64,000 nt of DNA from a bacterium. Lineage in GTDB: Bacteria; Elusimicrobiota; Elusimicrobia; Elusimicrobiales; UBA9959. Of this stretch, positions 1 to 64,000 are shown piece by piece. Under the pieces are notes generated by a model. That model made no database searches, had not been told where the DNA came from, and was given only the letters and a program-made list of their open reading frames with translations. How positions within the stretch are numbered: position 1 is the stretch's first letter; each line of letters starts with the position of its first letter. The stretch covers positions 486 through 64,485 of the forward strand of contig JAJYJH010000011.1 of assembly GCA_021789695.1 (NCBI GenBank), written 5' to 3'. The position numbers and the translations under genes were made by a program.

Positions 1-287
1 TAGCCGAGGTACCGACTGTCCCGCGCACGCTTAGTCCCGCTCTTGCCCCCGTTGATTTTCAACCGAAGTCCGGCGCATAAGCGCTTCGACGTTTCCGTCA
101 CGCCCGGCGCAGCCGCCTCCGACCGGACGGACACATCCCCGTCCTCGGCGTACCGCACGAACGCGCGGCCACGCTTCTTTCAGCGTGTGCCTCGCGCCAT
201 ACTGCCTTGCGCTTCGCCTGAGTTTCCTGCGACCTGTCTCCCCGGAGGACTTTCACCTCAAAGTTTGGTTTCATGCCGGGCGCACAT

Positions 288-317
288 AAAAAACCCCGGC
301 TTCCGCCGGGGTTTTTT
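288..317. terminator. Rho-independent terminator hairpin (looks bidirectional)
   Basis: An A6 run is followed by a 7-bp GC stem (ccccggc/gccgggg, 294-300 and 305-311) with a 4-nt loop, then a T6 run. It lies about 16 nt past the stop of the minus-strand SEC-C gene. Confidence 0.7.
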
Positions 318-333
318 ATTCCGGTGTGACGGG

Positions 334-828
334 CTATTTGTCGACGCCGCAGCACTTCTTGTATTTTTTGCCGGAACCGCAGGGACAAGGGTCGTTGCGC
401 CCCACCTTGGGCTCCTCTCGCCGCACGGTATCCACCTTAACCGTTTCGCCGCCGCGGAGCACCTCGGGGTGCTTCTTCATCCACTTCTTCACTTCCTTGT
501 CGTCAGCCACGTCCACTCCGGCCACCAGCATCTTGCGGTAGATGCCTATGATCAGGGACCGCATCTGCGGGTCCTTGGCCTGGGCCAGAATCTCCGGGGA
601 CATCTTATCCAGCTCCGCGGCCAGCTCGTCGTCGGTCTTCTCCGCCGGGGATTTCGCCCTGGAGGGAGGCGCGGCTTTGGCCGGGGGCGCCTGAACGGGA
701 GCCGCCGGGACAGGAGAGGCCGGCTTATCAGCCGGGGCCGCGGCGTGCTCGTGATGAGCGTGTCCCGGCTTCTGCGCCTCTTTTTCAGTTTCCTTGTTTA
801 TCAATTTCTTAAGGAAGTTCCAGGCCAT
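334..828 (-). CDS. SEC-C motif (SecA C-terminal-like zinc-binding) domain protein with an Ala/Pro-rich N-terminal region
   Basis: The C-terminus is [19 protein letters not shown], the classic SEC-C metal-binding motif. ATG at 826-828 is preceded by GGAGGAGG. Confidence 0.8.
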
Positions 829-845
829 ATGTATCCTCCTCCGCT

Positions 846-1775
846 TTATGCCGCCACACGGGCCCGCTCTTTCAGGAAACAGGCCAGCGCTATCGAATGC
901 AGTTTGGTCATCGGGCTGTCGGTGCGCGACGGCAGGATGACGGGGATGTTGGAGCCGGCCAGCAGCGTGGCGCTCTTCATGCCGGCGCCGAAGAACGAGA
1001 TGGCCTTGTAGACCGGGTTGCCGGAGTCGAGGCTGGGGAATAGGGCGATGTCGGTGTTGCCCGGTACCACGGCGTCCTTGATGCCCTTCTCGGCCGCAAG
1101 CTCCCTGGAGAAGGAAATATAGATGTCGTACGGGCCCTCGACCGTGCAGTTCTTGATCCTCCCCTCCCTGTTGCGCTTCACCAGCTCGGCCGCGTCCAAC
1201 GTGCTGGGAATCTTCTCATTGACCTTCTCCACCGGACAGACCACGGCCACATTCGGCTTGGCGACCCCGAGCTGGCGCATCATGTCCACCGCGTTGTTGA
1301 CTATCATCTCTTTCTGGTCCACGTTCGGCGCGATCATGATGGCCGCGTCGGTGACGGCGAAGAGCTTGTGGTAGTTGGTCAGCTCGAAGAGCACGAAGTG
1401 GGAGAGCACGGTGCCCTCGGCCACCGCCCCTATCTCTTTGCGCAGTATGGCCTTCATGTAGAACTTAGTGTCCACCAGGCCCTTAACTAGAAAGTCCCCC
1501 TTACCGGCCTTCACCAGGTCCACCGCCGTGTTGCAGATTCCGGCGTAGTCCGAGAGGTCTATCGTCTCGAAGCTGTCCAGTTTCAAACCGACCTTTTTCG
1601 CCATCTCATGCACTTGGGACTTGGGTCCGATCAGGATGCCGCCGGAGATGATCCCGTGGTCCACGCCCATCTTACAGGCGGTCAGCACCTCATCGTTGTT
1701 GGCGCCCGGCACCACTATGCGATTAGTCTTGCCCTTCACCATACCTAAAAGCTCATCGAAGTTCCTGAATTTCAT
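846..1775 (-). CDS. ptb: Phosphate butyryltransferase / phosphate acyltransferase
   Basis: The 309-aa product resembles the Ptb/Pta family over its full length ([14 protein letters not shown]..., ...ILPSRTDS). It lies immediately downstream of butyrate kinase and has an RBS (GGAGGA) before the ATG. Confidence 0.85.
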
Positions 1776-1807
1776 AGTTTTCCTCCGTTGTGTTTTTGTG
1801 GTTAAAA

Positions 1808-2926
1808 TCAGTATTTCTTTACGGCGGCCGGCGTCTTCAGGGCTATCTCCGCCGCCGCGCGCAGCGCGGCCATCTCGTCGCCGCCCGGGTAGGCCAGCAC
1901 CGGCGCTATCCAGTCAACGCGCCGCTTTATCTCCGGGACCAGCACCTTGTCGTAGGCCAGCCCGCCGGTCAGCACGATCGCGTCCACCCTGCCCTCCAGC
2001 ACGGCCGCCATCGCGCCTATCTCCTTGCAGATCTGGTAGCCCATCGCCGAGACGGCCTCCCTGGCCTTCTCGCGGCTGAGCACGGCCGGGTCGAGGCCGC
2101 TGCCGGGTTTTACCTCCCCGGTAAGGATATATTTTTCCAGCGCTATGCAGTCTGAGGTGCCGGTGTAGGCCACCAGCCCCCCGCGGCCCTTAAGTTTGAG
2201 CAGCATGTCCTGCTTGGTGTACTTCCCAGAAAAGCACATGCCGACCAGCCCGCCCGCAGGAACTCCTCCGGAGCGCTGCGGAGTGAAAGGCCCGTCGCCG
2301 TTCAGCGCGTTGTTGACGTCCACCACGCGCCCGTTCAAGTGCGCGCCCACCGAGATCCCCCCGCCGCCGTGCATGATGATAAGGCGGCACTCGTTATAAG
2401 GCTTACCCAGCTGGGCCGCCGCGTGCCGGCCGACCCGCTTCTGGTTCAGCGCGTGAAAAATGGAGATGCGCGGGTTCTCGGGCATCCCGGAGTAGCGGGC
2501 GAGCGGCTCCATCTCGTCGACCACCACCGGATCGGCGATGAAGGCCTTTATCCCGAGCGGCTCGGCGATGTCGCGGGCTATGATGCCGCCGAGATTGGAG
2601 GGATGGTCGCCCAGCACTCCCTCCCTGAGGTCCGCCAGCAGCGCGTCGGTCACCTCGTAGACGCCGCCCTCTATCGGCTTCACCACCCCGCCGCGGCCTA
2701 TCACGGCGTGCAGCTCCTTCAGGTCCACGCCGTGCTCCTTCAGCGCCTCCAGCGCCATGCGCTTGCGCAGGTCGAACTGCGCGGTTATCTTCTCGCGCTC
2801 GTAAGGCTTAAGATCGTCAGGACTGTAGCGGACGGTCTTATGGAAGACCTCCTTGTCGCCGCGGAAGCAGCTCACCTCGTCGGAGGTGGAGCCCGGGTTG
2901 ATAACGAGTATATTGTATTCGGACAT
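1808..2926 (-). CDS. buk: Butyrate kinase
   Basis: The 372-aa product has the ILVINPGSTS N-terminus and acetate/butyrate-kinase (ASKHA) features. It is paired with ptb. Confidence 0.9.
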   Translation of the reverse strand: MSEYNILVINPGSTSDEVSCFRGDKEVFHKTVRYSPDDLKPYEREKITAQFDLRKRMALEALKEHGVDLKELHAVIGRGGVVKPIEGGVYEVTDALLADLREGVLGDHPSNLGGIIARDIAEPLGIKAFIADPVVVDEMEPLARYSGMPENPRISIFHALNQKRVGRHAAAQLGKPYNECRLIIMHGGGGISVGAHLNGRVVDVNNALNGDGPFTPQRSGGVPAGGLVGMCFSGKYTKQDMLLKLKGRGGLVAYTGTSDCIALEKYILTGEVKPGSGLDPAVLSREKAREAVSAMGYQICKEIGAMAAVLEGRVDAIVLTGGLAYDKVLVPEIKRRVDWIAPVLAYPGGDEMAALRAAAEIALKTPAAVKKY

Positions 2927-2936
2927 AGTCCTTCCC

Positions 2937-4046
2937 CTAATCGAAGTCTATCTCGTACAGGTACGGCACGTGTTTTTTCTCCAGCGTAACGAAGATCTTT
3001 TTTCCGCCGGCCGCTGCGAAGCCGGGCTGCTCCCTGCCGCCGTAACAGTAATCCTCCTTTGCGCAGGCCAGCAGCCTGGACGGGCCGCTCCAGGGACCCC
3101 ACGGGTAAGGCGCCAGACGGGCCGTGAGCGAACCTGTTCCGCGGTCAGAATACACGGCCAGATAGGCGCCGAGGGCCTGGTTATACGAAACGGAAAACTC
3201 CTCAGGCATATCCGGGATCACGTCGGAGGCCTCGGACACGTCCGAAGTCCACGGCACGCTGCCGGCGTCGGCGCTGTAGTAGGAATAATCCGCGCGCGAA
3301 GCCAGCTTGTCCGGCCTGACGCGGGCCAGCTGGGCGGGGTACTCTCCGGGCGAGGTCTCCTCCCGGCCGTAGACGTAGAGCCAGCCGTCCTCGTCGAAAA
3401 ACGCCGCGGAGCCGAAGGCGGGCTCGATGTCGTTCCAGAAGGCGTAGCCGTCCCCAAATGGCGCCTTGACGTAGGGACCGGCGGGACGCTCGGAACAGGC
3501 CACCCCCTGCCCGACACGGAAGTAATCATAAGGATCCGGACCGAAGTTGTTCATTATGGAATAGAACGCGCAGCAACGGCCGCCGGAGCAGAACCCGGAA
3601 CTGGGCCAGAATTTGCGCGCCTGGCTGTATTCCTTAAGGTCCCCGGAAAGCAGCGGCAGCGGCCAGCCGTTCTCGTCGGAGACGAAGGCAAGGCGCCCGG
3701 CCTGGGAATACGGCGAAGTGCTGGGGGCCAGCGCTGCCGCCCCGTCTATTATACCCCAGACCTCCGGCTGACCGTCGGGTCTTTTCCTGCCTGTCCAGAC
3801 GTTGTTGAGCAGCCAGAGGGTGCGCCCGTCCGGCAGCGGGATGGAGAAATTCCCGCCCTGCGCCACCGGCGCCGTAGTGGAGGCCGGGGACGAGAGCAGG
3901 GCGGTCCCGGAAGAAACGGAGAACGCCGGCAGGGCAGGGTCCTGCGCGCGGACCGCGGCCGGCAGCAGCAGACAGGCCAGCAGGAAGGACAGACGGCCTC
4001 CGGGCCGGCCGCCAAGTTCCAGCGTTGCATTCTTATGGGACCGCAT
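2937..4046 (-). CDS. Secreted hypothetical protein (possibly a glycoside-hydrolase-like beta-propeller, DUF4185-like)
   Basis: Signal-peptide-like N-terminus (RLSFLLACLLLPAAVRAQD). The composition is coding-like, unlike the opposite-strand ORF. ATG at 4044-4046 is preferred over the track's TTG at 4073. The family assignment is only an impression. Confidence 0.6.
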   Translation of the reverse strand: MRSHKNATLELGGRPGGRLSFLLACLLLPAAVRAQDPALPAFSVSSGTALLSSPASTTAPVAQGGNFSIPLPDGRTLWLLNNVWTGRKRPDGQPEVWGIIDGAAALAPSTSPYSQAGRLAFVSDENGWPLPLLSGDLKEYSQARKFWPSSGFCSGGRCCAFYSIMNNFGPDPYDYFRVGQGVACSERPAGPYVKAPFGDGYAFWNDIEPAFGSAAFFDEDGWLYVYGREETSPGEYPAQLARVRPDKLASRADYSYYSADAGSVPWTSDVSEASDVIPDMPEEFSVSYNQALGAYLAVYSDRGTGSLTARLAPYPWGPWSGPSRLLACAKEDYCYGGREQPGFAAAGGKKIFVTLEKKHVPYLYEIDFD

Positions 4047-4059
4047 TATGGCATCTCCG

Positions 4060-4087
4060 CTGACTGGATTCAAAATTATAATATAAT
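4060..4087 (+). promoter_or_regulatory. Candidate sigma70-type promoter for the FN3 surface-protein gene
   Basis: CTGACT (4060-4065), a 16-nt spacer, then TATAAT (4082-4087), inside an AT-rich divergent intergenic region. This is a sequence match only. Confidence 0.3.
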
Positions 4088-4172
4088 AGAAACCATGATG
4101 CGCGCAAACGCGCTGCCCCCCTGTAACATATTAGTCATTAAGGTTGGAAGGCGCTCTGCTAGACTATTACCG

Positions 4173-7100
4173 ATGCTCCCGCGGCGACGAACCATCTTCA
4201 CGCTAATAACTGCGGCGCTGCTGCTGGCCTGCGGCGCCATGCCTTCTCAGGCCGCGCTCTCCCCTTACACTTCCGCCTCTGGACTGAGTTCTCTTTCGTT
4301 CATTTGGGGCGCCGCAGGCTCACCATACGTGGTGGCGCTTTCGACCGACCCGCTGTTCCTGGTGCAGACCGCCACCGGGGCCCTCTCCGCCAACACCACC
4401 TCCTATACCGGCCTCAGCCAGGACACGCTCTACTATTTCCGCGTCAAAAGCCAGTCGGCCCCGGACTCGGCCTACGAAACGGCCTCCACCGCCACCTGGG
4501 TGGCCGCTCCTGCCGGCCTGTACTCAGTGCCGTCCTATTTCACTTCGGATTCGTCCTTCACGGCCACGGCGCGGCTGGGCTGGGATACCGGCGGGAATCC
4601 GGTGTGGACGGCCTACGAGATGCAGTACGCCTTAAATTCGTCCTTTTCCCCCTCTGCCACGGCCATGCCCGGTTACCCGCCCGCCACCCTTGGCGGACTG
4701 AACGCCAACACCACCTACTATTTCAAGGTACGGGCGGTGGGCGTCTCGGGAGTGGTCACGCCGTACGCTCCGTACATCTCCACCGCCACCATGGCCCTGG
4801 CTCTTCCAGGGGTCTCGGAGAAGGTGCACGAGACCAGCGCCACCATCTCCTGGACCCCGGTCTACGACGCGACGGTACAGGCCCTCACCTCGGAAGGCTA
4901 CAAGGTCCTACTGCAGAGCGATCCCACCCTTACCTCCCCGTCCGTCTGGGTCACGGCTTCGCCGACGGCTTCTTCAGCCGACTTCACCGGACTCGCCCGC
5001 AACACCGGGTACTGGTACAAGGCCGGAGCCCTGAACTGGACCGGCGCGCCGAACATGTCGGATATCCGCTATTTCGTCACCCTCGCGGCTGTACCGCAGG
5101 GGCTCGCCAGATCTTCGGTAACAGCCGGCGCGGCCAGCCTGACCTGGACTCCGCTCGGGCCCGGGGAGACGTACGGTTACAGGCTCGAGGCCTCCGCGGA
5201 CCCCGCCTGGTCTTACGGCGCCATTCAGTCGTCTTCCGCTTACGACGCGTCGGTTAGCACCCTTACAATAGACACGCTGGACTCTAATACCACCTACTAT
5301 TTCCGGGCCGCCTCGTTGAACACCGCCGGCGCTCCCGACTATACCGCCAGCCTTTCCTCCGTCACGCTGGCCCTGGCGATCCCGGGGGATGTCGCCTGGT
5401 CCAATGCCCAGCCCCAGGCGATAACGGTGGAGTTCATTCCGCTGCCGCAGACGCTGCAGTCGCTCTCGTGCGAAGGCTACCGCTTGGAAGCCTCAACGGC
5501 TCCGTTCGGTTCCGGCGGCGCAGTGATCTCCTCCGCCACCTACGACGTCTACCCGACCGGGTTCACGCGCCAACTGACGGCGCAAGGCCTGGCTCCCAAT
5601 AACACGTACTATCTGCGCCTCGGCACCCTCAACTGGCAATATACCCCGGACTATACCGTGCTGCCCTCCACCCATACAGGCTTCCCCGGAAACCTGACCA
5701 ACGTCACGCTGGACGCGGTCTGGAGTTCCAGCGCCTCCGTCAGCTTCACCCCGGGCATAGCGGCAGAAGGCCACGTGGCCGAGGCCTCCGCCTCGCCTTA
5801 CTTCGATACGATATACGCCAGTTCCTACACTCCGAGCGGCACGGCCTCCAACCTGATAGTAAGCGGCCTGGACCCCAACACCACCTATTATTTCAGGGCC
5901 GGGGCGCTCTACAACGGAGCCACGGTCTACACGAACACCGTGCCCGACTACCGTCAGACCCTGCCGCAGCCGCTTACCGCCCTGTCGTTCGCCGGTGTTT
6001 ACCAGTCCAGCGTAACCGTCTCCTGGGCGCCCTTGGCCGGCACCTCGCAGATCTCCTCGGCTGAATCCTACATACTTCAGGGCGCTGTTTCCCCGGCCTT
6101 CTCCCCGGTGCTGTTCTCCTCCTCCACCGCAGACATCTCGCGCGACAGGCTTACGATAAGCGGCCTCTCTCCGGACACCAGCTATTATTTCAGGGCGGGC
6201 ACGGTCAACATGGAAGGTTCCGTCAATTACTCCCTCACCCCGGACACCTCTACGATGGCCAACCAGCCCGCCGCGCAATCCTATACAGCCATAACCCCGG
6301 ATTCGCTCACGCTGACCTGGGGGTCCCACGGCAACCCGGCCGATACCAGGTACATGGTGGAGATGTCCTCCTACCCGGACTACAGCTACGCCAGGCCGGC
6401 GCAGACCGTGGCGCTGACCACAGCCGCCTTCTCCGGCCTGTTGCCGAACACGACCTACTATTCGCGCGCGACGGCCATAAACAGGCTGGGACGCGCTACG
6501 CCGGCGCTGGACTTCTCCCCTATGGCCACCGGGGCCTTCGACCCCGGAGTGTTGCCGTTCTCCGGCGTAGGGGTCTCGAGCCTGACGGTCAACTGGTCCT
6601 CCGGGGCGGCCGCGGGCTTCTTCAACAATCCGGGCACCTTCTACCTGGTGTCCATCTCCTCAGAACAGGCCTTCTCCGGCACCGTCCTCTCCTCCACGAC
6701 GCTCGGTCTCTCCGCCACCTTCTACGGCCTGCTCTCCGACACAAGCTACTACCTGCACGTATCGGCGCTTAACCTGACCGGAGTGCCAACGGACCCGCCG
6801 GCGCAGCTCGGCACCGCGCTGACCCTGCCCGCTACTGCGTACCTGTTGCCGCCCGACGCCACCTTCCCGCCCGCCCAGATGATGATAGACGGTTTCACGG
6901 CGGCCTGGGGCCCTAACGGCAACTCCCCGGACACGCGCTATTACGTGGAGGCCTCTACTGTGAACGCGGGCGCAGGCCCTGACTTCAGCGTTATAGCCTC
7001 CTCCTGCCTGGCGCAGGGGCTCGCCTGCACCCTGACCGGTCTGCAGATAGACACGCAGTACTGGCTGCGCGTGCAGGCCATCGGGCAGACCGGCGCGCTG

Positions 7101-7844
7101 GCGGATTTCGTGCAGCTTGGCTCCACCAGGACGCTACTCTCAGCCACGGGCAGCGCGCCCGCCCTGCAGGATACAGTGGTCACGCTCGACGCCTCCTACG
7201 GCCAAATCTCCGTGCATATCCCTCCCGGGGCCCTTGGCGGGGCCACAAGGCTGACGCTCTCCCCGTCCACCACCACGCTGGCCGGACCGGCCTCCGCGGT
7301 GTCGGCCCTAACGCCTACCGGCATAGGCGTCACCATCAACTACTTCCCTCCCGCCCTCGTACTGGGGGCCATAACTATAACCGTACCGTACCGTCTCTCC
7401 GACCTGCCCGCCAATATAGACCCGGCGCGGCTGGTGCTCGCTTTCTACGACGAGACTGACCGGGTCTGGGTGCCGCTGCCCTCGGTTTCCAACGTGCCGG
7501 CGCGCCTGGTGACGGCCCAGACCTGGCACCTCTCCACCTTTCAGCTGATGCAGACCAATCCGACGGCGGGGCTGTCGGGGGTCAAGGTCTACCCGAACCC
7601 ATACCGCCCCAACTCCGTAACCGGCGTGATGCACTTCGCGGACCTGCCGCCCTACTCCGAGGTCAAGATTTACACTTTCCTGGGGGAGCTTGTAAGGAAG
7701 CTGAAGGCCGATATCGACGGTATGGCGCAATGGGACGGGCTCAACAGGGACGGGCGCGAGGCCGCCAGCGGAGTGTACATAGCCTACGTACAAAGCCCCG
7801 ACAAAAAGAGCAGCAGGAGCCTGAAGGTGGCCGTGGAAAGATGA
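4173..7844 (+). CDS. Large cell-surface protein: signal peptide, about 10 fibronectin type III repeats, an Ig-like region, and a T9SS-type (Por secretion tail / FlgD-Ig-like) C-terminal domain
   Basis: An in-frame ATG at 4173 gives MLPRRRTIFTLITAALLLACGAMPSQA, a signal peptide. A GL.(P/S)(N/D)T.YYFR motif recurs 10 times at intervals of about 85-100 aa. The last 87 aa (7581-7841), VKVYPNPYRPNS...GVYIAYVQS...LKVAVER, look like a T9SS CTD. Confidence 0.85.
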   Translation: MLPRRRTIFTLITAALLLACGAMPSQAALSPYTSASGLSSLSFIWGAAGSPYVVALSTDPLFLVQTATGALSANTTSYTGLSQDTLYYFRVKSQSAPDSAYETASTATWVAAPAGLYSVPSYFTSDSSFTATARLGWDTGGNPVWTAYEMQYALNSSFSPSATAMPGYPPATLGGLNANTTYYFKVRAVGVSGVVTPYAPYISTATMALALPGVSEKVHETSATISWTPVYDATVQALTSEGYKVLLQSDPTLTSPSVWVTASPTASSADFTGLARNTGYWYKAGALNWTGAPNMSDIRYFVTLAAVPQGLARSSVTAGAASLTWTPLGPGETYGYRLEASADPAWSYGAIQSSSAYDASVSTLTIDTLDSNTTYYFRAASLNTAGAPDYTASLSSVTLALAIPGDVAWSNAQPQAITVEFIPLPQTLQSLSCEGYRLEASTAPFGSGGAVISSATYDVYPTGFTRQLTAQGLAPNNTYYLRLGTLNWQYTPDYTVLPSTHTGFPGNLTNVTLDAVWSSSASVSFTPGIAAEGHVAEASASPYFDTIYASSYTPSGTASNLIVSGLDPNTTYYFRAGALYNGATVYTNTVPDYRQTLPQPLTALSFAGVYQSSVTVSWAPLAGTSQISSAESYILQGAVSPAFSPVLFSSSTADISRDRLTISGLSPDTSYYFRAGTVNMEGSVNYSLTPDTSTMANQPAAQSYTAITPDSLTLTWGSHGNPADTRYMVEMSSYPDYSYARPAQTVALTTAAFSGLLPNTTYYSRATAINRLGRATPALDFSPMATGAFDPGVLPFSGVGVSSLTVNWSSGAAAGFFNNPGTFYLVSISSEQAFSGTVLSSTTLGLSATFYGLLSDTSYYLHVSALNLTGVPTDPPAQLGTALTLPATAYLLPPDATFPPAQMMIDGFTAAWGPNGNSPDTRYYVEASTVNAGAGPDFSVIASSCLAQGLACTLTGLQIDTQYWLRVQAIGQTGALADFVQLGSTRTLLSATGSAPALQDTVVTLDASYGQISVHIPPGALGGATRLTLSPSTTTLAGPASAVSALTPTGIGVTINYFPPALVLGAITITVPYRLSDLPANIDPARLVLAFYDETDRVWVPLPSVSNVPARLVTAQTWHLSTFQLMQTNPTAGLSGVKVYPNPYRPNSVTGVMHFADLPPYSEVKIYTFLGELVRKLKADIDGMAQWDGLNRDGREAASGVYIAYVQSPDKKSSRSLKVAVER

Positions 7845-7860
7845 GGATGGCGCGGACTTT

Positions 7861-8844
7861 ATGAGGAAAGCGGCGTTGAAATGCCTGAGAAACGCGGCAG
7901 GAGCGGCACTGTTGCTCTGCGCCCCGACCCTGGTTCTTTCTGCGTCGGCCGCCGGTTACGATTCCTCTTCCGTCGGTACGGCCGCCGCCCAGTTCCTGAA
8001 GATAGCCATGGGCGCGCGCGGCGCAGCCATGGGAGAGGCCTACGCCGCCCTCGCCGACGACGCCTTCGCGCTGGACTGGAACCCCGCCGGCCTGATCCAT
8101 GTAAAAAAGAACTCCATGGCCATGATGCACTCCCCCTACCTGGCCGGTTCCTACGCGGATTATCTGGCCTACGCCGAGAACGCGGGCGAGGTCGGGTCCT
8201 GGGGAGTAGCTTTGAAATACATGAACTACGGCAAGATCACGCAGACCGACGCCAGCGGCGTGGACTTGGGAAGTTTCTCCCCTTCCGACACCGAGATCAG
8301 CGTGGGCTTCGCCTGTTACATAACGGGCTTCAACGAGGAGCCAGAGGACCGTTTCGTATTGGGCGCCACCGGCAAGTTCGTCAAATCCAAGATAATTTCC
8401 GGCGACAACACGGTCTCCGCCGACATAGGGCTAAACCTGCCGTACATGTTCGACAACAACTTCCGCGTCAGCCTGGTGGCCCAGAACATCATGGGCACGC
8501 TGCGCTACGACAAGGAGGATTCTCCGCTGCCGCTGATACTACGCCTGGGCACGCTCACGAAGCTGGGGAACTACTTCAACCTCACCGGCGACATAGTGGC
8601 GCCCAGCGATTCGCTGCCCTTCCTGGCGATGGGAGGAGAGCTCAGCGTGCCGGTGAACCGCGATATAGACGCGGCGCTGCGCGCGGGTTTTAACACGCGT
8701 GCCATAACCGACCTGGGCGGGACCCGCAACGTCTCAATGGGCGGCGGCCTGCGCTATACCGATTACAGGCTGGACTACTCCTTCTCCCCGTTCGGGGACC
8801 TTGGCTCCGTCCACCGCATCTCGGCCACTATCGTTTTCGAATAA
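7861..8844 (+). CDS. PorV/PorQ-family outer-membrane beta-barrel protein
   Basis: Signal peptide, then GTAAAQFLKIAMGARGAAMGEAYAALADDAFALDWNPAGL, which matches my recollection of the PorV/PorQ family N-terminal signature. The remainder has alternating beta-strand character and ends in an aromatic-rich C-terminus (ISATIVFE). Confidence 0.7.
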   Translation: MRKAALKCLRNAAGAALLLCAPTLVLSASAAGYDSSSVGTAAAQFLKIAMGARGAAMGEAYAALADDAFALDWNPAGLIHVKKNSMAMMHSPYLAGSYADYLAYAENAGEVGSWGVALKYMNYGKITQTDASGVDLGSFSPSDTEISVGFACYITGFNEEPEDRFVLGATGKFVKSKIISGDNTVSADIGLNLPYMFDNNFRVSLVAQNIMGTLRYDKEDSPLPLILRLGTLTKLGNYFNLTGDIVAPSDSLPFLAMGGELSVPVNRDIDAALRAGFNTRAITDLGGTRNVSMGGGLRYTDYRLDYSFSPFGDLGSVHRISATIVFE

Positions 8845-8854
8845 TCCAGGTAAG

Positions 8855-10120
8855 TCAGGCCCGGGTCTCTCCTACCCGGGAAGAGCCGCGCGCCGCCGTC
8901 ATCGGGAAGGCCGCCCCCATCCAGCCCAGAGCGAACAGGAAGGCCGTGCCTGGATAGGCGGCGGCCGGCATCGCGCCGGCGGTCCTGGCCAGCGAGACCA
9001 GCGCGGCGGTCAGCCCCTTGGAGAAGCGATAGGTGAAGGCTTCAGCCACCTGCTTTGCGCGGTAGCGGGTGTCGTAGGAGAACGGGATGTACAGCGTCTC
9101 CTTGCTGGCCCTGAAGAGCGAATAATCCAACCCCTTGAACAACAGGAAAGCCAGCGCCGCCATGAAAAGCCGCGGAGACAGCAGCAGGGCGCCAAGCGTG
9201 AGCAGGTGCGCCGCCGGGATGGCCGTCTGGATGCGCCGTATGGAGACGTAGCGCAACAACAGCGGCGTCAGCAGGAACTGCATCGTGAACGAGAATATAT
9301 TCACCTTCATCCAGAACCCGCCGAAGAAGGCGGTGCGCTGGTCCAGCCCCGGGAAAGCGGCCTGCGCCAGCTGCGCGAAGCGCAGTTCCAGCATCGTGGC
9401 CACGACCTGCGTGGCAAAGACGACCAGCGCTATACAAAGTATGGTCCTGTTCTCTTTCAGGATGCTCAGATGCAGATGCCCCTTCCTGCCGTGCGCCTCT
9501 TCGGACGATGGCTTCGGCTCTCCGGCCCTGGCGTAGGCCAGCCAGAAGAGCGCCAGGGCCGGCAGCATCGCCAGGCCAGACATCAGCACGAAGAAATCCG
9601 TATGCAGTAAAACGGCGAAGCGCTCCACCAGCCAGCCGGCTGTCAAAGGACCTATGGCCCCGACGCCGGCCACCGGGCCGTTATAGGCCTTGCCCTCTTC
9701 CTCCCGCAGCGTGCTGTTGATGAACGACCAGTACTGCTCGGCTATAACCACGACGTAGGATTCCTTGAAAACGTAAAGGAGAAAGATCAGCGGCCCCCCC
9801 CCGCCGGCCTTCAGGCCCAGGAAGGCGAGCACGAAGAACGCGGAGCTGGCCAGCATAGAGGCGGCCATCGCTTTTTTGCCGCCTACGGCCGAGAGCAGCC
9901 TGCCGTAGAGGTAAATCAGGAGCGCCATCATGAACGGTACGCAACTCATCGCGTACGGTTTGGCGTCGGCGCCGAAACGGCCTATGAAGATGGACTCCGC
10001 GCTGGAGCGGATGAACTCGTAGCCGCCGAACAGGAAGCCGGCCGAAAGGCCGGCGAACAGCATGGCCAGCGCTACGCGGCGCCCGCGCTCCGTTCTCAGC
10101 GATCCAAGGAATGCTTTCAT
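8855..10120 (-). CDS. Polytopic transporter, MFS-like with resemblance to the TLC/Npt ATP:ADP-antiporter family
   Basis: The 421-aa product has about 12 hydrophobic segments. YVFKESYVVVIAEQYWSFINS resembles the TLC-family motif. The substrate is unknown. Confidence 0.5.
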   Translation of the reverse strand: MKAFLGSLRTERGRRVALAMLFAGLSAGFLFGGYEFIRSSAESIFIGRFGADAKPYAMSCVPFMMALLIYLYGRLLSAVGGKKAMAASMLASSAFFVLAFLGLKAGGGGPLIFLLYVFKESYVVVIAEQYWSFINSTLREEEGKAYNGPVAGVGAIGPLTAGWLVERFAVLLHTDFFVLMSGLAMLPALALFWLAYARAGEPKPSSEEAHGRKGHLHLSILKENRTILCIALVVFATQVVATMLELRFAQLAQAAFPGLDQRTAFFGGFWMKVNIFSFTMQFLLTPLLLRYVSIRRIQTAIPAAHLLTLGALLLSPRLFMAALAFLLFKGLDYSLFRASKETLYIPFSYDTRYRAKQVAEAFTYRFSKGLTAALVSLARTAGAMPAAAYPGTAFLFALGWMGAAFPMTAARGSSRVGETRA

Positions 10121-10223
10121 GGTCCGTTCCGGAAATAAACGCCGCTCCGGCAGCCTATAATCTCCCTAAAAAGACCCGGCGCCCGCAGAAGCGGACGCCG
10201 GGCAAACCGCGCGGACCAAAGGC

Positions 10224-10430
10224 TTACTTGCCTTTCTTCTCCGCGGGCTTCGCCTCGGGCGTGGCGGCCGGGGCGGGGGTCGCGGCCTGGGCGGCCGGGG
10301 CGGCCTCGGTCGCGGTGCCGGCTACCTGCTCGTTCGCGGCGGGCGCGGGAGCGGCGGCCTCCTGCTTCTTGCAGGCCACTGCACAGAACAGCGCCGCCAG
10401 GGGCAGCGCGAAGAGTACTGTCTTTTTCAT
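10224..10430 (-). CDS. Small lipoprotein, Ala/Pro-rich
   Basis: MKKTVLFALPLAALFCAVAC contains a lipobox Cys and is followed by a low-complexity AP-rich tail. 68 aa. Confidence 0.55.
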   Translation of the reverse strand: MKKTVLFALPLAALFCAVACKKQEAAAPAPAANEQVAGTATEAAPAAQAATPAPAATPEAKPAEKKGK

Positions 10431-10573
10431 TTTACTATTTCTCCTGTAATATCCCGCGGCTTAGGCGCCTGCGGGTACAATTCCTAAATCGCGAAAAGAG
10501 CGGCCCTTCGACCGCCACCTTCATTAAAAATATCACATTTTCACGTCGGAAATCAAGGCCCCCGGGCCCGCGC

Positions 10574-11779
10574 CTAGAGTCTGAAGCTCCCGTTCTCGTA
10601 GATGGTGAGTTTCCGGCCGCTTTTCAGCGTGGCCGTGACCTTCTTGTCCTCGATGTTGATCATGTCCCAGTGTACCGCGGAGTCGTTGTAGCCCAGCCGC
10701 TTCTTGGCTGCCTCGTTAAGCTTGCCAGGGTCTCCGTCGAAGGTGTCGGTATAGGAACTGCCGATGGCGATATGGCAGTTGCCGTATTTCCCGCCGTGGT
10801 TTTCGTCGAACAAGATGTCGGCCATGAACCTGTCTATCTTGGAGAAGCGGCGGTCCGTCAGCGAATACTCGCCCACCTGCGCGGCGCCGCGGTCCGTGGC
10901 GACCACCTTCTTCACGTACTCGCTCCCCTTCTCTGCCGACACCTTGACCGCGCGGCCATTCTTGAACTCAAGGCGTATCTTCTCCACGTAGTTGCCGCCG
11001 CGGAACGTTGGCAGGTTGGCGTAGTAGACGCCCCTGGTGCCGCGCCAGTCCGGCGAGGTAAAGATCTCAAAGCTCGGGATGTTGTGGCCGCTGATGCCGA
11101 GGAACTTGCGCCTCTCGCCCAGTTTCACCTCGAAGTCCATCGAGGCGGACTCGGTGCGTATGGTGTCTATGCCGAGCGCGTTGAGCCACTTCTTTATGGC
11201 CGTGCTCTCCTTGTAGACCTGCGCCCACTTCTTGGCCGGGTCTGGCTCGTTCAGGTAACAGGCCTTGGCGATCTGCGCGGCGTACTCCTTTATGGAGAGG
11301 TTGGCCTGGCGGGCGAGCTCCTCCGTGGGGTAGGTGCACAGCGTCCAAGCAAAAAGCCCCTTCTCTTCGCGCCTGTTGCGTATGTCGAAGAGCGGCTTCT
11401 TGGCTATGGCCACCTGCGACTGCCGCTTGGTGTCGATGTTCTTAAGGTGCGTCAGCGAGGCCGGCGCATGGATGTAGACGTAGCCGTTGAGACCCTCGTA
11501 GAGCGCCTTATCCCAGGCGCCGAGGGCACCACGCTGCTTCTCGTCGGAGTACTTGTAGAAATCGTGCTCTATGCCCGGCGTAGGCAGAAAATTGAAAACC
11601 ACGTTGAAGCCGCGCCGCACCAGGCGGCGGTGCACCAGTTCGCCGAGGTCCTTCGCCTCCAGGTCGCAGCGCACCAGCACGGTCTCGTACTTTTGGTAGG
11701 GCTTGCGGTGAGCCGTGGTCAGGCCCCATACCAGCGCGTCAGCGTATTTCTCTAACTGTCGGGCGGAAAAAACACTCAT
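10574..11779 (-). CDS. Aminopeptidase, M29 (AmpS/PepS/aminopeptidase T) family
   Basis: The 401-aa product resembles thermophilic metalloprotease M29 over its full length (N-terminus LEKYADALV, C-terminus HIAIGSSY...VHWDMI). Confidence 0.8.
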   Translation of the reverse strand: MSVFSARQLEKYADALVWGLTTAHRKPYQKYETVLVRCDLEAKDLGELVHRRLVRRGFNVVFNFLPTPGIEHDFYKYSDEKQRGALGAWDKALYEGLNGYVYIHAPASLTHLKNIDTKRQSQVAIAKKPLFDIRNRREEKGLFAWTLCTYPTEELARQANLSIKEYAAQIAKACYLNEPDPAKKWAQVYKESTAIKKWLNALGIDTIRTESASMDFEVKLGERRKFLGISGHNIPSFEIFTSPDWRGTRGVYYANLPTFRGGNYVEKIRLEFKNGRAVKVSAEKGSEYVKKVVATDRGAAQVGEYSLTDRRFSKIDRFMADILFDENHGGKYGNCHIAIGSSYTDTFDGDPGKLNEAAKKRLGYNDSAVHWDMINIEDKKVTATLKSGRKLTIYENGSFRL

Positions 11780-11817
11780 GTGGCACCTCCTGTGTTACGG
11801 CTGCGTGTCTTTGCTGA

Positions 11818-12323
11818 TTATATGTAATCGGGCCTAGCGCCGCAAAGGGCCACCGGCGGCCCGCCTTTTTTGCCGCGCGCCGCGCGCAGTTCCAGCGCGG
11901 CCAGGGGCTCCTTTCCCGGCACCGCCACGGCGAAGATGAACGGACGGTAAAGCACCGCGAGCAGTCCCGCCCACATCCCGGCCCGCTCCCCGAAGGCGCG
12001 CTCGCCTAACTTCATAGCCAGCACGCAGGTCAGCGAACCGGCCAGGACCTGCAGCCAGAGCGCCCAGGCGGCATGATGCCCGAAGAAGCCTGTAAAAAAC
12101 CCCCGGAAGAGTAGGGATAGGGCGGCGACTGAGAAAAGGCTGTGGAACGGACCAGCCCGCCGCGGGCTATCTCCATGGCCCACCCGTCGTAGGACCAGGC
12201 ATCGGAATTAAGCGCGCCCAGGTAGGGCAGGCGCAGCCACTGCGGCAGGAACGCCGCCAGGAAGACCAGCGGCCCGCGCGCGCGGAAATCGCGGTTCTTT
12301 TTTATTTCGTGGACAGGAACCAC
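11818..12323 (-). pseudogene. Remnant of an ArnT/PMT-type (GT39/GT83-like) membrane glycosyltransferase, frameshifted and truncated
   Basis: Two overlapping ORFs in different frames (12323-12030 and 12183-11818) together read like the first ~190 aa of a PMT_2/ArnT protein (LRLPYLGALNSDAWSYDGWAMEIARGG, then FGHHAAWALWLQVLAGSLTCVLAMKLGERAFGERAGMWAGLLAVLYRPF). The reading frame then stops, whereas intact family members are about 500 aa. Confidence 0.5.
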
Positions 12324-12345
12324 CGCACGGCTCCGGGCGGACGGC

Positions 12346-14988
12346 TCAGCCAGCGATCCGTTTGTCTATCACCCGTCGTATCTTGCCGGTGCGCTGCACA
12401 CGCTCTATGGAATTGGGAGCGAGCACCTCTATCTCCGGCTTCTCCAGCCATTTCAGCCGCACGCTCTCGTGCAGGTCTTCGCAGTGCTTCACCAACTCGC
12501 GCCAGAGCAGGTCGCCCAGCTCCCCGGCGCGGGCCAGCGCGGCCTGATCGGCCGTCTCAGCGCGTATGACCAGCGTGTCCCGGTGGCCTTTTTTGCCTAT
12601 GACCACTTGGAAATTGAAGGTCAGGTCAGGCACCTTGCCCAGCGCCTCCTGGATATCGTTGACAAAGAGGTGCGCGCCGCCGACGTGGATGCGGTCGTCG
12701 CAGCGGCCGAGGATCTCTAAAAGCGGCTCCTTGCGGCCGCAGGCGCACGGCTTGTTTATCCAGCGCCCGAGGTCGCCTACGCGGTAGCGGATGATAGGCA
12801 TCAACTTCTTAGAAAGCCCGGTCACGACCAGTTCGCCTATCTCGCCCTTCTTGACCGGCTCCAGCGTGTCCTGGTTCACGAACTCTACGTACTGGCTCAT
12901 CGCGAACAGGTGGTGCTGGCCCTTAACGCAGTGCGGGCACTGGAAGCCCACCACGCCGGCGTCGGCGGTGGCGTAGGCGGCCGAGCGCACCTTCGCGCCG
13001 GGGAAAACGCCTTCAAAGAAGCGCACCATCTCGGTCCCGACGTACTCGCCGCCGTAGAAGATAGTGCGCAGCGGTATCCTGTACTTCCCTTTACCGGCCT
13101 TCACGAACTCGGCCAGCTTCACAAGGAACGATGGCAGGCCGACCACGGCCGTCGTCTGGAAGTCCTGCAGGTAACCGGCGATGTTCTCCACCGGCAGGTT
13201 GCTGCCTACCGGCACCGAGATGGCCTTGGTATAGGAAATGGCTTTTTCTACGGACAGCCAGCTGGACCAGAGGTTGCCGGCCACGAACAGGTTGGCTATA
13301 ACGTCCTTCTCGCCCAGGCCGCAGGCCTCCATGGAGTATGCGAGCATCCGGCAGGTATGGTCGTACTCCTTCTGATCGTAGAAGACGTACTTCGGCTGGC
13401 CGGTGGAGCCGCCGCTGGCGAAGAAGATACCGCGCTGCACCGGGCCGGTCAGCAGGTCCGGGCTGTCAGGCGGGGTGTTCTCCAGCACATGGTGCTTCTC
13501 AAGGAACGGCACGTGCTGGAAGTCCTCCAGCGAAACTATACGGGGCACGTCCTTGAAGTGCCGCTTGTAGAACGGGCTCCTGGAGCGGGCGTAGTCCACC
13601 AGCTCGCTCAGGCGGTCGAGTTGAGAGGGCTTCTCCTCTATGGGCACCCAGTTCACCAGGGACATCATCGGGAAGATGCCGTCGTGCGGCGAGCCGTTGG
13701 CCTCCTCCAGCATCCTGCCCAGCCGCACCACGCGGGCTATGCCGGCGGGCCCGAGCGTTTCCAGCACCTTCCTGCGCTCTATCGAACCGCCTACGCCTAC
13801 GGTCTGGATATAGCCGCGCAGCGGCAGCAGCTGGTCGCGCACCTGTTCCAGAGTCTCTACCGTCTTGACGTAGAGCACGCGGTTCAGGGGTGAGACCCTG
13901 TACGCCGGGTCTTTCTCGTATATGACGGTCCAGGCGGTGGAAGGGGCAGAGCTGGCGTACGACGCGTTCCCCAGGGCCTGGTCCACCCGGGCCAGCTCCC
14001 TGGCCCGGGTTATCTCCACCTGCTCGTCGGGCGAAAGCCGGCCGGGCGGCAACTCCACGGCTAGCCGGGCGAACTCTTTCTTCGCGCGGCCGAGAAAAGA
14101 AGCGGCCAGCTCCGCGTGGCGCTTCGCCGGCGCGACGAAGTAAAGCGTGTGCAGCGAGGAGCAGGCGGCCTGGTCCCACAGCGAGGCGTCCAGCGCCGCG
14201 CGCGCCGCCACATTGTCCATGCCTTCGTGGTCCACGCAGCTTTCGAAGACCACTCCCACGCTGGTCTTCGGGCCGAAACCCTCTACGCGCACGTCTATGG
14301 GCGCGGCCTGCCGGTAGGCCTGCACGGCGTCGTAGCCGCCCCAGACGAACACGGCGTTGACGTACTTCAGCGCGGCCTCCTCGAGCCCTTGGCTGCCGCC
14401 CTTCCAGGAGAGTACGGCCGCTGAACCGGCCAGCAGGCCTTTCGCGTCGGCCTCCTTCAGCGCCTCCATGAACAGGTTGATGAAGTTGGAACCGGAGGAG
14501 GACAGCTTTACGACGTTGACGTTCTTGGTCAGAAAGCCTATGACCATGGAGTCGAGGATGCCGAGGAAGACGTTGCCGGCACCCACGTGCAGCACTACGC
14601 CCTTCGGCATCGCGCGCAAGAGCCCCTCGTAGCCGCGCCTCTCCACGGAGGTCTCCAGCGCGTAAGGCAGGAAGAGTTCCATATTCAGGCGCTTGCTCAA
14701 CGCCTGCCTGTCGAGCAGCTCCGGGATGACCTCGAGGGTGCGGTCTATGACCTCGGGGGAGAAGGAGATCTGTCCCTTCAGGGCCGAGAGGGCGGCCTTG
14801 CGGTACTTCGCGCCTTTTTCGAACAGCTTGCCGGCCCGGGCCAGGGTGTCCACGATGTATTCCCGCGGGGTCCCGCGCAACGGCCCGCAGGCCGCCTGCG
14901 CCCTACGTCCTATCTCCTCTATCTCTGCCGGGGTCCAGGAGGACCTGTCGAGCGCTTCTCCGAAAAGGTAGGTGTTGTGTATCTTCAT
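12346..14988 (-). CDS. Fusion protein: LuxC-like acyl-CoA/acyl-protein reductase (N-terminal half) plus a PaaK/F390-synthetase-like adenylate-forming enzyme (C-terminal half)
   Basis: The N-half carries LHVGAGNVFLGILDSMVIG and WDQAACSS (Cys codon 14161-14163), as in the LuxC/aldehyde-dehydrogenase fold. The C-half carries FFASGGSTGQPKYVFY, an adenylation P-loop, and has PaaK-like length. I place the start at ATG 14986-14988, which forms an ATGA overlap with the upstream stop. The track start at 15015 is a TTG. Confidence 0.75.
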   Translation of the reverse strand: MKIHNTYLFGEALDRSSWTPAEIEEIGRRAQAACGPLRGTPREYIVDTLARAGKLFEKGAKYRKAALSALKGQISFSPEVIDRTLEVIPELLDRQALSKRLNMELFLPYALETSVERRGYEGLLRAMPKGVVLHVGAGNVFLGILDSMVIGFLTKNVNVVKLSSSGSNFINLFMEALKEADAKGLLAGSAAVLSWKGGSQGLEEAALKYVNAVFVWGGYDAVQAYRQAAPIDVRVEGFGPKTSVGVVFESCVDHEGMDNVAARAALDASLWDQAACSSLHTLYFVAPAKRHAELAASFLGRAKKEFARLAVELPPGRLSPDEQVEITRARELARVDQALGNASYASSAPSTAWTVIYEKDPAYRVSPLNRVLYVKTVETLEQVRDQLLPLRGYIQTVGVGGSIERRKVLETLGPAGIARVVRLGRMLEEANGSPHDGIFPMMSLVNWVPIEEKPSQLDRLSELVDYARSRSPFYKRHFKDVPRIVSLEDFQHVPFLEKHHVLENTPPDSPDLLTGPVQRGIFFASGGSTGQPKYVFYDQKEYDHTCRMLAYSMEACGLGEKDVIANLFVAGNLWSSWLSVEKAISYTKAISVPVGSNLPVENIAGYLQDFQTTAVVGLPSFLVKLAEFVKAGKGKYRIPLRTIFYGGEYVGTEMVRFFEGVFPGAKVRSAAYATADAGVVGFQCPHCVKGQHHLFAMSQYVEFVNQDTLEPVKKGEIGELVVTGLSKKLMPIIRYRVGDLGRWINKPCACGRKEPLLEILGRCDDRIHVGGAHLFVNDIQEALGKVPDLTFNFQVVIGKKGHRDTLVIRAETADQAALARAGELGDLLWRELVKHCEDLHESVRLKWLEKPEIEVLAPNSIERVQRTGKIRRVIDKRIAG

Positions 14989-16199
14989 AGCATCGTCGAG
15001 GCCGAGATGGCGCAACCCTTTAGCTTCTTCACTCCGGCCCGGCCTTTTATCTCCAGCACAGGCCCTGGCAGGCCGCAGGAGCAGCGCGCCCGTACCAGCC
15101 CGAAGTCCGAAGACAGGACCGACAGCGAGGGGTAACTGGTCAGGTACGGCGTTAGGAACTGCAGCAGGCCCGGCTTTCCGTAACCAAGCGGCTCGAGAGT
15201 GCCCGGATCCCGCGCTATCACGCGCCCGTAGTTAGGAATATGGAAGTTCCCCAACCGGCAGTCCACATAAGGCACTCCGTGCTCCACCATACCGAACAGG
15301 TCCCGCACGTTGGCGACCGGGACGCCGAGACTGTCGGCGAGTATTCCGCGGTAGACCTTCTTGTCCACCGCCTCGTCGGAGAGCGTCTTCCAGCCCCCGC
15401 CGGTCACCACGCTGCTGCCCGGGTTCAGACGCGGGTAACGCCCGTAGCGTTTCTTAAACTCCTCCGTCAGCTTTAGCGCGAAGGCGGGGAAGCCCACCAG
15501 CCTGACCAGACTCCCCGCCTCTTCGGACTTCTTCAGCGCCAGCACCGCGCCGTCGATGTCGAAGTAGAAGTCGTTCTTCTCCCGGCTCCAGCGGAAGGTG
15601 TAGAAGATCTCCCCCTTCTTCGTGAAGCCGGTCAGCAGCTTGTCGGTCCAGGCGGTGCCCAGGTCCCTGGCCACCGCGGGGTCGTAAGTGAAGCAGATGT
15701 AGTCGTGGGCCCGCTGCAGGTCCGTCAGGCCCAGGCCCTCGAAGACCTTCCAAGCCATCCGGCGCACGCGCAACAGCGAGCCCCTGTCCAGTTGTATACG
15801 GCTGCGCTGGCCGGAGGTGCCGCTCGACTTGAGTTCCAGCATTATCCGGGAGGCAGGCAGCGTGTACAGGTCACGCTCCTTCAGCGCGGCGACGAAGATG
15901 AACGGAACGCGGGCCACATCGGCCTCCGCCCTGACCGAGGCCGGCGAAAAACTTTCGGTCCCGTAGAGGGCTTTGAGCACCGGCGCGCGCCGGCCCTGGA
16001 AGTCCAGCGCGGCGCGCATCGCGGCCAGGAAGGCCCGCGAGGTGCGGGGAGAGTATTCGAAAGCGGGCGTCTCGAAGAGCGCGTCCAGCGCGGCGCGGCT
16101 CCCGAGCGGTTTGTAGAAAGGCGGGAGGCGGTCCTCCACTGACAGGTCTGCCACAGGTTGTCTCCTTATGACCAGATGAACGGGGGTCCCGGGCCTCAC
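14985..16199 (-). CDS. LuxE-like acyl-protein synthetase (adenylate-forming)
   Basis: The 404-aa product has an LKSSGTSGQRSRI P-loop and LuxE-like length and layout. The GTG start overlaps the upstream GNAT stop (GTGA at 16196-16199). Confidence 0.7.
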   Translation of the reverse strand: MRPGTPVHLVIRRQPVADLSVEDRLPPFYKPLGSRAALDALFETPAFEYSPRTSRAFLAAMRAALDFQGRRAPVLKALYGTESFSPASVRAEADVARVPFIFVAALKERDLYTLPASRIMLELKSSGTSGQRSRIQLDRGSLLRVRRMAWKVFEGLGLTDLQRAHDYICFTYDPAVARDLGTAWTDKLLTGFTKKGEIFYTFRWSREKNDFYFDIDGAVLALKKSEEAGSLVRLVGFPAFALKLTEEFKKRYGRYPRLNPGSSVVTGGGWKTLSDEAVDKKVYRGILADSLGVPVANVRDLFGMVEHGVPYVDCRLGNFHIPNYGRVIARDPGTLEPLGYGKPGLLQFLTPYLTSYPSLSVLSSDFGLVRARCSCGLPGPVLEIKGRAGVKKLKGCAISASTML

Positions 16200-17413
16200 T
16201 GGGACCGGGGTCCCTCCTGTTTGGCTTCCGTTTGGAAGACCGACTCAATGTAGTTCTCGCGCCAGAGCTTCAGGTATTCGTTAAGGAAATTCTTGTAGAG
16301 CGAGATGATCTTGACGTTGCGGAAGTCCAGCATGTCGAACGTGCGCGAGAACACCACGCAATCGTAGCGCGCCTCCCCCATGCGCTTGGCGCAGGGAAAA
16401 TAAGCGCTCGGAATGTAGCGGGCGTCCAGCGCCTCGCGCTGCAGCTCCGGGGAATAGGCCTCTATGACGACCTCGACGTAGGCCATATTCATGTCGCTGA
16501 CCTTTCGCGCCACGCTCTCCAGCACGACGGCGAAGCTCTTTTCGTTAGTCACGCCCCCGATTATCGCGCTATAGCGGTCCTTGAGGCTGACCGTCAGGTA
16601 GACCTCGGTGCCCTGGTCCGGGGTGATCAGGATCAGGTTGGGCTCATGGAACGGCATCACGATGTGCTCGAAGAAACTGTTGTGTTTCGTCCGCATGTAG
16701 CGGGCCTTGACGAACTCAGGGGCGTCTATCACTTCGAAGTTTAGCAGCGGGATCTTCTTACGGTGGTCGCTATAAGGCCCATTCGCGTCCCTGACCTGCG
16801 GGTCCTCCAATTTAATCTGGCGCCTGACTATTTCGTAGAAGGGGACTATCTCCGGTATGATGACCGGCGTGGCGCGCCGCTGCTGCATGGCGCGCTCGGT
16901 GAAATAGGCGGTCAGGCAGTGCGTCTCGTTGTCCTGCACTTTGTGGGTGTTGGGAAAGATACCGAGCTTAACGAAACCCAGACTCTCGGTCAGCTTCTGC
17001 GGGGCGTAATTGGCGGTGCGAGTGGTGGCGTAGACCAGGTCCACCAGGTTCTTGCCCGACGTGATGTCGTCCAGCACCAGCTTCATCATCGTCTGGGCCA
17101 GGTCCATTTTGCGGAACTCCTGGCTGACCACGGCGCCGAAAGCCTTGGAATTGCGGTACTGCAGGTCCACCTCGTACACCAGGCTACCGACGATGCGTTC
17201 AGCGCACTCCGCGACCATCCAGTAGTAGTCGTCGTCCTCTATCGCGCGGCGCATCTTCTCCCTGTCCATGATTATGGAGATGGGATAGGCCGCGCCGTAG
17301 ACCTCGGCGTAAAGCATCTGTATGCGCCGCATGTCCTGTGTCCTGGCAAGCCGGATGATGACGTCCGGCTTGCCCTCGGTCCTTATCACGTGCTCTATCT
17401 TGTTGTGAGTCAT
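16196..17413 (-). CDS. GNAT-family N-acyltransferase with an additional C-terminal domain of about 230 aa
   Basis: The N-terminal ~170 aa have a GNAT-like layout (IRLARTQDMRRIQMLYAEVYG ... GAVVSQEFRKMDLAQTMM ... ESLGFVKLGIF). The C-terminal half is unassigned and may be a second GNAT-like fold. Confidence 0.65.
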   Translation of the reverse strand: MTHNKIEHVIRTEGKPDVIIRLARTQDMRRIQMLYAEVYGAAYPISIIMDREKMRRAIEDDDYYWMVAECAERIVGSLVYEVDLQYRNSKAFGAVVSQEFRKMDLAQTMMKLVLDDITSGKNLVDLVYATTRTANYAPQKLTESLGFVKLGIFPNTHKVQDNETHCLTAYFTERAMQQRRATPVIIPEIVPFYEIVRRQIKLEDPQVRDANGPYSDHRKKIPLLNFEVIDAPEFVKARYMRTKHNSFFEHIVMPFHEPNLILITPDQGTEVYLTVSLKDRYSAIIGGVTNEKSFAVVLESVARKVSDMNMAYVEVVIEAYSPELQREALDARYIPSAYFPCAKRMGEARYDCVVFSRTFDMLDFRNVKIISLYKNFLNEYLKLWRENYIESVFQTEAKQEGPRSQ

Positions 17414-17509
17414 ACCTCTAAAATCCTTAATCTCCGGGACGGCCCCTCGCTATAATATAGTAAAATTGGACGGGCGTTGGTAATGACCCATGTCAGACTG
17501 GGATACCAG

Positions 17510-18358
17510 ATGAGAAAGAACAGAACGCTGTTGCTGCTGCTCCTGCTGCCGGCCCTCTCCGGCTGCGCCTCCTTCAACTCCGGCGACCTGGCGGTGAACA
17601 GGCGCGAGGCCAGGGAGATGGCTTCCGACAAGGGAATAACGCCGTTCGCGAAGCTGGAGGTCTCCTGGAAGAACTTCCCCTATCGTTCGATGGAGGACTA
17701 CATCGGCGAGGGCTCTATCTCCAATCCCAAGCGGATAGTTCCGGTGCCGGTATCGCCGGAAGACGGGGACGCTTTCGCCGAAAAGGCGAGGGAGATCTTC
17801 AAAAGATCAGGACTTTACGACAGGGAGCGCGGCCGCGGCACGCTGCGGCTGGAACTGACCAGCTTCGGCCGCTGGACCTACAGCGAGCTTTTCCGCTCCT
17901 TCCTGGTGGACACCGGGTTTATCTTCATACTCCCCGCCTCGCTGCGCGTAAATTATTATCTGGCCGCCGAATTCGAGGTGCCGGGCGGCCCGATGCGGGT
18001 AGCCGAGGAGGCGCACAACAAGACTACCTTCCACCTGCTGCTGGCCCCCCTGTACCCTTTCTTCTCCCCCGGGGCCAGGGAAAGCTCGCTTTTAAAGAAA
18101 ATGCTGCTGCGCTCTGCGGCGGATGTGTACGAGAAGCTCAAGGCGGCCGGGGTTCCAGCGGAGAAACTCCCGCCGGAACCCAAGGAACGGGGGAATCCGC
18201 CCCCGGCCGTTCCCGAACCGCCGATGCAGCCAGACAGGACCTGGATACCGGGAACGACCTCGAACGAGGCCCCCGCCGGGGATACGGGGCAGATCAGCCC
18301 AGACCAGCCCGACCGGAGCTGGGCCGTGCCGGCGAACGGGGCGCAGCCCTCCCGGTGA
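17510..18358 (+). CDS. Lipoprotein of unknown function with a Pro-rich C-terminal tail
   Basis: ATG at 17510 gives MRKNRTLLLLLLLPALSGC, a lipobox. The tail contains a QPDRTW / QPDRSW repeat. Confidence 0.65.
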   Translation: MRKNRTLLLLLLLPALSGCASFNSGDLAVNRREAREMASDKGITPFAKLEVSWKNFPYRSMEDYIGEGSISNPKRIVPVPVSPEDGDAFAEKAREIFKRSGLYDRERGRGTLRLELTSFGRWTYSELFRSFLVDTGFIFILPASLRVNYYLAAEFEVPGGPMRVAEEAHNKTTFHLLLAPLYPFFSPGARESSLLKKMLLRSAADVYEKLKAAGVPAEKLPPEPKERGNPPPAVPEPPMQPDRTWIPGTTSNEAPAGDTGQISPDQPDRSWAVPANGAQPSR

Positions 18359-18370
18359 GCCCGGTAAAAA

Positions 18371-18403
18371 AGAAGAGCCCCGCCTGAAAAGCGGGGCTCT
18401 TCT
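18371..18403. terminator. Bidirectional intrinsic terminator between convergent genes
   Basis: 13-bp stem agaagagccccgc / gcggggctcttct with a 7-nt loop. It is flanked by an A-run and a T-rich stretch. Confidence 0.7.
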
Positions 18404-18421
18404 TTGCGGGCCCGGCCAGGC

Positions 18422-18997
18422 CTATTTCCCGGAAGCCGGGCTTGCGCCAGCCCCCTGCGAGGGCTGTTCGCCAGGCTTCCCGGAGGACTGCGCCTCCGTC
18501 CGCGCGGAAGTCTCCCCGGCAGGTTCCCCCGTCGGCGCGGCGGCAGGCTTTGCGGCGGCACCGGGGGCCTGCCCGGCCCCGGCGGCGGGCTTTGCGCCGG
18601 GCTGGGGAAGGTTCCTCAGGGCTTCCTGCGCGTCCTTAACGAAACAGCTGTCGGGATTGTCCTTTATGAATTTGTTCAGGGCGTCGCGGCCGGCGCCGGG
18701 GTCCCCGTTCACGACCAGTTCCACGGCAGAGACCAGCTGCTTCCGCTCGTCGTCCAGCTTCTTCCGCGCCTTCTCGGAGATGCCGCCTTTCCAGTAGAGC
18801 GCGTAGGGGTCCTCGTTCTGGTTGGCGCCGCGCACCGCGGCCACGGCCGAGACGCGGGTCTTGGACTCCAGCCTCGCCTCCACCTTGGCCTTGAGGCCAC
18901 TCAGCATGTTGACGTACCACGTCCTCCAGCCGCCCCCGGCCGCCCCGGCCGTTCCAGCGGCGAAGAACAGCGCGAACAAGACAAATGCTCTTTTCAT
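18422..18997 (-). CDS. Secreted hypothetical protein with an Ala/Pro/Gly-rich C-terminus
   Basis: Signal peptide MKRAFVLFALFFAAGTAGA. An RBS (GGGAGGGAGG) lies 16 nt after the stop of the upstream NHL/TPR gene, so co-transcription is likely. Confidence 0.65.
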   Translation of the reverse strand: MKRAFVLFALFFAAGTAGAAGGGWRTWYVNMLSGLKAKVEARLESKTRVSAVAAVRGANQNEDPYALYWKGGISEKARKKLDDERKQLVSAVELVVNGDPGAGRDALNKFIKDNPDSCFVKDAQEALRNLPQPGAKPAAGAGQAPGAAAKPAAAPTGEPAGETSARTEAQSSGKPGEQPSQGAGASPASGK

Positions 18998-19013
18998 CGT
19001 ATGCCTCCCTCCC

Positions 19014-22000
19014 TCACTTGGAAAGCTTGTCCGCCAGGGTCTGCAGCCCTGGATCTATCTTGGCGGCGCGGGCCGCGAAGGCCCTGACGTCGTCCTTGTT
19101 CCCCTGCTTGGCCGCGACCCTAGCCAGGTTGAGCCAGATGTTCCCGTCGAACGGGTCGGCCTTTGACGCCTTGAAGTAATATTCCCTGGCCTCGTCGTAT
19201 CTGCCGGCTTCGAAGCTCAGGTTCCCAAGGTCGTTGAGCGCGGCGGCGTTGAACGGCTCCTTCTCCAGCACCTTCTTGAAGCAGGCTTCAGCCTCGTCGT
19301 AATGCTTGTACTGGGCGTGCGCTATGCCCAGCGACATATTGGCTTCGACGTCGCCGGGAGCCGAACGCAGGATGCTTCCGTAATACTCCTTGAGATGGGC
19401 GTAGCGGAGTGCGGCGAGCGCGTCTATAGCCTTCCGGACGCGGTCAGGCAGGCCCGGCATAGAGAATTTCATCGGGGAACTTTCTTCGGGCAGCGTCACC
19501 GGCTCGAATTCCGTCATCGCCTTGCGCACGTCTATCACGCGCACTTCGTCCTTCATCTTCCTGTACAGGTCGGCCTCGTGCATTATCGCGTCGTAGAAGC
19601 TCTTGCCGACCATGGTCGTCTCCAAGCCGACCCACCACGTGTTGTCGCGCTTGATCAGGTACTCCGCGGGGATGCCGACCCTGTCCGCGTCGGTTTCGCC
19701 GGTGTCGAACATCAGCGCGATATGGCTTGGATAGTCCAGCAGCGCCGTGTGCAGCCCGGAGGCCTCGAAGACGCTGGCGAAGAGAGCGGCCAGGTCGTCG
19801 CAGTCCCCGCTCTTGAGCGTGAGGGTGTTGCGCGGGAACTGCACCGTATCCAGCGGCACGGCGGCGCTAGATTTCAGGACCTCGAACGGACTGACCGGGT
19901 CGGACATGTAGGTAAGGCCGTATTCGCCCAGCGCCTCCCAGTCGAGCAGGGCGGTCAGCAGGTTGTCGTTCAGAGAGCCGGAGTCATTGGCGAGGTCCTT
20001 CTTCTGCAGCAGCGCGAAGGTTCGGAACGCGGTGATCGGGCCGTCGTTGACGGTTATGAAGTTGCCAAGACGCGAGGCGTCGTCCCACACTATAGCGTTC
20101 TTGGAGAGCACCGTGACTGGCTGGGTAAGGGTAAAGGTCTTCTCTTCCCCGTCCTGGTAATAGGTCAGCCTCAGCTGGCACTGTATCGGCGTGTTTTCCG
20201 TTATGCCGAGGATGCGGTTGTTAAGCGTTGCCAGCAGCGGAACGTCCACTGAGCTGCGGGCCTTGACCAGCGGCACCACAGTGTCGCTCGGGAAGTCCAT
20301 AAAATCCTTGAAGTTGAAGGACAGCTTGACGTTGGAGAAGTCGGTGCCGGTATTGTTCTTCACCGTCACAACGCCGACCGGGTTCTTCTGGTAGTACTTG
20401 TAGTTGGCCGAGAAGATATAATCCAGATGCGCCGGGACTATCTCCATCGGAGGCGCGTTCTTGTTATCGGCCGGCGGGGCGGCAGCGGCGGGGACCGGGG
20501 TTTCGTTACCCTTGTAATAGACCTCTGCGGGAACCGACAGCTCTCCCTGCCCCCCGCTCGCCGAAAGGGCGGCCACATAATAGTAGTAGGTAGTCCCGGG
20601 AACCAGGGACCTGTCCTCGAAAGATGGCTCCCTGGAGGGGCCTATCTCCGCTATCTTCCCGCCCTCGCCGGCGGCGCGGAAGACCTTGAAGCCGTCGGTC
20701 CAGGCGTTGCTCTCCCCCTTCCAGGAAAGACCAACGCTCTCCTCGCCGACCTTGGCGGAGAGAGCCGAGGGCTGCCGCGGCAGGTAGCCGACATCGAAGA
20801 CCGCCACGCGCTGGGCGCCCGGGTCGGAGATATAGAGCCGGTCTCCGGAGAAGGCCAGCTGGGCCGGGTCCCAGAGCTCGCGGCCCCCGCGCCCCCTGGC
20901 GAAGAAGCTGGCGACCAACTTGCCGCCGCGGTCGAAGATTTTTACGCTGCTGGTACCTTTGTCCAGCACGTAGAAGAAGCCTTTCCCGTCGTAGGCCAGC
21001 GAGACCGGGTCCTGCAGGCTGCCGGAACCGTCCCAGAGCCCTATGAACTTACCCATCGCGTCGGTAACTATGACCTTTTTCAGCCCTTCGTCAAGGATGT
21101 AGACGTTCCCGTCCTCGTCGCAGACCACGGAAACGGGCCTGTCAAGCACGGCCCCGCCCAGCTGCTGACTCATGGCGAAGAGGAACATGCCGTCGTGGCT
21201 GAAGGCCTTGACGCGCCTGTTCCCCGTGTCCGCCACGTAGATGTTCCCGAGGGAGTTGACCGCCACCGCCGAAGGGGAGCGGAACTCCCCCTCTCCGGAG
21301 CCGCTTTCCCCGAACATATTCTCATAGGAGCCGTCCGGCTTGAAGATCTCCACGCGGTCGTTGCCGGTGTCGGCGACGTAGATGTCGCCCTTGGGGCCTA
21401 CGAAGAGGCCCCCCGGGGAGCGAAGCTGCCCCTGGAGCCTTCCTTCCTTCGCCAGCGTCTTTTTCGCGGCGCCGTCGAAAAGGTCGAGCTCGCGGGCCTT
21501 GTCGAGCCAGGCCGCTATCCCCCCTCCGGGAGCGACGGAGAAAGCGCTGGCGTCCGCGGCGACCTCGGCCTCCGGCCCTTTCACCAGGAAGCGGGCCAGC
21601 GGGGCGGCTTCCGGCAGGCGGGGCCCCTTGTAGGCGGTGACCACCGTGATTGTGACCACTTTTTTGTTGCCCGCGTCGCAGAGGTAGAGCGTGCCGTCCC
21701 CGCCTATGGCTATGTCGCGCAGGTCGAGGAACTCGGCCTTGCCCCGGCCGCGCGTGCCGAACGTGCCGCGGTTCTCTCCGGTCTCGGAGAGTTCTATGAC
21801 CTTGCCCTCCCGGGAGTCGATGGCGTAGACGTAGCCGTACTTGTTGAAAGCGGCCCCGTCGTTGGGCAGGTCGTATTCCTTGAGCAGCTTGCCGGTCCTG
21901 TCGTAGCGCTGCAGCAGGCCGCGGCCGGGATCGGAAACAAGCACGTCCCCGGACCGGCTGAGGGATATCTTGGCTGGCTCCAGACGGGTCACACCGTCCG

Positions 22001-22484
22001 ATTTTAATACGGGAAAGGAGTAAAGATAAATCCCATCGGAGTTGTAGACCTCGACGCGGGAATTGCCGGTGTCGGAGACGTAAACGCTGTCGTCGGGCCC
22101 GTAGGCTATACCCTCCGGGGATTTGAGCTGCCCCGGCTCGCTCCCTTTCCCGGAGAAGGTCCATAGCGGCTTGCCGGAGGCGTCGAATACCGCAACGCGC
22201 GAGTTGCCGGTGTCGGCGACGTAGAGCTTTCCGCTCCCGAAAGCCAGCGCGGAAGGGGAATCGAGTCCGCTGGAAATCTTCCCGACCTGCCGGCCCGCCG
22301 CGTCGAACTCGAAGACGGCGTTGGCCTTGGAATCGGCCACGAAGAAGGTGCCGCTGGCGACAGCCACCGCCGACGGCTTCTGGAAGGCCGGGCTCTGCAC
22401 CATGTTTCTGAACTCTATCTTCTCGTACGCCTGGGAAAAGGCGGCCATGCCCATCAAAGCGGCCGAAAGGATAACGCGTTTCAT
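19014..22484 (-). CDS. Giant exported protein: multiple NHL repeats, one FN3 domain, a transglutaminase-like cysteine-protease-fold domain, and C-terminal TPR repeats
   Basis: ATG at 22482-22484 follows a GGAGG RBS and gives the signal peptide MKRVILSAALMGMAAFSQA. YVADTGN.RV..F-type NHL motifs recur about 12 times. An FN3 motif is present (PGTTYYYYVAALS). SGDCDDLAALFASVFEASGL ... PSHIALMF supplies a Cys/His pair as in the transglutaminase core (Cys codon 19800-19802). The last ~130 aa are TPR-like. Confidence 0.8.
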   Translation of the reverse strand: MKRVILSAALMGMAAFSQAYEKIEFRNMVQSPAFQKPSAVAVASGTFFVADSKANAVFEFDAAGRQVGKISSGLDSPSALAFGSGKLYVADTGNSRVAVFDASGKPLWTFSGKGSEPGQLKSPEGIAYGPDDSVYVSDTGNSRVEVYNSDGIYLYSFPVLKSDGVTRLEPAKISLSRSGDVLVSDPGRGLLQRYDRTGKLLKEYDLPNDGAAFNKYGYVYAIDSREGKVIELSETGENRGTFGTRGRGKAEFLDLRDIAIGGDGTLYLCDAGNKKVVTITVVTAYKGPRLPEAAPLARFLVKGPEAEVAADASAFSVAPGGGIAAWLDKARELDLFDGAAKKTLAKEGRLQGQLRSPGGLFVGPKGDIYVADTGNDRVEIFKPDGSYENMFGESGSGEGEFRSPSAVAVNSLGNIYVADTGNRRVKAFSHDGMFLFAMSQQLGGAVLDRPVSVVCDEDGNVYILDEGLKKVIVTDAMGKFIGLWDGSGSLQDPVSLAYDGKGFFYVLDKGTSSVKIFDRGGKLVASFFARGRGGRELWDPAQLAFSGDRLYISDPGAQRVAVFDVGYLPRQPSALSAKVGEESVGLSWKGESNAWTDGFKVFRAAGEGGKIAEIGPSREPSFEDRSLVPGTTYYYYVAALSASGGQGELSVPAEVYYKGNETPVPAAAAPPADNKNAPPMEIVPAHLDYIFSANYKYYQKNPVGVVTVKNNTGTDFSNVKLSFNFKDFMDFPSDTVVPLVKARSSVDVPLLATLNNRILGITENTPIQCQLRLTYYQDGEEKTFTLTQPVTVLSKNAIVWDDASRLGNFITVNDGPITAFRTFALLQKKDLANDSGSLNDNLLTALLDWEALGEYGLTYMSDPVSPFEVLKSSAAVPLDTVQFPRNTLTLKSGDCDDLAALFASVFEASGLHTALLDYPSHIALMFDTGETDADRVGIPAEYLIKRDNTWWVGLETTMVGKSFYDAIMHEADLYRKMKDEVRVIDVRKAMTEFEPVTLPEESSPMKFSMPGLPDRVRKAIDALAALRYAHLKEYYGSILRSAPGDVEANMSLGIAHAQYKHYDEAEACFKKVLEKEPFNAAALNDLGNLSFEAGRYDEAREYYFKASKADPFDGNIWLNLARVAAKQGNKDDVRAFAARAAKIDPGLQTLADKLSK

Positions 22485-22644
22485 TTTAATGCCTCCCCTT
22501 AACCGACGCTGCTCAGGAACGGCAAAAAAAGGCCGCAACAAACCGGACGCCATTCCCCCGGCTATTCTATTATATTTCGCCGCCGCTTTTGCAACCGGGG
22601 AAACGGTATTAACCGGGCTTATAACCGGCATTAGCAGTTCGTTA

Positions 22645-22674
22645 TTGCCTGGAACGTTGTTAATTTTTTATGAT
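22645..22674 (+). promoter_or_regulatory. Candidate sigma70-type promoter for the sdh operon
   Basis: TTGCCT (22645-22650), an 18-nt spacer, then TATGAT (22669-22674), in an AT-rich divergent intergenic region about 45 nt upstream of sdhC. This is a sequence match only. Confidence 0.3.
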
Positions 22675-22717
22675 AATAGTCATCCCACAATAAAAACCGG
22701 AGCCGCTGATACCGCTT

Positions 22718-23401
22718 ATGGACACTACTTTTCTGAAGAAACTTATCACCACCTCGCTCGGCCGCAAGTCGCTGATGGCCGTCACCGGCCTGCTGCTGGG
22801 CGCCTTCATGTTGATACACCTTGGAGAAAATCTGCTGCTGCTCAAGGGAGAGACCGCCTACAACGGCTGGGTGGAATTCCTGCTCTCCAACCCGGTAACC
22901 CCGCTGCTGGAGTTCGGCCTGCTGTTGCTCTTCGTAGTGCATATAACCGCCGGCGTCTGGGTACGCGTGGAGGACTTCCTGAACTCCCCGCGCGGCTACG
23001 AGGCCCGCCGCTGGCAGGGCGGGCGCACGATAGGTTCGGCCACCATGCTCTACACGGCGGCGGCCATCCTCGTCTATCTGCTCTACCATATGCTGACCTT
23101 CCGCTTCGTGGACCACTCGATGGGTTTCTACCAGATGGTCACCGGGGCCTTCCGCAGCCCGGTCTTCACCTCCATATACGTGGCGGGCTCCGCCGCGCTG
23201 GCGCTGCACCTCAGCCACGGCATGCAGAGCGCTTTCCAGACACTGGGGCTCAACCACCCTAAGTACACCCCACTGATAAAGGCGGGAGGCTGGCTGGTGG
23301 CGCTGGCCATGCTGGGCTTCGCCCTTATTTCGCTGTATTTCCTGTTCAATATGGACCTAAAGGCGGCCGAAGCCGGCTTCCAGGTCATCATCATCAGGTA
23401 A
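22718..23401 (+). CDS. sdhC: Succinate dehydrogenase / fumarate reductase cytochrome b subunit (single-subunit b558 type)
   Basis: The 227-aa product has about 5 TM segments with conserved His residues. It sits immediately upstream of the flavoprotein and FeS subunits. Confidence 0.8.
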   Translation: MDTTFLKKLITTSLGRKSLMAVTGLLLGAFMLIHLGENLLLLKGETAYNGWVEFLLSNPVTPLLEFGLLLLFVVHITAGVWVRVEDFLNSPRGYEARRWQGGRTIGSATMLYTAAAILVYLLYHMLTFRFVDHSMGFYQMVTGAFRSPVFTSIYVAGSAALALHLSHGMQSAFQTLGLNHPKYTPLIKAGGWLVALAMLGFALISLYFLFNMDLKAAEAGFQVIIIR

Positions 23402-23419
23402 CGGAACCCCGGAGGAACG

Positions 23420-25333
<1,914 letters not shown>

Positions 25334-25347
25334 CTCCGGAGCTTACC

Positions 25348-26115
25348 ATGAAACAGAACAAGCAATTCAACGTCACCGTAAGGGTCTGGAGACAGGCCGG
25401 ACCGGGGGAACCAGGCAAGATGGTCTCCTACAAGGTCGGGGACATCTCACCGGACATGTCCTTTCTGGAGATGCTGGACGTCCTGAACGACGACCTCCTG
25501 AAAAAAGGGGAGGAGCCGATAGCGGTGGAGAGCGACTGCCGCGAGGGCATCTGCGGCTGCTGCGGCCTCGTAATCAACGGGGACGTGCACGGCCCGGACG
25601 AGCACTCCACCGTCTGCCAGCTCCATATGCGCAGGTTTAAGGACGGCGACGTAATAACCGTGGAGCCTTGGCGCTCAAAGTCCTTTCCGGCGATAAAGGA
25701 CCTTGTGGTGGACCGTTCCGCCTTGGACAGGATCATGCAGGCCGGAGGCTTCGTCTCCGTCAACGCCGGCGCGGCGCCTGACGCGAACTCCGTGCCGGTG
25801 GACAGGGACAGGGCGGAGGCGGCCATGGACGCCGCGGCCTGCATAGGCTGCGGGGCCTGCGTGGCGGCCTGCCCGAACGGGGCCGCGATGCTCTTCACCG
25901 GAGCCAAGATCTCGCAGCTGGCGCTGCTGCCGCAGGGAGCGCCGGAGCGCGCGGCGCGCGCGCTGAACATGGTGGAAGCCATGGACAGGGAAGGCTTCGG
26001 CAACTGCACGAACGAGTACGAGTGCGAGGCGGTCTGCCCGAAGGAGATAAAAGTCTCCAACATCGCCCGCATGAACCGCGAGTTCCTGCTGGCGAACCTG
26101 TTCTCTAAGAGGTAG
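25348..26115 (+). CDS. sdhB: Succinate dehydrogenase / fumarate reductase iron-sulfur subunit
   Basis: Cys clusters [22 protein letters not shown] and CEAVCP, typical of the 2Fe-2S/4Fe-4S/3Fe-4S subunit. Confidence 0.9.
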
Positions 26116-26300
26116 AAGTCACAAGCGCCCGTCAGTCCCGGCTGGCGCCACTAGGGGACTTTTCCAAAAACGCGCGGGGACCTGAACATATCGGGCCGTC
26201 CACCCGCGCCGTGGGCCCGCTCGGCTTTCGCCCGCCGCGCCGTCCGTACTGCACGCATCACAGCGTCATCCTCCCGGGAACAGGACGAAGGAAATCAGCT

Positions 26301-27917
26301 ATGGCGGAATTCAAATATACGGAAATATTCCAGCTGGAGGAGAGCAAGGCGGAGTTCAGGCTGTTCTCCAGGGAAGGGGTGGCGGTCTCCCGGGACGGCG
26401 GGCGGGAGATCCTGGAAGTGACCCCGGAGGCGCTGACCGCGCTGGCGCGCGAGGCGATGCGCGACGTCTCATTCCTGCTGCGCCGCGCCCACAACAAGCA
26501 GGTGGCCGCCATCTTTCCGGACCCGGCGGCCTCGGACAACGACAGATTCGTGGCCTGGTGCATGCTGGAGAACGCGGCCATCTCGGCTGACTTCGAGCTG
26601 CCCTTCTGCCAGGACACCGGCACCGCGACGATAGTGGCCAAGAAAGGCGAGCAAGTCTGGACCCGCTCCGACGACGCCGAGGCGCTCTCGCGCGGGGTCT
26701 GGCAGACCTACACCGGCGAGAATCTGCGCTACTCGCAGAACCTGCCGCTGGACCTGTACCGCGAAAGGAATTCCGGCGACAACCTGCCGGCGCAAATAGA
26801 CATCTACGCCAGGCCCGGCATGACGTACGAGTTCCTCTTCGTGGCCAAGGGCGGCGGCTGCGCCAACAAGACCTTCTTCTACCAGGAGACCCGCGCGCTG
26901 CTCGCGCCGGCGACGCTCAAGCCGTTCCTGATCGAGAAGATGAAGACCCTCGGCACCGCCGCCTGCCCGCCGTACCATATCGCCTTCGTTATAGGCGGCA
27001 CCTCGGCCGAGATGTGCCTGAAGACCGTAAAGCTGGCCAGCACCGGCTATCTGGACGGTCTGCCGGACAGCCCCGGAAACGACGGACGCGCGTTCCGGGA
27101 CAAGGCCATGGAGGCGGAGTTGCTGGAGGCCTCGCGGCACGTCGGTTTCGGCGCGCAGTTTGGCGGCAAGTACTTCGCGCACGACGTGCGCGTCGTGCGC
27201 CTGCCCCGCCACGGCGCCTCGCTGCCAATAGGCTTAGGCGTCTCCTGCTCGGCCGACCGCAATATCCTGGCCCGCATAGACCGCGACGGCCTCTGGCTGG
27301 AGGAGCTCGACCATAAACCGGGGGACCTGATACCGAAGGAGATACGCGCGAAGTATTCCTCCTGCGCCAGCTGCGAGAGCGTGGACCTGAACAGGCCGAT
27401 GCAGGAGATAACCGCGCAGCTCTCTAAATACCCGGTCGGAACGCGCCTGTCGCTAAACGGCCGCATCGTAGTCGCGCGCGATATCGCGCACGCAAAGTTC
27501 AAGGAGCTGCTGGACGCCGGCAAGCCGCTGCCGGACTATCTGCTGAGACACCCGGTCTACTACGCCGGGCCGGCCAAGACCCCAAAGGGTAAGGCTTCCG
27601 GCTCGTTCGGCCCGACCACGGCCGGCCGTATGGACTCCTACGTGGACCTGCTGCAGGCCAAAGGCGCGTCGCTGGTTATGATAGCCAAGGGGAACCGCTC
27701 GCAGGCAGTTACCGACGCCTGCGGGAAGCATGGCGGCTTCTACCTCGGCTCCCCCGGCGGCCCGGCCGCCCTGCTGGGTCAGCGCCACATAAAAAAGGTG
27801 GAGCAGCTGGACTACCCGGAACTGGGCATGGAAGCCGTCTGGGGAGTCGACGTGGAAGATTTCCCGGTCTTCGTGCTGGTGGACGACAAGGGCGGGGACT
27901 TTTTCCGGCGCTCCTGA
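26301..27917 (+). CDS. fumA: Class I (Fe-S dependent) fumarate hydratase, fused alpha/beta type
   Basis: ATG at 26301 follows an RBS. The CQDTGTA motif is present, and the 538-aa length matches the FumA/FumB/TtdAB-fused layout. Confidence 0.85.
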
Positions 27918-27951
27918 CCGGCGGCTCCCGCCGCGGCTGGAGACTATTTGT

Positions 27952-28440
27952 ATGTTTTCCGCAGAGGACGGGAGAAAGGGCCTCTTTTGCCGCTTTTTTT
28001 CTCCGGCCGGAGGGACGCCATTGTTCGAAATTTCAGCTGGATCAGGTGACGCTACGCTGAAGGCAGGCGCTGACAGCGCCGAAGGGCTTTTCCGCGAGCT
28101 GGCGCTCGGCTTCAGCGTCCTGAGCCGGAGCGGCGCGGAGGTCAGGCCGCTGGAGAAGCGCCGCGTGTCGCTGTCGGCACCCGACGGAGAGTCTCTGCTG
28201 GTGAATTTTATTAACGAACTGGTGTTCCTGCTGGACACTCAGGGTTTCCTGCCCGCCGGCCTGGAAGGGATGGTCTCGCTGGCAGGGAATGCCTGCCGCC
28301 TCGAGGCGGAACTGCCCGGGGAGACCGCGCCTCCCGGGCTCCGGCAAGACGGCAAGCTGGCGAAAGCCGCCACCTACCACGCCCTGAAATTGGAACTACG
28401 GGACGGAATCTGGCGCGCGGAGGTGACCCTGGACCTATGA
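27952..28440 (+). CDS. Archease (RtcB activator) family protein
   Basis: Size, position and C-terminal features fit archease (ATYHALKLE...W.AEV.LDL). The stop overlaps the rtcB ATG (ATGA at 28437-28440). The usual HTAD segment reads GSGDAT here. Confidence 0.65.
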   Translation: MFSAEDGRKGLFCRFFSPAGGTPLFEISAGSGDATLKAGADSAEGLFRELALGFSVLSRSGAEVRPLEKRRVSLSAPDGESLLVNFINELVFLLDTQGFLPAGLEGMVSLAGNACRLEAELPGETAPPGLRQDGKLAKAATYHALKLELRDGIWRAEVTLDL

Positions 28441-29879
28441 GCGGTCTCATAGAACGTCTCGACGGATTCAGGCTGAGAATCCCGCCCTCCTACAAGCCGG
28501 GCATGAACGGGCCGGTGATAGTCTACGCCGATCCGGTGATAGAGAAGGACCTGGAGAACTCGGCGCTGGAGCAGGCAGCCAACACCGCGACACTGCCCGG
28601 CCTCGTCGGGGCCGCGCTGGCCATGCCGGATATACACTCCGGCTACGGCTTTCCGATAGGAGGAGTGGCGGCCTTCGACGCGCGCGACGGCGTCATTTCG
28701 CCGGGAGGCGTAGGCTACGACATTAACTGCGGCGTGCGCCTTATCGCCACCTCTCTCGAGGCCGGGACCGCTGCAAAGCGGCTGCAGGACCTCTCGCTCA
28801 GGCTTTACGCGGGCATCCCTGCGGGCGTCGGCGCCGGGGGCGGGGTAAGGGTGGGACGTCGGGAACAGGAGGCGTTGCTGACCGGGGGCGCGGCCTGGGC
28901 AGTGAATAACGGCCTGGGCAGGCCGGAGGACCTCGGGGCCATCGAGTCCGGCGGCGCCCTGCCGGGCGCGGACCCGGACGCCGTCAGCGCGCGCGCCTTG
29001 GAACGCGGCCGCGACCAGCTGGGCACGCTGGGCTCCGGCAACCATTTCATGGAGGTGCAGGAGGTCACCGACGTCTACGACGAGGACTCCGCCCGTGCAT
29101 TCGGGCTCTTCAAGGGCCAGCTTACGGTGATGCTGCACACCGGCTCGCGCGGCTTCGGCCACCAGGTCTGCACCGACTTTATAGAGGTCATGCGCGCGGC
29201 CGCGGCGCGCTACGGTATAGCCCTGGCGGACCAGCAGCTGGCGGCGGCTCCGTTCCGCAGCACGGAGGGACAGCGCTACTTCGGAGCCATGCAGGCGGCC
29301 GCCAACTACGCCTGGGCCAACCGCCAGGCCCTGACCGGCCTGACCAGGGAGATCTTTGAGAAGGTGTTCGGCATGGGAGCGAAGGCGCTGGACATGCGCC
29401 TGGTCTACGACGTAGCACACAACATAGCCAAGCTGGAGGAACACGAGATCGGCGGAAAAAAACTGGCGCTGGTCGTGCACCGCAAGGGCGCCACGCGCGC
29501 CTTCGGCCCCGGCCACCCGGAACTGCCGGCCGCCTATGCCCCCTACGGCCAGCCGGTCATCATCCCTGGCGACATGGGCAGGGCCTCCTACCTGCTGGCC
29601 GGCACCGGCGGGGCCATGGCCGAAACCTTCGGCTCCTCCTGCCACGGCGCTGGACGGCTGATAAGCCGCGGCGAGGCCTTGCGCCGGGCCCGCGGCCGCC
29701 GCATAGCCGACGAGCTGGCCGGCAAGGGCATCTGGGTGCGTTCCTCCGGCCGCGAGACGCTCTCCGAAGAGATGCCCGAGGCCTACAAGAACGTGGAAAA
29801 CGTGGTGGCCGTTGTGACCGGGGCCGGCATAGCCCGCCGCGTGGCCCGTTTCCGCCCGCTGGCCGTCATAAAGGGCTGA
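28437..29879 (+). CDS. rtcB: RNA 3'-phosphate ligase RtcB
   Basis: [35 protein letters not shown] and GSSCHGAGR motifs. 480 aa. Confidence 0.92.
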
Positions 29880-29997
29880 GCCGGCGCCGCTCCGGAAAAT
29901 GCTCCAAAAGGGTATAATATCAGGGAACGGTGGCCTGTCCCCGTCAAAAAGACTTGCGCGCTTCATATTCCTAACGCCCTCATCTAAGGAGAATAAA

Positions 29998-31002
29998 ATG
30001 GGATTCAACCTTCGCAACAGACATTTCCTCAAGGAACTGGACTTCACCAAGCAGGAGCTCGAGTTCCTGCTGAAGCTCTCGGCCGACCTGAAGGCGGCCA
30101 AGTACGCCGGCACCGAGCAGCAGAAGCTCAAGGGCAAGAACATAGCCCTGATCTTCGAGAAGACCTCCACTCGCACGCGCTGCGCGTTCGAAGTGGCCGC
30201 GCACGACCAGGGCGCGCACGTGACCTACCTGGAGCCCACCGGCAGCCAGATGGGCCACAAGGAGACGGTGAAGGACACCGCCCGCGTGCTCGGGCGCATG
30301 TACGACGGCATAGAGTACCGCGGCTTCGGCCAGGAGATCGTGGAGGAGCTGGCGAAGTACGCTGGCGTCCCCGTGTGGAACGGCCTAACCAACCAGTGGC
30401 ATCCCACGCAGATGCTGGCCGACGTGCTGACGATGACGGAACACTGCGACAAGCCCCTCGAGAAGATTTCGTACGCCTACGTGGGCGACGCCCGTTTCAA
30501 CATGGGCCGCTCGCTGCTGGTGATTGGCTCCATCCTGGGCATGGACGTGCGCATCGGCGCGCCGAAGAGCCTGCAGCCCGACTCCGGGCTGGTAGCCAAA
30601 TGCAAGGAGATAGCCAAGGCCTCCGGCGCCCGCATCACCGTGACCGACAAGGTGGACGCGGCCGTTAAGGGCGTGGACTACCTGCACACCGACGTGTGGG
30701 TGTCTATGGGCGAGCCCAAGGAAGTGTGGGCCGAGCGCATAAAGCTCCTGAAGCCCTACCAGGTGAACCCGGCCATGGTGAAGAAGACAGGCAACAAGAG
30801 CGTGAAGTTCATGCACTGTCTGCCGGCGTTCCACAACGCCGATACCAAGGTTGGCGCGCAGGTCAGCGAGCAGTTCGGCCTGAAGAACGGCATAGAGGTG
30901 ACGGAGGACGTCTTCGAGTCGCCCGCGTGCATAGCGTTCGACCAGGCGGAGAACCGCATGCACACCATCAAGGCCGTCATGGTGGCCACCCTAGGGGCCT
31001 GA
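29998..31002 (+). CDS. argF: Ornithine carbamoyltransferase
   Basis: ATG at 29998 follows an AAGGAGA RBS. The product is near-colinear with E. coli ArgI/ArgF as I recall it ([37 protein letters not shown]). Confidence 0.92.
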
Positions 31003-31031
31003 GGGGGCCTGCCGAAACGCGCCGGCCTGAG

Positions 31032-31949
31032 TCAAGCCCCGCCGCCGGCCTTCCCGGAGGGCGCGGCGTTCTGCCGCTTCACCAGCAGCGTCACCCAGTA
31101 GGCCCCGGCCATGGCCAGGGCCATGCCGGCCAGCTGGTAGGGATGTACGCGTTCTATGCCGAAGAACTGAGACAGCAGCATCGTCAGCGCCGGATAGGAA
31201 AGCACTATCGCTGTGGCCTTGGAGAGGTCCATGTTAAATATGGCCTTGTACCAGAGGATGTTGTTGAGGGCGGTCAGTACCAGGCCCGCGGCCAGCACCA
31301 GGCCCAGCAGTTCCAGGCTTGGCTCGAAGGCGACCACCGGCATCGCGAAGCCAAGCGCGAAAAGCGGCAGCACGCCCAGCGCGGCGAACAGCGCCCGCGC
31401 CGACGCCACGAAGACGTGCGACAGTTCGGTCGGCAGCTTTTTACTGAAGAGGTGCGATACCTGGTACATCAACGGAATTGCCAGCGCTATCAGGTCGCCG
31501 GTCCAGCGCACGGTAAAGCGCTCGTTAAAGGCTATCAGCAGCGTGCCCGAAAGCACCAGCAGCGTCCCGAAGAGCTGGCTCGGAGTTATCCTCTCGCGCA
31601 GGAACACGGCGGAGAGCACCACGGTGTATACCGCCTCCGCCTGCCCCAGCGCGGCCGCGTCGGCCGGAGTGGTGTACCTTAGCGCCAGCACCAGCGCGGC
31701 TATCGGCAGCGCGCTGCCGAAGAACCCCACCACCAGCAGCCGAGGCCACAGCCCGCGCCTGAAGTAGAGCCTGAAGGCCCCGGTGCGCAGCGCCCACGGC
31801 ACGAAGCAGGCGAAGCCGGCGACCGAGGCCGCCAGCGCGAAGAGCGGCGGCGCTATGCGCCCGGCCGCCAGAAAGCCCACTATAGGGAAGAAGGCGTTTA
31901 CGCCTACCGCCAGCCAGACGGCTCTCAGCGGTGTTATTTCCGCTTTCAT
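31032..31949 (-). CDS. DMT superfamily (EamA-like) transporter
   Basis: An internal ATG at 31947-31949 gives a 306-aa, 10-TM protein with two EamA-like halves. The 99 codons upstream in the track ORF are Arg/Gly-rich and do not look coding. Confidence 0.7.
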   Translation of the reverse strand: MKAEITPLRAVWLAVGVNAFFPIVGFLAAGRIAPPLFALAASVAGFACFVPWALRTGAFRLYFRRGLWPRLLVVGFFGSALPIAALVLALRYTTPADAAALGQAEAVYTVVLSAVFLRERITPSQLFGTLLVLSGTLLIAFNERFTVRWTGDLIALAIPLMYQVSHLFSKKLPTELSHVFVASARALFAALGVLPLFALGFAMPVVAFEPSLELLGLVLAAGLVLTALNNILWYKAIFNMDLSKATAIVLSYPALTMLLSQFFGIERVHPYQLAGMALAMAGAYWVTLLVKRQNAAPSGKAGGGA

Positions 31950-31966
31950 ATTGGTCCAGGGGCGGC

Positions 31967-33073
31967 TCACCGCAACAGTATCCTTTCCTTCCTCGGTCCG
32001 GAAGCCTCGTCCGGCACTATCCTGAAGTCTATACGTCCCAGTTCGCGTCCGTCCGAGGTGACGACCTCTACTCGCCACGGGCCGGGAGTATAGTTGGCCT
32101 TGACGGTGTAGCCGCGCCAGCCGGAACCGCGCCCACCGGTTATGGACAGCGGTATGACGTCGGCGCCCCCCCCGCCAGACAGCGGCAGCCAGCGTAGCGA
32201 AAGGCGGTCCCTGAAATCCACAGGCGCGAAGACCTGCACCCAGCAATAGACGGCGTCCCCGGGCCGCGCCAGGAAGGTTTGGTCGCCGCGCTGCCAGAAT
32301 TTCCAGCGCGGCCGCGTAGAGAAAAGTTCAAAGCTGTCCCCCCGCCGTTCCACCCCGTGGTAGACGCCTATCTCCGAGAGCGACAGCGGCACGGGCGGGA
32401 TGGCCTTCGCAAAATAGAGGGCTGAAAAGAGGACCGCGACCGAGACGAAGGGATAGACGAAATTCCTGCGCACGGCGGAACGCTGTTCCGGCAGACGCGT
32501 GTAAAGCCACCACGTCAGCCCAGCGGCGCAGACGGAGGAGGCGGCTATCGCCCCCAGGAAGGGCAACGTCCCCAGCCGCCCGGCCAGCATCGGCACCAGG
32601 TAGGTAAAGTAGGACAGCAGGCAGAGGCTGAACAGGCTCATGCGCAGCAGCGTCCCGTAATTCTCGAAGGGCTTCAGTTCGTTCAGCAGCAGCAGCCCCA
32701 GCAGTCCCAGCAGGAACAGGAACGAGACTCCGGGAGAGGCGCTTTTGAAATAGAAGAACGTGTAGATGTTGAGCAGCGTGCCCAGCATGAAGTGCGTGGC
32801 GCCTTCGTGGTAGCGCCAGGCCCCCCTGAGCCTCTCCGGCGGGGAGAACCGCCCGAAGCGCTCGCTCAGCTCCAGCCCGGTGAAGAAGGCCGACAGGGCG
32901 AGATAGACGGCCTGGTGGATTATATTATGCAGTCTGTCTATACGGCCAACGGCCGTCACGTCGAACAGGAAGCCGGCGGCGAAGAAGCCGGCCGAGCAGG
33001 CCGGCTCGTGCGAGAGGTAGAATGCCTTCAGGCGCTCCAGGAAGGCGCTGGCTTTAAGCCGGAGCTCGTTCAT
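31967..33073 (-). CDS. Polytopic membrane protein with a C-terminal soluble domain (DUF2914-like)
   Basis: 368 aa, with about 7 hydrophobic segments followed by a ~100-aa beta-rich tail (YCWVQVFAPVDFRDRLSLRW...WRVEVVTSDGRELGRIDFRIV). The family call is an impression. Confidence 0.5.
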   Translation of the reverse strand: MNELRLKASAFLERLKAFYLSHEPACSAGFFAAGFLFDVTAVGRIDRLHNIIHQAVYLALSAFFTGLELSERFGRFSPPERLRGAWRYHEGATHFMLGTLLNIYTFFYFKSASPGVSFLFLLGLLGLLLLNELKPFENYGTLLRMSLFSLCLLSYFTYLVPMLAGRLGTLPFLGAIAASSVCAAGLTWWLYTRLPEQRSAVRRNFVYPFVSVAVLFSALYFAKAIPPVPLSLSEIGVYHGVERRGDSFELFSTRPRWKFWQRGDQTFLARPGDAVYCWVQVFAPVDFRDRLSLRWLPLSGGGGADVIPLSITGGRGSGWRGYTVKANYTPGPWRVEVVTSDGRELGRIDFRIVPDEASGPRKERILLR

Positions 33074-33181
33074 AGTCGTCGTCCGGGCTCAGTCCCGGAT
33101 TCCGCCACGGACTTATTTTATAAAATACGCGCCTGCCGGCCCTCCCCGCTAATTCATATAATTTATGCCGGCGGTCCAAGA

Positions 33182-34294
33182 ATGAAAACATATCACTTCC
33201 TGCCGGTCTTCATAGTCCTGCTGGCCTCCTATGTAGGCATACACCTGTACGCCGCGCGCTGGCTGATGCGCAGTTTCTCGCTGGCCGGCCCGGCGGCGCA
33301 GTGGCTGAAGGCGGCCTTCCTGGCCGCGGCCGTCCTGGCGCCTTTCGCCATGTTCTTCAGGCGCCGTCTCGGCGACCATCTGCTGGAGCCGCTCTACACG
33401 GCTATCTATGTGTGGATGGGCGTCATCGTGATCGCCGCGTTCGTCTTCTTCTGTTCCGACCTGCTGGCCCTGCTGCTGCGGCGAGCCGGCTGGTTCCGCC
33501 CGCTGCCTTTCGCGGCCGGCACGCTGGCGGTACTGGCGGCCATAATAGTCTGGAGCCTCTACGGCGCGCTGCGTGTGCCGCCCGTAAGGCCGGTCTCCGT
33601 CGCGTTCAAAGGCCTGCCTCCGGAGCTGGAAGGCCTGAAGATAGCGCAGATCTCGGATATGCACCTGGACGCTGAATGGAAAGTACGAAAGTTCGCGGCC
33701 ATCATCGACGAGATCAACGCCGCGGGACCGGATTTGGTGGTGTTCACGGGGGACCTGGTGGACCCGGGAGTGACCTGCGGCCGGGAACTAAAGGACATAG
33801 CGGGCCGCATCAAGAGCAGGCTCGGGGTTTACGGGGCGCTGGGAAATCACGAATACTATTACGGTCTCGGCAGGGCCGAGGACTGTTACGCGCACATAGG
33901 GATAAAGCTCCTCAAAGACTCCGCAACAGACACAGGCGCCCTGCGCGTCATAGGCCTCGGCGACATACACACCGCGCATTTGACCCGCGCCGACGTAGAG
34001 GACGTGCTGAGGAGATATAAGGACGGAAGGTTCACGGTGGTGCTCTCGCACCAGCCGGTCTTCTACCGCGCCATCGCCTCGGTCGGGGACTACTTGGTGC
34101 TCTCCGGACACACCCACAGGGGCCAAATCTTCCCCTTCCATATCTTCACCTGGCTGTTCTACCGCCATTTTTACGGTCTGTACCGCATAGGCGGCAGCGT
34201 CTTCTACGTCACCTCCGGAGCCGGCACCTGGGGACCTCCGCTGCGCTGGCTGGCCCCTTCCGAGATACCGCTGATCACGCTTAAGGCGGGCTGA
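33182..34294 (+). CDS. Membrane-anchored metallophosphoesterase (calcineurin-like, YkuE/YaeI-like)
   Basis: ATG at 33182 gives 4-5 N-terminal TM helices, followed by ISDMHLD, TGDLVD, GNHE and SGHTHRGQ metallophosphoesterase motifs. Confidence 0.8.
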   Translation: MKTYHFLPVFIVLLASYVGIHLYAARWLMRSFSLAGPAAQWLKAAFLAAAVLAPFAMFFRRRLGDHLLEPLYTAIYVWMGVIVIAAFVFFCSDLLALLLRRAGWFRPLPFAAGTLAVLAAIIVWSLYGALRVPPVRPVSVAFKGLPPELEGLKIAQISDMHLDAEWKVRKFAAIIDEINAAGPDLVVFTGDLVDPGVTCGRELKDIAGRIKSRLGVYGALGNHEYYYGLGRAEDCYAHIGIKLLKDSATDTGALRVIGLGDIHTAHLTRADVEDVLRRYKDGRFTVVLSHQPVFYRAIASVGDYLVLSGHTHRGQIFPFHIFTWLFYRHFYGLYRIGGSVFYVTSGAGTWGPPLRWLAPSEIPLITLKAG

Positions 34295-34412
34295 CCTGCC
34301 CTAAGGGCCCACCCTGAGCCGGGCTATTTAACTCCCCCATGCTGGGACCGCTGGAACTTGCCGTATTCCCCTCCTCTGTTAAACTATAGAACGTAACCCA
34401 AAAGGAGAACCG

Positions 34413-35672
34413 ATGCGGAACGCTCTCAGGAACCTATCTCTCGCGGCGGCCATACTTTCCATATCCCTTCCCATAGGCGCTATGACTACACAGGGGACGA
34501 TCCCCGACGCGGCCGCCGTGGCCTCCGCGTCGGACGACCCCTGCTCTTATCTGGCTGCCCAAAGGTCCGCGCGCGGCCTGACCGGCCTGATGAACGACCC
34601 GGACCCCCGCGTGCAGGACTGCGCCATCCGCGCCGCTGGCAGGGCCAAGGACGCCGCCTCCGCAAACATCCTGCTCGGCAACGTCGAATCCTACCTCCAC
34701 GCCTCCGGCTCGCGCAGTTACGGCGCTTATGAGAACAATCTCCGGGCCCGCCTGAAGGCCATCAACTCCATCTGGGCCCTGGGCGAGATGCGCAGTTCCC
34801 GGATCATGGCCCGCCTGCTGCGATTCTTCGAAGCCTCCGACCAGACCATAAAGATAAACCTCGTGATAGGCGCAGGCAAGGCCCGCTCACCCCTGACCGC
34901 GGCCTTTCTGTACAAGCTGGCCGGCTCGGCCGAAGAGAGCAACGAGGTCCGCGCCGCGGCCTACGAGATGCTGGCCGAGGACGGCGTCCGCGCCCCCGCC
35001 CCCAGACTCTCCTTCGACGGGATGCAGAAAGCCGACATCATCTACACCGGCGGCCTCACCGGCATTCCGCAGGACTGGATCGGCGACCTGGCCATAGGCC
35101 ACGCCGGGATCTACGGAGGGACGGAGATAAGGAACGGCCGGCTAGAGGTGCTGATCTACGACTGCGTGCCGGATAACTTCAAACCATACGGCGGCGTACG
35201 CAAGATATATTCGTTCAGGGATTTCACTCATGAGGACAGTTATCCCTTCTTCGGCAACCGCGTCAGCAAGACGCGCCCCACTCCGGAGCAGCGCGAACTG
35301 GTGATAAAGGCGGCCATAGCCAAGCTGGGGCATCACTACAGCAACTCCCATTTCCAGCAGAAGGGGCCCGACTATTTCGACTGCGTCGGCTTCACCGAGT
35401 ACGCCTACGAAGCCGCCGGCCTGAATCCCACCCCTGACGACCAGGAAACCGGCTGGGGCTGGCCGCTGACCCCGGCGGAGCAATTCGCCGCCACCGTGCC
35501 GGACACTCAGAACGCCCCGGCGCCGGTCAATATGCCGCCCCTTCCGCTTCCGCAGCCGCAGAACACCGGCATAGTAGCGCAGAGCGAGAACGCCGTTATG
35601 CACGCCTTCGGCCTCAGGGCCCAGTCCCTTCCAGGTGTCCCGCTCCCAACCGGCGTCAAAGCCGTGAACTGA
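34413..35672 (+). CDS. Exported protein: HEAT-like repeats plus a permuted papain-like (YiiX/YaeF, NlpC/P60-related) domain
   Basis: Signal peptide (LSLAAAILSISLPIGAMT). The N-half has a PDPRVQDCAIRAAGRAKD-type HEAT motif. In the C-half, His (AIGHAGIY) precedes Cys (YFDCVGFTEYAY), which is the permuted order. Confidence 0.55.
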   Translation: MRNALRNLSLAAAILSISLPIGAMTTQGTIPDAAAVASASDDPCSYLAAQRSARGLTGLMNDPDPRVQDCAIRAAGRAKDAASANILLGNVESYLHASGSRSYGAYENNLRARLKAINSIWALGEMRSSRIMARLLRFFEASDQTIKINLVIGAGKARSPLTAAFLYKLAGSAEESNEVRAAAYEMLAEDGVRAPAPRLSFDGMQKADIIYTGGLTGIPQDWIGDLAIGHAGIYGGTEIRNGRLEVLIYDCVPDNFKPYGGVRKIYSFRDFTHEDSYPFFGNRVSKTRPTPEQRELVIKAAIAKLGHHYSNSHFQQKGPDYFDCVGFTEYAYEAAGLNPTPDDQETGWGWPLTPAEQFAATVPDTQNAPAPVNMPPLPLPQPQNTGIVAQSENAVMHAFGLRAQSLPGVPLPTGVKAVN

Positions 35673-35683
35673 AAAGTGGCACC

Positions 35684-35720
35684 AAAGAAGAACGCCCCGG
35701 AGTACGGGGCGTTCTTCTTT
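35684..35720. terminator. Bidirectional intrinsic terminator between convergent genes
   Basis: 16-bp stem aaagaagaacgccccg / cggggcgttcttcttt with a 5-nt loop. Confidence 0.75.
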
Positions 35721-35738
35721 GTTAAGCCGGATCCAGGC

Positions 35739-36359
35739 TTACCGCGCGTTGCCGGTCATCTTCAGCAGTTCCGCCTTCAACTTGACAGGCAGCTCCGGAT
35801 GCTTCTGCACATAGCGTCCAAACCAGGAGTAAATCTGCTTGACCGCGTTCGCCTGGGTTATGGAACCGGAGGAGATTTCCTTGTACAGCTGGTACTCCAG
35901 CTTATCCTTGCCGTCGCTCTCGGTGGCGCCGTGCGGCTCGGGCCAGAGGTTGTCCTCCGAGCTGTCCCCCCCTATGCATAACGGCAGCAGGTGGTCGAAC
36001 TCGTAGCTGTGCCAGTCTGACTGAGGCACGCCGTACTTGCCGGCCACGTCCAGTTTCATCTGCTTGGTCACGTTGCGGTTGCAGTAGGCTATATGCTCGG
36101 GATAGCGGTACTCCTTGAAGTTTGGATCGTCCGGAGTGCACAGAGCGCCGGGAGTTACCGACCAGTCGGGCTGGGCGACCCTGGAGACGGCCACCGTTTT
36201 AAGCGGGGTAGGAACGGCAGGAGCCGCGCCAGCGGACCCGGCAGACGGGATAACGGCGGTTTCGTTAAGAAGGGCTTGGAAGGCCGAGGGGGCGGCGAAA
36301 ACTGCGCCGGAGAGGGAGACTGAGAAAAGAGCCAACAGGAAGACTTTAAGTTTTTTCAC
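35739..36359 (-). CDS. Exported HNH-motif nuclease-like protein
   Basis: GTG start at 36357-36359 with GGAGG 6 nt upstream. Signal peptide (V/M)KKLKVFLLALFSVSLSGAVFA. HNH-like core YEFDHLLPLCIGGDSSEDNLWPEPH. Confidence 0.6.
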   Translation of the reverse strand: MKKLKVFLLALFSVSLSGAVFAAPSAFQALLNETAVIPSAGSAGAAPAVPTPLKTVAVSRVAQPDWSVTPGALCTPDDPNFKEYRYPEHIAYCNRNVTKQMKLDVAGKYGVPQSDWHSYEFDHLLPLCIGGDSSEDNLWPEPHGATESDGKDKLEYQLYKEISSGSITQANAVKQIYSWFGRYVQKHPELPVKLKAELLKMTGNAR

Positions 36360-36437
36360 GCTAACCTCCGAACTTTACTGCCACCGGGCAGTTATGACTT
36401 AAATCAAGTTTAGCCCAAATGGGTTAAATCGCAAGAC

Positions 36438-36469
36438 CCAAAAGACCTATACCCATATAGGTCTTTTGG
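36438..36469. repeat. Perfect 14-bp-arm inverted repeat (hairpin/palindrome) in a divergent intergenic region
   Basis: ccaaaagacctata (36438-36451), loop ccca, tataggtcttttgg (36456-36469). A partial third copy, cctatatag, follows at 36470-36478. Confidence 0.8.
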
Positions 36470-36559
36470 CCTATATAGTTAAGACCAGGCCGGCAGTTCT
36501 CCCGCTCCCCCGATGTCCTGCCGCGCGCTATTTGCTATCATGTAGATGTCCCTGAGACT

Positions 36560-36656
36560 CCGGGACGCGGGGAGCTTGGTAGTTACCAGGCTGAGAGTTC
36601 CGGTGTTGCCGGAAGACCCTTAAAACTTGACCCGGGTAATACCGGCGGAGGGAATA
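36560..36656 (+). promoter_or_regulatory. TPP (THI-box) riboswitch aptamer
   Basis: GGGGAGC...GGCTGAGAG...ACCCTT..AACTTGACCCGGGTAATACCGGCGGAGGGAA matches the conserved THI-element core (CUGAGA, ACCC, AACCUGA, GGnUAAUnCCnGCG, AGGGA). It lies upstream of thiC. Confidence 0.88.
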
Positions 36657-36680
36657 ATGAAAGGGGCTTATAACCTGTTG

Positions 36681-36709
36681 CCGACCGCAGCCGCGCGGCC
36701 GGTTTTTTT
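36681..36709 (+). terminator. Riboswitch expression-platform terminator
   Basis: Stem ccgaccgc / gcggccgg (one mismatch), followed by T7. It sits between the aptamer and the thiC RBS. Confidence 0.6.
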
Positions 36710-36738
36710 ATGTCATTTTTCCTTCCAAAAAGGAAAAC

Positions 36739-38031
36739 ATGACACAACTGGAATCAGCCCGCAAGGGCGTACTGGCGCCCGAGATCGTTAAGGCCGCCGC
36801 GCGAGAGAAGGCCGAGGCCGGCTTGCTCCTCCGGGAGACCGCCGCCGGACGGGCGGTGGTGCCGGCCAACGTCAACCACAAGAACCTGTTCCCCGCGGCC
36901 ATAGGCGGGGCTTTCACCTGCAAGATAAACGTGAACCTTGGCACCTCGGACGGCCGCTCCGGGCTCAAAGAGGAACTGCACAAGCTGGACCTGGCCGCGC
37001 GTCTCGGGGCCGACGCCGTTATGGACCTCTCCACCGGCGGCGACCTGCCTAAAATCAGGAAAGAGATTATAGCCGCCAGCCCCATGCCGGTGGGCACCGT
37101 GCCCGTATACGAGGCCCTCAAGCGCGCGGGCGGTGTTAGGGGGATCAGCCGGCAGCTGCTGCTCGAGGTAATAGAGGAGCACGCCGAGGCCGGCGTGGAC
37201 TTCATGACCATACACGCGGGCCTGCTGAAGGAACACCTGCCGCTGGTGAAGGGACGCACCACCGGCATAGTGTCGCGCGGCGGCGCGGCCATGGCCCGCT
37301 GGATGGCGGCCAACGACGCCGAGAACCCGTTCTACGACCAGTTCGACGCTATCTGCGAAATATTCCGCAAGCACGACGTGACCTTCAGCCTGGGCGATGG
37401 CCTGCGGCCAGGCTCGCTCGCGGACGCGGGCGACGCTGCGCAGTTCGCCGAGCTGGAAAAACTCGGGGAACTGGTGAAGCGTTCCAGAGCGGCCGGCGTA
37501 CAGGTGATGGTGGAAGGCCCTGGGCATATGCCGCTCGACCAGGTGGAACTGAACATGAAGAAGGCGGGAAAGGTCTGCCACGGCGCGCCCTTTTACGTAC
37601 TCGGGCCGCTGGTGACCGACGTAGCCGCGGGCTACGACCACATCAACGCGGCCATAGGCGGGGCGCTGGCCGCCTGGCACGGCGCTTCTTTTCTCTGCTA
37701 CGTCACGCCCAAGGAGCACCTGGGGCTGCCGGAGCTGGAGGACGTGAGACAGGGCATAATCGCCTCCAAGATAGCAGCGCACGCGGCCGACATAGCACGC
37801 GGCCGGCACGGCGCGGCCGAACGCGACCGCGAGATGTCCCGCGCGCGGTACGCCTTCGACTGGGAGCGTCAGTTCTCGCTCGCGCTGGACCCGGACCGGG
37901 CCCGCCGCTATCACCAGGGGGACGTCAGGAAGAAATACTGCGGTATGTGCGGGCCGAAGTTCTGCTCCATGCGAGCCTCCCGCAAGCTGGGCAAGACCGT
38001 GAAGGCGCGCCATACGAAGGCAGCCGCGTGA
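36739..38031 (+). CDS. thiC: Phosphomethylpyrimidine synthase (radical SAM)
   Basis: The 430-aa product has full-length ThiC character (TIHAG, MVEGPGH, C-terminal [11 protein letters not shown] cluster motif). Confidence 0.93.
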
Positions 38032-38816
38032 AAGCGCGCGCGCTGACCATAGCCGGCTCGGACCCGGGCGGCGGGGCGGGCATACAGGCGGACCTAAAGA
38101 CCTTCGCGGCCTTCGGCGTGTACGGGCTGTCCGCCGTCACCTCGGTGACGGTTCAGGACACGCTGGGCTTCCGCGGCGCCCTGGCGGTTCCGCCGCCGGT
38201 GGTGGCCGGGCAGATAGAGGCCGCGCTCTCCGACATCGGCGCCGACGCGGTGAAGACCGGCATGCTGGGCTCGGCGGCGGTGATAAAGGCCGCCGCCTCC
38301 GGCTTGAGGAAGAGGCGGGCAGGCAGGCTTGTGGTGGACCCGGTGCTGTGCGCCAAGAACGGCAGTCCGCTGCTGGAGCCGCGGGCCATAAACGCGCTGA
38401 TAAGGGAGTTGCTCCCGCTGGCGCTAGTAGTGACGCCTAACGCTCCGGAAGCGGAACGCCTTGCCGGGGTGGAGGTGAAGAACGCCTCCGGCGCGAGGAG
38501 GGCGGCGCGCGCAATCCGCGCCCTGGGGCCGGCTTTCGTGCTGGTAAAGGGCGGGCACCTGGATGGCACCGGCTGCGAGGACCTGCTCTTCGACGGCAGG
38601 TCCTTCGCCGCGCTGCGCTCTCCGCGCGCGGACACGCGCCACACCCACGGCACCGGCTGCACGCTGTCGGCCGCGATAGCCGCGGGGCTGGCCCTCGGAC
38701 TGGACGTCCCGGCGGCTGTGCGCCGCGCCAAGCGTTACGTCACAGGCGCTATCAGGAACGCCCCCTGCCTGGGAAAGGGCGCGGGGCCGCTGGAGCATTT
38801 CTGGGAGGGAAGATGA
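38028..38816 (+). CDS. thiD: Hydroxymethylpyrimidine / phosphomethylpyrimidine kinase
   Basis: GTG at 38028 overlaps the thiC stop (GTGA) and gives [25 protein letters not shown], a canonical ThiD N-terminus. [14 protein letters not shown] is also present. Confidence 0.88.
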
Positions 38817-39013
38817 GGATAAAGCTGAACGGCAGGGATGCCGAGATAAAGGACGGGAGCACCGTGGCCGCGTTGCTGCGCGGTATGAAGACGGACCCGA
38901 AAAGTTCTCTGGTGGAGCTCAATATGAAGGTGCTGCGCCCAGCCGGCTGGAAGGAGACCGCGCTGCAGGACGGCGACGCTGTGGAAGTGTTCTCTTTCGT
39001 CACCGGGGGCTGA
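38813..39013 (+). CDS. thiS: Thiamine biosynthesis sulfur-carrier protein
   Basis: 66 aa ending in GG. ATGA overlap with the thiD stop. Located upstream of thiG. Confidence 0.85.
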   Translation: MRIKLNGRDAEIKDGSTVAALLRGMKTDPKSSLVELNMKVLRPAGWKETALQDGDAVEVFSFVTGG

Positions 39014-39014
39014 G

Positions 39015-39782
39015 ATGGAGGACATATTCAAGATAGCGGGCAAAAAGATACGCAGCCGGTTCATGCTGGGCACCGGCAAGTTTCCCTCCGACGAGAGCAT
39101 GACGGAGGCCATAAAGGCCTCCGGCGCCCACGTGGTGACCGTGGCCCTGCGCCGCGTGGATGCCGGAGCCGGCTCGGGGAACATCCTGTCGCATATCCCG
39201 CCAGGCCGGATCGTGATGCCCAACACCTCCGGCGCGCGCAACGCGGCGGAAGCGGTGCGCATAGCGCGGCTAGCCCGCGAGGCCGGGGCGGGGGACTGGA
39301 TAAAGATAGAGGCCATCCCCGACAACCGCCACCTGCTGCCGGACAACCTCGAGACGATAAAGGCGACAGGGGTCCTGGCGCGCGAAGGCTTCATAGTGAT
39401 GCCGTACTTCAACCCGGACCTGGCGGACGCGCGGCGCCTGCGGGACGCCGGTGCGGCCTCGGTAATGCCGCTGGGCGCGCCTATAGGCACCAACAAGGGC
39501 GTGACCACGCGGGAGCTGATAAAAATACTGGTCTCGGAGCTGGACCTGCCGGTGGTGGTGGACGCCGGCCTGGGCAGGCCGTCCCACGCGGCGGAGGCCA
39601 TGGAACTGGGCGCCGCGGCGGTGCTGGTCAACACCGCCGTGGCCGTCTCCGGTGACCCGGCAGGGATGGCGGAGGCCTTCGCGCTGGCGGTGAAGGCGGG
39701 CCGGAGGGCCTGGCTGGCCGGCGCCGGCGCGGCCAGGGAACTGGCCGAGGCCAGCAGCCCGCTGACCGGCTTCCTGCGATGA
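39015..39782 (+). CDS. thiG: Thiazole synthase
   Basis: The 255-aa product has full-length ThiG character (LGTGKF, PNTSGARNA, VMPLGAPIG). Confidence 0.92.
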   Translation: MEDIFKIAGKKIRSRFMLGTGKFPSDESMTEAIKASGAHVVTVALRRVDAGAGSGNILSHIPPGRIVMPNTSGARNAAEAVRIARLAREAGAGDWIKIEAIPDNRHLLPDNLETIKATGVLAREGFIVMPYFNPDLADARRLRDAGAASVMPLGAPIGTNKGVTTRELIKILVSELDLPVVVDAGLGRPSHAAEAMELGAAAVLVNTAVAVSGDPAGMAEAFALAVKAGRRAWLAGAGAARELAEASSPLTGFLR

Positions 39783-40879
39783 GTTTCTACGAAGTCCTGC
39801 GCGCCCGCGCAGGGCGCGCCGCGGGGCTCATCGCCTCCGCCGCGGAAACAGACGTCCTTCGCGCGCTCTCCGAGGAAAACCCGAACGAGGCCGCCTTCCG
39901 CGCGCTGCTCTCGCCCGCCGCCGTCCCGCGCCTGGAGACGATGGCCCGCCGGGCCGGGGAACTGACGGCCAGGCACTTCGGCCGCACCGTCTCGCTGTAC
40001 GCGCCGCTCTACCTGGGCAATTACTGCGAGAACGAGTGCGTCTACTGCGGCTTCAGGCACTCCGGCGCGATGGAGCGCCGCAAGCTTTCTTACGCGGAAG
40101 TGGAGGAGGAGGGGCGGGCGCTGGCGGACTCCGGCATCAGGCACGCGCTTCTGCTCACCGGCGAGTCGCGCGTACAGACCCCGGTAAAGTACATCGGCGC
40201 CTGCGCCGGGATACTGAAGGAACGCTTCGGCTCCGTTTCCGTTGAGGTCTACCCGCTGGAGGCGGCGGAGTACGCTGAGCTCGTGCGGGCCGGGGCCGAC
40301 GGGCTAACGCTCTACCAGGAGACCTACGACGAGACGCTCTACGCCCGGCTGCACCGCGCCGGGCCCAAACGCGACTTCCGCTACAGACTGGACGCTCCCG
40401 AACGGGCCTGCCGCGGCGGCATGCGCGCGGTCGGTGTGGGGGCGCTGCTGGGCCTGGCGGACTTCAGGCGGGAGGTCTTCTTCGCCGGGCTGCACGCGGA
40501 CTATCTGCAGCGCGCCTATCCGGCGGCGGAGATAAGCGTTTCGCTGCCGCGCTTCCGCCCTCAGGGAGTCGGTTTCGCCCCCGGCGCGCGCGTGAGCAAC
40601 CGCGACCTGGTGCAGGCCATGACGGCCCTGCGCCTGTTCCTGCCGCGGGCCGGAATCACCGTTTCCACGCGCGAACCCGCCGCGCTGCGCCGCAACCTGG
40701 TAGGCCTGGGGGTCACGCGGATGTCGGCCGGATCCCGCACCGGCGTAGGCGGCTACGCCGCGGAGGAGAAGAGCCCGGGCCAGTTCAGCGTGGCCGACTC
40801 CAGCGGAGTGGAGGAAGTGAAAGCCATGATACGGAAGCGCGGTTTCCACCCGGTAATGAAGGACTGGCAGACGTTCTAG
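39779..40879 (+). CDS. thiH: 2-iminoacetate synthase (tyrosine lyase, radical SAM)
   Basis: CENECVYCGF radical-SAM cluster motif, 366 aa, ATGA overlap with thiG. Confidence 0.88.
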   Translation: MSFYEVLRARAGRAAGLIASAAETDVLRALSEENPNEAAFRALLSPAAVPRLETMARRAGELTARHFGRTVSLYAPLYLGNYCENECVYCGFRHSGAMERRKLSYAEVEEEGRALADSGIRHALLLTGESRVQTPVKYIGACAGILKERFGSVSVEVYPLEAAEYAELVRAGADGLTLYQETYDETLYARLHRAGPKRDFRYRLDAPERACRGGMRAVGVGALLGLADFRREVFFAGLHADYLQRAYPAAEISVSLPRFRPQGVGFAPGARVSNRDLVQAMTALRLFLPRAGITVSTREPAALRRNLVGLGVTRMSAGSRTGVGGYAAEEKSPGQFSVADSSGVEEVKAMIRKRGFHPVMKDWQTF

Positions 40880-40887
40880 GAGGGCCT

Positions 40888-41550
40888 ATGAAAGCGAATT
40901 TTAACGGACAGCTCTACTGCCTGACCAGCGAGGAACACTCGCTCGGGCGTTCCGTAGTCGAAACGGCAAAAGCCATACTGGCCGGAGGAGCCAGGATACT
41001 GCAGTACCGCGAGAAGAACAAGGCCAAGCGGCTGAAGTACGGGGAATGCCTGGCCTTGCGACGGCTGACGAAGGAGCGCGGCTGCCTCTTCATCGTCAAC
41101 GACGACGTGGACATAGCGCTGGCTGTCAAGGCCGACGGCGCGCATATCGGCCAGGACGACCTGCCGCTGGCGGCCGCGCGCGCGGTGTTAGGTCCGGCGG
41201 CCGTCATCGGGGTCTCCACGCACTGCCCGGAGCAGGCGCGGGCGGCCGCGAGCGGAGGCGCCGACTATATAGGCGTAGGTCCCATCTACGCCACCAGGAC
41301 AAAGAAAGAGGTCTGCCCGGCGGTTGGATTGGAATATCTGGACTACGCAGTAAAGAACGTGAAGGTCCCCCTCGTCGCGATAGGCGGGATAAAACTGCGC
41401 AACCTGCCGGAGGTGCTGGCCCGCGGCGCCCGCTGTATAGCCATGGTGACCGAACTAACGACCGCCCCCGACATAAAATCCAAAGTAAAAGAAGCTCTTG
41501 CTGAGATAGGAAAAGGGGAGGGAAAAGGCCCAAGGTTCCGGGGGAAATGA
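40888..41550 (+). CDS. thiE: Thiamine-phosphate synthase
   Basis: ILQYREK, FIVNDDVDIALAVKADGAHIGQDD and IGVGPIYAT motifs. Confidence 0.9.
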   Translation: MKANFNGQLYCLTSEEHSLGRSVVETAKAILAGGARILQYREKNKAKRLKYGECLALRRLTKERGCLFIVNDDVDIALAVKADGAHIGQDDLPLAAARAVLGPAAVIGVSTHCPEQARAAASGGADYIGVGPIYATRTKKEVCPAVGLEYLDYAVKNVKVPLVAIGGIKLRNLPEVLARGARCIAMVTELTTAPDIKSKVKEALAEIGKGEGKGPRFRGK

Positions 41551-41569
41551 ACAGGCCCTACGGACAGCG

Positions 41570-42286
41570 TCAGGCCTCGGAGCGGGAGAGGAAGCGGACG
41601 TAGTTGCGCAGCGTCCTGGCGGCCAGCGACAGCGAACCCGCCCTTGGGTAGGCGGGCTTAGCGCTCTCGACCTTCTCTATAACGCAGAGGCCGTTGCCTA
41701 TGCCTTCCAGCAGTATCGGGTCTATCGCGCCGCCGTAGGCCGCCCGCCAGGAACGCACGTAGGCCCTTTCCATGTCGCCCCTGTTGGCATCGTCCAGCAC
41801 CACGTAGCCCCCGGGAGCGACAGCGGAGAAGGCGTCGTAGAACACCGACTCGCGGCCGAAATCGTGATGCGGCGCGTCTATCAGGACCAGGTCGAACGGG
41901 CCTATGGCCTCCAGCAGGCCCTTGGGCAGGGAATAGGACAGCAGAAGGCGGGTGCCGTAGAGGCGCGGCCTCAGCGGGGCCACCCGGAACTCCACTTTAG
42001 CCCTGCATTCCGAGGTCTCGTATTCGTCCCTGGCCAGGGACGAATACTTGGCGGAGTCGTCCACCGAGAACAGGAAGTTCCCCTCCGTCTTCTCTATCTC
42101 TCTGGCCAGCATCAGCGTGGAGAAGCCGGAGCCGAACTCTAAAACGCGCCTGGCCTCCAGCGCGCGGGCGAAGGCGGCGAGAAAACGGCAGGAGGCCGGG
42201 TCCAGGGCCCAGGAACCGGGGTGCTCCAGGCGCGACACGTTGACCTTGTCCATCTCCGCCACCGCTTGAGCTATATATTGGTTCAT
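41570..42286 (-). CDS. Class I SAM-dependent methyltransferase
   Basis: VLEFGSGFSTLMLA (motif I) and LVLIDAPHHDFG. Last gene of the minus-strand glycan cluster. Confidence 0.65.
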   Translation of the reverse strand: MNQYIAQAVAEMDKVNVSRLEHPGSWALDPASCRFLAAFARALEARRVLEFGSGFSTLMLAREIEKTEGNFLFSVDDSAKYSSLARDEYETSECRAKVEFRVAPLRPRLYGTRLLLSYSLPKGLLEAIGPFDLVLIDAPHHDFGRESVFYDAFSAVAPGGYVVLDDANRGDMERAYVRSWRAAYGGAIDPILLEGIGNGLCVIEKVESAKPAYPRAGSLSLAARTLRNYVRFLSRSEA

Positions 42287-42287
42287 C

Positions 42288-42962
42288 TTATAACCATTCC
42301 GTTGAGCGCGGGCCGCAGTTGAGCAGCAGGTCCAGCGCCGACATGTCGGGCTCGAAACCCGGGAAAGCCTGCGGATAAGGGCGCGGCTCGAAATGCTGCC
42401 ACGAGAGCCTTATCCCGGCATAGTTGAACACGTTTGGGTCCAGGTAGTCTTTCGCTCCCGCCCCCGACAGGTATTCGTCGGCGCCGGCCCTGGCGCAGAG
42501 CCTCGCCAGGCGCGCGCCGGAGGACTCCGCCACCGCGTACTCCGAAGAGAACTTGACCGGCGTCCCTATCCCGAAACCGTCTTTTAAAAAGTCCATCGTC
42601 GCTATAGCCAGGTCCGCCAGAAGCCGGTAGTCGCGCAAGTACAGTTCCTCAAGGCCCGGCAGATAGTTCTTAAAGAAAGGCGCCCGCGCGTAGTTGGTCT
42701 TCAGCGCCAGCAGGTGTTCCGCCCGCCAATCCGCGGTATTGTCCAGCTCCACCTCGTTTATCTTCTGCGAGAAGCGGCCCTTGGAGAGCGCCGGCGCGGT
42801 CAGGTATTGCCAGCCGCGCGCGGAGCGTATGCGGTTGCGGTTCTGGAACTCCCTTTTCTCGAACTGGACGTCGTCAAGGTAGATAAAGAGTTCCACCTGA
42901 CGCATCTTGGCGAAGAAGCGCAGGCCCGGCCAGTACTGCAGTTGGTGTATAGCCGCTTTCAT
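42288..42962 (-). CDS. WbqC-family protein (polysaccharide biosynthesis accessory)
   Basis: ATG at 42960-42962 gives MKAAIHQLQYWPGLRFFAKMRQVELFIYLDDVQFEKREFQNRNRI, a typical WbqC N-terminus. ATGA overlap with the upstream stop. Confidence 0.75.
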   Translation of the reverse strand: MKAAIHQLQYWPGLRFFAKMRQVELFIYLDDVQFEKREFQNRNRIRSARGWQYLTAPALSKGRFSQKINEVELDNTADWRAEHLLALKTNYARAPFFKNYLPGLEELYLRDYRLLADLAIATMDFLKDGFGIGTPVKFSSEYAVAESSGARLARLCARAGADEYLSGAGAKDYLDPNVFNYAGIRLSWQHFEPRPYPQAFPGFEPDMSALDLLLNCGPRSTEWL

Positions 42963-43408
42963 TTGCGTGCGGTGACGATCAACGCGGACCCGGCCAGAAC
43001 ACGACCGAAAGAAACCGCCCGAAGCGCCTGCGCCAGCCAATAGTATAGAACTTTAAGGCCGCCGGTTAGAACTCCCCCCAATCGGCCGCCGCTGCGGTAG
43101 GGGTCCCCGGCCGTGGGCGGGGAGTTGCGAAGCCTTATCTCCCTGAACCCCGCTTTTTCAAGCATGACACGCAGGCTGCCAGGCCCAGCCAGCGCGGACC
43201 CGATATAGTCCAGGGCCGAGGCGAAAAGGACCGCCTTGGCGGAAACGCAGACGGCGTCCCACTGCTCCCCGCTATACTCCGGTCCTCCGAAATATTTCCC
43301 GGCCCTGAAGACCAGGCCGCAGGCCCGGCATTTCCGCAGGCCCGGCAGCCAGCCGTAGACGGACGAACCGCAGACCGGGCAGGGCTCAGCGCCGCCGGAG
43401 GACTTCAT
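42959..43408 (-). CDS. Zinc-ribbon protein resembling a methyltransferase that has lost its Rossmann core (possible remnant)
   Basis: CPVCGSS...CRACGLVF zinc ribbon and a later LEKAGFREI segment, as in Zn-ribbon class I methyltransferases. I see no SAM-binding GxGxG segment between them. The start (43408) overlaps the end of the upstream gene by 23 nt. Confidence 0.4.
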   Translation of the reverse strand: MKSSGGAEPCPVCGSSVYGWLPGLRKCRACGLVFRAGKYFGGPEYSGEQWDAVCVSAKAVLFASALDYIGSALAGPGSLRVMLEKAGFREIRLRNSPPTAGDPYRSGGRLGGVLTGGLKVLYYWLAQALRAVSFGRVLAGSALIVTARK

Positions 43409-46400
43409 ACAGGACCTTTTCGGTTCCGGAGGCGTACATCTTCCAAGAGTACCTCTTCTCGACAAAAGACCGGCACCTGGCGCGCAGGGCTTTTTTTTCT
43501 TCCTCCGGCAGCGCGGCGAAATCCATTATGCCGGCCGCTATTGCCGCAGGCCCGTCCCCCTTCAGCAGCAGGGATTTGTCGAAGCCGCCAAGCACCTCCA
43601 AGTTGGCCGCCACCGGCGTGGCCAGCACCGGCGTGCCGCAGGCCAGCGCCTCCAGCGTTACAAGGCCGAATCCTTCCAGCTCCTTGGTCGGCAGCACGAA
43701 GAGGTCCGCGGCCTGGTAATAGAACGGCAGCTCTTCGTCCGGGATAAACCCGGTCAACCTGACGTCGGCTGAAAGCCCGGAGGAACGCACCTGTTCTTCC
43801 AGCTTTCCGCGCAGCGAGCCCCGGCCGCCTATCACGACCTGCAGGTTGGGTACGGCCCCTGCCGCCTCGCCGGCGGCGGCCACCAGGTTTTCCAGCCCCA
43901 TGCGGGGTTCCAGGTTCCTGACGCAGAATACCAGGAACTGGTCGGCGCCAATCCCCAGCCTGCGCCGCGCAGCCCCCCGGTCCGCGGCGGGAGAGAATTT
44001 TACGGTATCCACTCCCAGCGGCAGCACGCGCGAAGAAAGGTCATACGCGTTCTTAAGGCGCCCGGACATGAAACTGCTGGCTACCAGTACGGTCCCGCTC
44101 TTACTCAGCACGCGGCGTTCCGCCAGCTTCCTGGCCAGCACGCCGGGCAGCCGACGCAGCTTTCCCAGGCCTTTCGCCGCGGCCCTTATCGCGTACTCCT
44201 CGGCCCACGGCGAGTGAAAGGCATAGGCGGCTGGGACCCCGCGGAAGTTGAGCTGGGCCAGCAGGCCGGTGTAAGGGTGATGCAGGTACAGCACGTCCAC
44301 TTTGCCGAAGCGCTTTAATATGTCCTTGGCGGCCGCGGCAAAACGCAGGGGATTGCCGCGGTAGCGGTAAACCTCCAGGCCTTCCTGCGCCGCGCGGTCC
44401 TTCGCGCCGGCGGCGCCCTTGGTCACAACTATTACCCGGTGGCCCAGCGCGGCCAGCTCCCTAGACGTCTCCCAGGCTACACGTCCGGAGCCGCCTTCGT
44501 CGTCGCTCTGTATTATGTCGGTGGCGGTGACTATGGTAAGCGACTCTCCGCCGGCGCGTATGCCGTCCCTGGGCGGCGCTGCCGCGCGCTTGCCGTTGAC
44601 GCCCAGCCAGAGTTCGAACATCACGGCGGCGTGTATCTGGTCGTTCAAATTGCGGCGGCCGCTTTCATGTTCGGCAAGAAGTCTGCCGATGAATTCCCGG
44701 GAAAGATATCCTTCCTTGACGAGCTTTCCCGAACTCAGGGTCTCCCTCACGAATCCATTCAGTTCCTCGCCGTACCAGCGGGCCAGCGGCACCTGGAAAC
44801 CGCGCTTAGCGCCGCCGGTTATCTCCGCGGGCAGGCGGTCCGCCATCAGCTTCTTCAGCAGGTGCTTCAGCCGGAAGCCTTTAGTCCGGAGCTGGAGCGG
44901 CGCTCCCGCCATGAACTCGGCCAGGCGCACGTCTAGGAAGGGCACGCGCAGCTCCAGCGAATTGGCCATGGAGGCACGGTCAGCAAGGCACAGCAGATCG
45001 TCGGAGAGATAATTCCTGAGCTCGTAGGGATAGATATCCGCCGGGCCGTCCAGCGCCCCGGGGAACAGCGCGTCGGAAGAAGGCAAGCCGGCCAGGCGCC
45101 CCCCAGCGAACAGCGCGCGCCGCTCCTCCGCGGCCAGGTAGCTGATCCAACGTTCGTAGGCGGCCCTGAAATCCCCGCGCGCCCCGTCGAGGAAACGCTT
45201 CAGCCGCCCCGGTAGGTTTCGCGGGCCCCTCGACTCCGGCAACAGGCGGGAGGCGTCCCCCAGCGCGGCGCGCAGCGCCCGCGGCAGGGCCAGGTAGAAG
45301 GGCAGCAGGCGCGCGCCCAGGTGGCGCGGATAGCCACCGAACAACTCGTCTCCCCCCACGCCGGTCAAGGCCACGGTCACTTTCTTCCTGGCCTCGCGCG
45401 TCACGAGGTAGGTGGGGATGGCCGAGGCGTCGGCGAACGGCTCGTCGAACTGGGCCGCCAGCTTCTCCATGACGGCGCGCGGGTCAGGGGAAACTATCGT
45501 CTCCTCGTGCACAGAGCCGAAGCGCTCCGCCAGCAACCGGGCCGGTCCCGTCTCGCTGAAGGCCGCGTCCCGGCCCGAATACCCAACGGTAAAAGTACGC
45601 GCCGGGCCGGAGCCGGGCCGTGTCATATAGTAGAGCAGCGTGGAGGAATCCATGCCGCCGGACAGCAGCAGGCCCAGCGGCACGTCGGAGACCAGTTGCT
45701 CCTTCACGCTCCTGCCCAACAGGTCATCGACGCCCTCAAGACAGTCCCTTTCCGAAAGGGCAGGAAAGCCGCGCGGCGGCTCCCAGTACCTGGACAACTT
45801 CGTCCTCCCGTCCTTCAGAACGAACGTAAAAGCCGGCTCAAGCTTCTTTATGTCCCTGTACGCGGTCAGCGGCGCGGGTATGTAGAGCCGCGCGAAATAA
45901 GCGTCCAGCGCGGCGGGGTCCAGCCCGCCTGAGATCTCTTCCGCCAAGAGTAGGGATTTTATCTCGGAAGCGAAAAACAGCTTCCCGCCGGCCTGCGCGT
46001 AGAACAGCGGCTTGATGCCGAACTGGTCGCGCGCCAGCATCAGCTTGCGCTCCCCGGAGTCCCACAGCGCGAAGGCGAACATCCCGCGCAGCAGCCTGGG
46101 GAACTCCTCGCCGCGCTCCTCGTAGAGGTGCACCAGCACCTCTGTGTCGGTGTTGGTGCGGAACCTGTGGCCCTTGGCTTCCAACTCCGCCCGCAGCTCC
46201 CTGAAATTATAAATTTCTCCGTTAAAGACCACGGCGACGGAGCGGTCCTCGTTGAAGACGGGCTGCGAGCCCGTGGAGAGGTCTATCACCCTGAGCCGCC
46301 GCATCCCCAGCGCCACGCGGTCCGCCTCGGAGAAAAAGCCGTCCTCGTCAGGTCCGCGGTGCTCCAGCCGCGCGGCCATAGCGCGCAGCAGCGCGTCGTT

Positions 46401-46433
46401 CTTAAGCCCGGCAAAGCCGCAGATCCCGCACAT
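43386..46433 (-). CDS. Fusion: glutamine-hydrolysing asparagine synthase (AsnB family, N-terminal ~625 aa) plus a GT4 glycosyltransferase (C-terminal ~380 aa)
   Basis: MCGICGF Ntn-amidotransferase start, SGGMDSS PP-loop, then a GT4 region with EGFGLVTLEALACGTPVLAT (E-x7-E type). The junction is near 44550. Confidence 0.8.
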   Translation of the reverse strand: MCGICGFAGLKNDALLRAMAARLEHRGPDEDGFFSEADRVALGMRRLRVIDLSTGSQPVFNEDRSVAVVFNGEIYNFRELRAELEAKGHRFRTNTDTEVLVHLYEERGEEFPRLLRGMFAFALWDSGERKLMLARDQFGIKPLFYAQAGGKLFFASEIKSLLLAEEISGGLDPAALDAYFARLYIPAPLTAYRDIKKLEPAFTFVLKDGRTKLSRYWEPPRGFPALSERDCLEGVDDLLGRSVKEQLVSDVPLGLLLSGGMDSSTLLYYMTRPGSGPARTFTVGYSGRDAAFSETGPARLLAERFGSVHEETIVSPDPRAVMEKLAAQFDEPFADASAIPTYLVTREARKKVTVALTGVGGDELFGGYPRHLGARLLPFYLALPRALRAALGDASRLLPESRGPRNLPGRLKRFLDGARGDFRAAYERWISYLAAEERRALFAGGRLAGLPSSDALFPGALDGPADIYPYELRNYLSDDLLCLADRASMANSLELRVPFLDVRLAEFMAGAPLQLRTKGFRLKHLLKKLMADRLPAEITGGAKRGFQVPLARWYGEELNGFVRETLSSGKLVKEGYLSREFIGRLLAEHESGRRNLNDQIHAAVMFELWLGVNGKRAAAPPRDGIRAGGESLTIVTATDIIQSDDEGGSGRVAWETSRELAALGHRVIVVTKGAAGAKDRAAQEGLEVYRYRGNPLRFAAAAKDILKRFGKVDVLYLHHPYTGLLAQLNFRGVPAAYAFHSPWAEEYAIRAAAKGLGKLRRLPGVLARKLAERRVLSKSGTVLVASSFMSGRLKNAYDLSSRVLPLGVDTVKFSPAADRGAARRRLGIGADQFLVFCVRNLEPRMGLENLVAAAGEAAGAVPNLQVVIGGRGSLRGKLEEQVRSSGLSADVRLTGFIPDEELPFYYQAADLFVLPTKELEGFGLVTLEALACGTPVLATPVAANLEVLGGFDKSLLLKGDGPAAIAAGIMDFAALPEEEKKALRARCRSFVEKRYSWKMYASGTEKVLYEVLRRR

Positions 46434-47560
46434 CAGCGCTCTCCTCTGGCCAGCCGCTGATAGAACCGCTCATGGGAGGCAAGATAGGCGGGAAGACCTG
46501 ACTTCCCGGCCGCGGCCCTGGCGCCGCGCCCCAGCCGCAGGGCGAAAGCCCTGTCGCCGATTAACTTCGAAAGGCCCCCGGCGAGAGCCTGCGCGTCGCC
46601 AGGGGTCACGAGCAGCGCGGTGCTGCCGGAGGTCACGGTGCCGCTTATCCCGGGGATATCCGAGGCGACTATCGGCCGCTCCATGGCCATCGCCTCCAGC
46701 AGCGCCAGCGGCTGGCCCTCCAGCAACGAAGGCATGACGAAGATGTCCAGCGCGCCGAGGAAATCCCTGACCTCCGTCACTTCCCCGCAAAAGACGACGT
46801 TGGAGAAGATGCCTTCCTCTTCCGCCAGTTCTTTCAGCCTGGCCTCCAGGCTGCCGGAGCCGGCTATCAGGCAGACCAGCTTCCCGCTCAGCGCCGGCTC
46901 CCGCGCCAGCAACAGCTTAAGAGCGGACAGCAGGAACGGATAGCCCTTCTGCCACTCCAGACGGCCCAGCGCACCCAGCACCAGCTTCCCTTTCAGGCCG
47001 AAACGGTCCATGACGGAGGTCGCGTCGAAGTTCCCGGGGTCGAACATTGAAAGGTCTACGGGGTTCGGGATAAGCTCGACGCCGGGATACCTGCCCTCAA
47101 GCCGCGTCCTCAGTTCTTTCGAGACCGTTATGGCGGCCGCCGTCCTGCGCGCGGCCAGCGCCGCAAGGACGGAATAGGCCCGCTTCCTGAAGAAATTGAC
47201 GTCGAAGCCATCCACGGGCATGGCCACGGTGGCCGCGGCCTTCGCGCCGGTCTTCGAGGCCGCCAGGGCCGAGTAGAAGTCCGCGCGGGCGCCCTGGCTA
47301 TGGACGATGTCTATGCCGTTGTCGGCAATCAGGCGCCTGAGCAGCGGGATATTCCCCGGCCTGAAGCGCCGCGTCAGGTCCAGCGGCAGGAAGCGGCAGC
47401 GGTCCTTCGTCTCCTCGTAGAACCTCCCGGACGGGAGCGAGGCGCAGTAGAGGCCGAACCTCTCCGGCGGCAGGCCGCGTATCAGCATGGAGAAAGTCCT
47501 CTCCCCGCCCCCGTAGCAGGAATTCTCTATAACTAAAAGTATCTTCAACTTGCGGTCCAT
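46433..47560 (-). CDS. GT4 family glycosyltransferase
   Basis: An internal ATG at 47558-47560 gives MDRKLKILLVIENSCYGGGERTF. C-terminal motif LEGQPLALLEAMAMERPIVASD. Confidence 0.8.
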   Translation of the reverse strand: MDRKLKILLVIENSCYGGGERTFSMLIRGLPPERFGLYCASLPSGRFYEETKDRCRFLPLDLTRRFRPGNIPLLRRLIADNGIDIVHSQGARADFYSALAASKTGAKAAATVAMPVDGFDVNFFRKRAYSVLAALAARRTAAAITVSKELRTRLEGRYPGVELIPNPVDLSMFDPGNFDATSVMDRFGLKGKLVLGALGRLEWQKGYPFLLSALKLLLAREPALSGKLVCLIAGSGSLEARLKELAEEEGIFSNVVFCGEVTEVRDFLGALDIFVMPSLLEGQPLALLEAMAMERPIVASDIPGISGTVTSGSTALLVTPGDAQALAGGLSKLIGDRAFALRLGRGARAAAGKSGLPAYLASHERFYQRLARGER

Positions 47561-47658
47561 ATCAGACGGTTCTCCGACGCTCACCACTGCGCCGCGGAAT
47601 GCCGATTGGTCCATTATATATATTATGAGTTTTCCGCCAAAGGTTGTAAAATCACTCA
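47561..47658. promoter_or_regulatory. AT-rich divergent promoter region between two GT4 genes
   Basis: The 98-bp intergenic spacer contains attatatatattatgag, in sharp contrast to the flanking GC-rich coding sequence. No specific boxes are assigned. Confidence 0.35.
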
Positions 47659-48891
47659 ATGCGCATCTGCCTGCTCACTACCTCCACCACCGTCCACCAG
47701 ATGGGCGGCACCGAGGTGCAGGCCGAGACGCTGGCGAAAGAAGCGGCAAAGCTAGGCCATTCTGTTTTCATCCTCACTTCAGCCCACCCGGCCGGCCCGC
47801 AAAGGGAGAACAACGGAACGTACACGGCCGTCTACATCCCCGACACGCATTTTTCCATGTCGCGCCCGTGGGTAAAACGCTGGGAACAGGAGCTCCCCAA
47901 GGCCGCGGCGGCGCTTCGCGAGAAGGAAAAGATAGACGTGTTCTGGGCGGAGAATTTTTCCGGACTCCCCTACGCCGCCATCCCGTCGGAAAAGCGGGCG
48001 CCGTTGATCTCCATAGCCAACGGGCTCGCCTTCCGCGGCGAGATCGCCAGCGCTTTCAACGGCGTTTCAGGGATCGGCGGGCTCTTCCACTTTTTCACCC
48101 GTTACGCCGGGCAGGCCCTATTCTACCATCTTCCCCGTTTCAGGGCTTTGGCACGCGATTCTGATCTGATAGCCGCAGTAAGCCGCGAAACCGAGGCGGC
48201 CCTGAATACGGAATTCCCGGCCAGCAAGGGGAAAACTTTTGTAGTCTACAACCCGGTGGATTGCGCCTTGTTCAAGGCAGACGCTTCGCTTCGCGCCCAG
48301 GCGAGAGCCGAACTTGGATTTGCCGCATCCGATCTTGTAATACTTATGGCAGGCGTGCTTCACAGGCAGAAGGGGATACACCTCGGTCTCAAGGCCTTTT
48401 CCGCTATTGCGGAAAAATTCCCTTCGACGCGCCTCCTGATAGCCGGCGACGGACCCCAGCGCGCAGAACTGGAAAAAGCGGCGGCCACTCTCCGGCGCCG
48501 CGTCATATTCTGCGGGACAAAAGGAAATGCGGAAATGCCGGCCTGCTACAACGCCGCGGACATCTACCTGAATCCCACCCTGCGGGGCGAAGGCCTGGGT
48601 TTAGTGAACATAGAGGCCATGGCCTGCGGCCTTCCGTGCGTGATATCAAAGGCCGGCGGCACCGGCTCCACCATTGACGAAGGGCTGAGCGGCTATTTTA
48701 CCGCCCCCGGGAACGTGCCGGAGACGGAGGCGCGCCTGTCCGCGCTCCTGTCCGACGGAAAGCTGCGCCTCGAAATGGGGACGGCCGGCAGAAAGAAGGC
48801 GCTGAAGGTCTTTGAAATATCGACAGTGGTAAAACGCTACGTTTCTGCCAGCCTGGAACTGCTGGCGAAACGGGCTCAGCGCCTGCCGTAG
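47659..48891 (+). CDS. GT4 family glycosyltransferase
   Basis: MRICLLTTSTTVHQMGGTEV N-terminus and GEGLGLVNIEAMACGLPCVISKAGG motif. Confidence 0.8.
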   Translation: MRICLLTTSTTVHQMGGTEVQAETLAKEAAKLGHSVFILTSAHPAGPQRENNGTYTAVYIPDTHFSMSRPWVKRWEQELPKAAAALREKEKIDVFWAENFSGLPYAAIPSEKRAPLISIANGLAFRGEIASAFNGVSGIGGLFHFFTRYAGQALFYHLPRFRALARDSDLIAAVSRETEAALNTEFPASKGKTFVVYNPVDCALFKADASLRAQARAELGFAASDLVILMAGVLHRQKGIHLGLKAFSAIAEKFPSTRLLIAGDGPQRAELEKAAATLRRRVIFCGTKGNAEMPACYNAADIYLNPTLRGEGLGLVNIEAMACGLPCVISKAGGTGSTIDEGLSGYFTAPGNVPETEARLSALLSDGKLRLEMGTAGRKKALKVFEISTVVKRYVSASLELLAKRAQRLP

Positions 48892-49766
48892 CGCCCAGCC
48901 AGGCCGTCGAAGACGGCCCGGAAGATCAGGCCCAGCTCCCGGAAGTTGGAACCCCGGTTGTGGCGCAGCGATTCCAGGATATAGAGCGGCAGCCCGAGGA
49001 AAACGGTAACCGCAGTAGCGATCAGCCTTCTAAGCGGCGGGAAGTTGCGTCTGAAGACCAGCAGTTTGTTGCGGTAGAGGTAATAGAGCCTGTCGCGGCG
49101 CCCTCCTCCGAGCGGCGGGATATCGTGCAGGGCCTTGACGGAGGGACAGTAGCGCAGCTTCCAGCCGGCCTTCCCCAGCTGAAGGCAGTAATCCACCTCC
49201 TCGTGCGCCGTATAGAAATCCCCTACGTGCCTAACTCCGGCGGCCGCCGAGGCCCGCACAAGAAAACAGCTGAAGTTGAGCCAGTCGCATTCCGTCTCCA
49301 CGTTCGCGTCAAGTTCGGAATACCGCCCGCTCCATTTCCCGACGAAATTCGCGCAGTGTGCCGTTCTTTCAGGGTCGCAGGCGTAGACCAGCCGCGGACC
49401 GGCCATGCCGCAGTCAGGATGCGCTTTTAGGCAAGCCAGCAGCGCGCGCACCGCGCCCTTCTCCATGTAGACGTCGTCATCGAGATAAAGCAGGTATTCG
49501 GCTTTGCCGGAAGAGCGGCGCAGGAACCCCCTGTTGCGGGCTATCCCCATGTTCCGCGCGTTGCGCAGCACGCGCAGGTCCGCCAGGCCACGGGCCAAGA
49601 ACTCCCCGCGGCGCGCGACCAGCTCCTCCGCGGTGCCGTCGGTACCGCAGTCATCAAGCACGGTAAGCGTCATTCCCGCCAGCGGATAATCCTGCGCCAG
49701 CAGCGCCTCCACCGTGCGCGCCAGCGCTTCGCGCCTGTTATACGTACTGATAAGGGCGTTTATCAT
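48876..49766 (-). CDS. GT2 family glycosyltransferase
   Basis: ISTYNRREAL...VLDDCGTDGT...LYLDDDV (the DxD region of GT-A fold GT2). Its 3' end overlaps the convergent GT4 gene by 16 nt. Confidence 0.8.
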   Translation of the reverse strand: MINALISTYNRREALARTVEALLAQDYPLAGMTLTVLDDCGTDGTAEELVARRGEFLARGLADLRVLRNARNMGIARNRGFLRRSSGKAEYLLYLDDDVYMEKGAVRALLACLKAHPDCGMAGPRLVYACDPERTAHCANFVGKWSGRYSELDANVETECDWLNFSCFLVRASAAAGVRHVGDFYTAHEEVDYCLQLGKAGWKLRYCPSVKALHDIPPLGGGRRDRLYYLYRNKLLVFRRNFPPLRRLIATAVTVFLGLPLYILESLRHNRGSNFRELGLIFRAVFDGLAGRYGRR

Positions 49767-49787
49767 GACACGGGTCCGGGCCGCCGC

Positions 49788-50594
49788 CTAGCGCATGGCC
49801 AATTCGCCGGTCTTCACCTTCCTTCCGCGCCGGCAGTAGACTATCGCCAGCGTCAGGACCGTCAGCGCGTAAAAACAGGTCATGAAGACCAGGAAGGCGT
49901 CCGCTAAGCCGAAGGCAAAAGCCGGCACCAGCAGCAGGTAATGAGTCTCCCTGACGCGCAGGTTGTGCGCCAGCGAGCGCGCCAGCACCTCCGGCCAATT
50001 CTTGCCCACCACCGGGGTAGCCGTCGGCGCCACGCCGTGGGCCGCCCGTAATTTCTCCCAACCGGCCCTCAGCGTCTGATCGAAGGTCCTCTCCAGGTAG
50101 GCGGCGTAGACAGACAGGAAGAAGCACAGCGCCCCGACGGTGAGCCAGAGGCCCGGCAGCAGGCCCAGCGAATCCCCCGTGTGCCGCAGCTGCGGCGAGC
50201 GCCAGACGACGACGCCGAGCAGCAGCCAGAACAGCATGTCCGCCCAGCCCATCGCCTCGTCCAGGAAGCGCCCGTAGGAGTTGCGCCTGTCGGTTATCCT
50301 CGCTATGCCGCCGTCCAGGCAGTCGAAGAAGTTGAACAGCATCAGGAAACCGAGTCCCTGCCAGAGCAGCGGGCGCGACGGCCACAGGAAGCAGACGAAG
50401 CCCAGCAGGGCCGAGAGTCCCGAGAACCAGGAGGCCAGTTCGCCGCTGACTCCCAGCCTGACCAGCAGCCAGATGGCCGGGAAAGAAGGCGGCCTAAAAA
50501 CGAAGCGGCTGGCCAGCAGGTAGCGCTCGTACTCCACCTTGGGCCCGTGCGAGGCCTTTATCTCGGCCAAAGTGGGATATTTCTGTTCGCTCAT
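49788..50594 (-). CDS. CDP-alcohol phosphatidyltransferase family membrane protein
   Basis: FDCLDGGIARITDRRNSYGRFLDEAMGWAD matches D-x2-DG-x2-AR-x8-G-x3-D, but the final Asp is not at the canonical +4 spacing. About 6 TM segments. Confidence 0.7.
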   Translation of the reverse strand: MSEQKYPTLAEIKASHGPKVEYERYLLASRFVFRPPSFPAIWLLVRLGVSGELASWFSGLSALLGFVCFLWPSRPLLWQGLGFLMLFNFFDCLDGGIARITDRRNSYGRFLDEAMGWADMLFWLLLGVVVWRSPQLRHTGDSLGLLPGLWLTVGALCFFLSVYAAYLERTFDQTLRAGWEKLRAAHGVAPTATPVVGKNWPEVLARSLAHNLRVRETHYLLLVPAFAFGLADAFLVFMTCFYALTVLTLAIVYCRRGRKVKTGELAMR

Positions 50595-51838
50595 ACCGGC
50601 CTCCCAGCGCCGGCAATACGCTCCATGTTGGCGGCCAGCGCTTTGTAATTAACTATCACCCAGACGAAAAGCAGCAATGCCGCGACGAACTGCAGCGAGA
50701 ACAGCAGCGGGAACAGGGCCGGATAAGAATTTCTGTTATGCCATACCAGGTCCAAGGTCGGACGGCCGGGGCCGAGCGGCAGATGATGGGCTATGATCTC
50801 CCAGAAGTTAAGGAACACGAATACCGCCAGGAAAACAGGTATGGCCTTAAAGTCCTTGCGCTCTTCCAGGAGCGAGTGGAGAACGAAATAGAACGGGACC
50901 AAGAATAACCCGGAATACGTGAGCCAAGACGACGGCAGCAGCAAGGTAACCGCCACGCTCAGCGCAAAAAGGTCCGCGGCGCGGCTTCCCGGGCCTGGCA
51001 CTGCGGCGCGGCCCGGCGCCCGCCACCACAGCAGCCCGAGGACTAACGCGAGAACGATATTCGGCAGAAGCAGCGCGGAGGCAGATGCCTCCGGCCAGAA
51101 CAATTTAAGGAAGTAGGTCAGGGACATGGCCTGCAGAGGACCGACCATCGAGTTCAGACCGCGCAAATGGACGAAGTAGTTAAGGTTTTCGCGGAGCCCG
51201 AAGACGGACAGGGAAAGAAGCGCCAGGAACAGCAGGAAGCCGAAAAATCTCACAAAGGCCGGATAAGCGCGCTCTCGGAGAAAAAACCCCATCAGCAGCG
51301 CCGGCATCACCTTTATAGCGGAAAATCCGGCTATCAGGTACGAAGAAAACCGCGTCCTTCCGGAAAGTATTTCCGCGTAGACAAGGTAGAGTCCGAAAAA
51401 AATAAGTATGTTTATATTGCCGATAAAAAATGTCTGGTACAGCGGCGTTGAAACATAGGCTATGGCCACGGCTGCCAGGGAAAGCAGCCTTCCTTTCTTC
51501 CGGCCAAAAGAATATATGCCGTAAGCGGCGTACAACATAAGAAGATGCCCCAGGGCGAACCACAAAGACTTCGCCGCCGTCACGGGCAACCAGGAAAAAG
51601 GCAGGTAAAGAACAACTACGGCAGGGAAGTAGAAGAAAGCGCTGAGGTCGGCCGGCATGGTATAGATGGAGCGTCCCGCCAGGTAATTCCCGGCAGCGGT
51701 ATAGCCCAGCCTGAAGTCATATCCCGAAATGCCTGAATACACGAAAATTATTTTATAGAAGGCGTAATAACAGTAGGCCGCTATTCCCAAGCCGGCCAAC
51801 GCGCCGTAAAACACCTTTTTTTTTATTTCTCTATCCAT
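50591..51838 (-). CDS. Polytopic GT-C type glycosyltransferase, GT87/DUF2029-like
   Basis: 415 aa with about 11 TM segments. N-terminal GYDFRLGYTAAGNYLAGRSIY...FFYFPAVV resembles the DUF2029 signature. Its stop forms an ATGA overlap with the start of the downstream gene (50591-50594). Confidence 0.55.
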   Translation of the reverse strand: MDREIKKKVFYGALAGLGIAAYCYYAFYKIIFVYSGISGYDFRLGYTAAGNYLAGRSIYTMPADLSAFFYFPAVVVLYLPFSWLPVTAAKSLWFALGHLLMLYAAYGIYSFGRKKGRLLSLAAVAIAYVSTPLYQTFFIGNINILIFFGLYLVYAEILSGRTRFSSYLIAGFSAIKVMPALLMGFFLRERAYPAFVRFFGFLLFLALLSLSVFGLRENLNYFVHLRGLNSMVGPLQAMSLTYFLKLFWPEASASALLLPNIVLALVLGLLWWRAPGRAAVPGPGSRAADLFALSVAVTLLLPSSWLTYSGLFLVPFYFVLHSLLEERKDFKAIPVFLAVFVFLNFWEIIAHHLPLGPGRPTLDLVWHNRNSYPALFPLLFSLQFVAALLLFVWVIVNYKALAANMERIAGAGRPV

Positions 51839-51841
51839 AAG

Positions 51842-52762
51842 TTATAGCAGCCATGGCCTTGCACGCGCTTTCGCTCCCGTATAATGGTCGAATATGGCCA
51901 GGGCATAGGCCCAGGCCTTCCTGAAACGCTTCTGTCCGCTGGCTTTCAGCAGGAGCCAGGCGATATCCCGCGCGAAACCGCGCAGCAGCCTGCCCTTGGC
52001 GGCGGACGCGTGGATATCGCAGAACAACAGGTGGCTGAAGGTCTTGTGATAAGCCTTCAGCGGGGAATCGGTGCCGCCGGAGGAGGCCGACACCTTATGC
52101 CAGATCCTAGCGGCAGGGACCACGACGCATTTGCAGCCTGCAGCCCTGGCGCGCAGCCCCCAGTCGGAATCCTCCCAGTACAGGAAGAAGCGCTCGTCCA
52201 GCGGGCCGATCTTCTCTATCACTTCCCTCTTTACCAGCAGCGCGCAGCCGGTTATGTAATCCGACTCTTCCGGCGCAAAATGTCCGTAGTCCCGCTCAGC
52301 CTGGTCCGAACCGGGGAAAGAAAAAGAACAGTTACCCTTGTTGAACTTCGCCCCGGAGAACCAAATCTTTTCCTTCTCCGCGAAATAGAATATCCTCGGC
52401 CCCAGCATACCGGCTTCCGGCCTCTTCCCCGCTTCCTCAAGCAGTTTCTCCAGAAAGTCCGGCGCCGCCACCGTATCGTCGTTGAGCAGCAGTATGTAGT
52501 CGGCGCCCTTTCCCAGCGCCGCTCTCAGGCCCAGATTATTGCCGGCGGAATATCCGGTGTTAAAGCCGGATACGGCGACCTCGGAGATCTTTCCGGAAAG
52601 TGCCCGGACAGCCTCCTCGAATCCATGCTCCCGGGGAGCGTTCCTCACTATTATGATTTCAGACCCTGGTAAAGCAGCCTCGTCCAGCGAGCGGACGCAA
52701 TCCGCTACTGCGGAGGCATCCCCGAGGGTCAGAATGACCGCGGCAATCTTCGTCCCGGTCAT
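51842..52762 (-). CDS. GT2 family glycosyltransferase (rhamnosyltransferase-like)
   Basis: AAVILTLGD...NTGYSAGNNLG...LLLNDDT motifs. Confidence 0.75.
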   Translation of the reverse strand: MTGTKIAAVILTLGDASAVADCVRSLDEAALPGSEIIIVRNAPREHGFEEAVRALSGKISEVAVSGFNTGYSAGNNLGLRAALGKGADYILLLNDDTVAAPDFLEKLLEEAGKRPEAGMLGPRIFYFAEKEKIWFSGAKFNKGNCSFSFPGSDQAERDYGHFAPEESDYITGCALLVKREVIEKIGPLDERFFLYWEDSDWGLRARAAGCKCVVVPAARIWHKVSASSGGTDSPLKAYHKTFSHLLFCDIHASAAKGRLLRGFARDIAWLLLKASGQKRFRKAWAYALAIFDHYTGAKARARPWLL

Positions 52763-54057
52763 GCCCGCTCCTTGAAATAAGGCCGCGAGATCTCGTCAAG
52801 TATATCGGCACATTTCGCCGCGACGTTAGGCCAGTCGTAGCGGGCCCTGGCCGCGGCCAGATTTACCGGCGGCGGCATATCTCCGGACAGAACCTCCTCG
52901 ATAGCGGAACGCCATGCCCCGTAATCCTTCGGCGGCAGCAGCCGGCCGGCCGGCAGGGAGCGCATCAAATCGGCGGTGTCCCCCACGGCCGTGGCCATTA
53001 CCGGAAGTCCGCAGGCCATAGCCTTCATAACCGAGACGGGCCCGCCCTCGTCAGACGCGGAAGAGACGTATATATCGGAGGCCCAGTAGAGTTCCCTCAA
53101 CGCTTCCCCCTCAGCGTACCGGAGCATGGCTCCGGCGCCGCTGGCGACGACGGGCTTCGTGAGGCGCTGCAGCTCGGACACGAAATTCGCTGGCCCCTGG
53201 CCGGCCACGATCAGGAAGGCCGGCCCTGTATCGGGAAGAGAGTTAAAAACCGCCACCAGCCTGTCCAGCTGTTTGCGCGCCAGGAAATTACCGGAGGCAA
53301 AGAAGATTTTTTTTCCTTCCTTTATTCCGAGCCGCTCCCGCGCGGCGGCCCTCTCCGCGGGAGCTGGCGGCCGCCAAAAAACGAAATCACATCCCATGCA
53401 CAACCTTTCCACTCTGCCGCCGTAGACCGCCCGCACCTCCGCCAGTCCTTCGTCCGACTGTTCGGTGATCACATCCGCGTACGCAAGCAGTCGTTTCACT
53501 TCCAGATGCTCAAGCAGGAGCGAAAGATACGTGAGCGGCCTGTGCGGGGCCATGAACTCCAGCAGAGGATGGCTGAACATCCCGTCGCTCCTCAGGAAAA
53601 CCGGGAATCTTTTGACCTGCCCCAAGGAGGCCAGTATCGCGCGAAAGAACGGCGCATGGAAGCCGTACGTCCCGCCAAGCATCAGTATCACGCGTTCTCC
53701 GCCAAGCGCGGCCAGCTCGCGCAGGATTGCCTCCGAGAAAAGGGCCTCCTGCCTGCGGAGCCCGATCTTGAACGCTCCGCGCGCGGCCGGGAAAAGACGA
53801 TGAGTCACCCCGCTGGGCAGTTGCGCGGAATATTCCCTGTCGGCCCTAGCGTCCGGCTGCCAGGATTCCCAGGAATAGCCGCGGCGCAGTTTGAGCACCT
53901 CGGCACCCAGCAGGTCGTGCCATTCCCTCCCCCATATTCCCACCCGCCAGCCGCCGGAGTTATTCCAGGAAACGTCGGGCTCCGATCCCCAGGAGAAATC
54001 GTAAGCCGGTCCCGACGGCATTATGGCTATAACCCTGGTCGTCGGGCGCTCAATCAT
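52759..54057 (-). CDS. GT4/GT1-like glycosyltransferase with a divergent N-terminal half
   Basis: The C-terminal half has SDEGGPVSVMKAMACGLPVMATAVGD. The N-terminal half has no recognisable motif. Confidence 0.6.
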   Translation of the reverse strand: MIERPTTRVIAIMPSGPAYDFSWGSEPDVSWNNSGGWRVGIWGREWHDLLGAEVLKLRRGYSWESWQPDARADREYSAQLPSGVTHRLFPAARGAFKIGLRRQEALFSEAILRELAALGGERVILMLGGTYGFHAPFFRAILASLGQVKRFPVFLRSDGMFSHPLLEFMAPHRPLTYLSLLLEHLEVKRLLAYADVITEQSDEGLAEVRAVYGGRVERLCMGCDFVFWRPPAPAERAAARERLGIKEGKKIFFASGNFLARKQLDRLVAVFNSLPDTGPAFLIVAGQGPANFVSELQRLTKPVVASGAGAMLRYAEGEALRELYWASDIYVSSASDEGGPVSVMKAMACGLPVMATAVGDTADLMRSLPAGRLLPPKDYGAWRSAIEEVLSGDMPPPVNLAAARARYDWPNVAAKCADILDEISRPYFKERA

Positions 54058-56029
54058 GGCCTTTTTTTCGTGCGATGATTATAATCCCTGAGGCCCGCAT
54101 GTCGCCGTAGGCCCGGACCAGCCTGCCAGGCAGGCCCAGCTTTCGCATCACAGAGGCTACCGGGCCTTCCATGCCGGTCCCAGGGAATACGGTGGTCGCG
54201 TCCAGCCCTAAGTCCTCGAGGATCCTCACCACGTCGAACCGGTTCGCCAGCCAAGTGGCGTCGAAATCGTGGCCGCAGGCCGCCTCGTTTTCGGAGAGCA
54301 CAGGAGTAAGATAGTATATTTTCCTGTTCAGTTTAAGCCACTTCAGGGCCATTATTGCGGAGATCCGAACAAAACGAAGCATCGCGCCGATCCGGCTCCG
54401 CGCTTCCCAGGGCCTGTACGCGGGCTTTTTCTTCCAATGAACGAAATCGGAGAGGTGCTGGACCGGGTCCAGGAAGGAAGGCAGATTTACGATGAGGATC
54501 CCTCCCGGCCTGAGCACGCGGGCCATCTCCGTGAGCGTTCCCTCCACGTCAGCGGAATGCTCCAGGAACAGGGTCGAGGAAACCCCGTCGAAACACCGGT
54601 CCGGAAAAGACATGCAGGAGGCGTCCTCTACCAGGAAACGCATGTTCTCCCGCCCGGCGTGACGACGCCTGGCCTCGGCTATGAAAAGCGGCGAAATATC
54701 TACCCCTGTCGCGTCGAAGCCGGCTCCGGCGAGCAGGCGGGTAAAGCTCCCAAGCCCGCAGCCGCAGTCCAGCACCCTGGCTCCTGGGCCGAAATTAGAG
54801 GAACAGGCCTGCAGCATTTCGGGGTATCCCGACCTGTCGTTGCCCTTCAGACTTTCCTTATAGCTGTTGGAAGAGGAATAGAAATCGTGCATCGTCTTCT
54901 TCGCGCTATCGCGCGGGGATGGCTGGAGTCGGGTCCGGGTCTCCATCAGTCCCTCGTAATATCTTTCCAGCTGCGCCCCCACCTTCTCGAACAGAAAATT
55001 CTCCTCGGCGAACCGGCGGCCCTTCTCGCCCAGCCTGCGGCGCAGGCCGGCGTCGCGGCACAACTCGAGCGCGCGGTGCGCGTAAGCCCTGTGATCTCCG
55101 GCGGCCACGAAAAAGCCGCATTCCTCCACGAAGGCTTTGTGACCGTTGGCGACAAGGCTCCGATGAGAGACCACGGGCTTCCCGTGCATCATCGCTTCTG
55201 CGATGGTGAGGCCGAACGTCTCGCCGTCCAGGCGCGAATGGGCGAGGATATCTATCGTGTTGTAGAACTCCGTTACCTCGTCGTCAGATATGACCGGTCC
55301 GGCAAGGAAGCGCACTTTGCAGAGGCCCAGTTCGGCGGCCGCGCGGACCATCGCTGGAGGCGGGGACTGGACAAGATACAGAACGTCGACCCCCGCCTCC
55401 CTCTCGAGAATGGAGAAAGCCCTCAGCGATATAGGGTCGAATATTCTGTCGTCAGGTCGCCCGATACGTCCCAGCACGACGGTCTTTCCGGATATTCTGA
55501 GCTTCCCGCGAAGATCGCGGCCGTGCCGCGGCCGTTTGACCGGATTGAAAAGAACGGCCGAGGGGCCTGCGCGGCCGCCGCGCGCCAGATACCCGTTCAC
55601 GAACAACGTCAGGTCAACGACCCCGGACGGGTCAAAGCCGCCGAAAACGTTCGTCTCCACCACTTTGGAACAATATTCCTTGAGCCGCGGCACCACTGGG
55701 AATTCCGGACCCCGGCCGCTCCGATGGACATGGAATATCTCTGGGCGCACGACAGCCGCAAATGAAAATAATTCTTCGGCCGAGGAATAGGCCATGACCT
55801 TTTCCGCTCCGAGCAGCTCCTTGAGTATGCTTTCCCTGTACCCTCCAGCAAGGTCCGTGAGCTGACGCTTGTGCATGCAGTAGCAGTCATAGCCCGAACC
55901 ATTAAGGTATTCAAGGAAATACTGCATGCACTTTTCTGTGCCGCCAATGCCCAACTGGTTGGAGTGATGGACGATCCTCACGATCTTTCCCCCGGGCCGG
56001 GCCGGCCGGACCATAAGCGGGACCGACAC
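54050..56029 (-). CDS. Fusion: GT4 glycosyltransferase (N-terminal) plus class I SAM-dependent methyltransferase (C-terminal)
   Basis: GETFGLTIAEAMMHGKPVVSH (GT4) is followed by VLDCGCGLGSFTRLLAGAGFDATGVDISP (SAM motif I) and LRPGGILIV. The track start is a GTG at 56029. An alternative ATG lies at 56014. Confidence 0.75.
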   Translation of the reverse strand: MSVPLMVRPARPGGKIVRIVHHSNQLGIGGTEKCMQYFLEYLNGSGYDCYCMHKRQLTDLAGGYRESILKELLGAEKVMAYSSAEELFSFAAVVRPEIFHVHRSGRGPEFPVVPRLKEYCSKVVETNVFGGFDPSGVVDLTLFVNGYLARGGRAGPSAVLFNPVKRPRHGRDLRGKLRISGKTVVLGRIGRPDDRIFDPISLRAFSILEREAGVDVLYLVQSPPPAMVRAAAELGLCKVRFLAGPVISDDEVTEFYNTIDILAHSRLDGETFGLTIAEAMMHGKPVVSHRSLVANGHKAFVEECGFFVAAGDHRAYAHRALELCRDAGLRRRLGEKGRRFAEENFLFEKVGAQLERYYEGLMETRTRLQPSPRDSAKKTMHDFYSSSNSYKESLKGNDRSGYPEMLQACSSNFGPGARVLDCGCGLGSFTRLLAGAGFDATGVDISPLFIAEARRRHAGRENMRFLVEDASCMSFPDRCFDGVSSTLFLEHSADVEGTLTEMARVLRPGGILIVNLPSFLDPVQHLSDFVHWKKKPAYRPWEARSRIGAMLRFVRISAIMALKWLKLNRKIYYLTPVLSENEAACGHDFDATWLANRFDVVRILEDLGLDATTVFPGTGMEGPVASVMRKLGLPGRLVRAYGDMRASGIIIIARKKGHD

Positions 56030-56070
56030 GCCGCCAATTCGTCTTTTTTTCCGTTTTTAAGCATACGGAG

Positions 56071-56976
56071 CTATTTCGCGTAATCTCCAGAGAACAGCGC
56101 CTTCATCAGCCCGTACTGGTAACCGGCGGAATACAACATCGCGTAGAGGACAACCCGCGGCTCGCGCTTACGCGCTCCGACGCACAGGCCTTTGAACAGT
56201 TCTTTCAGCGGATTATGGTGGATCAGCGAAGCGGAAAGGCACCGCCGCGCCCTCCCGCTCCTCTCCACAGCGACGTTCTTGCCGCTCCAGGCCGCCTCGG
56301 AGAATATCTCCCCGGGACCGCTTATGTTCAGATGGTAGCAGACGGCGTCCGGCACTATCGCCGCGTAAACCCCGGTACGTCTGGAGACGGAGGCGTCGTC
56401 CCCCTTTCCCTCCGCTTCGGAAAAACCGCCGCTCGACAGGAAGAAATCCTTCCTCACCGCGCGATACACGCTCTCCCTGTCGGGTGGGACGAGCGGCTGC
56501 CGTCTCCCGTCCGGATTGCCTAGGAACCAGGTCTGGCACCTGGCCCAGAGGTTATCCCAGTTGGCGACCCGCTCGTTCCAATGGCAGGTCGCTATGGCGT
56601 TCCCGGAGAGGATTGGGGCGATGAGTTTCGAAACATAGTCGCCGGCGAACGTCATATCGGCGTCCGCGAAAAGGAGAATCTTGCCGGAAGCCGAGCGCGA
56701 ACCGAGATTGCGCGCCGCGCCGGGCCCTCCATGGTCCTGTACCAGCAGCTTTATCCCGAGGCGCCTGCATATTTCCGGGGAGGAATCCGTAGAGCCGTCG
56801 TCGACCGCTATTATCTCCAAAGGCCGGAAATCCTGAGCCCTCAGCGACGCGATGCAGGCCTCGAGAGAGACCTCCTCGTTAAAGACCGGGATCACGGCCG
56901 TCACCGAAGGCTCCGTGACAGGAGAATAGTACTGACCGCGCCTTTCCGTATGAGCGGCGGGGCTCAGCGGGGTCAT
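56071..56976 (-). CDS. GT2 family glycosyltransferase
   Basis: An internal ATG at 56974-56976 follows a GGAGGAAGG RBS and forms an ATGA overlap with the upstream stop. VTAVIPVFNEE...AVDDGSTD...FADADM motifs. The 181 upstream codons in the track ORF are Arg/Gly-rich shadow sequence. Confidence 0.8.
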   Translation of the reverse strand: MTPLSPAAHTERRGQYYSPVTEPSVTAVIPVFNEEVSLEACIASLRAQDFRPLEIIAVDDGSTDSSPEICRRLGIKLLVQDHGGPGAARNLGSRSASGKILLFADADMTFAGDYVSKLIAPILSGNAIATCHWNERVANWDNLWARCQTWFLGNPDGRRQPLVPPDRESVYRAVRKDFFLSSGGFSEAEGKGDDASVSRRTGVYAAIVPDAVCYHLNISGPGEIFSEAAWSGKNVAVERSGRARRCLSASLIHHNPLKELFKGLCVGARKREPRVVLYAMLYSAGYQYGLMKALFSGDYAK

Positions 56977-57743
56977 TCCTTCCTCCGCCTTTCCCAGAAA
57001 GTAAAAATGTGGAGCGGGTCTCCATTGAGCCCGTATATGCCCGGATCGCCGGACTCGGGAGCTCTCAGGTCGGAGCGAAGGACATAATAACGCGAAAGCC
57101 TGACGGCCCACCAAGAGAGCGGCTTCAGAGTCATGTGGTCCGGCTGCATCGACGTATGGTTGATGATATGCGCCATCCAGCGGCAGTCCAGGCGTCCGAT
57201 TTCGTCTGTCATTCTCTCGATGTTCTTCAACTGGACGTGCTCCAACACGTCGGTGGTTACCAGACAGTCGAAGCCGTCGGCCGGCCCGAAAGGCATGGCC
57301 AGCATCGACCCGCGGCAGACGAAGTCCCTGACTTCGGGCATTACGATCTCCTCGAGGTCCGGGGAGATATCGAATCCCCACGCGTCGACGCCGAGACGCC
57401 TGAAAGCGGCCACGGCCATGCCGGACGAACAACCGCCGACCAGCACCTTCCTTATGCCTGGCAGGGTGCCCATAACGGCCCTGGCGTGGGCGTCCTTTAT
57501 CGCGGAGTCCGGCTTCCATCCGCTTCCGCCGGAATGCGTCAGCCCGTAATCGGCGTCGACATGGTATTGCCGCTTATAGATGCCTGATATCTGCTCTTCC
57601 GTAAGACGGTTCTGCTGCCGGTTAAAAAGCTCCAACTCCAGCTTAGTCCGAAGCGAGCGGAAAACTTCTAGCAGGCCGGCTGCGGCCAGCAGTCGGCGCC
57701 CCACGCCCCTCAGCGGCTCAGGAACGAAGTCGGTCACGCTCAT
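56973..57743 (-). CDS. Class I SAM-dependent methyltransferase (candidate glycan chain-terminating or modifying enzyme)
   Basis: ATG at 57741-57743 forms an ATGA overlap with the Wzt stop. IRKVLVGGCSSGMAVAAFRRLGVDAWGFDISP is SAM motif I. Confidence 0.65.
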   Translation of the reverse strand: MSVTDFVPEPLRGVGRRLLAAAGLLEVFRSLRTKLELELFNRQQNRLTEEQISGIYKRQYHVDADYGLTHSGGSGWKPDSAIKDAHARAVMGTLPGIRKVLVGGCSSGMAVAAFRRLGVDAWGFDISPDLEEIVMPEVRDFVCRGSMLAMPFGPADGFDCLVTTDVLEHVQLKNIERMTDEIGRLDCRWMAHIINHTSMQPDHMTLKPLSWWAVRLSRYYVLRSDLRAPESGDPGIYGLNGDPLHIFTFWERRRKE

Positions 57744-58990
57744 GCGATCGGCCCGGACAGGTTTACGGCGCCGTCCAACAGGAACGAGCTTTCCTTTTCG
57801 AAGACCTGGTAGCCGGAACCGTAGAAGTCGCCGGCGGCCACCGTTACCCTGGCCAGCCAGGAAATGTAGTCGGCCGGGACTATACCGCTGGAGAGGTAGG
57901 CGTCCAGCCGATAAGTTTCCGGAACCAGCGGCAGGCGCCTCAGTTCGCAAACGATCGCGCCTTTGGGCGGGACCTCGCGAAAAGCCTGTCCGGTGAACCT
58001 GGTGCCGAACTGGGCCACCGCCTCTCCGGACTGCTTGAGAAGAACGAACTGGAGGTTCACGTCCTCGACCGGCCCGCCCGAAGGGCTTTCATACTCGAAC
58101 ACCAGGCGGGAGGTCTCGCCGTTCCTCAGGAAAGGGACCGTCTCTCCGGCCAAGTTCTCCAACCTGAAGCCGGTCAGCCTGAGGATACCGGAACCGGTCC
58201 GGTCATGGCGCGAGGCTATATCCCCGCTTGTCGCGTTCTCGGAAGCCGCTGCCAGATAGCGGCCAGTGGCGTCGTGGGTGGGGCCGGAAAAAGATATCCT
58301 TCCGCCCTCTAAGAGCAGCGCCCTGTCGCAAAAACTGTTGACCGCGGGGATGTTATGGCTGACGAAGAGGACCGTTCTGCCGCCGCCGGCGGCTTCCCGC
58401 ATCTTGGCGATGCATTTGCGCTGGAAGATGGCGTCGCCTACGGCGAGAACCTCGTCGACCAGCAGTATCTCTGGCTCCAAGTGCGCGGCCACCGAGAAGG
58501 CCAGCCTCATGTACATGCCGCTGGAGTAGCGCTTGACCGGCGTCTCCATGAAGCGCTCCATCTCCGCGAAGGCCAGTATCTCGGCGTACTTGCGGCTTAT
58601 CTCCGAACTGCGCATCCCCAGTATCGTGCCGTAAAGGTAGACGTTCTCCCTGCCGGTCAGCTCCGGGTGGAAACCCGTCCCGACCTCGAGCAGCGAGCCC
58701 ACGCGGCCGCGCAGTTCTGCCCGGCCCGAGGTCGGCTCGGTTATCCGCGAAAGTATCTTCAGGAGAGTGCTCTTCCCCGCGCCGTTGCGGCCAATGATGC
58801 CCAGCACCTCCCCGCGCTTCACCTCGAAAGACACGTCCTTGAGCGCCCACACCTCTTCGCGCTTGCGGCCTTTGGAGAACGACGTCCTGACGGCGTCGAC
58901 CAGCGTCTCCCGGAACGTCTTATAGCCGTGCGTGGCGCCAAGAGAATAGCGCTTGGAGAGGTTCTCGGCATTTATTATGACGTCGCTCAT
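57740..58990 (-). CDS. wzt: Polysaccharide ABC-transporter ATP-binding protein (Wzt/TagH type) with a C-terminal Wzt_C-like binding domain
   Basis: GIIGRNGAGKSTLLK (Walker A), YSSGMYMRLAFSVA (signature), LLVDEVLAVGD (Walker B). About 170 extra C-terminal residues are beta-rich. Confidence 0.85.
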   Translation of the reverse strand: MSDVIINAENLSKRYSLGATHGYKTFRETLVDAVRTSFSKGRKREEVWALKDVSFEVKRGEVLGIIGRNGAGKSTLLKILSRITEPTSGRAELRGRVGSLLEVGTGFHPELTGRENVYLYGTILGMRSSEISRKYAEILAFAEMERFMETPVKRYSSGMYMRLAFSVAAHLEPEILLVDEVLAVGDAIFQRKCIAKMREAAGGGRTVLFVSHNIPAVNSFCDRALLLEGGRISFSGPTHDATGRYLAAASENATSGDIASRHDRTGSGILRLTGFRLENLAGETVPFLRNGETSRLVFEYESPSGGPVEDVNLQFVLLKQSGEAVAQFGTRFTGQAFREVPPKGAIVCELRRLPLVPETYRLDAYLSSGIVPADYISWLARVTVAAGDFYGSGYQVFEKESSFLLDGAVNLSGPIA

Positions 58991-58991
58991 G

Positions 58992-59807
58992 TCAGATCAC
59001 GTCCGCAAAGGTCCGTTCCATGCGCCTAAAGTACAGGAAGCCGGAAACGAAGAGGAAAAAGATGACGCCGGATGAGATCCCCAGGGCATGCCAGTCCAGC
59101 GCCTGGTTGCCCAGCACGGAGGCGCGGAAGGCCTTCAGCACTCCCGCCATGGGGTTGAGGGCCAGCGCCCACTGATACCGGGCGGGCACAATGCTCGACG
59201 GGTAGATGACGGGCGAGGAGAACAGCCAGAGCTGTATAACGAACGGTATGGTATAGCGTATATCGCGGTACTCGACGTTCAGCGCCGAAAGCCAGAAGCC
59301 CGCTCCGGCGGCGCAGAGGACGGTCAGCCCGGTCAGCGGGATGACCATAGGCAGGGCGGGATTAAGTCCTATGCGGAAATACAGCATCATCCCGGCCAGC
59401 ACCGTGGACGCCACCAGGAAGTCCAGCAGCCCGGAAAGGACTGCCGCGGCCGGGACTATGGCCCGCGGAAAATAGACCTTGGTGATGAGGTTTGCGTTAC
59501 CGACCATGCTCTCGCTGGCGGCGGTGAGCGCCCCGGAGAAGTACGTCCACGGCAGCAGCCCGGCGTAAACGAAGACGGGGTAAGGGACGCCGTCGGACGG
59601 GACCTTGGCCATCTTGCCGAAGAACAGCGAGAAAACGACCATGGTGAAGAACGGCTGTATTATGGCCCAGAGCCCGCCGAGCACCGTCTGCTTGTAGCGC
59701 ACCTTTATGTCACGCTTTACCAGGAAAGAGCCGAGCTCGCGGTAGTGCCATAGGGAGGCGAGTTCCGACAGCGTGAATTTATGCTTGGGCGTTATCACTA
59801 TGCGCAT
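58992..59807 (-). CDS. wzm: Polysaccharide ABC-transporter permease (ABC-2 type, Wzm)
   Basis: ELASLWHYRELGSFLVKRDIKVRYKQTVLGGLWAIIQP is a typical ABC-2/Wzm N-terminus. 6 TM segments. ATG at 59807 is preferred over the TTG at 59834. Confidence 0.85.
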   Translation of the reverse strand: MRIVITPKHKFTLSELASLWHYRELGSFLVKRDIKVRYKQTVLGGLWAIIQPFFTMVVFSLFFGKMAKVPSDGVPYPVFVYAGLLPWTYFSGALTAASESMVGNANLITKVYFPRAIVPAAAVLSGLLDFLVASTVLAGMMLYFRIGLNPALPMVIPLTGLTVLCAAGAGFWLSALNVEYRDIRYTIPFVIQLWLFSSPVIYPSSIVPARYQWALALNPMAGVLKAFRASVLGNQALDWHALGISSGVIFFLFVSGFLYFRRMERTFADVI

Positions 59808-59889
59808 AGGGTACCGGCCGCGTCTAATGTTCAATATTACATAATTTAGCCGCAGGCCCGGCAGCAGCGGCGCGGCGTCCGGCCTCCGG

Positions 59890-61293
59890 CTATTCCCCCG
59901 AGGACGGAGTCGCCGCCCGTGGGTCGGCGGAGACTACCCTGAGGTACTCCACGCTGAGCAGGGCCGCCATGAACCAGAACGGTTCCATGATGCGGATGAT
60001 GATAAAACTATTGACGCCGACCGACTGGAAGAGCAGTCCCACCAGCGTCACGGCAAATCCAAGAGCTATTCCCCTTGGGACTTTGTCGTCCGACAGCAGA
60101 TAGACCTTCCTGGCCGTATAGAAAAGGCGGTAAAGCAGCCAGAAGAAAAGCAGCCCGCCCAGGAGGCCGGTCTCGCCCAGGACCAGCGCGTACTGCGTGT
60201 CGCACAAGCCCACGCCGGTGACGCCCCAGCCGAATATAGGATGTTCCGGCAACTGGTCCAGGAAAACCCTCTGCAACGAGCGCAGGCGAGCGGCGGCTGA
60301 ATCCTCCAGGCGTATGCTGCCTACCGGCCCGGCGTGGAAGACCTCCGTGGCGTACTCGCCCCTATAGGTCATCGTGATGCGCTCCGCCACCTTTCCCATG
60401 ACCGTCGGCATAGCCAGCAGGGCCAGCATGCCGACCAGTATGAACCAGAACATGGACAGCCGGCGCCGCTTAGTGAACAGAAGCAGCGCCGGGACCATCA
60501 GCGTAAAGCCTATATAGGAAGAGCGGGAGAAGGTCAGCAGGAAGGCCGGGAACATGAAGGCCAGCAGCCCGGCCAGCAGGAACAGCGTCTTCCCGGAGTA
60601 CTCGGTCATGAAGGCCATCAGCGCCCCGAATACTACCAGGTAGTAGCCGCCCAACGACGCCGGCTCGGAGGAATTTATCCGGCTGCCCAGCACGGCCTCG
60701 AACGGCGCGGTGGCGCGCGCGTCCGGGCCAGCGCTGTGGTAATAATAGAAAGCGTAGAAGGTGACCGCTACGGCCACAATCAGGCCGTAGCGCAGGTAGC
60801 GCCGGATATCCTCCCTGGTCTCCACGATGTTCACCGTCATGAAGTAGAGAAAGAAATACTCCGCGTATTTCAGCACATAAAAGAAGGATTCCTTGGCGCT
60901 TACGTTCCCGCGCATCACGCCCAAGGCCGTGGAGAGCACAGCGGCCGCGGTATAGAGCAGCACCGGGGCCTGCGCGGGCGTTGAGGTTATGAACGGCCTG
61001 GTCTTGAAGACAGCGGTCCGGGCCAGCCAGGAGAAGAAGATTATGACCAGCAGTATATCGTCGTAGCGCAGAACCGCCTCACGGCCGCCGCCGACCTGTC
61101 CGAAGCCTATCTTGGGGGACAGCAGCATGGAGAAGATCAGCAGCGTTATGCTGGCCTTGGGGGACATGAAGGCTAATATGGAGACGATGACCCCCAGCAG
61201 CCCCATCACCACGTAAACCTGGCCGCCGGAGGCCGCCATGTGCCCCAGCACGGACGCGATTACCAGGGCCAGGACCGTGATCGTTATCGCCAT
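59890..61293 (-). CDS. O-antigen ligase / polymerase family (Wzy_C-like) membrane protein
   Basis: 467 aa, about 12 TM segments, with a central FSRSSYIGF segment like the Wzy_C loop. Confidence 0.65.
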   Translation of the reverse strand: MAITITVLALVIASVLGHMAASGGQVYVVMGLLGVIVSILAFMSPKASITLLIFSMLLSPKIGFGQVGGGREAVLRYDDILLVIIFFSWLARTAVFKTRPFITSTPAQAPVLLYTAAAVLSTALGVMRGNVSAKESFFYVLKYAEYFFLYFMTVNIVETREDIRRYLRYGLIVAVAVTFYAFYYYHSAGPDARATAPFEAVLGSRINSSEPASLGGYYLVVFGALMAFMTEYSGKTLFLLAGLLAFMFPAFLLTFSRSSYIGFTLMVPALLLFTKRRRLSMFWFILVGMLALLAMPTVMGKVAERITMTYRGEYATEVFHAGPVGSIRLEDSAAARLRSLQRVFLDQLPEHPIFGWGVTGVGLCDTQYALVLGETGLLGGLLFFWLLYRLFYTARKVYLLSDDKVPRGIALGFAVTLVGLLFQSVGVNSFIIIRIMEPFWFMAALLSVEYLRVVSADPRAATPSSGE

Positions 61294-61321
61294 TTAGAGG
61301 AGAAACTTTCCCGGCCGCGGC

Positions 61322-63178
61322 TCAACGGCGGGAGTAGCTTTTGTAGTCGTAGTAGTGATAGCCGTACTGCGGGCCCATCTCGGAGGCGCGCACGCCGTTG
61401 AGCACCACGCCTATCATGCGCGAGTTCACGCCGGCAATCTGCTCTTTGGCGCGTTTGAGCGCGCCGCGGGCTATCTTGCCGGCCTTGTAGACCAGCACGA
61501 CTCCGTCGGAGGCGTGCTTGGCCACCATCAGCGCGTCGGCGAACAGCAGCACCGGCGGCGTGTCGAAAACTACCATGTCGAACTCGTTCCGGAGGTCCTC
61601 CATCAGGGCGCCCCAGTCCGAAGTGTCCAGGATATCCACGACGGTATCGGGCTGCATGCCGCAGTTCAGTACCTTAAGGTTCTCTATGCCCGGAAAGCGC
61701 ATTATCTGGTCGTAGTCTATGCCGCCCATTATGAAGTCGGCGCTCTCCAGCACGACGTCCCGCCAGTCGGCCTTGCGGGTCAGCACGTCGCTAAGCCCCG
61801 GGCCCTTGCGCGTGCCGAAGATCTGGTTTATGGCAGGCCGCCTGAGGTCGGCGTCCACCAGCAGCGTCCTGAGCCCGGAGTGCGCGCTGGCCAGCGCGAA
61901 ATTCACCGAAGTGAGCGTCTTACCCTCCGCTGCCCCCGCCGAGCTGAAGACCACGGATACGCTCTGTTTCGTATTGAGGTTCGAGATCAGGTTGGTGCGC
62001 AGCGTATGATAGGACTCTATCACGCTGGAGGCGTAGCGCCGGTTGACCACCAGGGCGCTGCGGAAGGCGTCTACGGTATAGCGTTCCTTCTTGAACACCT
62101 GCGTGAGCCAGTTGTCCAGGTGCCTCTCGCTGAGGATGTTGGGGACGATGCCAAGCACCGGCAGCTTCAGGAATTCCTCGATATCCTCAATGGTGGAGAT
62201 AGAGACATCCAGGTTCTCCAGCAGGAATACCACCACCACCGCAAGGAACAGCCCGAGCACGGAACCGGCCATCAGGTTCAGCGCCCTGTTCGGGGAGACC
62301 GGCGTGGGTTCCGGCTCGGGAGGATTGACCACGCTGACGAAGGAGACTATTGAGGCCACGCCCAGCTTGGCCTCCTCGTACTGCTTGTTGAGCGTAGTGT
62401 AGAGGTCCTCCTGCATACGCAGGTCGCGGCTTATGCGGGCCAACTCCATGTCGGCGACCGGTATCTGTTCCAGTTTCTGCTGCACCACGTCTATGCGCTG
62501 TTGCAGGTTCACCACCTCGGGGTAGCTGGGGGTGTACTTGTCCAGCAGCGACTTCTTGCGCATCTCCAGGTCGGAAAGTTCGTTGGCCAGCACGTCGCCG
62601 AGGCCGGTCCTGGGGTTCTGCTGCACGAAGCGCTCTTTTTTCTGTTCCAGCGCCTGGAGACTGACAGACACGTCGTCGCGCCGGCTGGAGATGTCATCCA
62701 GCGTCTTCCTGGCCTGCATACTCTTCTGCTCCAGGTCGTACTCCTTGTAGGAATCTATGACGGCGGAAAGGATGTCGGCGGCGCGGCGCGGACTGCTGCT
62801 ATAGGAGGTCAGCGTGATCAGGTTGGAGTCCTCGAGACGGCCGGCCTTGTAGGAAGCGGCTATCTTTTCGGCGGTGCCGAGTCCCGACGGCATTCCAAGC
62901 CTGGCCGCCGCCCGCGAGGCTATCTCGTCGGAGCATATCACCCTCATCTGCGTGGCCACGGCGCTCCATGGGTCGTAATCGACGAGGTCCCCCCCTGGCA
63001 TCTTGGTATAGGAAACGGGAGGCTTCGTGTTTATGAGCGCGTGGCTGCTGTAGACCACCGGCTGCATATGCGTGTAGAACATCGTGGAAAAGATGGTGAC
63101 CGAAAAGATCAGCAGCGCCACCCACTTGCGGCGGTTGATTATGCGCCAGTAATCGTATAGCGTCAGTTCGGCCTGCAT
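61322..63178 (-). CDS. wzc: Polysaccharide co-polymerase with a C-terminal BY-kinase domain (Wzc/GumC-like)
   Basis: N-terminal Wzz-type TM plus a coiled-coil periplasmic region. VVFSSAGAAEGKTLTSVNFA (Walker A). Tyr-rich C-terminal tail YGYHYYDYKSY. Confidence 0.85.
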   Translation of the reverse strand: MQAELTLYDYWRIINRRKWVALLIFSVTIFSTMFYTHMQPVVYSSHALINTKPPVSYTKMPGGDLVDYDPWSAVATQMRVICSDEIASRAAARLGMPSGLGTAEKIAASYKAGRLEDSNLITLTSYSSSPRRAADILSAVIDSYKEYDLEQKSMQARKTLDDISSRRDDVSVSLQALEQKKERFVQQNPRTGLGDVLANELSDLEMRKKSLLDKYTPSYPEVVNLQQRIDVVQQKLEQIPVADMELARISRDLRMQEDLYTTLNKQYEEAKLGVASIVSFVSVVNPPEPEPTPVSPNRALNLMAGSVLGLFLAVVVVFLLENLDVSISTIEDIEEFLKLPVLGIVPNILSERHLDNWLTQVFKKERYTVDAFRSALVVNRRYASSVIESYHTLRTNLISNLNTKQSVSVVFSSAGAAEGKTLTSVNFALASAHSGLRTLLVDADLRRPAINQIFGTRKGPGLSDVLTRKADWRDVVLESADFIMGGIDYDQIMRFPGIENLKVLNCGMQPDTVVDILDTSDWGALMEDLRNEFDMVVFDTPPVLLFADALMVAKHASDGVVLVYKAGKIARGALKRAKEQIAGVNSRMIGVVLNGVRASEMGPQYGYHYYDYKSYSRR

Positions 63179-63179
63179 A

Positions 63180-63875
63180 TCACCTGTTCTTGTTCACCAC
63201 TATGCCGGCGGTCAGCGCAAAAAGGAAGAGCGTGGTCCACGGCACTATGTTGTCGGTTATCCATTTGCCGGCGGCGTAGTAGGGCTTGCGCGGGACATAG
63301 ACTATGTCCCCATTGGCCAGCAGGACGTTTTTGTTCAGGTCTCCGTTCAGCACGTCTTCGAGGTTGGCCTTGAACACCTCCTCCGTCGCTTTGCCGTCGG
63401 AGCCGGGAATCTTGCGGTAGATGCGCACCTTGGAGGTGCTGGCGTAATCCTGCAGGCCTCCCGCCTCGGCCACCAGGTCCAGCAGGCGCATGCCCTCATG
63501 GTACTCGTAGTAGCCGGTGGCGTGGGCCTGCCCTATTATCGCCACCCTGTTGAACGAGAATCTGCGCACGCTGATCGTTATGGACGGGTTGGCGACGTAA
63601 CGGGAATATTTGGCCGTCAGTATTTTCTCCAGTTCGCTGGGCTTCAGCCCCTGCGCGGTGATGGACCCCAACAGCGGAATCTCTATGCTGCCGTCCGGCT
63701 GCACGGTGACGTCCCTGGAGAATTCCTGAGCGGGGAAGACGTTGATGCTGATGGCGTCGCCAGCCGTTATCGGATATTCCTTGTCCTGCCCCTGAGCTGG
63801 CACGGCCTCCTGGGCTAAGACCTGCAGGGGGGCCGAAAGCATGAGCAGGGAAAGAAGCATGGATAAAGTCTTCAT
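63180..63875 (-). CDS. wza: Polysaccharide export protein (Poly_export + SLBB, short Wza/OPX-like)
   Basis: Signal peptide. YPITAGDAISINVF...QPDGSIEIPLLGSITAQGL (Poly_export motif). NGDIVYVP (SLBB). Confidence 0.8.
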   Translation of the reverse strand: MKTLSMLLSLLMLSAPLQVLAQEAVPAQGQDKEYPITAGDAISINVFPAQEFSRDVTVQPDGSIEIPLLGSITAQGLKPSELEKILTAKYSRYVANPSITISVRRFSFNRVAIIGQAHATGYYEYHEGMRLLDLVAEAGGLQDYASTSKVRIYRKIPGSDGKATEEVFKANLEDVLNGDLNKNVLLANGDIVYVPRKPYYAAGKWITDNIVPWTTLFLFALTAGIVVNKNR

Positions 63876-63917
63876 AGTAGTATAGGATTATATACTAAAT
63901 CGAAGTCCCGGCGCCGC

Positions 63918-64000
63918 CTACTTACCGCCCTCTATGGCCTTAGAAAGGCTCTTGACCACCACGCGCAGCTCTTCCAACTTGCGTTCTAAATCCTGATTCC
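63918..64000 (-). CDS. 3' end of a CDS that runs off the window (unknown, coiled-coil-like tail)
   Basis: My manual translation gives ...NQDLERKLEELRVVVKSLSKAIEGGK followed by a stop (63918-63920). It is too short to judge. Confidence 0.3.
   Translation of the reverse strand, partial: NQDLERKLEELRVVVKSLSKAIEGGK

What the first reader, a model, noticed from the sequence alone, without database searches (positions are those of the whole stretch)
4173..8844. FN3-array surface protein with a T9SS-type C-terminal domain placed directly upstream of a PorV/PorQ-like barrel
Seen in the sequence: the 1223-aa protein ends in an 87-aa segment (7581-7841: VKVYPNPYRPNS...GVYIAYVQS...LKVAVER) that looks like a Por-secretion-tail / FlgD-Ig-like sorting domain. 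The next gene, 17 nt downstream, encodes a barrel protein with the PorV/PorQ-like N-terminal signature. Established knowledge: in Bacteroidota, PorV binds the CTD of T9SS cargo and shuttles it from the translocon to the attachment complex. Inference: a dedicated cargo and shuttle pair encoded together suggests a minimal or lineage-specific CTD-dependent surface-display route. No other T9SS component (SprA/Sov, PorK/L/M/N, PorU/Z) is in this 64-kb window, and the rest of the gene content does not look typically Bacteroidota-like.
Basis: partly seen in the sequence, partly recalled or inferred. Interest (0 to 1): 0.62.

Follow-up and report, generated by a model that had tools for sequence, protein, structure and literature searches.

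The report
Self-cleaving surface protein, private PorV barrel
An uncultured Elusimicrobiota bacterium from mine drainage encodes a long fibronectin-repeat surface protein next to its own PorV-like outer-membrane barrel, in a phylum where the published literature I could search does not place type IX secretion, and the protein also carries a probable self-cleaving joint just before its type-IX-style tail.

Summary
Window 4173-7844 encodes a 1223-aa protein: signal peptide, ten FN3 modules, and an 87-aa C-terminal domain (CTD). The CTD's closest solved relative is the retained CTD of PorZ (5M11, E 8e-13). Sixteen bases downstream, 7861-8844 encodes a 327-aa barrel. It passes the NCBIfam PorV/PorQ family model (165 bits, cutoff 90), and its model best matches PorV (8GL6/6H3I), ahead of FadL.

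The organism is an Elusimicrobiota MAG. The pair is kept in all 10 orthologous loci fetched. Across 80 loci, 67 of 85 PorV-like genes have a CTD-ending gene directly upstream.

It carries a conserved H1119-L1120-S1121 motif of the kind shown to self-cleave in other bacteria. About 70% of CTD cargoes in the non-FCB loci have this module, and none in the FCB loci do.

Best reading: the barrel is a private anchor or carrier that holds an uncleaved CTD, as PorQ holds PorZ. The passenger is probably attached only through the self-cleaved joint and is releasable.

I rate this a new variant of a known kind.

The parts
4060..4087 (+). Sigma-70-like promoter match (CTGACT-16-TATAAT) upstream of the cargo gene
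   Evidence: 10 of 12 positions. This is a consensus match only, not evidence of function.
4173..7844 (+). Cargo gene, 1223 aa: signal peptide, 10 FN3 modules, MAIN/ZU5-like domain, CTD. Public annotation starts it at 4095.
4173..4253 (+). Sec signal peptide (residues 1-27, MLPRRRTIFTLITAALLLACGAMPSQA)
   Evidence: Read from the sequence. Relatives have the same n/h/AxA layout. No predictor was run.
4254..7127 (+). Array of ten FN3 modules (about residues 28-985)
   Evidence: Pfam fn3 148 bits with 8 stretches passing. Ten GL..NT.YY.R motifs spaced about 95 aa apart. About 48% identity to aligned relatives over this part.
7155..7556 (+). ZU5/GAIN-like ('MAIN'-type) beta-sandwich domain (about residues 995-1128)
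   Evidence: AF2 model with pLDDT 84. Foldseek hits: AnkG ZU5 6M3R_E at E 1.2e-4, BAI3 GAIN 4DLO_B at E 3e-3 (rmsd 4.7 over 151 columns), CARD8 ZU5 7JN7_B. Pfam does not recognise the domain.
7527..7535 (+). H1119-L1120-S1121, candidate autoproteolysis site (cut predicted between L1120 and S1121)
   Evidence: The sequence reads CACCTCTCC = HLS. H, L and S are 92-94% conserved among 98 aligned sequences, and F1123, Q1124 and M1126 are 95-100% conserved. The motif sits in the turn between model strands 123-128 and 133-139. This motif class was shown to cleave in bioRxiv 10.64898/2026.05.12.724683.
7581..7841 (+). T9SS-type C-terminal domain (residues 1137-1223), ending in KVAVER
   Evidence: TIGR04183 26.8 bits against cutoff 23. 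Profile against PDB: PorZ CTD 5M11 residues 671-758 at E 7.8e-13. It is the most conserved part of the cargo, about 67% identity.
7861..8844 (+). PorV/PorQ-family outer-membrane barrel, 327 aa. Starts 16 nt after the cargo stop, with a GAGGA about 13 nt upstream.
   Evidence: NF033709 165 bits against cutoff 90. The only PDB sequence hit is PorV 6H3I_F at E 3.6e-10. AF2 pLDDT 71; Foldseek top hits are 8GL6_F and 6H3I_F, followed by FadL.
7975..8100 (+). Conserved N-terminal PorV signature of the barrel (residues 39-80, with W73-N74-P75-A76)
   Evidence: Invariant columns in 39 orthologues. The segment aligns to the PorV N-terminus. Reading NPA as the FadL-hatch motif is my own knowledge; the FadL NPA mutants listed are consistent with it.

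Best explanation
This is a two-gene surface-display unit.

1. The cargo is exported by Sec. It crosses the outer membrane by a route not identified here.
2. It is then held on the cell surface because its uncleaved C-terminal domain binds the PorV/PorQ-family barrel encoded next to it. This is how PorQ holds PorZ in Porphyromonas gingivalis.
3. Between the ten-FN3 passenger and the CTD lies a ZU5/GAIN-like (MAIN-type) domain. It most likely cuts itself between L1120 and S1121.
4. After that cut, the 1093-aa passenger would stay attached only non-covalently to a 103-aa stub made of the last beta-strand, a linker and the CTD. The passenger could then be shed, for example under force, with no PorU-type sortase needed.

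**Shown here:** the domain identities, the gene pairing and its conservation, and the conserved HLS motif in the expected turn.
**Inferred:** CTD-barrel binding, retention of the CTD, the cleavage itself, and the translocation route.
For: **Barrel identity**
- NF033709 scores 165 bits against a cutoff of 90, and PorQ scores above PorV.
- The ortholog profile hits only PorV among PDB sequences.
- The model's best fold matches are PorV in the SprA complexes 8GL6 and 6H3I.

**CTD identity**
- The profile matches the PorZ CTD to the last residue at E 7.8e-13. PorU's CTD scores 0.008 and FlgD 0.02.
- PorZ keeps its CTD and is anchored 1:1 by PorQ (PMC5562754).

**Pairing**
- In 10 of 10 orthologous loci, a 1160-1250-aa FN3 cargo sits directly upstream of the barrel.
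- 67 of 85 PorV-like genes in 80 loci have a CTD-ending ORF directly upstream on the same strand. Four more have a MAIN-positive ORF with a divergent tail. The background is 83 of 1305 ORFs of 200 aa or more.
- CTD and barrel distances correlate across 68 pairs (r 0.85, 0 of 999 permutations reach it).

**Constraint**
- In the related loci the barrel is 52-77% identical and the cargo 34-58%.
- The CTD is the best-conserved part of the cargo.

**MAIN joint**
- Fold matches to ZU5 and GAIN domains.
- HLS lies in the turn between the last two strands and is 92-94% conserved.
- The same module precedes the CTD in 45 of 64 non-FCB cargoes and 0 of 14 FCB cargoes.
- The published architecture for this domain class is signal peptide, adhesion domains, MAIN, then cell-surface anchor, and cleavage at HxS was shown experimentally.
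Against: - There is no direct evidence that the CTD binds the barrel. A complex prediction could not be run.
- The barrel model is only moderately confident (pLDDT 71). Its conserved N-terminal 45 residues are unmodelled.
- Pfam's own CTD model (PF18962) and its ZU5 and GPS models do not reach threshold on this protein.
- FadL transporters are the next-best structural match.
- No translocon was found in the window or the related loci, and the genome could not be searched. How a 1200-aa protein crosses the outer membrane is therefore unexplained.
- The Mantel correlation is expected for any two linked genes that share a history, so it does not prove contact.
Confidence: 0.5

Rival explanations
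1. This is ordinary T9SS. The genome has a complete or near-complete type IX system (SprA, PorK-N/GldK-N, PorU, PorZ). This barrel is one more PorV/PorQ paralogue that shuttles cargo from SprA to a sortase, which removes the CTD.
For: - The CTD and barrel are true family members.
- Private CTD-cargo/PorV_fam pairs also occur in FCB lineages that have SprA, such as Rhodothermales, Caldithrix, Cytophagia and Ignavibacteria. One Calditrichia locus carries SprA beside two PorV-like genes.
- Earlier AI notes report a shortened SprA-like protein in Elusimicrobiota. I did not test that.
Against: - Reviews and primary papers confine T9SS to Bacteroidota or the FCB superphylum (PMC11205867, PMC12398890, PMC11611037). 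No paper in the library links it to Elusimicrobia.
- No T9SS part is in the 64-kb window. No SprA is in any Elusimicrobiota locus fetched.
- The in-cis self-cleaving joint is present in non-FCB cargoes and absent from FCB ones. That pattern fits a lineage that lacks the sortase step.
Confidence: 0.15
2. The barrel is the translocator. As in type V or two-partner secretion, the unfolded passenger is threaded through or beside the 14-strand barrel with help from BAM. The CTD acts as the targeting or plug element, and no SprA-like pore is needed.
For: - One barrel per cargo, co-transcribed, is the genetic logic of two-partner secretion.
- No other translocon was seen.
- The MAIN preprint itself draws the analogy to autotransporters with non-covalently retained passengers.
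Against: - The barrel belongs to the FadL/PorV class with a conserved N-terminal hatch-like segment. It has no POTRA domain.
- No FadL-type barrel is known to export protein (my own knowledge).
- In solved complexes PorV binds CTDs at the SprA lateral gate and does not conduct them (descriptions of 6H3I and 8GL6).
Confidence: 0.1
3. The adjacency has no secretion meaning. The barrel is a FadL-like channel for hydrophobic compounds, and the C-terminal domain is a generic FlgD-type Ig domain.
For: - FadL and TodX are strong structural matches.
- Pfam UPF0164 also matches the barrel.
- FlgD_ig matches 24 of 25 CTDs, always below the Pfam cutoff for this protein.
- A LuxC/LuxE fatty-acyl reductase cluster lies 3.5 kb away.
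Against: - The pairing with CTD-ending genes in at least 79% of 85 barrels across many cargo types and phyla is far above background.
- PorV ranks ahead of FadL by fold, and it is the only PDB sequence hit.
- The CTD matches PorZ's ten orders of magnitude better than FlgD.
Confidence: 0.05

Closest known systems
PorZ-PorQ sub-complex of the Porphyromonas gingivalis T9SS attachment complex (PMC5562754; PorZ structure 5M11)
   Same: - A surface protein keeps its type-A-like CTD and is anchored 1:1 by a PorV-family barrel.
- This CTD's closest solved relative is the PorZ CTD, matched end to end.
- This barrel scores higher on the PorQ model than on the PorV model.
   Different: - Neither protein reaches the equivalog cutoffs (PorQ 117 against 220; PorZ 54 against 260, CTD region only).
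- The passenger is an FN3 array, not PorZ's beta-propellers.
- Here the two genes are adjacent and co-oriented.
- The organism is Elusimicrobiota.
- A self-cleaving-type domain precedes the CTD.
Type B CTD cargo with neighbouring PorP/SprF-like barrels (PMC9143113; SprB/SprF of Flavobacterium johnsoniae, from my own knowledge)
   Same: - One dedicated outer-membrane barrel is encoded beside each CTD cargo.
- That barrel is needed to anchor the cargo on the surface without A-LPS linkage.
   Different: - The barrel family here is PorV/PorQ (FadL-like, 14 strands), not PorP/SprF.
- The CTD here is type-A/FlgD-Ig-like, although the type-B model CHU_C gives weak sub-threshold hits.
PorV of the SprA-PorV translocon complexes (6H3I, 8GL6)
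   Same: - Best structural match, and the only PDB sequence match, for the barrel.
- PorV binds cargo CTDs.
   Different: - PorV is a general shuttle for many cargoes, is larger (about 345-400 aa), and works with SprA and PorU.
- Here there is one barrel per cargo. Fold identity is 15-16%, and the NF033710 score of 88 is far below its cutoff of 250.
MAIN (microbial GAIN-like) autoproteolytic domains, e.g. B. subtilis YfkN (Brogan & Rudner, bioRxiv 10.64898/2026.05.12.724683); eukaryotic ZU5 (PIDD, FIIND) and GAIN/GPS
   Same: - A beta-sandwich with an H-hydrophobic-S/T motif in the turn before the last strand.
- The same architecture: signal peptide, adhesion domains, MAIN, cell-surface anchor.
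- FN3 partners are common in the published set.
   Different: - Published anchors are sortase motifs, cell-wall-binding domains and SLH domains, mostly in monoderms.
- A T9SS-type CTD with an outer-membrane barrel as the anchor is not discussed in the main text. Only a few ZU5-FlgD_ig or CHU_C rows appear in the supplementary tables.
- Pfam ZU5 and GPS do not detect this copy.

Membership tests
T9SS type A C-terminal sorting domain (TIGR04183 / PF18962) | The HMM score reaches the curated cutoff | tested here: inconclusive
   - TIGR04183: 26.8 bits against cutoff 23 on the isolated domain, but 20.8 bits in the whole protein.
- PF18962: 16.7 bits against cutoff 27. 14 of 25 family CTDs match at E of 0.01 or better.
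T9SS type A C-terminal sorting domain (TIGR04183 / PF18962) | The domain lies at the extreme C-terminus of a Sec-exported protein and has the Ig-like beta-sandwich fold of solved CTDs | tested here: met
   - The domain ends at the last residue, and the PorZ CTD alignment runs to both C-termini.
- AF2 gives seven beta-strand segments in model residues 149-232, and Foldseek's top hit is PorZ 5M11, with PorU 6ZA2 third.
- The signal peptide was read from the sequence.
T9SS type A C-terminal sorting domain (TIGR04183 / PF18962) | Secretion depends on a T9SS translocon (SprA/Sov) | not testable with these tools
PorV/PorQ family (NF033709) | Full-length HMM match above the cutoff | tested here: met
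   165.1 bits against cutoff 90, covering model positions 1-326 of 326. Pfam PF19572 PorV scores 43 bits against cutoff 27.
PorV/PorQ family (NF033709) | A 14-strand FadL-class barrel resembling solved PorV | tested here: met
   The AF2 model has pLDDT 71 and 16 strand segments, two of which I read as an external hairpin. Foldseek gives 8GL6_F at E 6e-10 and 6H3I_F at 3e-9, ahead of FadL. Model confidence is moderate.
PorV proper (NF033710) or PorQ proper (NF033711) | The equivalog cutoff is reached | tested here: not met
   PorV scores 87.9 against 250 and PorQ 116.9 against 220. I file it as a separate subfamily, not as PorV or PorQ.
Canonical type IX secretion system | SprA/Sov, PorK/L/M/N (GldK-N), PorU, PorT, PorW and the rest are present in the same genome | not tested
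None of these is in the 64-kb window. A SprA HMM finds nothing in the window or the Elusimicrobiota loci.
MAIN / ZU5 / GAIN autoproteolytic domains | H-x-S/T in the beta-turn before the last strand of a ZU5/GAIN-like beta-sandwich | tested here: met
   - H1119-L1120-S1121 lies between model strands 123-128 and 133-139.
- It is 92-94% conserved.
- Fold hits are AnkG ZU5 at E 1.2e-4, BAI3 GAIN at E 3e-3 and CARD8 ZU5.
MAIN / ZU5 / GAIN autoproteolytic domains | Sequence-model membership (Pfam ZU5 PF00791 or GPS) | tested here: not met
   The isolated domain gets no Pfam hit at E of 1 or better. There is an indirect link: my HMM of this domain hits the L058 cargo at 1459-1574, where Pfam finds ZU5 at 1441-1526.
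MAIN / ZU5 / GAIN autoproteolytic domains | Actual self-cleavage, with the two fragments staying associated | not testable with these tools
   This needs expression of residues about 990-1223 with S1121A and H1119A controls.

The most novel reading that the evidence does not exclude
Elusimicrobiota and several other non-FCB candidate phyla may run a sortase-free, possibly motor-free version of CTD-dependent surface display.
- Every cargo has a private PorQ-like barrel that permanently holds its CTD.
- An in-cis MAIN/ZU5 autoprotease replaces PorU as the step that separates passenger from CTD.
- The result is force-releasable surface proteins anchored in the outer membrane.
Probability: 0.3. 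Interest if true: 0.8.

Novelty: new variant of a known kind. Interest (0 to 1): 0.6.

Why it matters
**For type IX secretion.** The papers I found in the searchable library treat T9SS as a Bacteroidota or FCB speciality. This locus shows that its cargo tag and its PorV-type partner form a conserved, slowly evolving two-gene unit in Elusimicrobiota.
- The barrel is conserved about as well as some neighbouring genes.
- The same pairing recurs in Firestonebacteria, FCPU426, Poribacteria, Aerophobetes and others.
- This bears on the origin of T9SS and on what PorV-family barrels did before the full machine existed.

**For self-cleaving MAIN domains.** The MAIN-type joint placed directly before the CTD links two fields. 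It gives diderm bacteria an outer-membrane-barrel counterpart of the sortase or SLH anchors described for MAIN proteins. It also offers a simple explanation for how cargo could leave its CTD without PorU.

Both ideas can be tested with a 230-residue construct and a two-gene co-expression.

Tried and rejected
**Own-genome survey.** The genome is GCA_027407085.1, contig DAHZHJ010000004.1. I did not walk the remaining 82 kb of that contig, because the chance of meeting a translocon there is small.

**Hunt for an Elusimicrobiota SprA-like gene**
- All ORFs of 1300 aa or more without a CTD in the 80 loci turned out to be surface proteins with LTD, Kelch, NHL or beta-propeller domains.
- The single SprA_N hit (L072) is from Calditrichia, an FCB lineage.
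- A SprA HMM built from 35 sequences found nothing else.
- E. coli LptF and LptG found no homologue in the loci. This was a test of the lead that SprA-like genes sit beside lptFG.

**Other attempts**
- The first, broad PorV alignment was too divergent for the locus scan.
- My guess that the FCB pairs are porU-porV was wrong. The upstream CTD proteins do not match the PorU sortase model, and their barrels are PorV_fam only.
- A riboswitch or other RNA upstream of the cargo: no Rfam match at E of 1 or better in 3800-9200. No intrinsic terminator was found.
- Expression data: only DNA runs from a mine-drainage metagenome hold the locus.
- The cargo as a lipoprotein: the Cys lies inside the h-region, and relatives show AxA-type cleavage sites, so I rejected this.


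Full report
**What is there**

Window 4173-7844 (+) encodes a 1223-aa protein. It consists of:
- a Sec-type signal peptide;
- ten FN3 modules (Pfam fn3 148 bits; ten GL..NT.YY.R motifs);
- a roughly 135-aa beta-sandwich domain at residues 995-1128;
- an 87-aa C-terminal domain (CTD) at residues 1137-1223 that ends the protein with KVAVER.

Public gene calls start the gene at 4095.

Sixteen bases after the stop, 7861-8844 (+) encodes a 327-aa protein with its own signal peptide.

The flanking genes point the other way and are unrelated:
- upstream and divergent: DUF4185, an acetate-kinase-like gene and a phosphotransacetylase-like gene;
- downstream and convergent: a TLC-like transporter, then an M29 peptidase and LuxC/LuxE.

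The pair is therefore a self-contained two-gene unit.

**Identity of the two proteins**

The barrel:
- It matches NCBIfam PorV_fam over its full length (165 bits, cutoff 90). It stays below the equivalog cutoffs for PorQ (117 against 220) and PorV (88 against 250).
- A profile of 39 orthologues hits only one sequence in the PDB, F. johnsoniae PorV (6H3I_F, E 3.6e-10).
- An AF2 model (pLDDT 71) gives a barrel I read as 14-stranded. Its best fold matches are PorV in the SprA complexes (8GL6_F at E 6e-10, 6H3I_F), followed by FadL and TodX.

The CTD:
- Taken alone, it passes TIGR04183 narrowly (26.8 against 23) and fails Pfam PF18962.
- A profile of 25 related CTDs matches the CTD of PorZ (5M11, residues 671-758) from first to last residue at E 7.8e-13. 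PorU's CTD scores 0.008, FlgD 0.02 and an 8GLK chain named Endonuclease I 0.04.
- The tail is therefore not merely a generic FlgD/Ig domain. It is specifically PorZ-like.

**Organism and literature**

Named homologues of both proteins are from Elusimicrobia/Elusimicrobiales MAGs. The window matches GCA_027407085.1, contig DAHZHJ010000004.1. The DNA occurs in mine-drainage metagenomes.

NCBI already labels relatives of the barrel 'PorV/PorQ family protein' and relatives of the cargo 'fibronectin type III domain-containing protein'. No paper in the searchable library links Elusimicrobia to type IX secretion or PorV. Reviews restrict T9SS to Bacteroidota or the FCB superphylum (PMC11205867, PMC12398890, PMC11611037).

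**Is the pairing more than chance?**

- One scan of species-representative genomes returned 80 loci. Most are Elusimicrobiota. Others are FCPU426, Firestonebacteria, Poribacteria, Aerophobetes, Caldithrix, Ignavibacteria, Rhodothermales and Bacteroidota.
- All ten orthologous loci (barrel 52-77% identical) keep a 1160-1250-aa FN3 cargo directly upstream.
- Across all loci, 67 of 85 PorV-like genes have an ORF ending in this CTD type immediately upstream on the same strand. Four more have a divergent tail behind the same pre-CTD domain. By comparison, 83 of 1305 ORFs of 200 aa or more carry the CTD at all.
- Cargo passengers differ widely (Kelch, NHL, laminin-G, beta-helix, M6 protease, GH97). 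The conserved unit is therefore 'CTD plus barrel'.
- The barrel orthogroup is sharply delimited. In a 1.8-billion-protein library its members collapse into two 50%-identity representatives, then scores drop from 427 to 282 bits. The wider family is large, with 10,516 clusters at E of 1e-3 or better.
- In the related loci the barrel is 52-77% identical and the cargo 34-58%. The CTD is the best-conserved part of the cargo, at about 67% against about 48% for the FN3 array.
- CTD and barrel distances correlate across 68 pairs (r 0.85, 0 of 999 permutations reach it). This is expected for cassettes that duplicate together. It is compatible with contact between the two proteins but does not prove it.

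The domain between the FN3 array and the CTD folds confidently (pLDDT 84). It resembles ZU5 and GAIN domains:
- AnkG ZU5 6M3R_E at E 1.2e-4;
- BAI3 GAIN 4DLO_B at E 3e-3, rmsd 4.7 over 151 columns;
- CARD8 ZU5.

Its last two strands are joined by a turn carrying T-W-H1119-L1120-S1121-T-F-Q-L-M-Q. H, L and S are 92-94% conserved, and F, Q and M are 95-100% conserved among 98 aligned sequences. Two relatives carry an insertion exactly in this turn.

H-hydrophobic-S/T at this position is the self-cleavage motif of GAIN, ZU5 and the bacterial 'MAIN' domains. Cleavage between the hydrophobic residue and Ser, and continued association of the two fragments, were shown for several bacterial proteins (bioRxiv 10.64898/2026.05.12.724683). 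Those proteins share one architecture: signal peptide, adhesion or enzyme domains, MAIN, then a cell-surface anchor. Here the 'anchor' position is occupied by the CTD.

The module is general. The motif lies within 60 residues before the CTD in 45 of 64 CTD proteins of the non-FCB loci, and in 0 of 14 in the FCB loci.

Pfam does not detect ZU5 or GPS in this copy. It does detect ZU5 in a related cargo that my HMM of the domain also hits.

The preprint's main text does not mention T9SS tails or outer-membrane barrels as anchors. Its supplementary tables contain a few ZU5-FlgD_ig or CHU_C rows.

**Most likely mechanism**

1. Sec export. Inferred from the signal peptide.
2. Passage across the outer membrane by an unidentified route.
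3. The CTD stays on the protein and docks onto its private PorQ-like barrel, which acts as anchor or carrier. Inferred from three things: the PorZ-like CTD paired with a PorQ-leaning barrel; PorZ being held by PorQ in P. gingivalis (PMC5562754); and the anchor position of the CTD relative to the MAIN domain.
4. The MAIN-type domain cuts between L1120 and S1121. This leaves a 1093-aa FN3 passenger held non-covalently on a 103-aa stub, from which it could be released by force. Inferred from the fold, the motif and the published behaviour of the domain class.

A consequence is that no PorU-type sortase is needed to part passenger and CTD. The absence of the joint from the FCB cargoes in my sample fits this.

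The FN3 array has no catalytic domain. I take it to be an adhesin or spacer. Its function is otherwise unknown.

**What is not settled**

Substitutes found no translocon:
- nothing in the window;
- nothing among the large ORFs of the 80 loci;
- nothing with a SprA HMM.

The one SprA found, in L072, belongs to a Calditrichia genome, which is FCB.

Earlier AI notes of this scan report a shortened SprA-like protein beside lptFG in Elusimicrobiota, and a second CTD-protease/PorV pair in this same genome. I could not verify either, and I use them only as leads.

Private CTD/PorV_fam pairs also exist in FCB genomes that own a T9SS, and there the upstream protein is not PorU. The pairing alone therefore does not show that the pathway is independent of SprA.

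**Verdict**

The pairing is real, conserved and specific, but 'anchor with a self-cleaving joint' fits better than 'shuttle', and 'minimal pathway' is untested.
- Relative to the literature, this is a new variant of known kinds: the T9SS CTD with a PorV-family barrel, and MAIN-anchored surface proteins.
- Within this scan, the same cassette and the general pattern have been flagged repeatedly. This locus is one instance of a phylum-wide feature, not a singular oddity.

Noticed in passing
window 4095-4172: Public annotations start the cargo gene at ATG 4095, giving 1249 aa. Aligned N-termini of relatives and the promoter-like site at 4060-4087 favour ATG 4173, so the deposited protein probably carries 26 spurious N-terminal residues.
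   Followed up: partly
window 2937-4073 (-): A DUF4185/DUF5005 protein is transcribed divergently from the cargo gene. It keeps this position in 9 of 10 orthologous loci (50-69% identity). I cannot tell whether it is functionally tied to the pair or only syntenic.
   Followed up: partly
window 12346-17413 (-): A LuxC-like acyl-CoA reductase fused to an AMP-binding domain (889 aa), followed by a LuxE-like acyl-protein synthetase and a GNAT protein. This is a fatty-aldehyde-type module in a non-luminous anaerobe lineage, and it is syntenic in relatives.
   Followed up: no
window 19014-22631 (-): A 1205-aa protein with NHL-repeat beta-propellers, one FN3 module and C-terminal TPR repeats. It has no CTD by my profile.
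   Followed up: no
window 41570-63875 (-): A long polysaccharide or O-antigen-type cluster: many GT2, GT4 and GT87 glycosyltransferases, WbqC, a Wzt-type ABC ATPase, a Wzy_C ligase-like gene and a GNVR/Wzz tyrosine-kinase-like protein. It includes an unusual 1015-aa fusion of asparagine synthase with a GT4 glycosyltransferase at 43386-46433.
   Followed up: no
L081 6523-11041, L069 6444-11047, L051 6534-10948: In Rhodothermales, Caldithrix and a Cytophagia-labelled MAG, an uncharacterised CTD protein of about 1100-1185 aa sits directly upstream of a PorV_fam barrel that is neither PorV nor PorQ by NCBIfam. The upstream protein is not PorU and has only a weak phage-tail-tube-like hit. This suggests a conserved, unnamed cargo/barrel pair inside FCB lineages.
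   Followed up: partly
L040 17228-20830, L070 17279-20833, L080 12948-16460, L020 4205-9997: Giant double-Kelch-propeller proteins recur in Elusimicrobiales. The complete copy in L020 (1930 aa) has FN3 modules, the HFS module and a CTD, with a private barrel downstream.
   Followed up: no
P0001 residues 1119-1126 compared with relatives: Two relatives carry a 17-20-residue insertion exactly between W(N)L and STFQ, and both have H replaced by N. These may be copies that lost self-cleavage.
   Followed up: no
window 7861-8844, barrel residues 209-225: The longest loop that I place on the outer face of the barrel (NIMGTLRYDKEDSPLPL) has 8 of 17 positions invariant in 39 orthologues. It is also the least confident part of the model (pLDDT below 50 at residues 213-218). 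It is a candidate partner-binding surface.
   Followed up: no

Follow-up and report, generated by a model that had tools for sequence, protein, structure and literature searches.

The stretch of DNA analyzed here, referred to as the window, comes from a genome of the Elusimicrobiales, is 64,000 nucleotides long, and contains a compact set of three genes between positions 12346 and 17413. The interval given in the preliminary description corresponds to three open reading frames (ORFs) of the minus strand, as recorded in the ORF list and the translations, and the principal features are as follows.

12346-17413, minus strand: trio of genes encoding a 405-aa tandem-GNAT protein, a LuxE-type protein and an 880-aa LuxC::PaaK-like fusion
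17454..17483, minus strand: promoter-like site TTACCA-18-TATATT, a pattern match only (consensus scan), approximately 40 nt 5' of gene 1
16196..17413, minus strand: gene 1, 405-aa tandem-GNAT protein (ORF, Pfam, AF2)
16162..16167, minus strand: Shine-Dalgarno sequence AAGGAG, read from the sequence, with 7-nt spacing before the GTG at 16154-16152
14985..16154, minus strand: gene 2, LuxE-type acyl-protein synthetase of 389 aa from the GTG at 16154 (PF04443, phmmer)
12346..14988, minus strand: gene 3, 880-aa LuxC::PaaK-like fusion (ORF, Pfam), its ATG overlapping the LuxE stop

Organization of the transcription unit

The promoter-like site is the only match of its kind upstream of the genes in the consensus scan, and the GNAT, LuxE and LuxC::PaaK genes are best explained as a single operon. 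The preliminary description had the three genes linked by two four-nucleotide overlaps. At the second junction, the ATGA at 14985-14988 is indeed common to the LuxE stop and the start of the fusion, and this ATG produces a protein of 880 aa, the same length as its homologues. At the first junction, the GTGA is present at 16196-16199, but is doubtful as the true start of LuxE. While the longest LuxE ORF begins at 16199, the start is probably the in-frame GTG at 16154-16152, 45 nt further in, given that AAGGAG precedes it at a spacing of 7 nt, and that the LuxE homologues align only from approximately residue 16 of the query. A start at 16154 therefore leaves a gap of 41 nt after the GNAT stop, with no overlap.

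Domains and catalytic motifs

The assignment of the proteins to the LuxC, LuxE, PaaK-like and GNAT families was confirmed by Pfam, and the motifs quoted in the preliminary description (SSGTSGQ, WDQAACSS and SGGSTGQPK) were all found at the locus. The elements of LuxE and of the fusion, all on the minus strand, are these.

15807..15827, minus strand: LuxE P-loop SSGTSGQ, aligned with SSGTSGV of 7xc6_E
15384..15401, minus strand: LuxE motif GGGWKT, by alignment to 7xc6_E the equivalent of catalytic Lys238 in luminous LuxE
15003..15020, minus strand: C-terminal LuxE motif KGCAIS, with the Cys codon at 15012-15014, nine residues before the C-terminus
13648..14862, minus strand: LuxC-type thioester reductase domain, residues 43-447 of the fusion (PF05893, 230 bits, E 4e-68)
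14161-14163, minus strand: codon of Cys276 in the LuxC motif WDQAACSS
12358..13629, minus strand: PaaK-like adenylate-forming domain, residues 454-877 (AMP-binding and AMP-binding_C_2, Pfam)
13390-13416, minus strand: SGGSTGQPK motif of the PaaK-like domain

The product of gene 2 matches PF04443 (126 bits, E 2e-36) and the LuxE of P. phosphoreum (7xc6_E; phmmer, E 2e-20), and has no ANL C-terminal subdomain, which is also missing from luminous LuxE. In the luminous enzyme, Lys238 is catalytic, and the motif TRxxKGCxLS, which KGCAIS matches, has been shown to carry the acyl group on Cys364 (PMC9157457). The cysteine of KGCAIS is thus a predicted self-acylated “swinging” residue. All 76 of the related loci that were checked have the GC of this motif, 75 of them the full KGC, and the cysteine is retained in most of the distant cassettes. 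By sequence, gene 2 retains all features of a self-acylating acyl-protein synthetase, with the P-loop, the lysine of GGGWK, the arginine and the KGCxxS cysteine arm, all of them shared with luminous LuxE.

The LuxC domain of the fusion contains Asn139 (GAGN), Cys276 and PHDG (residues 434-437), and so retains the thioester-accepting cysteine together with the Asn and HDG residues that it has in common with luminous LuxC, where the cysteine also lies in an xDQxAC context. The conservation of the AACSS cysteine predicted in the preliminary description was found in the orthologues, the residue being invariant in the Elusimicrobia and at least 90% conserved in the wider family. The alignment to luminous LuxC (7xc6_A) ends at residue 447 of the latter, short of P460-P488, the hydrophobic roof that builds the 40-angstrom myristoyl tunnel (7XC6; PMC9157457). 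A complete PaaK-like domain stands in the place of this C-terminal oligomerisation and roof segment.

This domain has the complete set of ANL core motifs (SGGSTGQPK, YRVGD, GRCDDR and RTGK with Lys869), which are kept in all variants; the motifs for adenylation and those for thioesterification are all retained. Its top PDB match is the Bacteroides PaaK-like protein 4r1l (E 3e-40). It shares the ANL fold, AMP-binding_C_2 and the core motifs with PaaK-type ligases (Burkholderia PaaK1/2, Bacteroides 4R1L), but is fused to a reductase, lies outside a paa operon, and scores only 150 bits against the cut-off of 646 of the NCBIfam PaaK equivalog. The scores against the long-chain equivalogs of NCBIfam are similarly low, at 112 versus a cut-off of 750 for LuxC, and 88 versus 550 for LuxE.

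Gene 1 was described initially as a single acyltransferase; its GNAT membership stands, but it is a tandem of two domains rather than one.

16880..17362, minus strand: N-terminal GNAT domain, residues 18-178 (Foldseek, PDB profile match)
16340..16735, minus strand: second, C-terminal GNAT-like domain, residues 227-358, without a CoA-loop motif (AF2 topology, hhalign)

In Pfam, Acetyltransf_4 and Acetyltransf_1 barely exceed their cut-offs (residues 20-163). The AF2 model of the whole protein (pLDDT 81.7, pTM 0.80) gives the C-terminal domain the order beta-alpha-alpha-beta-beta-beta-alpha-beta-alpha-beta-beta, which is the GNAT topology, and the two halves show a weak, topologically equivalent match in hhalign (E 0.015). 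In the N-terminal domain, R101-K-M-D-L-A replaces the Q/RxxGxG/A CoA motif, and the segment GIFPN..KV..ETH is invariant. The best Foldseek matches of this domain are SpeG, RimL/RimJ and the ArsN/phosphinothricin acetyltransferases (E approximately 1e-9), with RimL/RimJ scoring equally well, so that amino-acid-acting and protein-acting GNATs are inseparable on this basis; the PDB profile match is to 5jtf (E 8e-5). The C-terminal domain, in which the polar residues H256, D279, E314, D351 and R357 are highly conserved, probably binds a ligand. Full-length orthologues share 41% (L081), 34% (Armatimonadota), 31% (Chloroflexota) and 27% (Kitasatospora) identity with gene 1. Mycothiol synthase MshD also has two GNAT-fold domains per chain, of which just one has a recognisable CoA-binding loop. 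The pairing is alike in gene 1, but there is no detectable sequence similarity to MshD, the CoA-type domain of gene 1 is the N-terminal one, and its C-terminal domain is strongly conserved.

Distribution and genomic setting of the cassette

The synteny proposed in the preliminary description extends well beyond the source genome. The ordered trio is present at 73 of 80 related Elusimicrobiales species loci (70 of the 71 with sufficient upstream sequence), an arrangement which is, for this reason, far beyond chance. The trio shows 50-85% identity across the order Elusimicrobiales; at the most distant of the 80 loci it is kept and its neighbours are not, and in comparison with the nearest genome, it has been exchanged as a block. 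All 172 close homologues of the fusion are from Elusimicrobia. Full-length LuxC::PaaK fusions account for approximately 130 of the 150 top-ranking cluster representatives from elsewhere. Besides the Armatimonadota and the Chloroflexota, orthologous trios are found on a plasmid of Kitasatospora and in a metagenome lineage without assignment. More distant cassettes occur on IncF plasmids of Salmonella, where LuxE and the fusion are combined with a GNAT and one further gene of the PaaK family. In metagenomes, LuxE, LuxC and PaaK also occur naturally joined in a single triple fusion, which supports the earlier idea of a fixed stoichiometry, and also that of a physical complex. Taken together, these patterns show the genes behaving as one unit. 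The enzyme cassette (GNAT, LuxE and LuxC::PaaK) is real, and is a widespread module, neither lineage-specific nor peculiar to the source genome.

An exporter of the MFS (MFS_3-type) family lies within the cassette in three independent lineages, and variants with MFS exporters are among those known from metagenomes, whereas none is adjacent to the Elusimicrobia cassette. The 43 larger ORFs scanned in the window yielded no match to the luciferase or LuxD families, in agreement with the reported lack of luxA, luxB and luxD. The literature searched yielded no paper characterising the module or tying it to a known pathway, as the preliminary description had anticipated.

The cassette shares two protein families with the luminous LuxC-LuxE complex of Photobacterium and Vibrio (cryo-EM 7XC6), at roughly 20-25% sequence identity, but lacks luxA, luxB and luxD, and has a tandem GNAT as its partner. 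Non-luminous LuxE and LuxC also occur with an acyl carrier protein (ACP), FabG and an AMP-dependent ligase in flagellin glycosylation islands of Aeromonas group II and Enterobacteriaceae (PMC7874193, PMC4875605), and RfbN of the tetronate pathway of Vibrio cholerae O1 is described as LuxE/LuxC-like (PMC4772473, citing Morona 1995). The function of these cassettes is only predicted, and they include an ACP and a ketoreductase set among sugar and glycosyltransferase genes, whereas the present cassette has its ligase joined to LuxC and a tandem GNAT as partner, and neither an ACP nor glycan neighbours are present. The order of adenylation, thioester formation and reduction by NAD(P)H, with an aldehyde as the end product, is common to the NRPS-like carboxylic acid reductases (A-T-R; CAR, Lys2) and to NRPS-independent peptide-aldehyde pathways. 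By comparison, the cassette lacks both a phosphopantetheinyl carrier domain and an R domain of the SDR type; its carrier is a cysteine in the flexible LuxE tail, and its reductase has an ALDH fold.

Candidate pathway and alternative explanations

The chemistry of the cassette is inferred from its sequences, and may tentatively be read as a four-activity, carrier-protein-free system for the activation, coupling and reduction of carboxylic acids, a possibility that falls well short of an even chance. In a possible order of steps, the PaaK-like domain would adenylate a small or aryl-type acid and convert it to a CoA thioester, or pass the acyl group to a thiol. Using this thioester, the tandem GNAT would N-acylate an amine whose molecule also bears a carboxylate, in the simplest case an amino acid. 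The remaining carboxylate would be adenylated by LuxE and loaded onto its C-terminal cysteine, whose arm would then swing into the LuxC domain, transferring the acyl group to Cys276 for reduction by NAD(P)H to the aldehyde. The likely product would be an N-acylated amino-aldehyde-type small molecule, and those variants in other phyla that have an exporter would secrete it. The aldehyde or N-acylated aldehyde/amine product put forward in the preliminary description is likewise a candidate. A diffusible small-molecule product fits the MFS exporters, and the structures closest to the GNAT domain, those of small-molecule and amino-acid N-acetyltransferases (SpeG, ArsN/PAT), were also counted in favor of the proposal. 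As the CoA-loop motif is degenerate (RKMDLA), the use of acyl-CoA by the N-terminal GNAT is not assured, and this domain might instead be supplied with an acyl group by the cysteine arm of LuxE. The replacement of the hydrophobic roof of luminous LuxC by the PaaK domain makes a lipid product less likely, and argues against a long-chain fatty substrate, as does the small or aryl nature of the acids on which PaaK-family enzymes act.

An ordinary fatty-acid reductase is unlikely. LuxE and LuxC would reduce long-chain fatty acids in the manner of lux operons, providing fatty aldehydes for the synthesis of lipids, waxes, alcohols or ether lipids, while the PaaK domain would offer another route of entry by forming acyl-CoA, and the GNAT would serve as an N-acyl lipid synthase. 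The catalytic features equal those of the luminous enzymes, a near-universal and strongly conserved presence in the Elusimicrobiales fits a housekeeping envelope function, and LuxC is also able to accept acyl-CoA as such (PMC9157457). The long-chain scores lie far under their cut-offs, however, the tunnel-forming roof is missing, LuxD, thioesterase, ACP and lipid genes are not adjacent in any of approximately 90 loci, the PaaK family does not consist of fatty-acid ligases, and several variants carry MFS exporters. It is also rather improbable that the module builds an unusual acyl group which the GNAT moves onto an amino sugar of a glycan or surface side chain. This is the sole role of non-luminous LuxE/LuxC discussed previously (PMC4772473, PMC7874193, PMC4875605), and the flagellin and O1 cassettes likewise pair these proteins with a separate AMP-dependent ligase. 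Even so, no ACP, FabG, glycosyltransferase or nucleotide-sugar genes are adjacent in the window or the related loci, the polysaccharide cluster of the window is more than 24 kb from the trio, and the trio is constant between phyla in which the neighbours differ.

A role in primary metabolism is very unlikely in the form of an amino-acid semialdehyde pathway, in which the GNAT would mask the alpha-amine of an amino acid similar to glutamate or aspartate, and LuxE/LuxC would replace a kinase and phosphate-reductase (ArgB/ArgC-like logic) to yield an N-acyl semialdehyde. Adenylation-dependent reduction of a side chain has a precedent in the fungal alpha-aminoadipate reductase, the GNAT comes closest, by sequence profile, to the N-acetyltransferases for phosphinothricin and arsinothricin, whose substrates are analogues of glutamate, and the core-gene-like conservation in the Elusimicrobiales supports a primary role. 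The resemblance to PAT is weak, however, and by fold no better than that to SpeG or the Rim enzymes; the PaaK domain is left without a role, and the exporters, plasmid-borne copies and patchy phyletic spread favor secondary metabolism. Least probable of all, with hardly any chance of being correct, is an oxidative, energy-conserving direction, in which oxidation of an aldehyde at the LuxC domain would give an enzyme-bound thioester, which, with AMP and PPi, would yield acid and ATP through the reversal of the adenylating enzymes, or else acyl-CoA. In anaerobes, PaaK-like enzymes have aryl-pyruvate oxidoreductases as partners, the Elusimicrobia are fermenters, and the LuxC family is among the reversible ALDH clades (PMC12041015), but the GNAT has no role here, and the Streptomycetaceae and exporter contexts fit poorly.

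With regard to the tentative activation, coupling and reduction system, the Elusimicrobia cassette resembles a set of conserved core genes more than it does an accessory biosynthetic cluster; this could indicate a housekeeping role, and was counted against the proposal. At one Kapabacteria locus, LuxE and the fusion have no adjacent GNAT, and a partner variant of approximately 500 aa bears a HATPase_c_2 domain; these two observations were also counted against it.

Gene layout and predicted catalytic domains

Translation of the open reading frames confirms the three consecutive minus-strand genes that were read, in the preliminary description, as an orphan and translationally coupled module without a luciferase:

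12346-17413, minus strand: three consecutive open reading frames of 405, 404, and 880/889 aa, which encode, in turn, a tandem GNAT (gene 1), LuxE (gene 2), and a LuxC::PaaK fusion (gene 3)

All the motifs quoted in that description were recovered in place, including the Cys codon at 14161-14163, as was the ATGA at 14985-14988, which is common to the LuxE stop and the ATG of the fusion. The GTGA proposed as the overlap of the GNAT and LuxE genes is physically present, but the likely start of LuxE is the in-frame GTG at 16154 instead, given that an AAGGAG precedes this codon at a spacing of 7 nt, and that the alignment of the homologues begins only at residue ~16 of the longest reading frame. 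A putative promoter-like site was found by pattern matching just upstream of gene 1. A riboswitch or leader RNA before the operon was considered and rejected, as Rfam returned zero matches at the gathering score upstream of the operon in eight related loci; the Rfam matches within the window are at the level of chance.

The GNAT enzymes move an acyl group from a thioester onto an amine. The placement of gene 1 in this family is upheld by two Pfam models that slightly exceed their cut-offs (Acetyltransf_4, 27.7 vs. 24.3 bits, and Acetyltransf_1, 24.2 vs. 20.7 bits), covering residues 20-163 only, and by the AlphaFold2 model, which Foldseek matches to many GNATs with a probability of 1.0. This model, based on a more diverse alignment (pLDDT 81.7, pTM 0.80; an earlier model from a shallow alignment had a poor C-terminal half, pLDDT 57), has two domains with the topology of a GNAT, at residues ~18-178 and ~227-358, and a long helix after them at the C-terminal end. 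The Foldseek matches, ranked by E-value and made up of single-domain matches only, are restricted to the N-terminal domain (SpeG, RimL/RimJ, and the ArsN/phosphinothricin acetyltransferases, E ~1e-9), while a profile search of the PDB recovered the phosphinothricin/arsinothricin N-acetyltransferase 5jtf (E 8e-5). Because Foldseek matched the N-terminal domain only, the second domain is called GNAT-like on the basis of its topology and the weak, topologically equivalent match between the N and C halves in hhalign, and gene 1 is read as a tandem GNAT. The CoA loop appears to be degenerate: at the position of motif A (Q/R-x-x-G-x-G/A), which forms the acyl-CoA pyrophosphate loop of GNATs, the window has R101-K-M-D-L-A and the distant orthologues have R-G-x-x-L/V, with the Arg alone being invariant. 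The C-terminal GNAT-like domain has no CoA loop. It shows high conservation, including polar residues that do not vary at all, and so probably binds a substrate.

Enzymes of the LuxE type adenylate an acid, and then form a thioester with it on themselves. The product of gene 2 falls in this family (PF04443, 125.9 bits vs. a cut-off of 24.9), as had been proposed, and its C-terminus, GRAGVKKLKGCAISASTML, fits the self-acylation motif TRxxKGCxLS, with the Cys (Cys396) approximately 10 residues before the last one. All 76 relatives checked keep the GC of the motif, and 75 keep the KGC. In the luminous LuxE of Photobacterium phosphoreum, the ANL C-terminal subdomain is missing, Lys238 and Arg355 form a pair, and Cys364, in the flexible C-terminal TRxxKGCxLS, bears the acyl group (PMC9157457, cryo-EM of LuxCE). 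The window LuxE also lacks this subdomain, as expected of a LuxE, and its GGGWKT and GR align with Lys238/Arg355 of the LuxE chain of that complex (7xc6_E). Its score of 88 bits does not reach the cut-off of 550 of the NCBIfam equivalog for the long-chain-fatty-acid--protein ligase LuxE (NF052244), and it is not an orthologue of the luminous, myristate-specific enzyme.

In LuxC, the thioester is transferred to a Cys, and is then reduced to an aldehyde by NAD(P)H. The profile searches also bore out the assignment of the first half of the fusion to LuxC (PF05893, 230 bits vs. a cut-off of 21, residues 43-447). This half aligns with the LuxC chain of the luminous complex (7xc6_A) through GAGN, xDQxAC, and HDG, with the predicted catalytic Cys276 falling on FYDQQACFS. 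This cysteine is invariant in the Elusimicrobia, and its conservation is at least 90% in a set of 28 diverse fusions, in line with the preliminary description. The alignment to the luminous protein extends no further than LuxC residue 447. The PaaK-like domain, which starts at residue 454, takes the place of the C-terminal oligomerization and roof element of the L-shaped acyl tunnel, and this element is absent from the fusion. In the luminous LuxC, P460-P488 roof the 40-angstrom hydrophobic myristoyl tunnel (PMC9157457). With the NCBIfam model of the long-chain-fatty-acyl-CoA reductase LuxC (NF052251), which has a cut-off of 750 bits, the LuxC half reaches 112 bits, and it is not an orthologue of the luminous reductase.

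The PaaK-like ligases adenylate an acid, and then form a thioester with CoA. The second half of the fusion matches AMP-binding (525-724) and AMP-binding_C_2 (771-877), which supports the PaaK-like reading put forward for it, and its P-loop, A7, A8, and A10-Lys motifs are intact, which assigns it to the PaaK-like branch of the ANL superfamily. The nearest PDB sequences are PaaK-type ligases (4r1l, E 3e-40; also 2y4o and 2y27). It is not an orthologue of the phenylacetate-CoA ligase itself, given that the PaaK equivalogs TIGR02155 and NF041878 give 150-155 bits against cut-offs of 646-700; no paa genes are found near the trio.

Conservation and exchange in the Elusimicrobiales

The closest proteins are all from metagenome-assembled genomes of the Elusimicrobiota/Elusimicrobiales, with 50-99% identity. 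With each GTDB species represented by one genome, a scan yielded 144 relatives, the best 80 of which were used; their titles are mostly Elusimicrobia, Elusimicrobiota, Elusimicrobiales, and Elusimicrobiaceae, with a few given as 'bacterium' only, and none from another phylum. The trio is near-universal among the recovered Elusimicrobiales genomes, with the GNAT, LuxE, and fusion lying in one order and on one strand in 73 of these best 80 loci of the 144 (tblastn), and the full trio being present in 70 of the 71 loci with enough upstream sequence, so that the predicted synteny holds. The wider neighborhood is common to the closer genomes only, and in the most distant ones the trio alone is kept. 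The neighbors, that is, an M29 aminopeptidase, a TLC-like transporter, a PorV-like protein, a giant NHL/TPR protein, a divergent lipoprotein, and a secreted low-complexity protein, were therefore rejected as parts of the system, being lost in the distant trio-bearing genomes. The lipoprotein gene adjoins the trio in most Elusimicrobiales, and not in the most distant genomes:

17477-18358, plus strand: lipoprotein gene divergent from the trio, with the lipobox LSGC and no Pfam match

In the relatives, the distance from the fusion gene to the M29 peptidase varies from 2 to 9 kb. In the window, the N-terminal part is all that is left of a PMT_2/ArnT-like membrane glycosyltransferase, in the form of two short, overlapping minus-strand reading frames (11818-12323) interrupted by in-frame stops.

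Some Elusimicrobia trios are interrupted, either between LuxE and the fusion (L050, L051, L054, and L065) or between the GNAT and LuxE (L017, L018, and L027), with a further insertion in L048. The inserted genes, which include a DUF1007/NicO-like metal-transporter pair, toxin-antitoxin genes, a transposase, an ATPase, and a DNA methyltransferase, are unrelated cargo, and were rejected as a clue to function. Their presence indicates that tight translational coupling is not obligatory.

Comparison of the window (12364-17662) with the nearest genome (L044, JAJYNO010000029.1) revealed flanks with 88-94% DNA identity vs. only 67-83% in the trio, which indicates block exchange of the trio in one or the other lineage. 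The divergent block takes in the whole operon, with breakpoints slightly upstream of gene 1 and slightly beyond the stop of the fusion, and the fusion of L044 is ~70% identical to every other copy.

In line with the preliminary description, which had noted their absence from the window, luxA, luxB, and luxD were not found among its 43 larger reading frames that were scanned; nor were they found in the related loci, whereas in the lux operon the luxA/luxB luciferase and luxD acyltransferase genes adjoin luxC and luxE.

Related cassettes outside the Elusimicrobia

When 1.84 billion cluster representatives were searched exhaustively with HMMER, 516 matches were obtained at E < 1e-30. Among the best 150, approximately 130 represent full-length LuxC::PaaK fusions, which are ~800-900 aa long and 27-38% identical. 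A word-indexed search of proteins, the third of its kind and based on a diverse profile, recovered mostly the same Elusimicrobia proteins, plus one match from the Chloroflexota. One metagenome lineage encodes a 413-aa protein that is 41% identical to the window tandem GNAT over its full length, followed by LuxE, the fusion, and a CPBP protease. The same trio is found in one Armatimonadota and one Chloroflexota genome, and a Kapabacteria genome has only two of the genes, LuxE and the fusion. As read, the Armatimonadota LuxE (L084, 6841-8004) lacks the KGC Cys motif of all other LuxE partners, which may reflect a frameshift, an assembly error, or a real exception.

In three further lineages, the partner is a protein of ~500 aa that combines HATPase_c_2 with a GNAT domain, and is followed in the cassette by an MFS_3 exporter in two of them (L085 and L089). 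The first of these two also carries a triple fusion:

L085 1684-3162; L087 4354-5856; L089 9631-11124: HATPase_c_2-GNAT partners, with a GHKL/anti-sigma-kinase-like domain fused to a GNAT
L085 3159-6989: LuxE-LuxC-PaaK single polypeptide (P0304), 1276 aa

The hhalign probability between the ~400-aa tandem GNAT and these ~500-aa partners is 30%, and the two types are analogous in position and architecture, with homology limited, as far as proven, to the GNAT core.

Searches of plasmids (tblastn) recovered full-length fusions in cultured bacteria. In a plasmid of Kitasatospora sp. NBC_00070, the order is AMP-binding, MFS, a 378-aa GNAT (27% identical to the window GNAT across its full length), an "acyl-protein synthase", and an 837-aa "acyl-CoA reductase". 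The pSCAT plasmid of Streptantibioticus cattleyicolor, the record of which is unannotated, has a full-length fusion with GNAT and LuxE homologues upstream (tblastn), and several Streptomyces plasmids are known from full-length fusion matches alone. The conjugative IncF plasmids of Salmonella enterica (L090/L093; CP053580, CP054717) carry a 121-aa hypothetical protein, LuxE, an 802-aa fusion, a PaaK-family gene, and a 294-aa GNAT; this cassette was not found in complete Escherichia coli genomes. Modification of a microcin-type peptide was considered on account of an HlyD/C39-ABC exporter adjoining one of the Salmonella cassettes, and was dropped because no such exporter accompanies the same cassette on the second plasmid.

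The catalytic Cys, Asn, HDG, P-loop, and A10 Lys (Lys869 in the window) are conserved in all the outside fusions compared, and the LuxE tail Cys in nearly all the outside cassettes. Judging by these comparisons, the cassette is widespread, in at least five phyla, and is not unique to this genome. The preliminary description is broadly right, and incomplete. The sequences show four predicted catalytic units that are intact, are passed on and exchanged together, and in some cases form a single protein.

Proposed pathway and its alternatives

To our knowledge, non-luminous homologues of LuxC and LuxE are common in genomes, and no function has been demonstrated for them. A full-text search of the literature recovered no characterization of the trio, and none of the homologous loci was found to be tied to a characterized pathway. 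A mutant of a luxE homologue is on record in Riemerella, and TabE is a stand-alone LuxC-like reductase of tambjamine biosynthesis. In a 2025 review of the ALDH superfamily, the luminous complex is the sole entry of the LuxC clade, and no LuxC fusion is mentioned (PMC12041015).

The narrower reading, in which LuxE and the LuxC domain would reduce a non-fatty carboxylate to an aldehyde via two cysteine thioesters, is probable. In the full scheme, the PaaK domain and the GNAT would join an activated acid to a carboxylate-bearing amine to give an amide, and the carboxylate of this amide would be reduced to an aldehyde by LuxE and LuxC, although the reverse order of the two stages would be equally possible. 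This full scheme is put forward tentatively, and is rather more doubtful than its reductive part. Two counterpoints are that the Elusimicrobiales cassette, which has no exporter, resembles a conserved core function, and that the CoA loop of the GNAT appears degenerate.

The rivals differ in the product or in the direction of the reaction. A fatty aldehyde or lipid would be the product nearest to that of the luminous enzymes, although a small, diffusible product is favored over a long-chain lipid because the hydrophobic roof of LuxC is lost, the ligase is of the PaaK type, and exporters are present in several variants. A glycan side chain would be in line with flagellin glycosylation islands, in which a predicted "fatty-acid synthesis" cassette comprises ACP, FabG, an AMP-ligase, LuxE, and LuxC (PMC7874193; PMC4875605), and with the non-luminous LuxE/LuxC-type RfbN of Vibrio cholerae, for which a tetronate pathway is proposed in work cited in PMC4772473. 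These flagellin-glycosylation and O-antigen cassettes have ACP, 3-oxoacyl-ACP reductase, and glycosyltransferase or sugar genes, whereas none of these is co-located with the trio in its neighborhood or in any sampled locus. An amino-acid semialdehyde as the product and operation in the oxidative direction are the other rivals of the amide-aldehyde scheme.

A far more speculative, and improbable, extension is a widespread, hitherto unrecognized type of minimal assembly line with no NRPS or carrier protein, in which the Cys tail of LuxE would shuttle between the sites of adenylation, tandem-GNAT condensation, and ALDH-fold reduction, and the second, fused adenylating domain would provide the remaining building block. 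The products would be a new family of N-acyl amino-aldehydes, or derived imine- or pyrazine-type compounds, in at least five phyla, including the cultured Streptomycetaceae and Salmonella with IncF plasmids.

The cassette is a widespread, uncharacterized variant of the LuxCE acid-reductase system, and a sharply delimited, strongly conserved non-luminous version of LuxC/LuxE is now defined as tandem GNAT, LuxE, and LuxC::PaaK fusion. No concept is overturned, and the result provides a tractable experimental entry to the role of non-luminous LuxC/LuxE, since the cassettes on Kitasatospora and Salmonella IncF plasmids, and the fusions on Streptomyces and Streptantibioticus plasmids, bring it within reach of direct tests in hosts that are easy to work with. 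Should the product be a small molecule with an aldehyde group, the cassette would represent a new carrier-protein-independent enzymatic route to such compounds, and its product a conserved metabolite of a poorly known phylum.

Elsewhere in the window, a 1663-aa protein (2853-8844, plus strand) with Fn3 and purple-acid-phosphatase-N-type repeats is directly followed by a PorV-like outer-membrane protein, which hints at a type-IX-like pair of secretion cargo and shuttle. Fumarate reductase/fumarase genes lie at 23420-27917, close to RtcB and an ornithine/aspartate carbamoyltransferase, and a compact thiamine cluster (ThiC, ThiD, ThiG, a ThiH-like radical SAM protein, and ThiE) lies at 36739-41550 on the plus strand. 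A large polysaccharide cluster (41570-63875), with WbqC, a Wzt-type ABC transporter, a Wzy_C-family O-antigen ligase-like protein, and a GNVR/ParA-type chain-length regulator, encloses a 1015-aa protein (43386-46433, minus strand) in which a glutamine-dependent asparagine synthase is fused to a GT4 glycosyltransferase.

Follow-up and report, generated by a model that had tools for sequence, protein, structure and literature searches.

The LuxC::ligase fusion described here is best read as a didomain enzyme of the LeupB type in a leupeptin-like pathway that dispenses with an NRPS and yields a small amino or peptide aldehyde with an N-acyl group, a reading to which we give a probability of about 0.58. 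The fusion is encoded in a window (the whole analyzed stretch of 64,000 nucleotides, from contig JAJYJH010000011.1 of assembly GCA_021789695.1) as part of a three-gene operon consisting of a tandem GNAT, a LuxE-like protein, and the fusion itself; judging from their sequences, these three proteins would hold the enzyme set of leupABCD. The reading draws on the domains and catalytic residues of the fusion, the absence of a carrier domain, homology to LeupA, LeupB, and LeupC, conserved synteny, and the presence of single copies in the genome.

Architecture of the fusion and its junction

The fusion open reading frame (ORF) (positions 12346 to 14988, minus strand) encodes 880 residues in a single uninterrupted frame. 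Its translation contains both strings quoted in the original prediction, ...LVNWVPIEEKPSQLDRLSELVDYARSRSPFY... and ...WDQAACSSLHT..., and starts with the ATG at position 14988 (MKIHNTYLFG...), in agreement with the starts of its homologues, while a TTG at position 15015 represents an upstream alternative start. The reductase-first order of the two domains was borne out by Pfam, which places LuxC at residues 43 to 447 and AMP-binding at residues 525 to 724. A database search for the same domain order, which had been proposed together with that prediction, matched 352 loci in a one-genome-per-species collection, i.e., the LuxC::ligase fusion is found as one ORF in 352 species genomes spread over many phyla. 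Among the best 80 of the 352 loci, which again represent many phyla, both halves are covered wherever the contig permits. Furthermore, at least 120 clusters at 90% identity carry the fusion and more than 130 representatives at 50% identity align across both halves. The occurrence of the same single ORF in hundreds of independent genomes rules out a frameshift or an assembly artefact as the origin of the fusion, and the two halves thus belong to one gene.

The N-terminal half (residues 1 to ~448; positions 13646 to 14988, minus strand) corresponds, according to Pfam and structure matches, to a LuxC-type acyl-thioester reductase of the ALDH fold. The LuxC domain (PF05893) is recognized with an E value of 4e-68, and a Foldseek comparison of this half with LuxC (7xc6_A) gave a TMt of 0.77. 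The catalytic cysteine, Cys276, sits in the WDQAACSS motif, opposite the DQQAC active-site cysteine of P. phosphoreum LuxC (7xc6_A) in the alignment, and is invariant among 62 homologues, including LeupB of Klebsiella michiganensis.

The C-terminal half (residues ~449 to 880; positions 12346 to 13645, minus strand) is, as its Pfam, PDB, and Foldseek matches indicate, a PaaK-type adenylate-forming ligase. The AMP-binding domain (PF00501) is followed by AMP-binding_C_2 (PF14535) at residues 771 to 877, and residues 454 to 877 are covered by NCBIfam PaaK-type models and by PDB chains of the PaaK family. This half contains a P-loop, SGGSTGQPK (Lys533), a hinge residue, Asp739, and an A10 lysine, Lys869, located within RTGKIRRVIDKR; both lysines are invariant in the 62 homologues. 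In the PDB, this half matches 4r1l (3e-40) and PaaK1/2, and the Foldseek comparison with PaaK1 (2y27) reached a TMt of 0.85. On the basis of this domain content, the fused adenylating half is a complete PaaK-type ligase with its C-terminal subdomain and not a LuxE-like protein.

The two halves meet at a short ordered connection around residues 444 to 460 (VNWVPIEEKPSQLDRLS; positions 13610 to 13660, minus strand). Pfam searches with the whole protein and with a 100-residue junction piece returned no PP-binding or other carrier family at E ≤ 10, and nothing but the LuxC tail matched the junction piece at this threshold. The distance between the PHDG motif of LuxC and the P-loop of the ligase is 91 residues in the fusion and ranges from 65 to 127 residues across the 62 homologues, a spacing that is filled by PaaK's own N-terminal segment. 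In the AlphaFold model of the fusion (pLDDT, 90; pTM, 0.77), a strand at residues 445 to 451 runs directly into a helix at residues 456 to 470, with a pLDDT of ~90 and no helical bundle between them. Profile search, spacing, and this confident model agree, which confirms the predicted absence of a carrier domain and rules out one hidden in the linker. The sole ACP of the genome is encoded on another contig. CAR and NRPS terminal reductases require a phosphopantetheinylated T domain and have an SDR-fold R domain (PMC12041015). Like these A-T-R enzymes, the fusion would, in net terms, spend ATP and NAD(P)H to turn a carboxylate into an aldehyde, but it differs from them in having no T domain, a reductase of the ALDH/LuxC fold, and the opposite order, i.e., R then A.

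Operon partners and comparison with known systems

A gene encoding a stand-alone LuxE-like acyl-protein synthetase (positions 14985 to 16199, minus strand; Pfam LuxE, 2e-36) lies directly upstream of the fusion in nearly all of the diverse loci, and in the window its stop codon overlaps the start codon of the fusion (ATGA). The protein contains a GGGWK catalytic-lysine loop and a C-terminal tail, ...KLKGCAISASTML, and in the alignment the columns of this lysine loop and of the tail cysteine correspond to Lys238 and Cys364 of the 7xc6 LuxE. For LuxE, mutagenesis and cryo-EM show that the GGGWK lysine and the tail cysteine activate the acyl group and carry it to LuxC (PMC9157457; PMC12041015), the tail cysteine being the residue that shuttles the acyl group in the LuxC-LuxE structure (PMC9157457). 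Among sampled LuxE-like homologues, the tail cysteine is kept across phyla with one exception, and natural LuxE-LuxC-ligase triple fusions retain it as well.

The Lux system was rightly invoked as the relevant precedent. The two systems have in common an ALDH-fold reductase with a single catalytic cysteine, a synthetase with the GGGWK lysine and a C-terminal acyl-carrying cysteine, and no phosphopantetheine carrier. However, identity to the Lux proteins is only ~23 to 25%, the LuxC of the window bears an extra fused PaaK-type ligase, and its substrate, unlike that of Lux, is unlikely to be a fatty acid. A Lux system for bioluminescence or fatty-aldehyde production was rejected because the NCBIfam equivalog scores are far under their cut-offs (112 bits versus 750 for LuxC and 88 bits versus 550 for LuxE) and the gene context differs, with neither LuxD nor luciferase surroundings seen in the operon. 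Since the genome (96% complete) contains a single LuxC, a single LuxE, and a single PaaK-type domain, the stand-alone LuxE most likely works with the reductase of the fusion, one of the two options that had been put forward for it.

The third gene encodes a 405-residue GNAT protein (positions 16196 to 17413, minus strand; Pfam GNAT families at residues 20 to 163), and its stop codon overlaps the LuxE start codon (GTGA). This 405-residue GNAT accompanies the module in 65 fetched loci. The protein consists of an N-terminal domain of the amino-acid-type N-acetyltransferases, a second alpha/beta domain, and, at the C-terminal end, a long helix (AF2 model pLDDT, 90; pTM, 0.89). Given its two alpha/beta halves, a Fem-type tRNA-dependent peptide-bond former was considered, but the idea was dropped because its matches are ordinary small-molecule N-acetyltransferases, namely phosphinothricin and N-alpha-acetyltransferases in the PDB profile search and small-molecule N-acetyltransferases among the best Foldseek matches. 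Upstream of the GNAT gene, a sigma-70-like match (positions 17454 to 17483, minus strand) that agrees with the consensus at 9 of 12 positions in a consensus scan alone weakly suggests a possible operon promoter.

The leup operon is known from Klebsiella michiganensis/oxytoca, Photorhabdus, and Xenorhabdus (PMC8283571; PMC11480411) and has been described as an MFS protein, a LuxE/PaaK-family protein, an acyl-CoA reductase, a PaaK-family ligase, and a GNAT (preprint 10.64898/2026.08.25.747093; PMC8283571). Using the published leupA primer (PMC8283571), we located the leup locus of K. michiganensis. Its leupB encodes an 802-residue LuxC::AMP-binding fusion, and the published leupB primer maps inside this ORF. 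The window fusion shares 28% identity with LeupB over 708 residues (7e-61), and the LuxE-like protein shares 34% identity with K. michiganensis LeupA. In LeupB as well, the LuxC reductase comes first, the PaaK-type ligase second, no carrier is present, and the A10 lysine is kept (...SGKTPLVIDKRR). The likeness extends to the operon, in which a LuxE-like gene whose product has the tail cysteine lies directly upstream of leupB and a GNAT gene is present. An arrangement first taken to be mechanistically unusual is therefore that of LeupB from the characterized leupeptin operon, and the fusion is an ordinary, little-studied member of a known NRPS-free route to small peptide aldehydes, with the LeupB architecture.

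Two other contexts of lux-type genes had been considered as the closest model and were set aside since leup gave a direct full-length match. In the tetronate branch of O-antigen synthesis of Vibrio cholerae O1, a LuxE domain is reported for RfbN/WbeN of this nonluminous system in a passage of PMC4772473 that cites Morona et al. 1995. When compared by description, this pathway also recruits Lux-type reduction for a small acyl unit, yet it includes an alcohol dehydrogenase and an ACP of its own. The lux genes of flagellin-glycosylation islands in Aeromonas and Enterobacteriaceae (PMC7874193, PMC4875605) were likewise set apart by description, these systems having their own ACP.

The window operon also differs from leup in several respects. 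It has no LeupC-like stand-alone ligase, and the fusion is the sole match to a PaaK-type ligase at E ≤ 1e-20 in the 96% complete genome. No MFS exporter is adjacent to the operon, whereas such exporters flank the module in other phyla. The GNAT comes first in the gene order, and the operon comes from an uncultured bacterium of the Elusimicrobiota. The 405-residue two-domain GNAT resembles the 305-residue LeupD in the N-terminal generic core only (BLASTP E value, 0.003; hhalign, 92%, E value 5e-7), and no match to it turned up when the K. michiganensis genome was searched. As there is neither a second ligase nor an adjacent MFS exporter, the product is not leupeptin itself, and the differences in operon, GNAT, and host suggest that it is probably shorter and different. 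A separate observation concerns an MFS-shaped protein with a weak TLC match, which is encoded 2.2 kb downstream, past two other genes.

Role of the fused ligase half

Leupeptin is Ac-Leu-Leu-argininal and contains two peptide bonds. The leupeptin operon contains two PaaK-type domains, compared to one in the window operon. The leupeptin study by Li et al. 2020 is said to report "discretely expressed ligases," and in the literature searched we found no later descriptions of the individual Leup enzymes. We assigned the steps to LeupA, LeupB, and LeupC from this phrase and from counting bonds; by our own reading, the PaaK-type ligases of the leupeptin pathway would build the peptide, and LuxE and LuxC would reduce it. 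Applied to the window, LuxE most likely feeds the reductase half, and the fused ligase half would then make its acid substrate, an N-acyl amino acid or a dipeptide, with neither CoA nor a carrier. The ligase half shares 31% identity with K. michiganensis LeupC and 32% with the C-terminal half of LeupB, and a tree of ligase domains, with long branches and open forks, does not separate orthology to one from orthology to the other; several "stand-alone" representatives in this tree are fragments of fusions.

Direct amide formation by a PaaK-type fold has parallels. In NatL2, AjiA1, and ClxA, condensation of the adenylate and a nucleophile is direct and involves neither CoA nor a carrier. These enzymes (PDB 6siw, 6wuq, 9s3l) share the PaaK fold with the ligase half (Foldseek TMt, ~0.75), although they are stand-alone proteins that act on aminohydroxybenzoates in benzoxazole pathways, and sequence similarity to them is lower than to true CoA ligases.

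By sequence and by fold, the ligase half is indeed nearer to the true CoA ligases BT_0428 and PaaK1 than to NatL2 or AjiA1. This raises the question of whether free CoA could be the carrier, with the fused half acting as an ordinary acyl-CoA ligase, the acid passing through acyl-AMP, acyl-CoA, and acyl-Cys276 to the aldehyde, and LuxE serving a second substrate or a parallel route. Consecutive enzymes are often fused, and the original account of LuxC presented it as an acyl-CoA reductase (Riendeau et al. 1982, as cited in a passage of PMC4772473). We nevertheless consider this scheme unlikely. It leaves a universally co-located LuxE, with its conserved tail cysteine, without a needed role, and it leaves the leupeptin operon with too few ligases for two peptide bonds. 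In addition, the NCBIfam PaaK equivalog score is far under its cut-off (155 versus 700). Taken over the PaaK equivalogs, the fusion scores 150 to 155 bits against cut-offs of 646 to 700; a phenylacetate-CoA ligase was rejected on these scores and because the context is a GNAT/LuxE operon rather than paa catabolism.

A CoA thioester could also be needed at the other end of the product. Here, the fused ligase would turn an unusual acid into its CoA thioester, the GNAT would acylate an amino acid with it, and LuxE and LuxC would reduce the carboxylate of that amino acid, which predicts an N-acyl amino aldehyde built on one amino acid only. Such a scheme suits a PaaK-like ligase, a GNAT that takes acyl-CoA as its donor and is unlike LeupD outside the generic core, and an operon and genome with a single ligase domain. 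In leupeptin, however, the cap is an acetyl group, for which no ligase is needed, and the fusion is present nonetheless; moreover, the scheme offers no reason for fusing a cap-making ligase to the last enzyme. It appears improbable to us.

The original prediction went further in proposing that the fusion hard-wires a carrier-independent hand-off of the acyl group to the LuxC cysteine. In such an arrangement, the acyl-adenylate of the fused half would be attacked by Cys276 across a fixed interface or passed to the LuxE tail cysteine, so that two adenylating enzymes, the fused half and LuxE, would both load the single LuxC cysteine and give two aldehydes or a doubly reduced product, without CoA or phosphopantetheine. 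The short ordered junction and the pTM of 0.77, which suggests a fixed mutual arrangement of the halves, point in this direction, as do the absence of a carrier and the triple fusions that hold all three units in one chain. However, inspection of the sequence revealed no tail cysteine of the LuxE kind in the fused ligase half, which thus has no thiol-bearing tail, and it is the separate LuxE that keeps the shuttle cysteine. More than 30 Å separates the two active sites of the Lux complex, and the LuxE tail is all that spans this gap (PMC9157457). Compared with the LeupB-type reading, direct transfer from the fused half is less economical and, in our view, very unlikely.

Proposed pathway and its significance

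Returning to the LeupB-type reading, we infer an amide ligase in the fused half and reconstruct the sequence of steps and the likely product as follows. The GNAT would transfer an acyl group from an acyl-CoA, probably acetyl-CoA, to an amino acid and so cap its amino group. The PaaK-type half would then adenylate the carboxylate of this capped amino acid and link it directly to a second amino acid through the amino group of the latter, giving an amide bond without CoA and without a carrier. The resulting acid would be adenylated by the LuxE-like protein, whose own tail cysteine at the C terminus would then hold it as a thioester. This tail would enter the LuxC half and transfer the acyl group to Cys276, where NAD(P)H would reduce the thioester to the aldehyde. 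The "carrier" of such a pathway would be the LuxE tail cysteine, with no phosphopantetheine arm, and the fusion would link the acid-making enzyme to the acid-reducing enzyme in one complex with LuxE.

On this reading, the fusion belongs to a route to peptide aldehydes, i.e., compounds of the protease-inhibitor type, that proceeds without an NRPS and without a carrier protein. Experimental evidence for this NRPS-free route comes only from a few Gammaproteobacteria, and the leup operon has been called narrowly distributed (PMC11480411). The fusion and its LuxE partner are widespread, being found in uncultured Elusimicrobiota, Armatimonadota, Vulcanimicrobiota, Riflebacteria, Muiribacteriota, Wallbacteria, Acidobacteriota, and Geobacteraceae. 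They raise questions of enzymology, i.e., how a tail cysteine would stand in for a phosphopantetheine arm and what part the fused ligase would play, for which the compact three-gene version in the window would be a convenient test system.

Domain layout of the LuxC-ligase fusion

The fusion is encoded by a single open reading frame of 880 codons (12346-14988, minus strand) that begins with an ATG at 14988; a TTG at 15015 is an alternative start that would add nine residues, and homologues begin at MKI(H/Y)N. In Pfam, residues 43-447 match the LuxC acyl-CoA reductase family (E 4e-68), ahead of an AMP-binding core (residues 525-724) and a PaaK-type C-terminal subdomain (residues 771-877). Residues 454-877 are spanned in one stretch by PaaK-type models from NCBIfam and by PaaK-family proteins of known structure. 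According to the original prediction, the reductase comes first and no carrier domain separates the two halves. Both points hold. The sequence strings quoted with the prediction are present in the fusion, and a Pfam search with the whole protein and with a 100-residue piece spanning the junction returned no carrier family at E ≤ 10. The distance from the LuxC PHDG motif to the ligase P-loop is 91 residues (65-127 in 62 homologues), and a stand-alone PaaK-type ligase has about the same number of residues ahead of its own P-loop. An AlphaFold model, computed with an alignment of 62 sequences as input, is confident throughout (mean pLDDT 90, pTM 0.77) and runs from strand 445-451 directly into helix 456-470, without a disordered linker or additional helical bundle. 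The sole PP-binding protein of the genome is encoded on a different contig. Given this spacing, the modelled junction and the location of the PP-binding protein, there is no space for a carrier in the fusion.

The catalytic residues of both halves are in place. Cys276 (WDQAACSS) aligns opposite the active-site cysteine of Photobacterium LuxC (7xc6) and is invariant in 62 sequences. The ligase half has an invariant lysine in its P-loop (K533), an invariant aspartate at the hinge (D739) and an invariant A10 lysine, K869 (RTGKIRRVIDKR). The protein ends seven residues past the A10 motif, and that stretch contains no cysteine. In fold superpositions, the reductase half matched LuxC of 7xc6 with a TM score of 0.77, and the ligase half matched PaaK1 with ATP (0.85) and BT_0428 (0.82). 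The ligase half also carries C684, C687, C748 and C750 (FQCPHC ... PCACGR) on either side of the hinge, three of them nearly invariant in 62 homologues, and a similar CxCG occurs in LuxE-like proteins; these four cysteines may form a structural metal site. Carboxylic acid reductases (CAR) and NRPS A-T-R enzymes combine a T domain with an SDR-fold reductase. The fusion lacks a T domain and its reductase has the ALDH fold, so it is not an enzyme of that kind. Nor is it, by the NCBIfam models, a Lux fatty-acid reductase equivalog.

Operon partners and the leupeptin operon

Three genes joined by stop/start overlaps (GTGA at 16196-16199 and ATGA at 14985-14988) form an operon that ends with the fusion. 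The gene ahead of it (14985-16199, minus strand) encodes a LuxE-like acyl-protein synthetase (Pfam 2e-36) that, when aligned to LuxE, retains the GGGWK loop lysine and a cysteine nine residues before the C terminus (KLKGCAISASTML). Cryo-EM and mutagenesis of LuxC-LuxE showed that this lysine stands in for the missing C-terminal subdomain and that the tail cysteine accepts the acyl group and ferries it about 30 Å into LuxC (PMC9157457; PMC12041015). LuxC, LuxE and PaaK-type domains each occur exactly once in the genome, which is 96% complete, so that the fused LuxC is the only possible reductase partner for the stand-alone LuxE, in agreement with one of the two roles originally proposed for it. 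The first gene (16196-17413, minus strand) encodes a 405-residue GNAT whose N-terminal domain resembles amino-acid and N-alpha acetyltransferases. Its residues 250-400 form a second, well-predicted alpha/beta domain with a 30-residue terminal helix and invariant P254, P258, Y312, E314, P335, Y338, P340 and D351; this region had no family match and has no counterpart in LeupD, the GNAT of the leupeptin operon.

A literature search pointed from the enzyme set of the window operon to the leupeptin operon, which is described as comprising an MFS transporter, a LuxE/PaaK-family protein, an acyl-CoA reductase, a PaaK-family ligase and a GNAT (preprint 10.64898/2026.08.25.747093; PMC8283571). Its genes are named leupA-D in PMC8283571, where coordinates and PCR primers are also given, and we retrieved the Klebsiella michiganensis DSM 25444 locus with the leupA primer as an exact pattern. 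On its minus strand, it encodes an MFS transporter (419 aa), a LuxE-like protein (378 aa), leupB (802 aa; Pfam LuxC 6e-111 plus AMP-binding), a PaaK-like ligase (446 aa) and a GNAT acetyltransferase (305 aa), all assigned by Pfam. The published leupB reverse primer falls 140 nt inside the 802-residue open reading frame and the four-gene span agrees with the published 5.8 kb; leupB is therefore a reductase-first, carrier-less LuxC::ligase fusion, ending in ...SGKTPLVIDKRR. LeupB thus shares the layout of the window fusion, which the original prediction described correctly but which is not unusual. The two fusions have 28% identity over 708 residues (E 7e-61). The window LuxE and LeupA share 34% over 380 residues, tail cysteine included, while the ligase half of the window fusion shares 31% with full-length LeupC and 32% with the core of the corresponding half of LeupB. 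The GNAT match to LeupD is confined to the N-terminal core. The window fusion belongs to the same kind as LeupB, and the operon that encodes it is trimmed. Because this operon, unlike that for leupeptin, lacks LeupC and an adjacent exporter and has a different GNAT architecture, it would probably yield a capped aldehyde that is shorter or different. Two genes separate the operon from its nearest candidate exporter, a polytopic membrane protein of 421 aa (8855-10120, minus strand) whose sole match, to a TLC transporter, is weak.

Distribution and variants of the module

A word-indexed search returned at least 120 clusters that share the three Pfam domains, almost all of them carrying Elusimicrobia names. 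An exhaustive search added over 130 other 50%-identity representatives, which are 800-900 residues long and 27-40% identical across both halves. One conserved peptide pattern gave 352 confirmed loci in a one-genome-per-species collection. The best 80 of these include Elusimicrobiota, Armatimonadota, Vulcanimicrobiota/Xenobia, Riflebacteria, Muiribacteriota and Wallbacteria, as well as Acidobacteria, Geobacteraceae, other Deltaproteobacteria and Hyphomicrobiales. In the window's own family, 19 of 21 genomes have a match, full-length in all but one, which lies at a contig end; about 32 of 301 sampled genomes of the phylum carry the fusion, none with internal stops. The same two-half frame across independent genomes rules out a frameshift or assembly artefact, and the prediction that the halves form one gene was correct.

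In nearly every locus fetched from distant phyla, the gene just upstream of the fusion encodes a LuxE homologue, and the 405-residue GNAT was found in 65 fetched loci. Across phyla, the LuxE tail GR(A/G)G...K(G)CA(I/L)xA is kept in the sampled loci with a single exception (L086 6841-8001), whose predicted C terminus lacks the cysteine, which may be due to a change of frame where this gene and the following one overlap. Two natural LuxE-LuxC-PaaK-type ligase triple fusions, a 1276-residue metagenomic protein (P0184; L084 3159-6989) and a 1314-residue Armatimonadetes frame (L067 5089-9030), both retain the tail cysteine, here in an internal loop that leads into a Pro/Gly/Ser-rich spacer of 25-40 residues. 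In one distant locus (L084 1684-3162), the GNAT of the module is fused to an anti-sigma-kinase-like HATPase_c_2 domain. In some phyla, MFS exporters of the 'secretion effector' type lie beside the module. One genome of the window's family (G211) has both the three-gene form and a larger leupeptin-like cluster (L090 4308-13127) comprising a PaaK-like ligase, a 485-aa protein, LuxE, the LuxC::ligase fusion, an MFS exporter and a 382-aa protein; the 485-aa and 382-aa proteins had no Pfam match, and a large PAS/GAF hybrid histidine kinase precedes the cluster. An M29 (AmpS/PepS-type) aminopeptidase gene lies downstream of the window operon (10574-11779, minus strand). Three further Elusimicrobia loci (L059, L062 and L068) also have it after the fusion, which may be plain synteny or a tie to peptide supply or processing.

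Proposed route to a capped aldehyde

Making leupeptin, which is acetyl-Leu-Leu-argininal, takes a single N-acetylation, the formation of two peptide bonds and the reduction of one carboxylate. The leup operon supplies a single GNAT, two PaaK-type ligase domains and a single LuxE/LuxC pair. Li et al. (2020) reportedly describe assembly of the compound by separately expressed ligases together with accessory enzymes. In the simplest assignment, the PaaK-type domains form the amide bonds, and LuxE and LuxC reduce the finished acid. Fold matches to the window ligase half include NatL2, AjiA1 and ClxA, members of the PaaK structural family that condense the adenylate directly with a nucleophile. By analogy, in the window operon with its single ligase domain, the GNAT would cap an amino acid, which the fused ligase half would join to a second one; LuxE would adenylate the product and load it onto its tail cysteine, and the tail would bring the acyl group to Cys276, from which the aldehyde would be released with NAD(P)H. 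The tail of LuxE would then be the 'carrier' that the original prediction overlooked. That prediction had the adenylate pass straight to Cys276, which could occur but would make the conserved tail cysteine of LuxE dispensable. The same objection applies if the fused half is a plain CoA ligase, which could feed LuxC through free acyl-CoA; CoA ligases are its nearest relatives and LuxC accepts acyl-CoA. The fused half could also make an unusual acyl-CoA for the GNAT. We give the leupeptin-type sequence of steps, taken as a whole, a probability of about 0.6; membership in the leupeptin-type family is much firmer than this assignment of steps. On this reading, the fusion would hold acid synthesis and acid reduction together in a single complex with LuxE. 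Of interest are the enzymology of the fusion and the broad, apparently unpublished distribution of the cassette across uncultured phyla.
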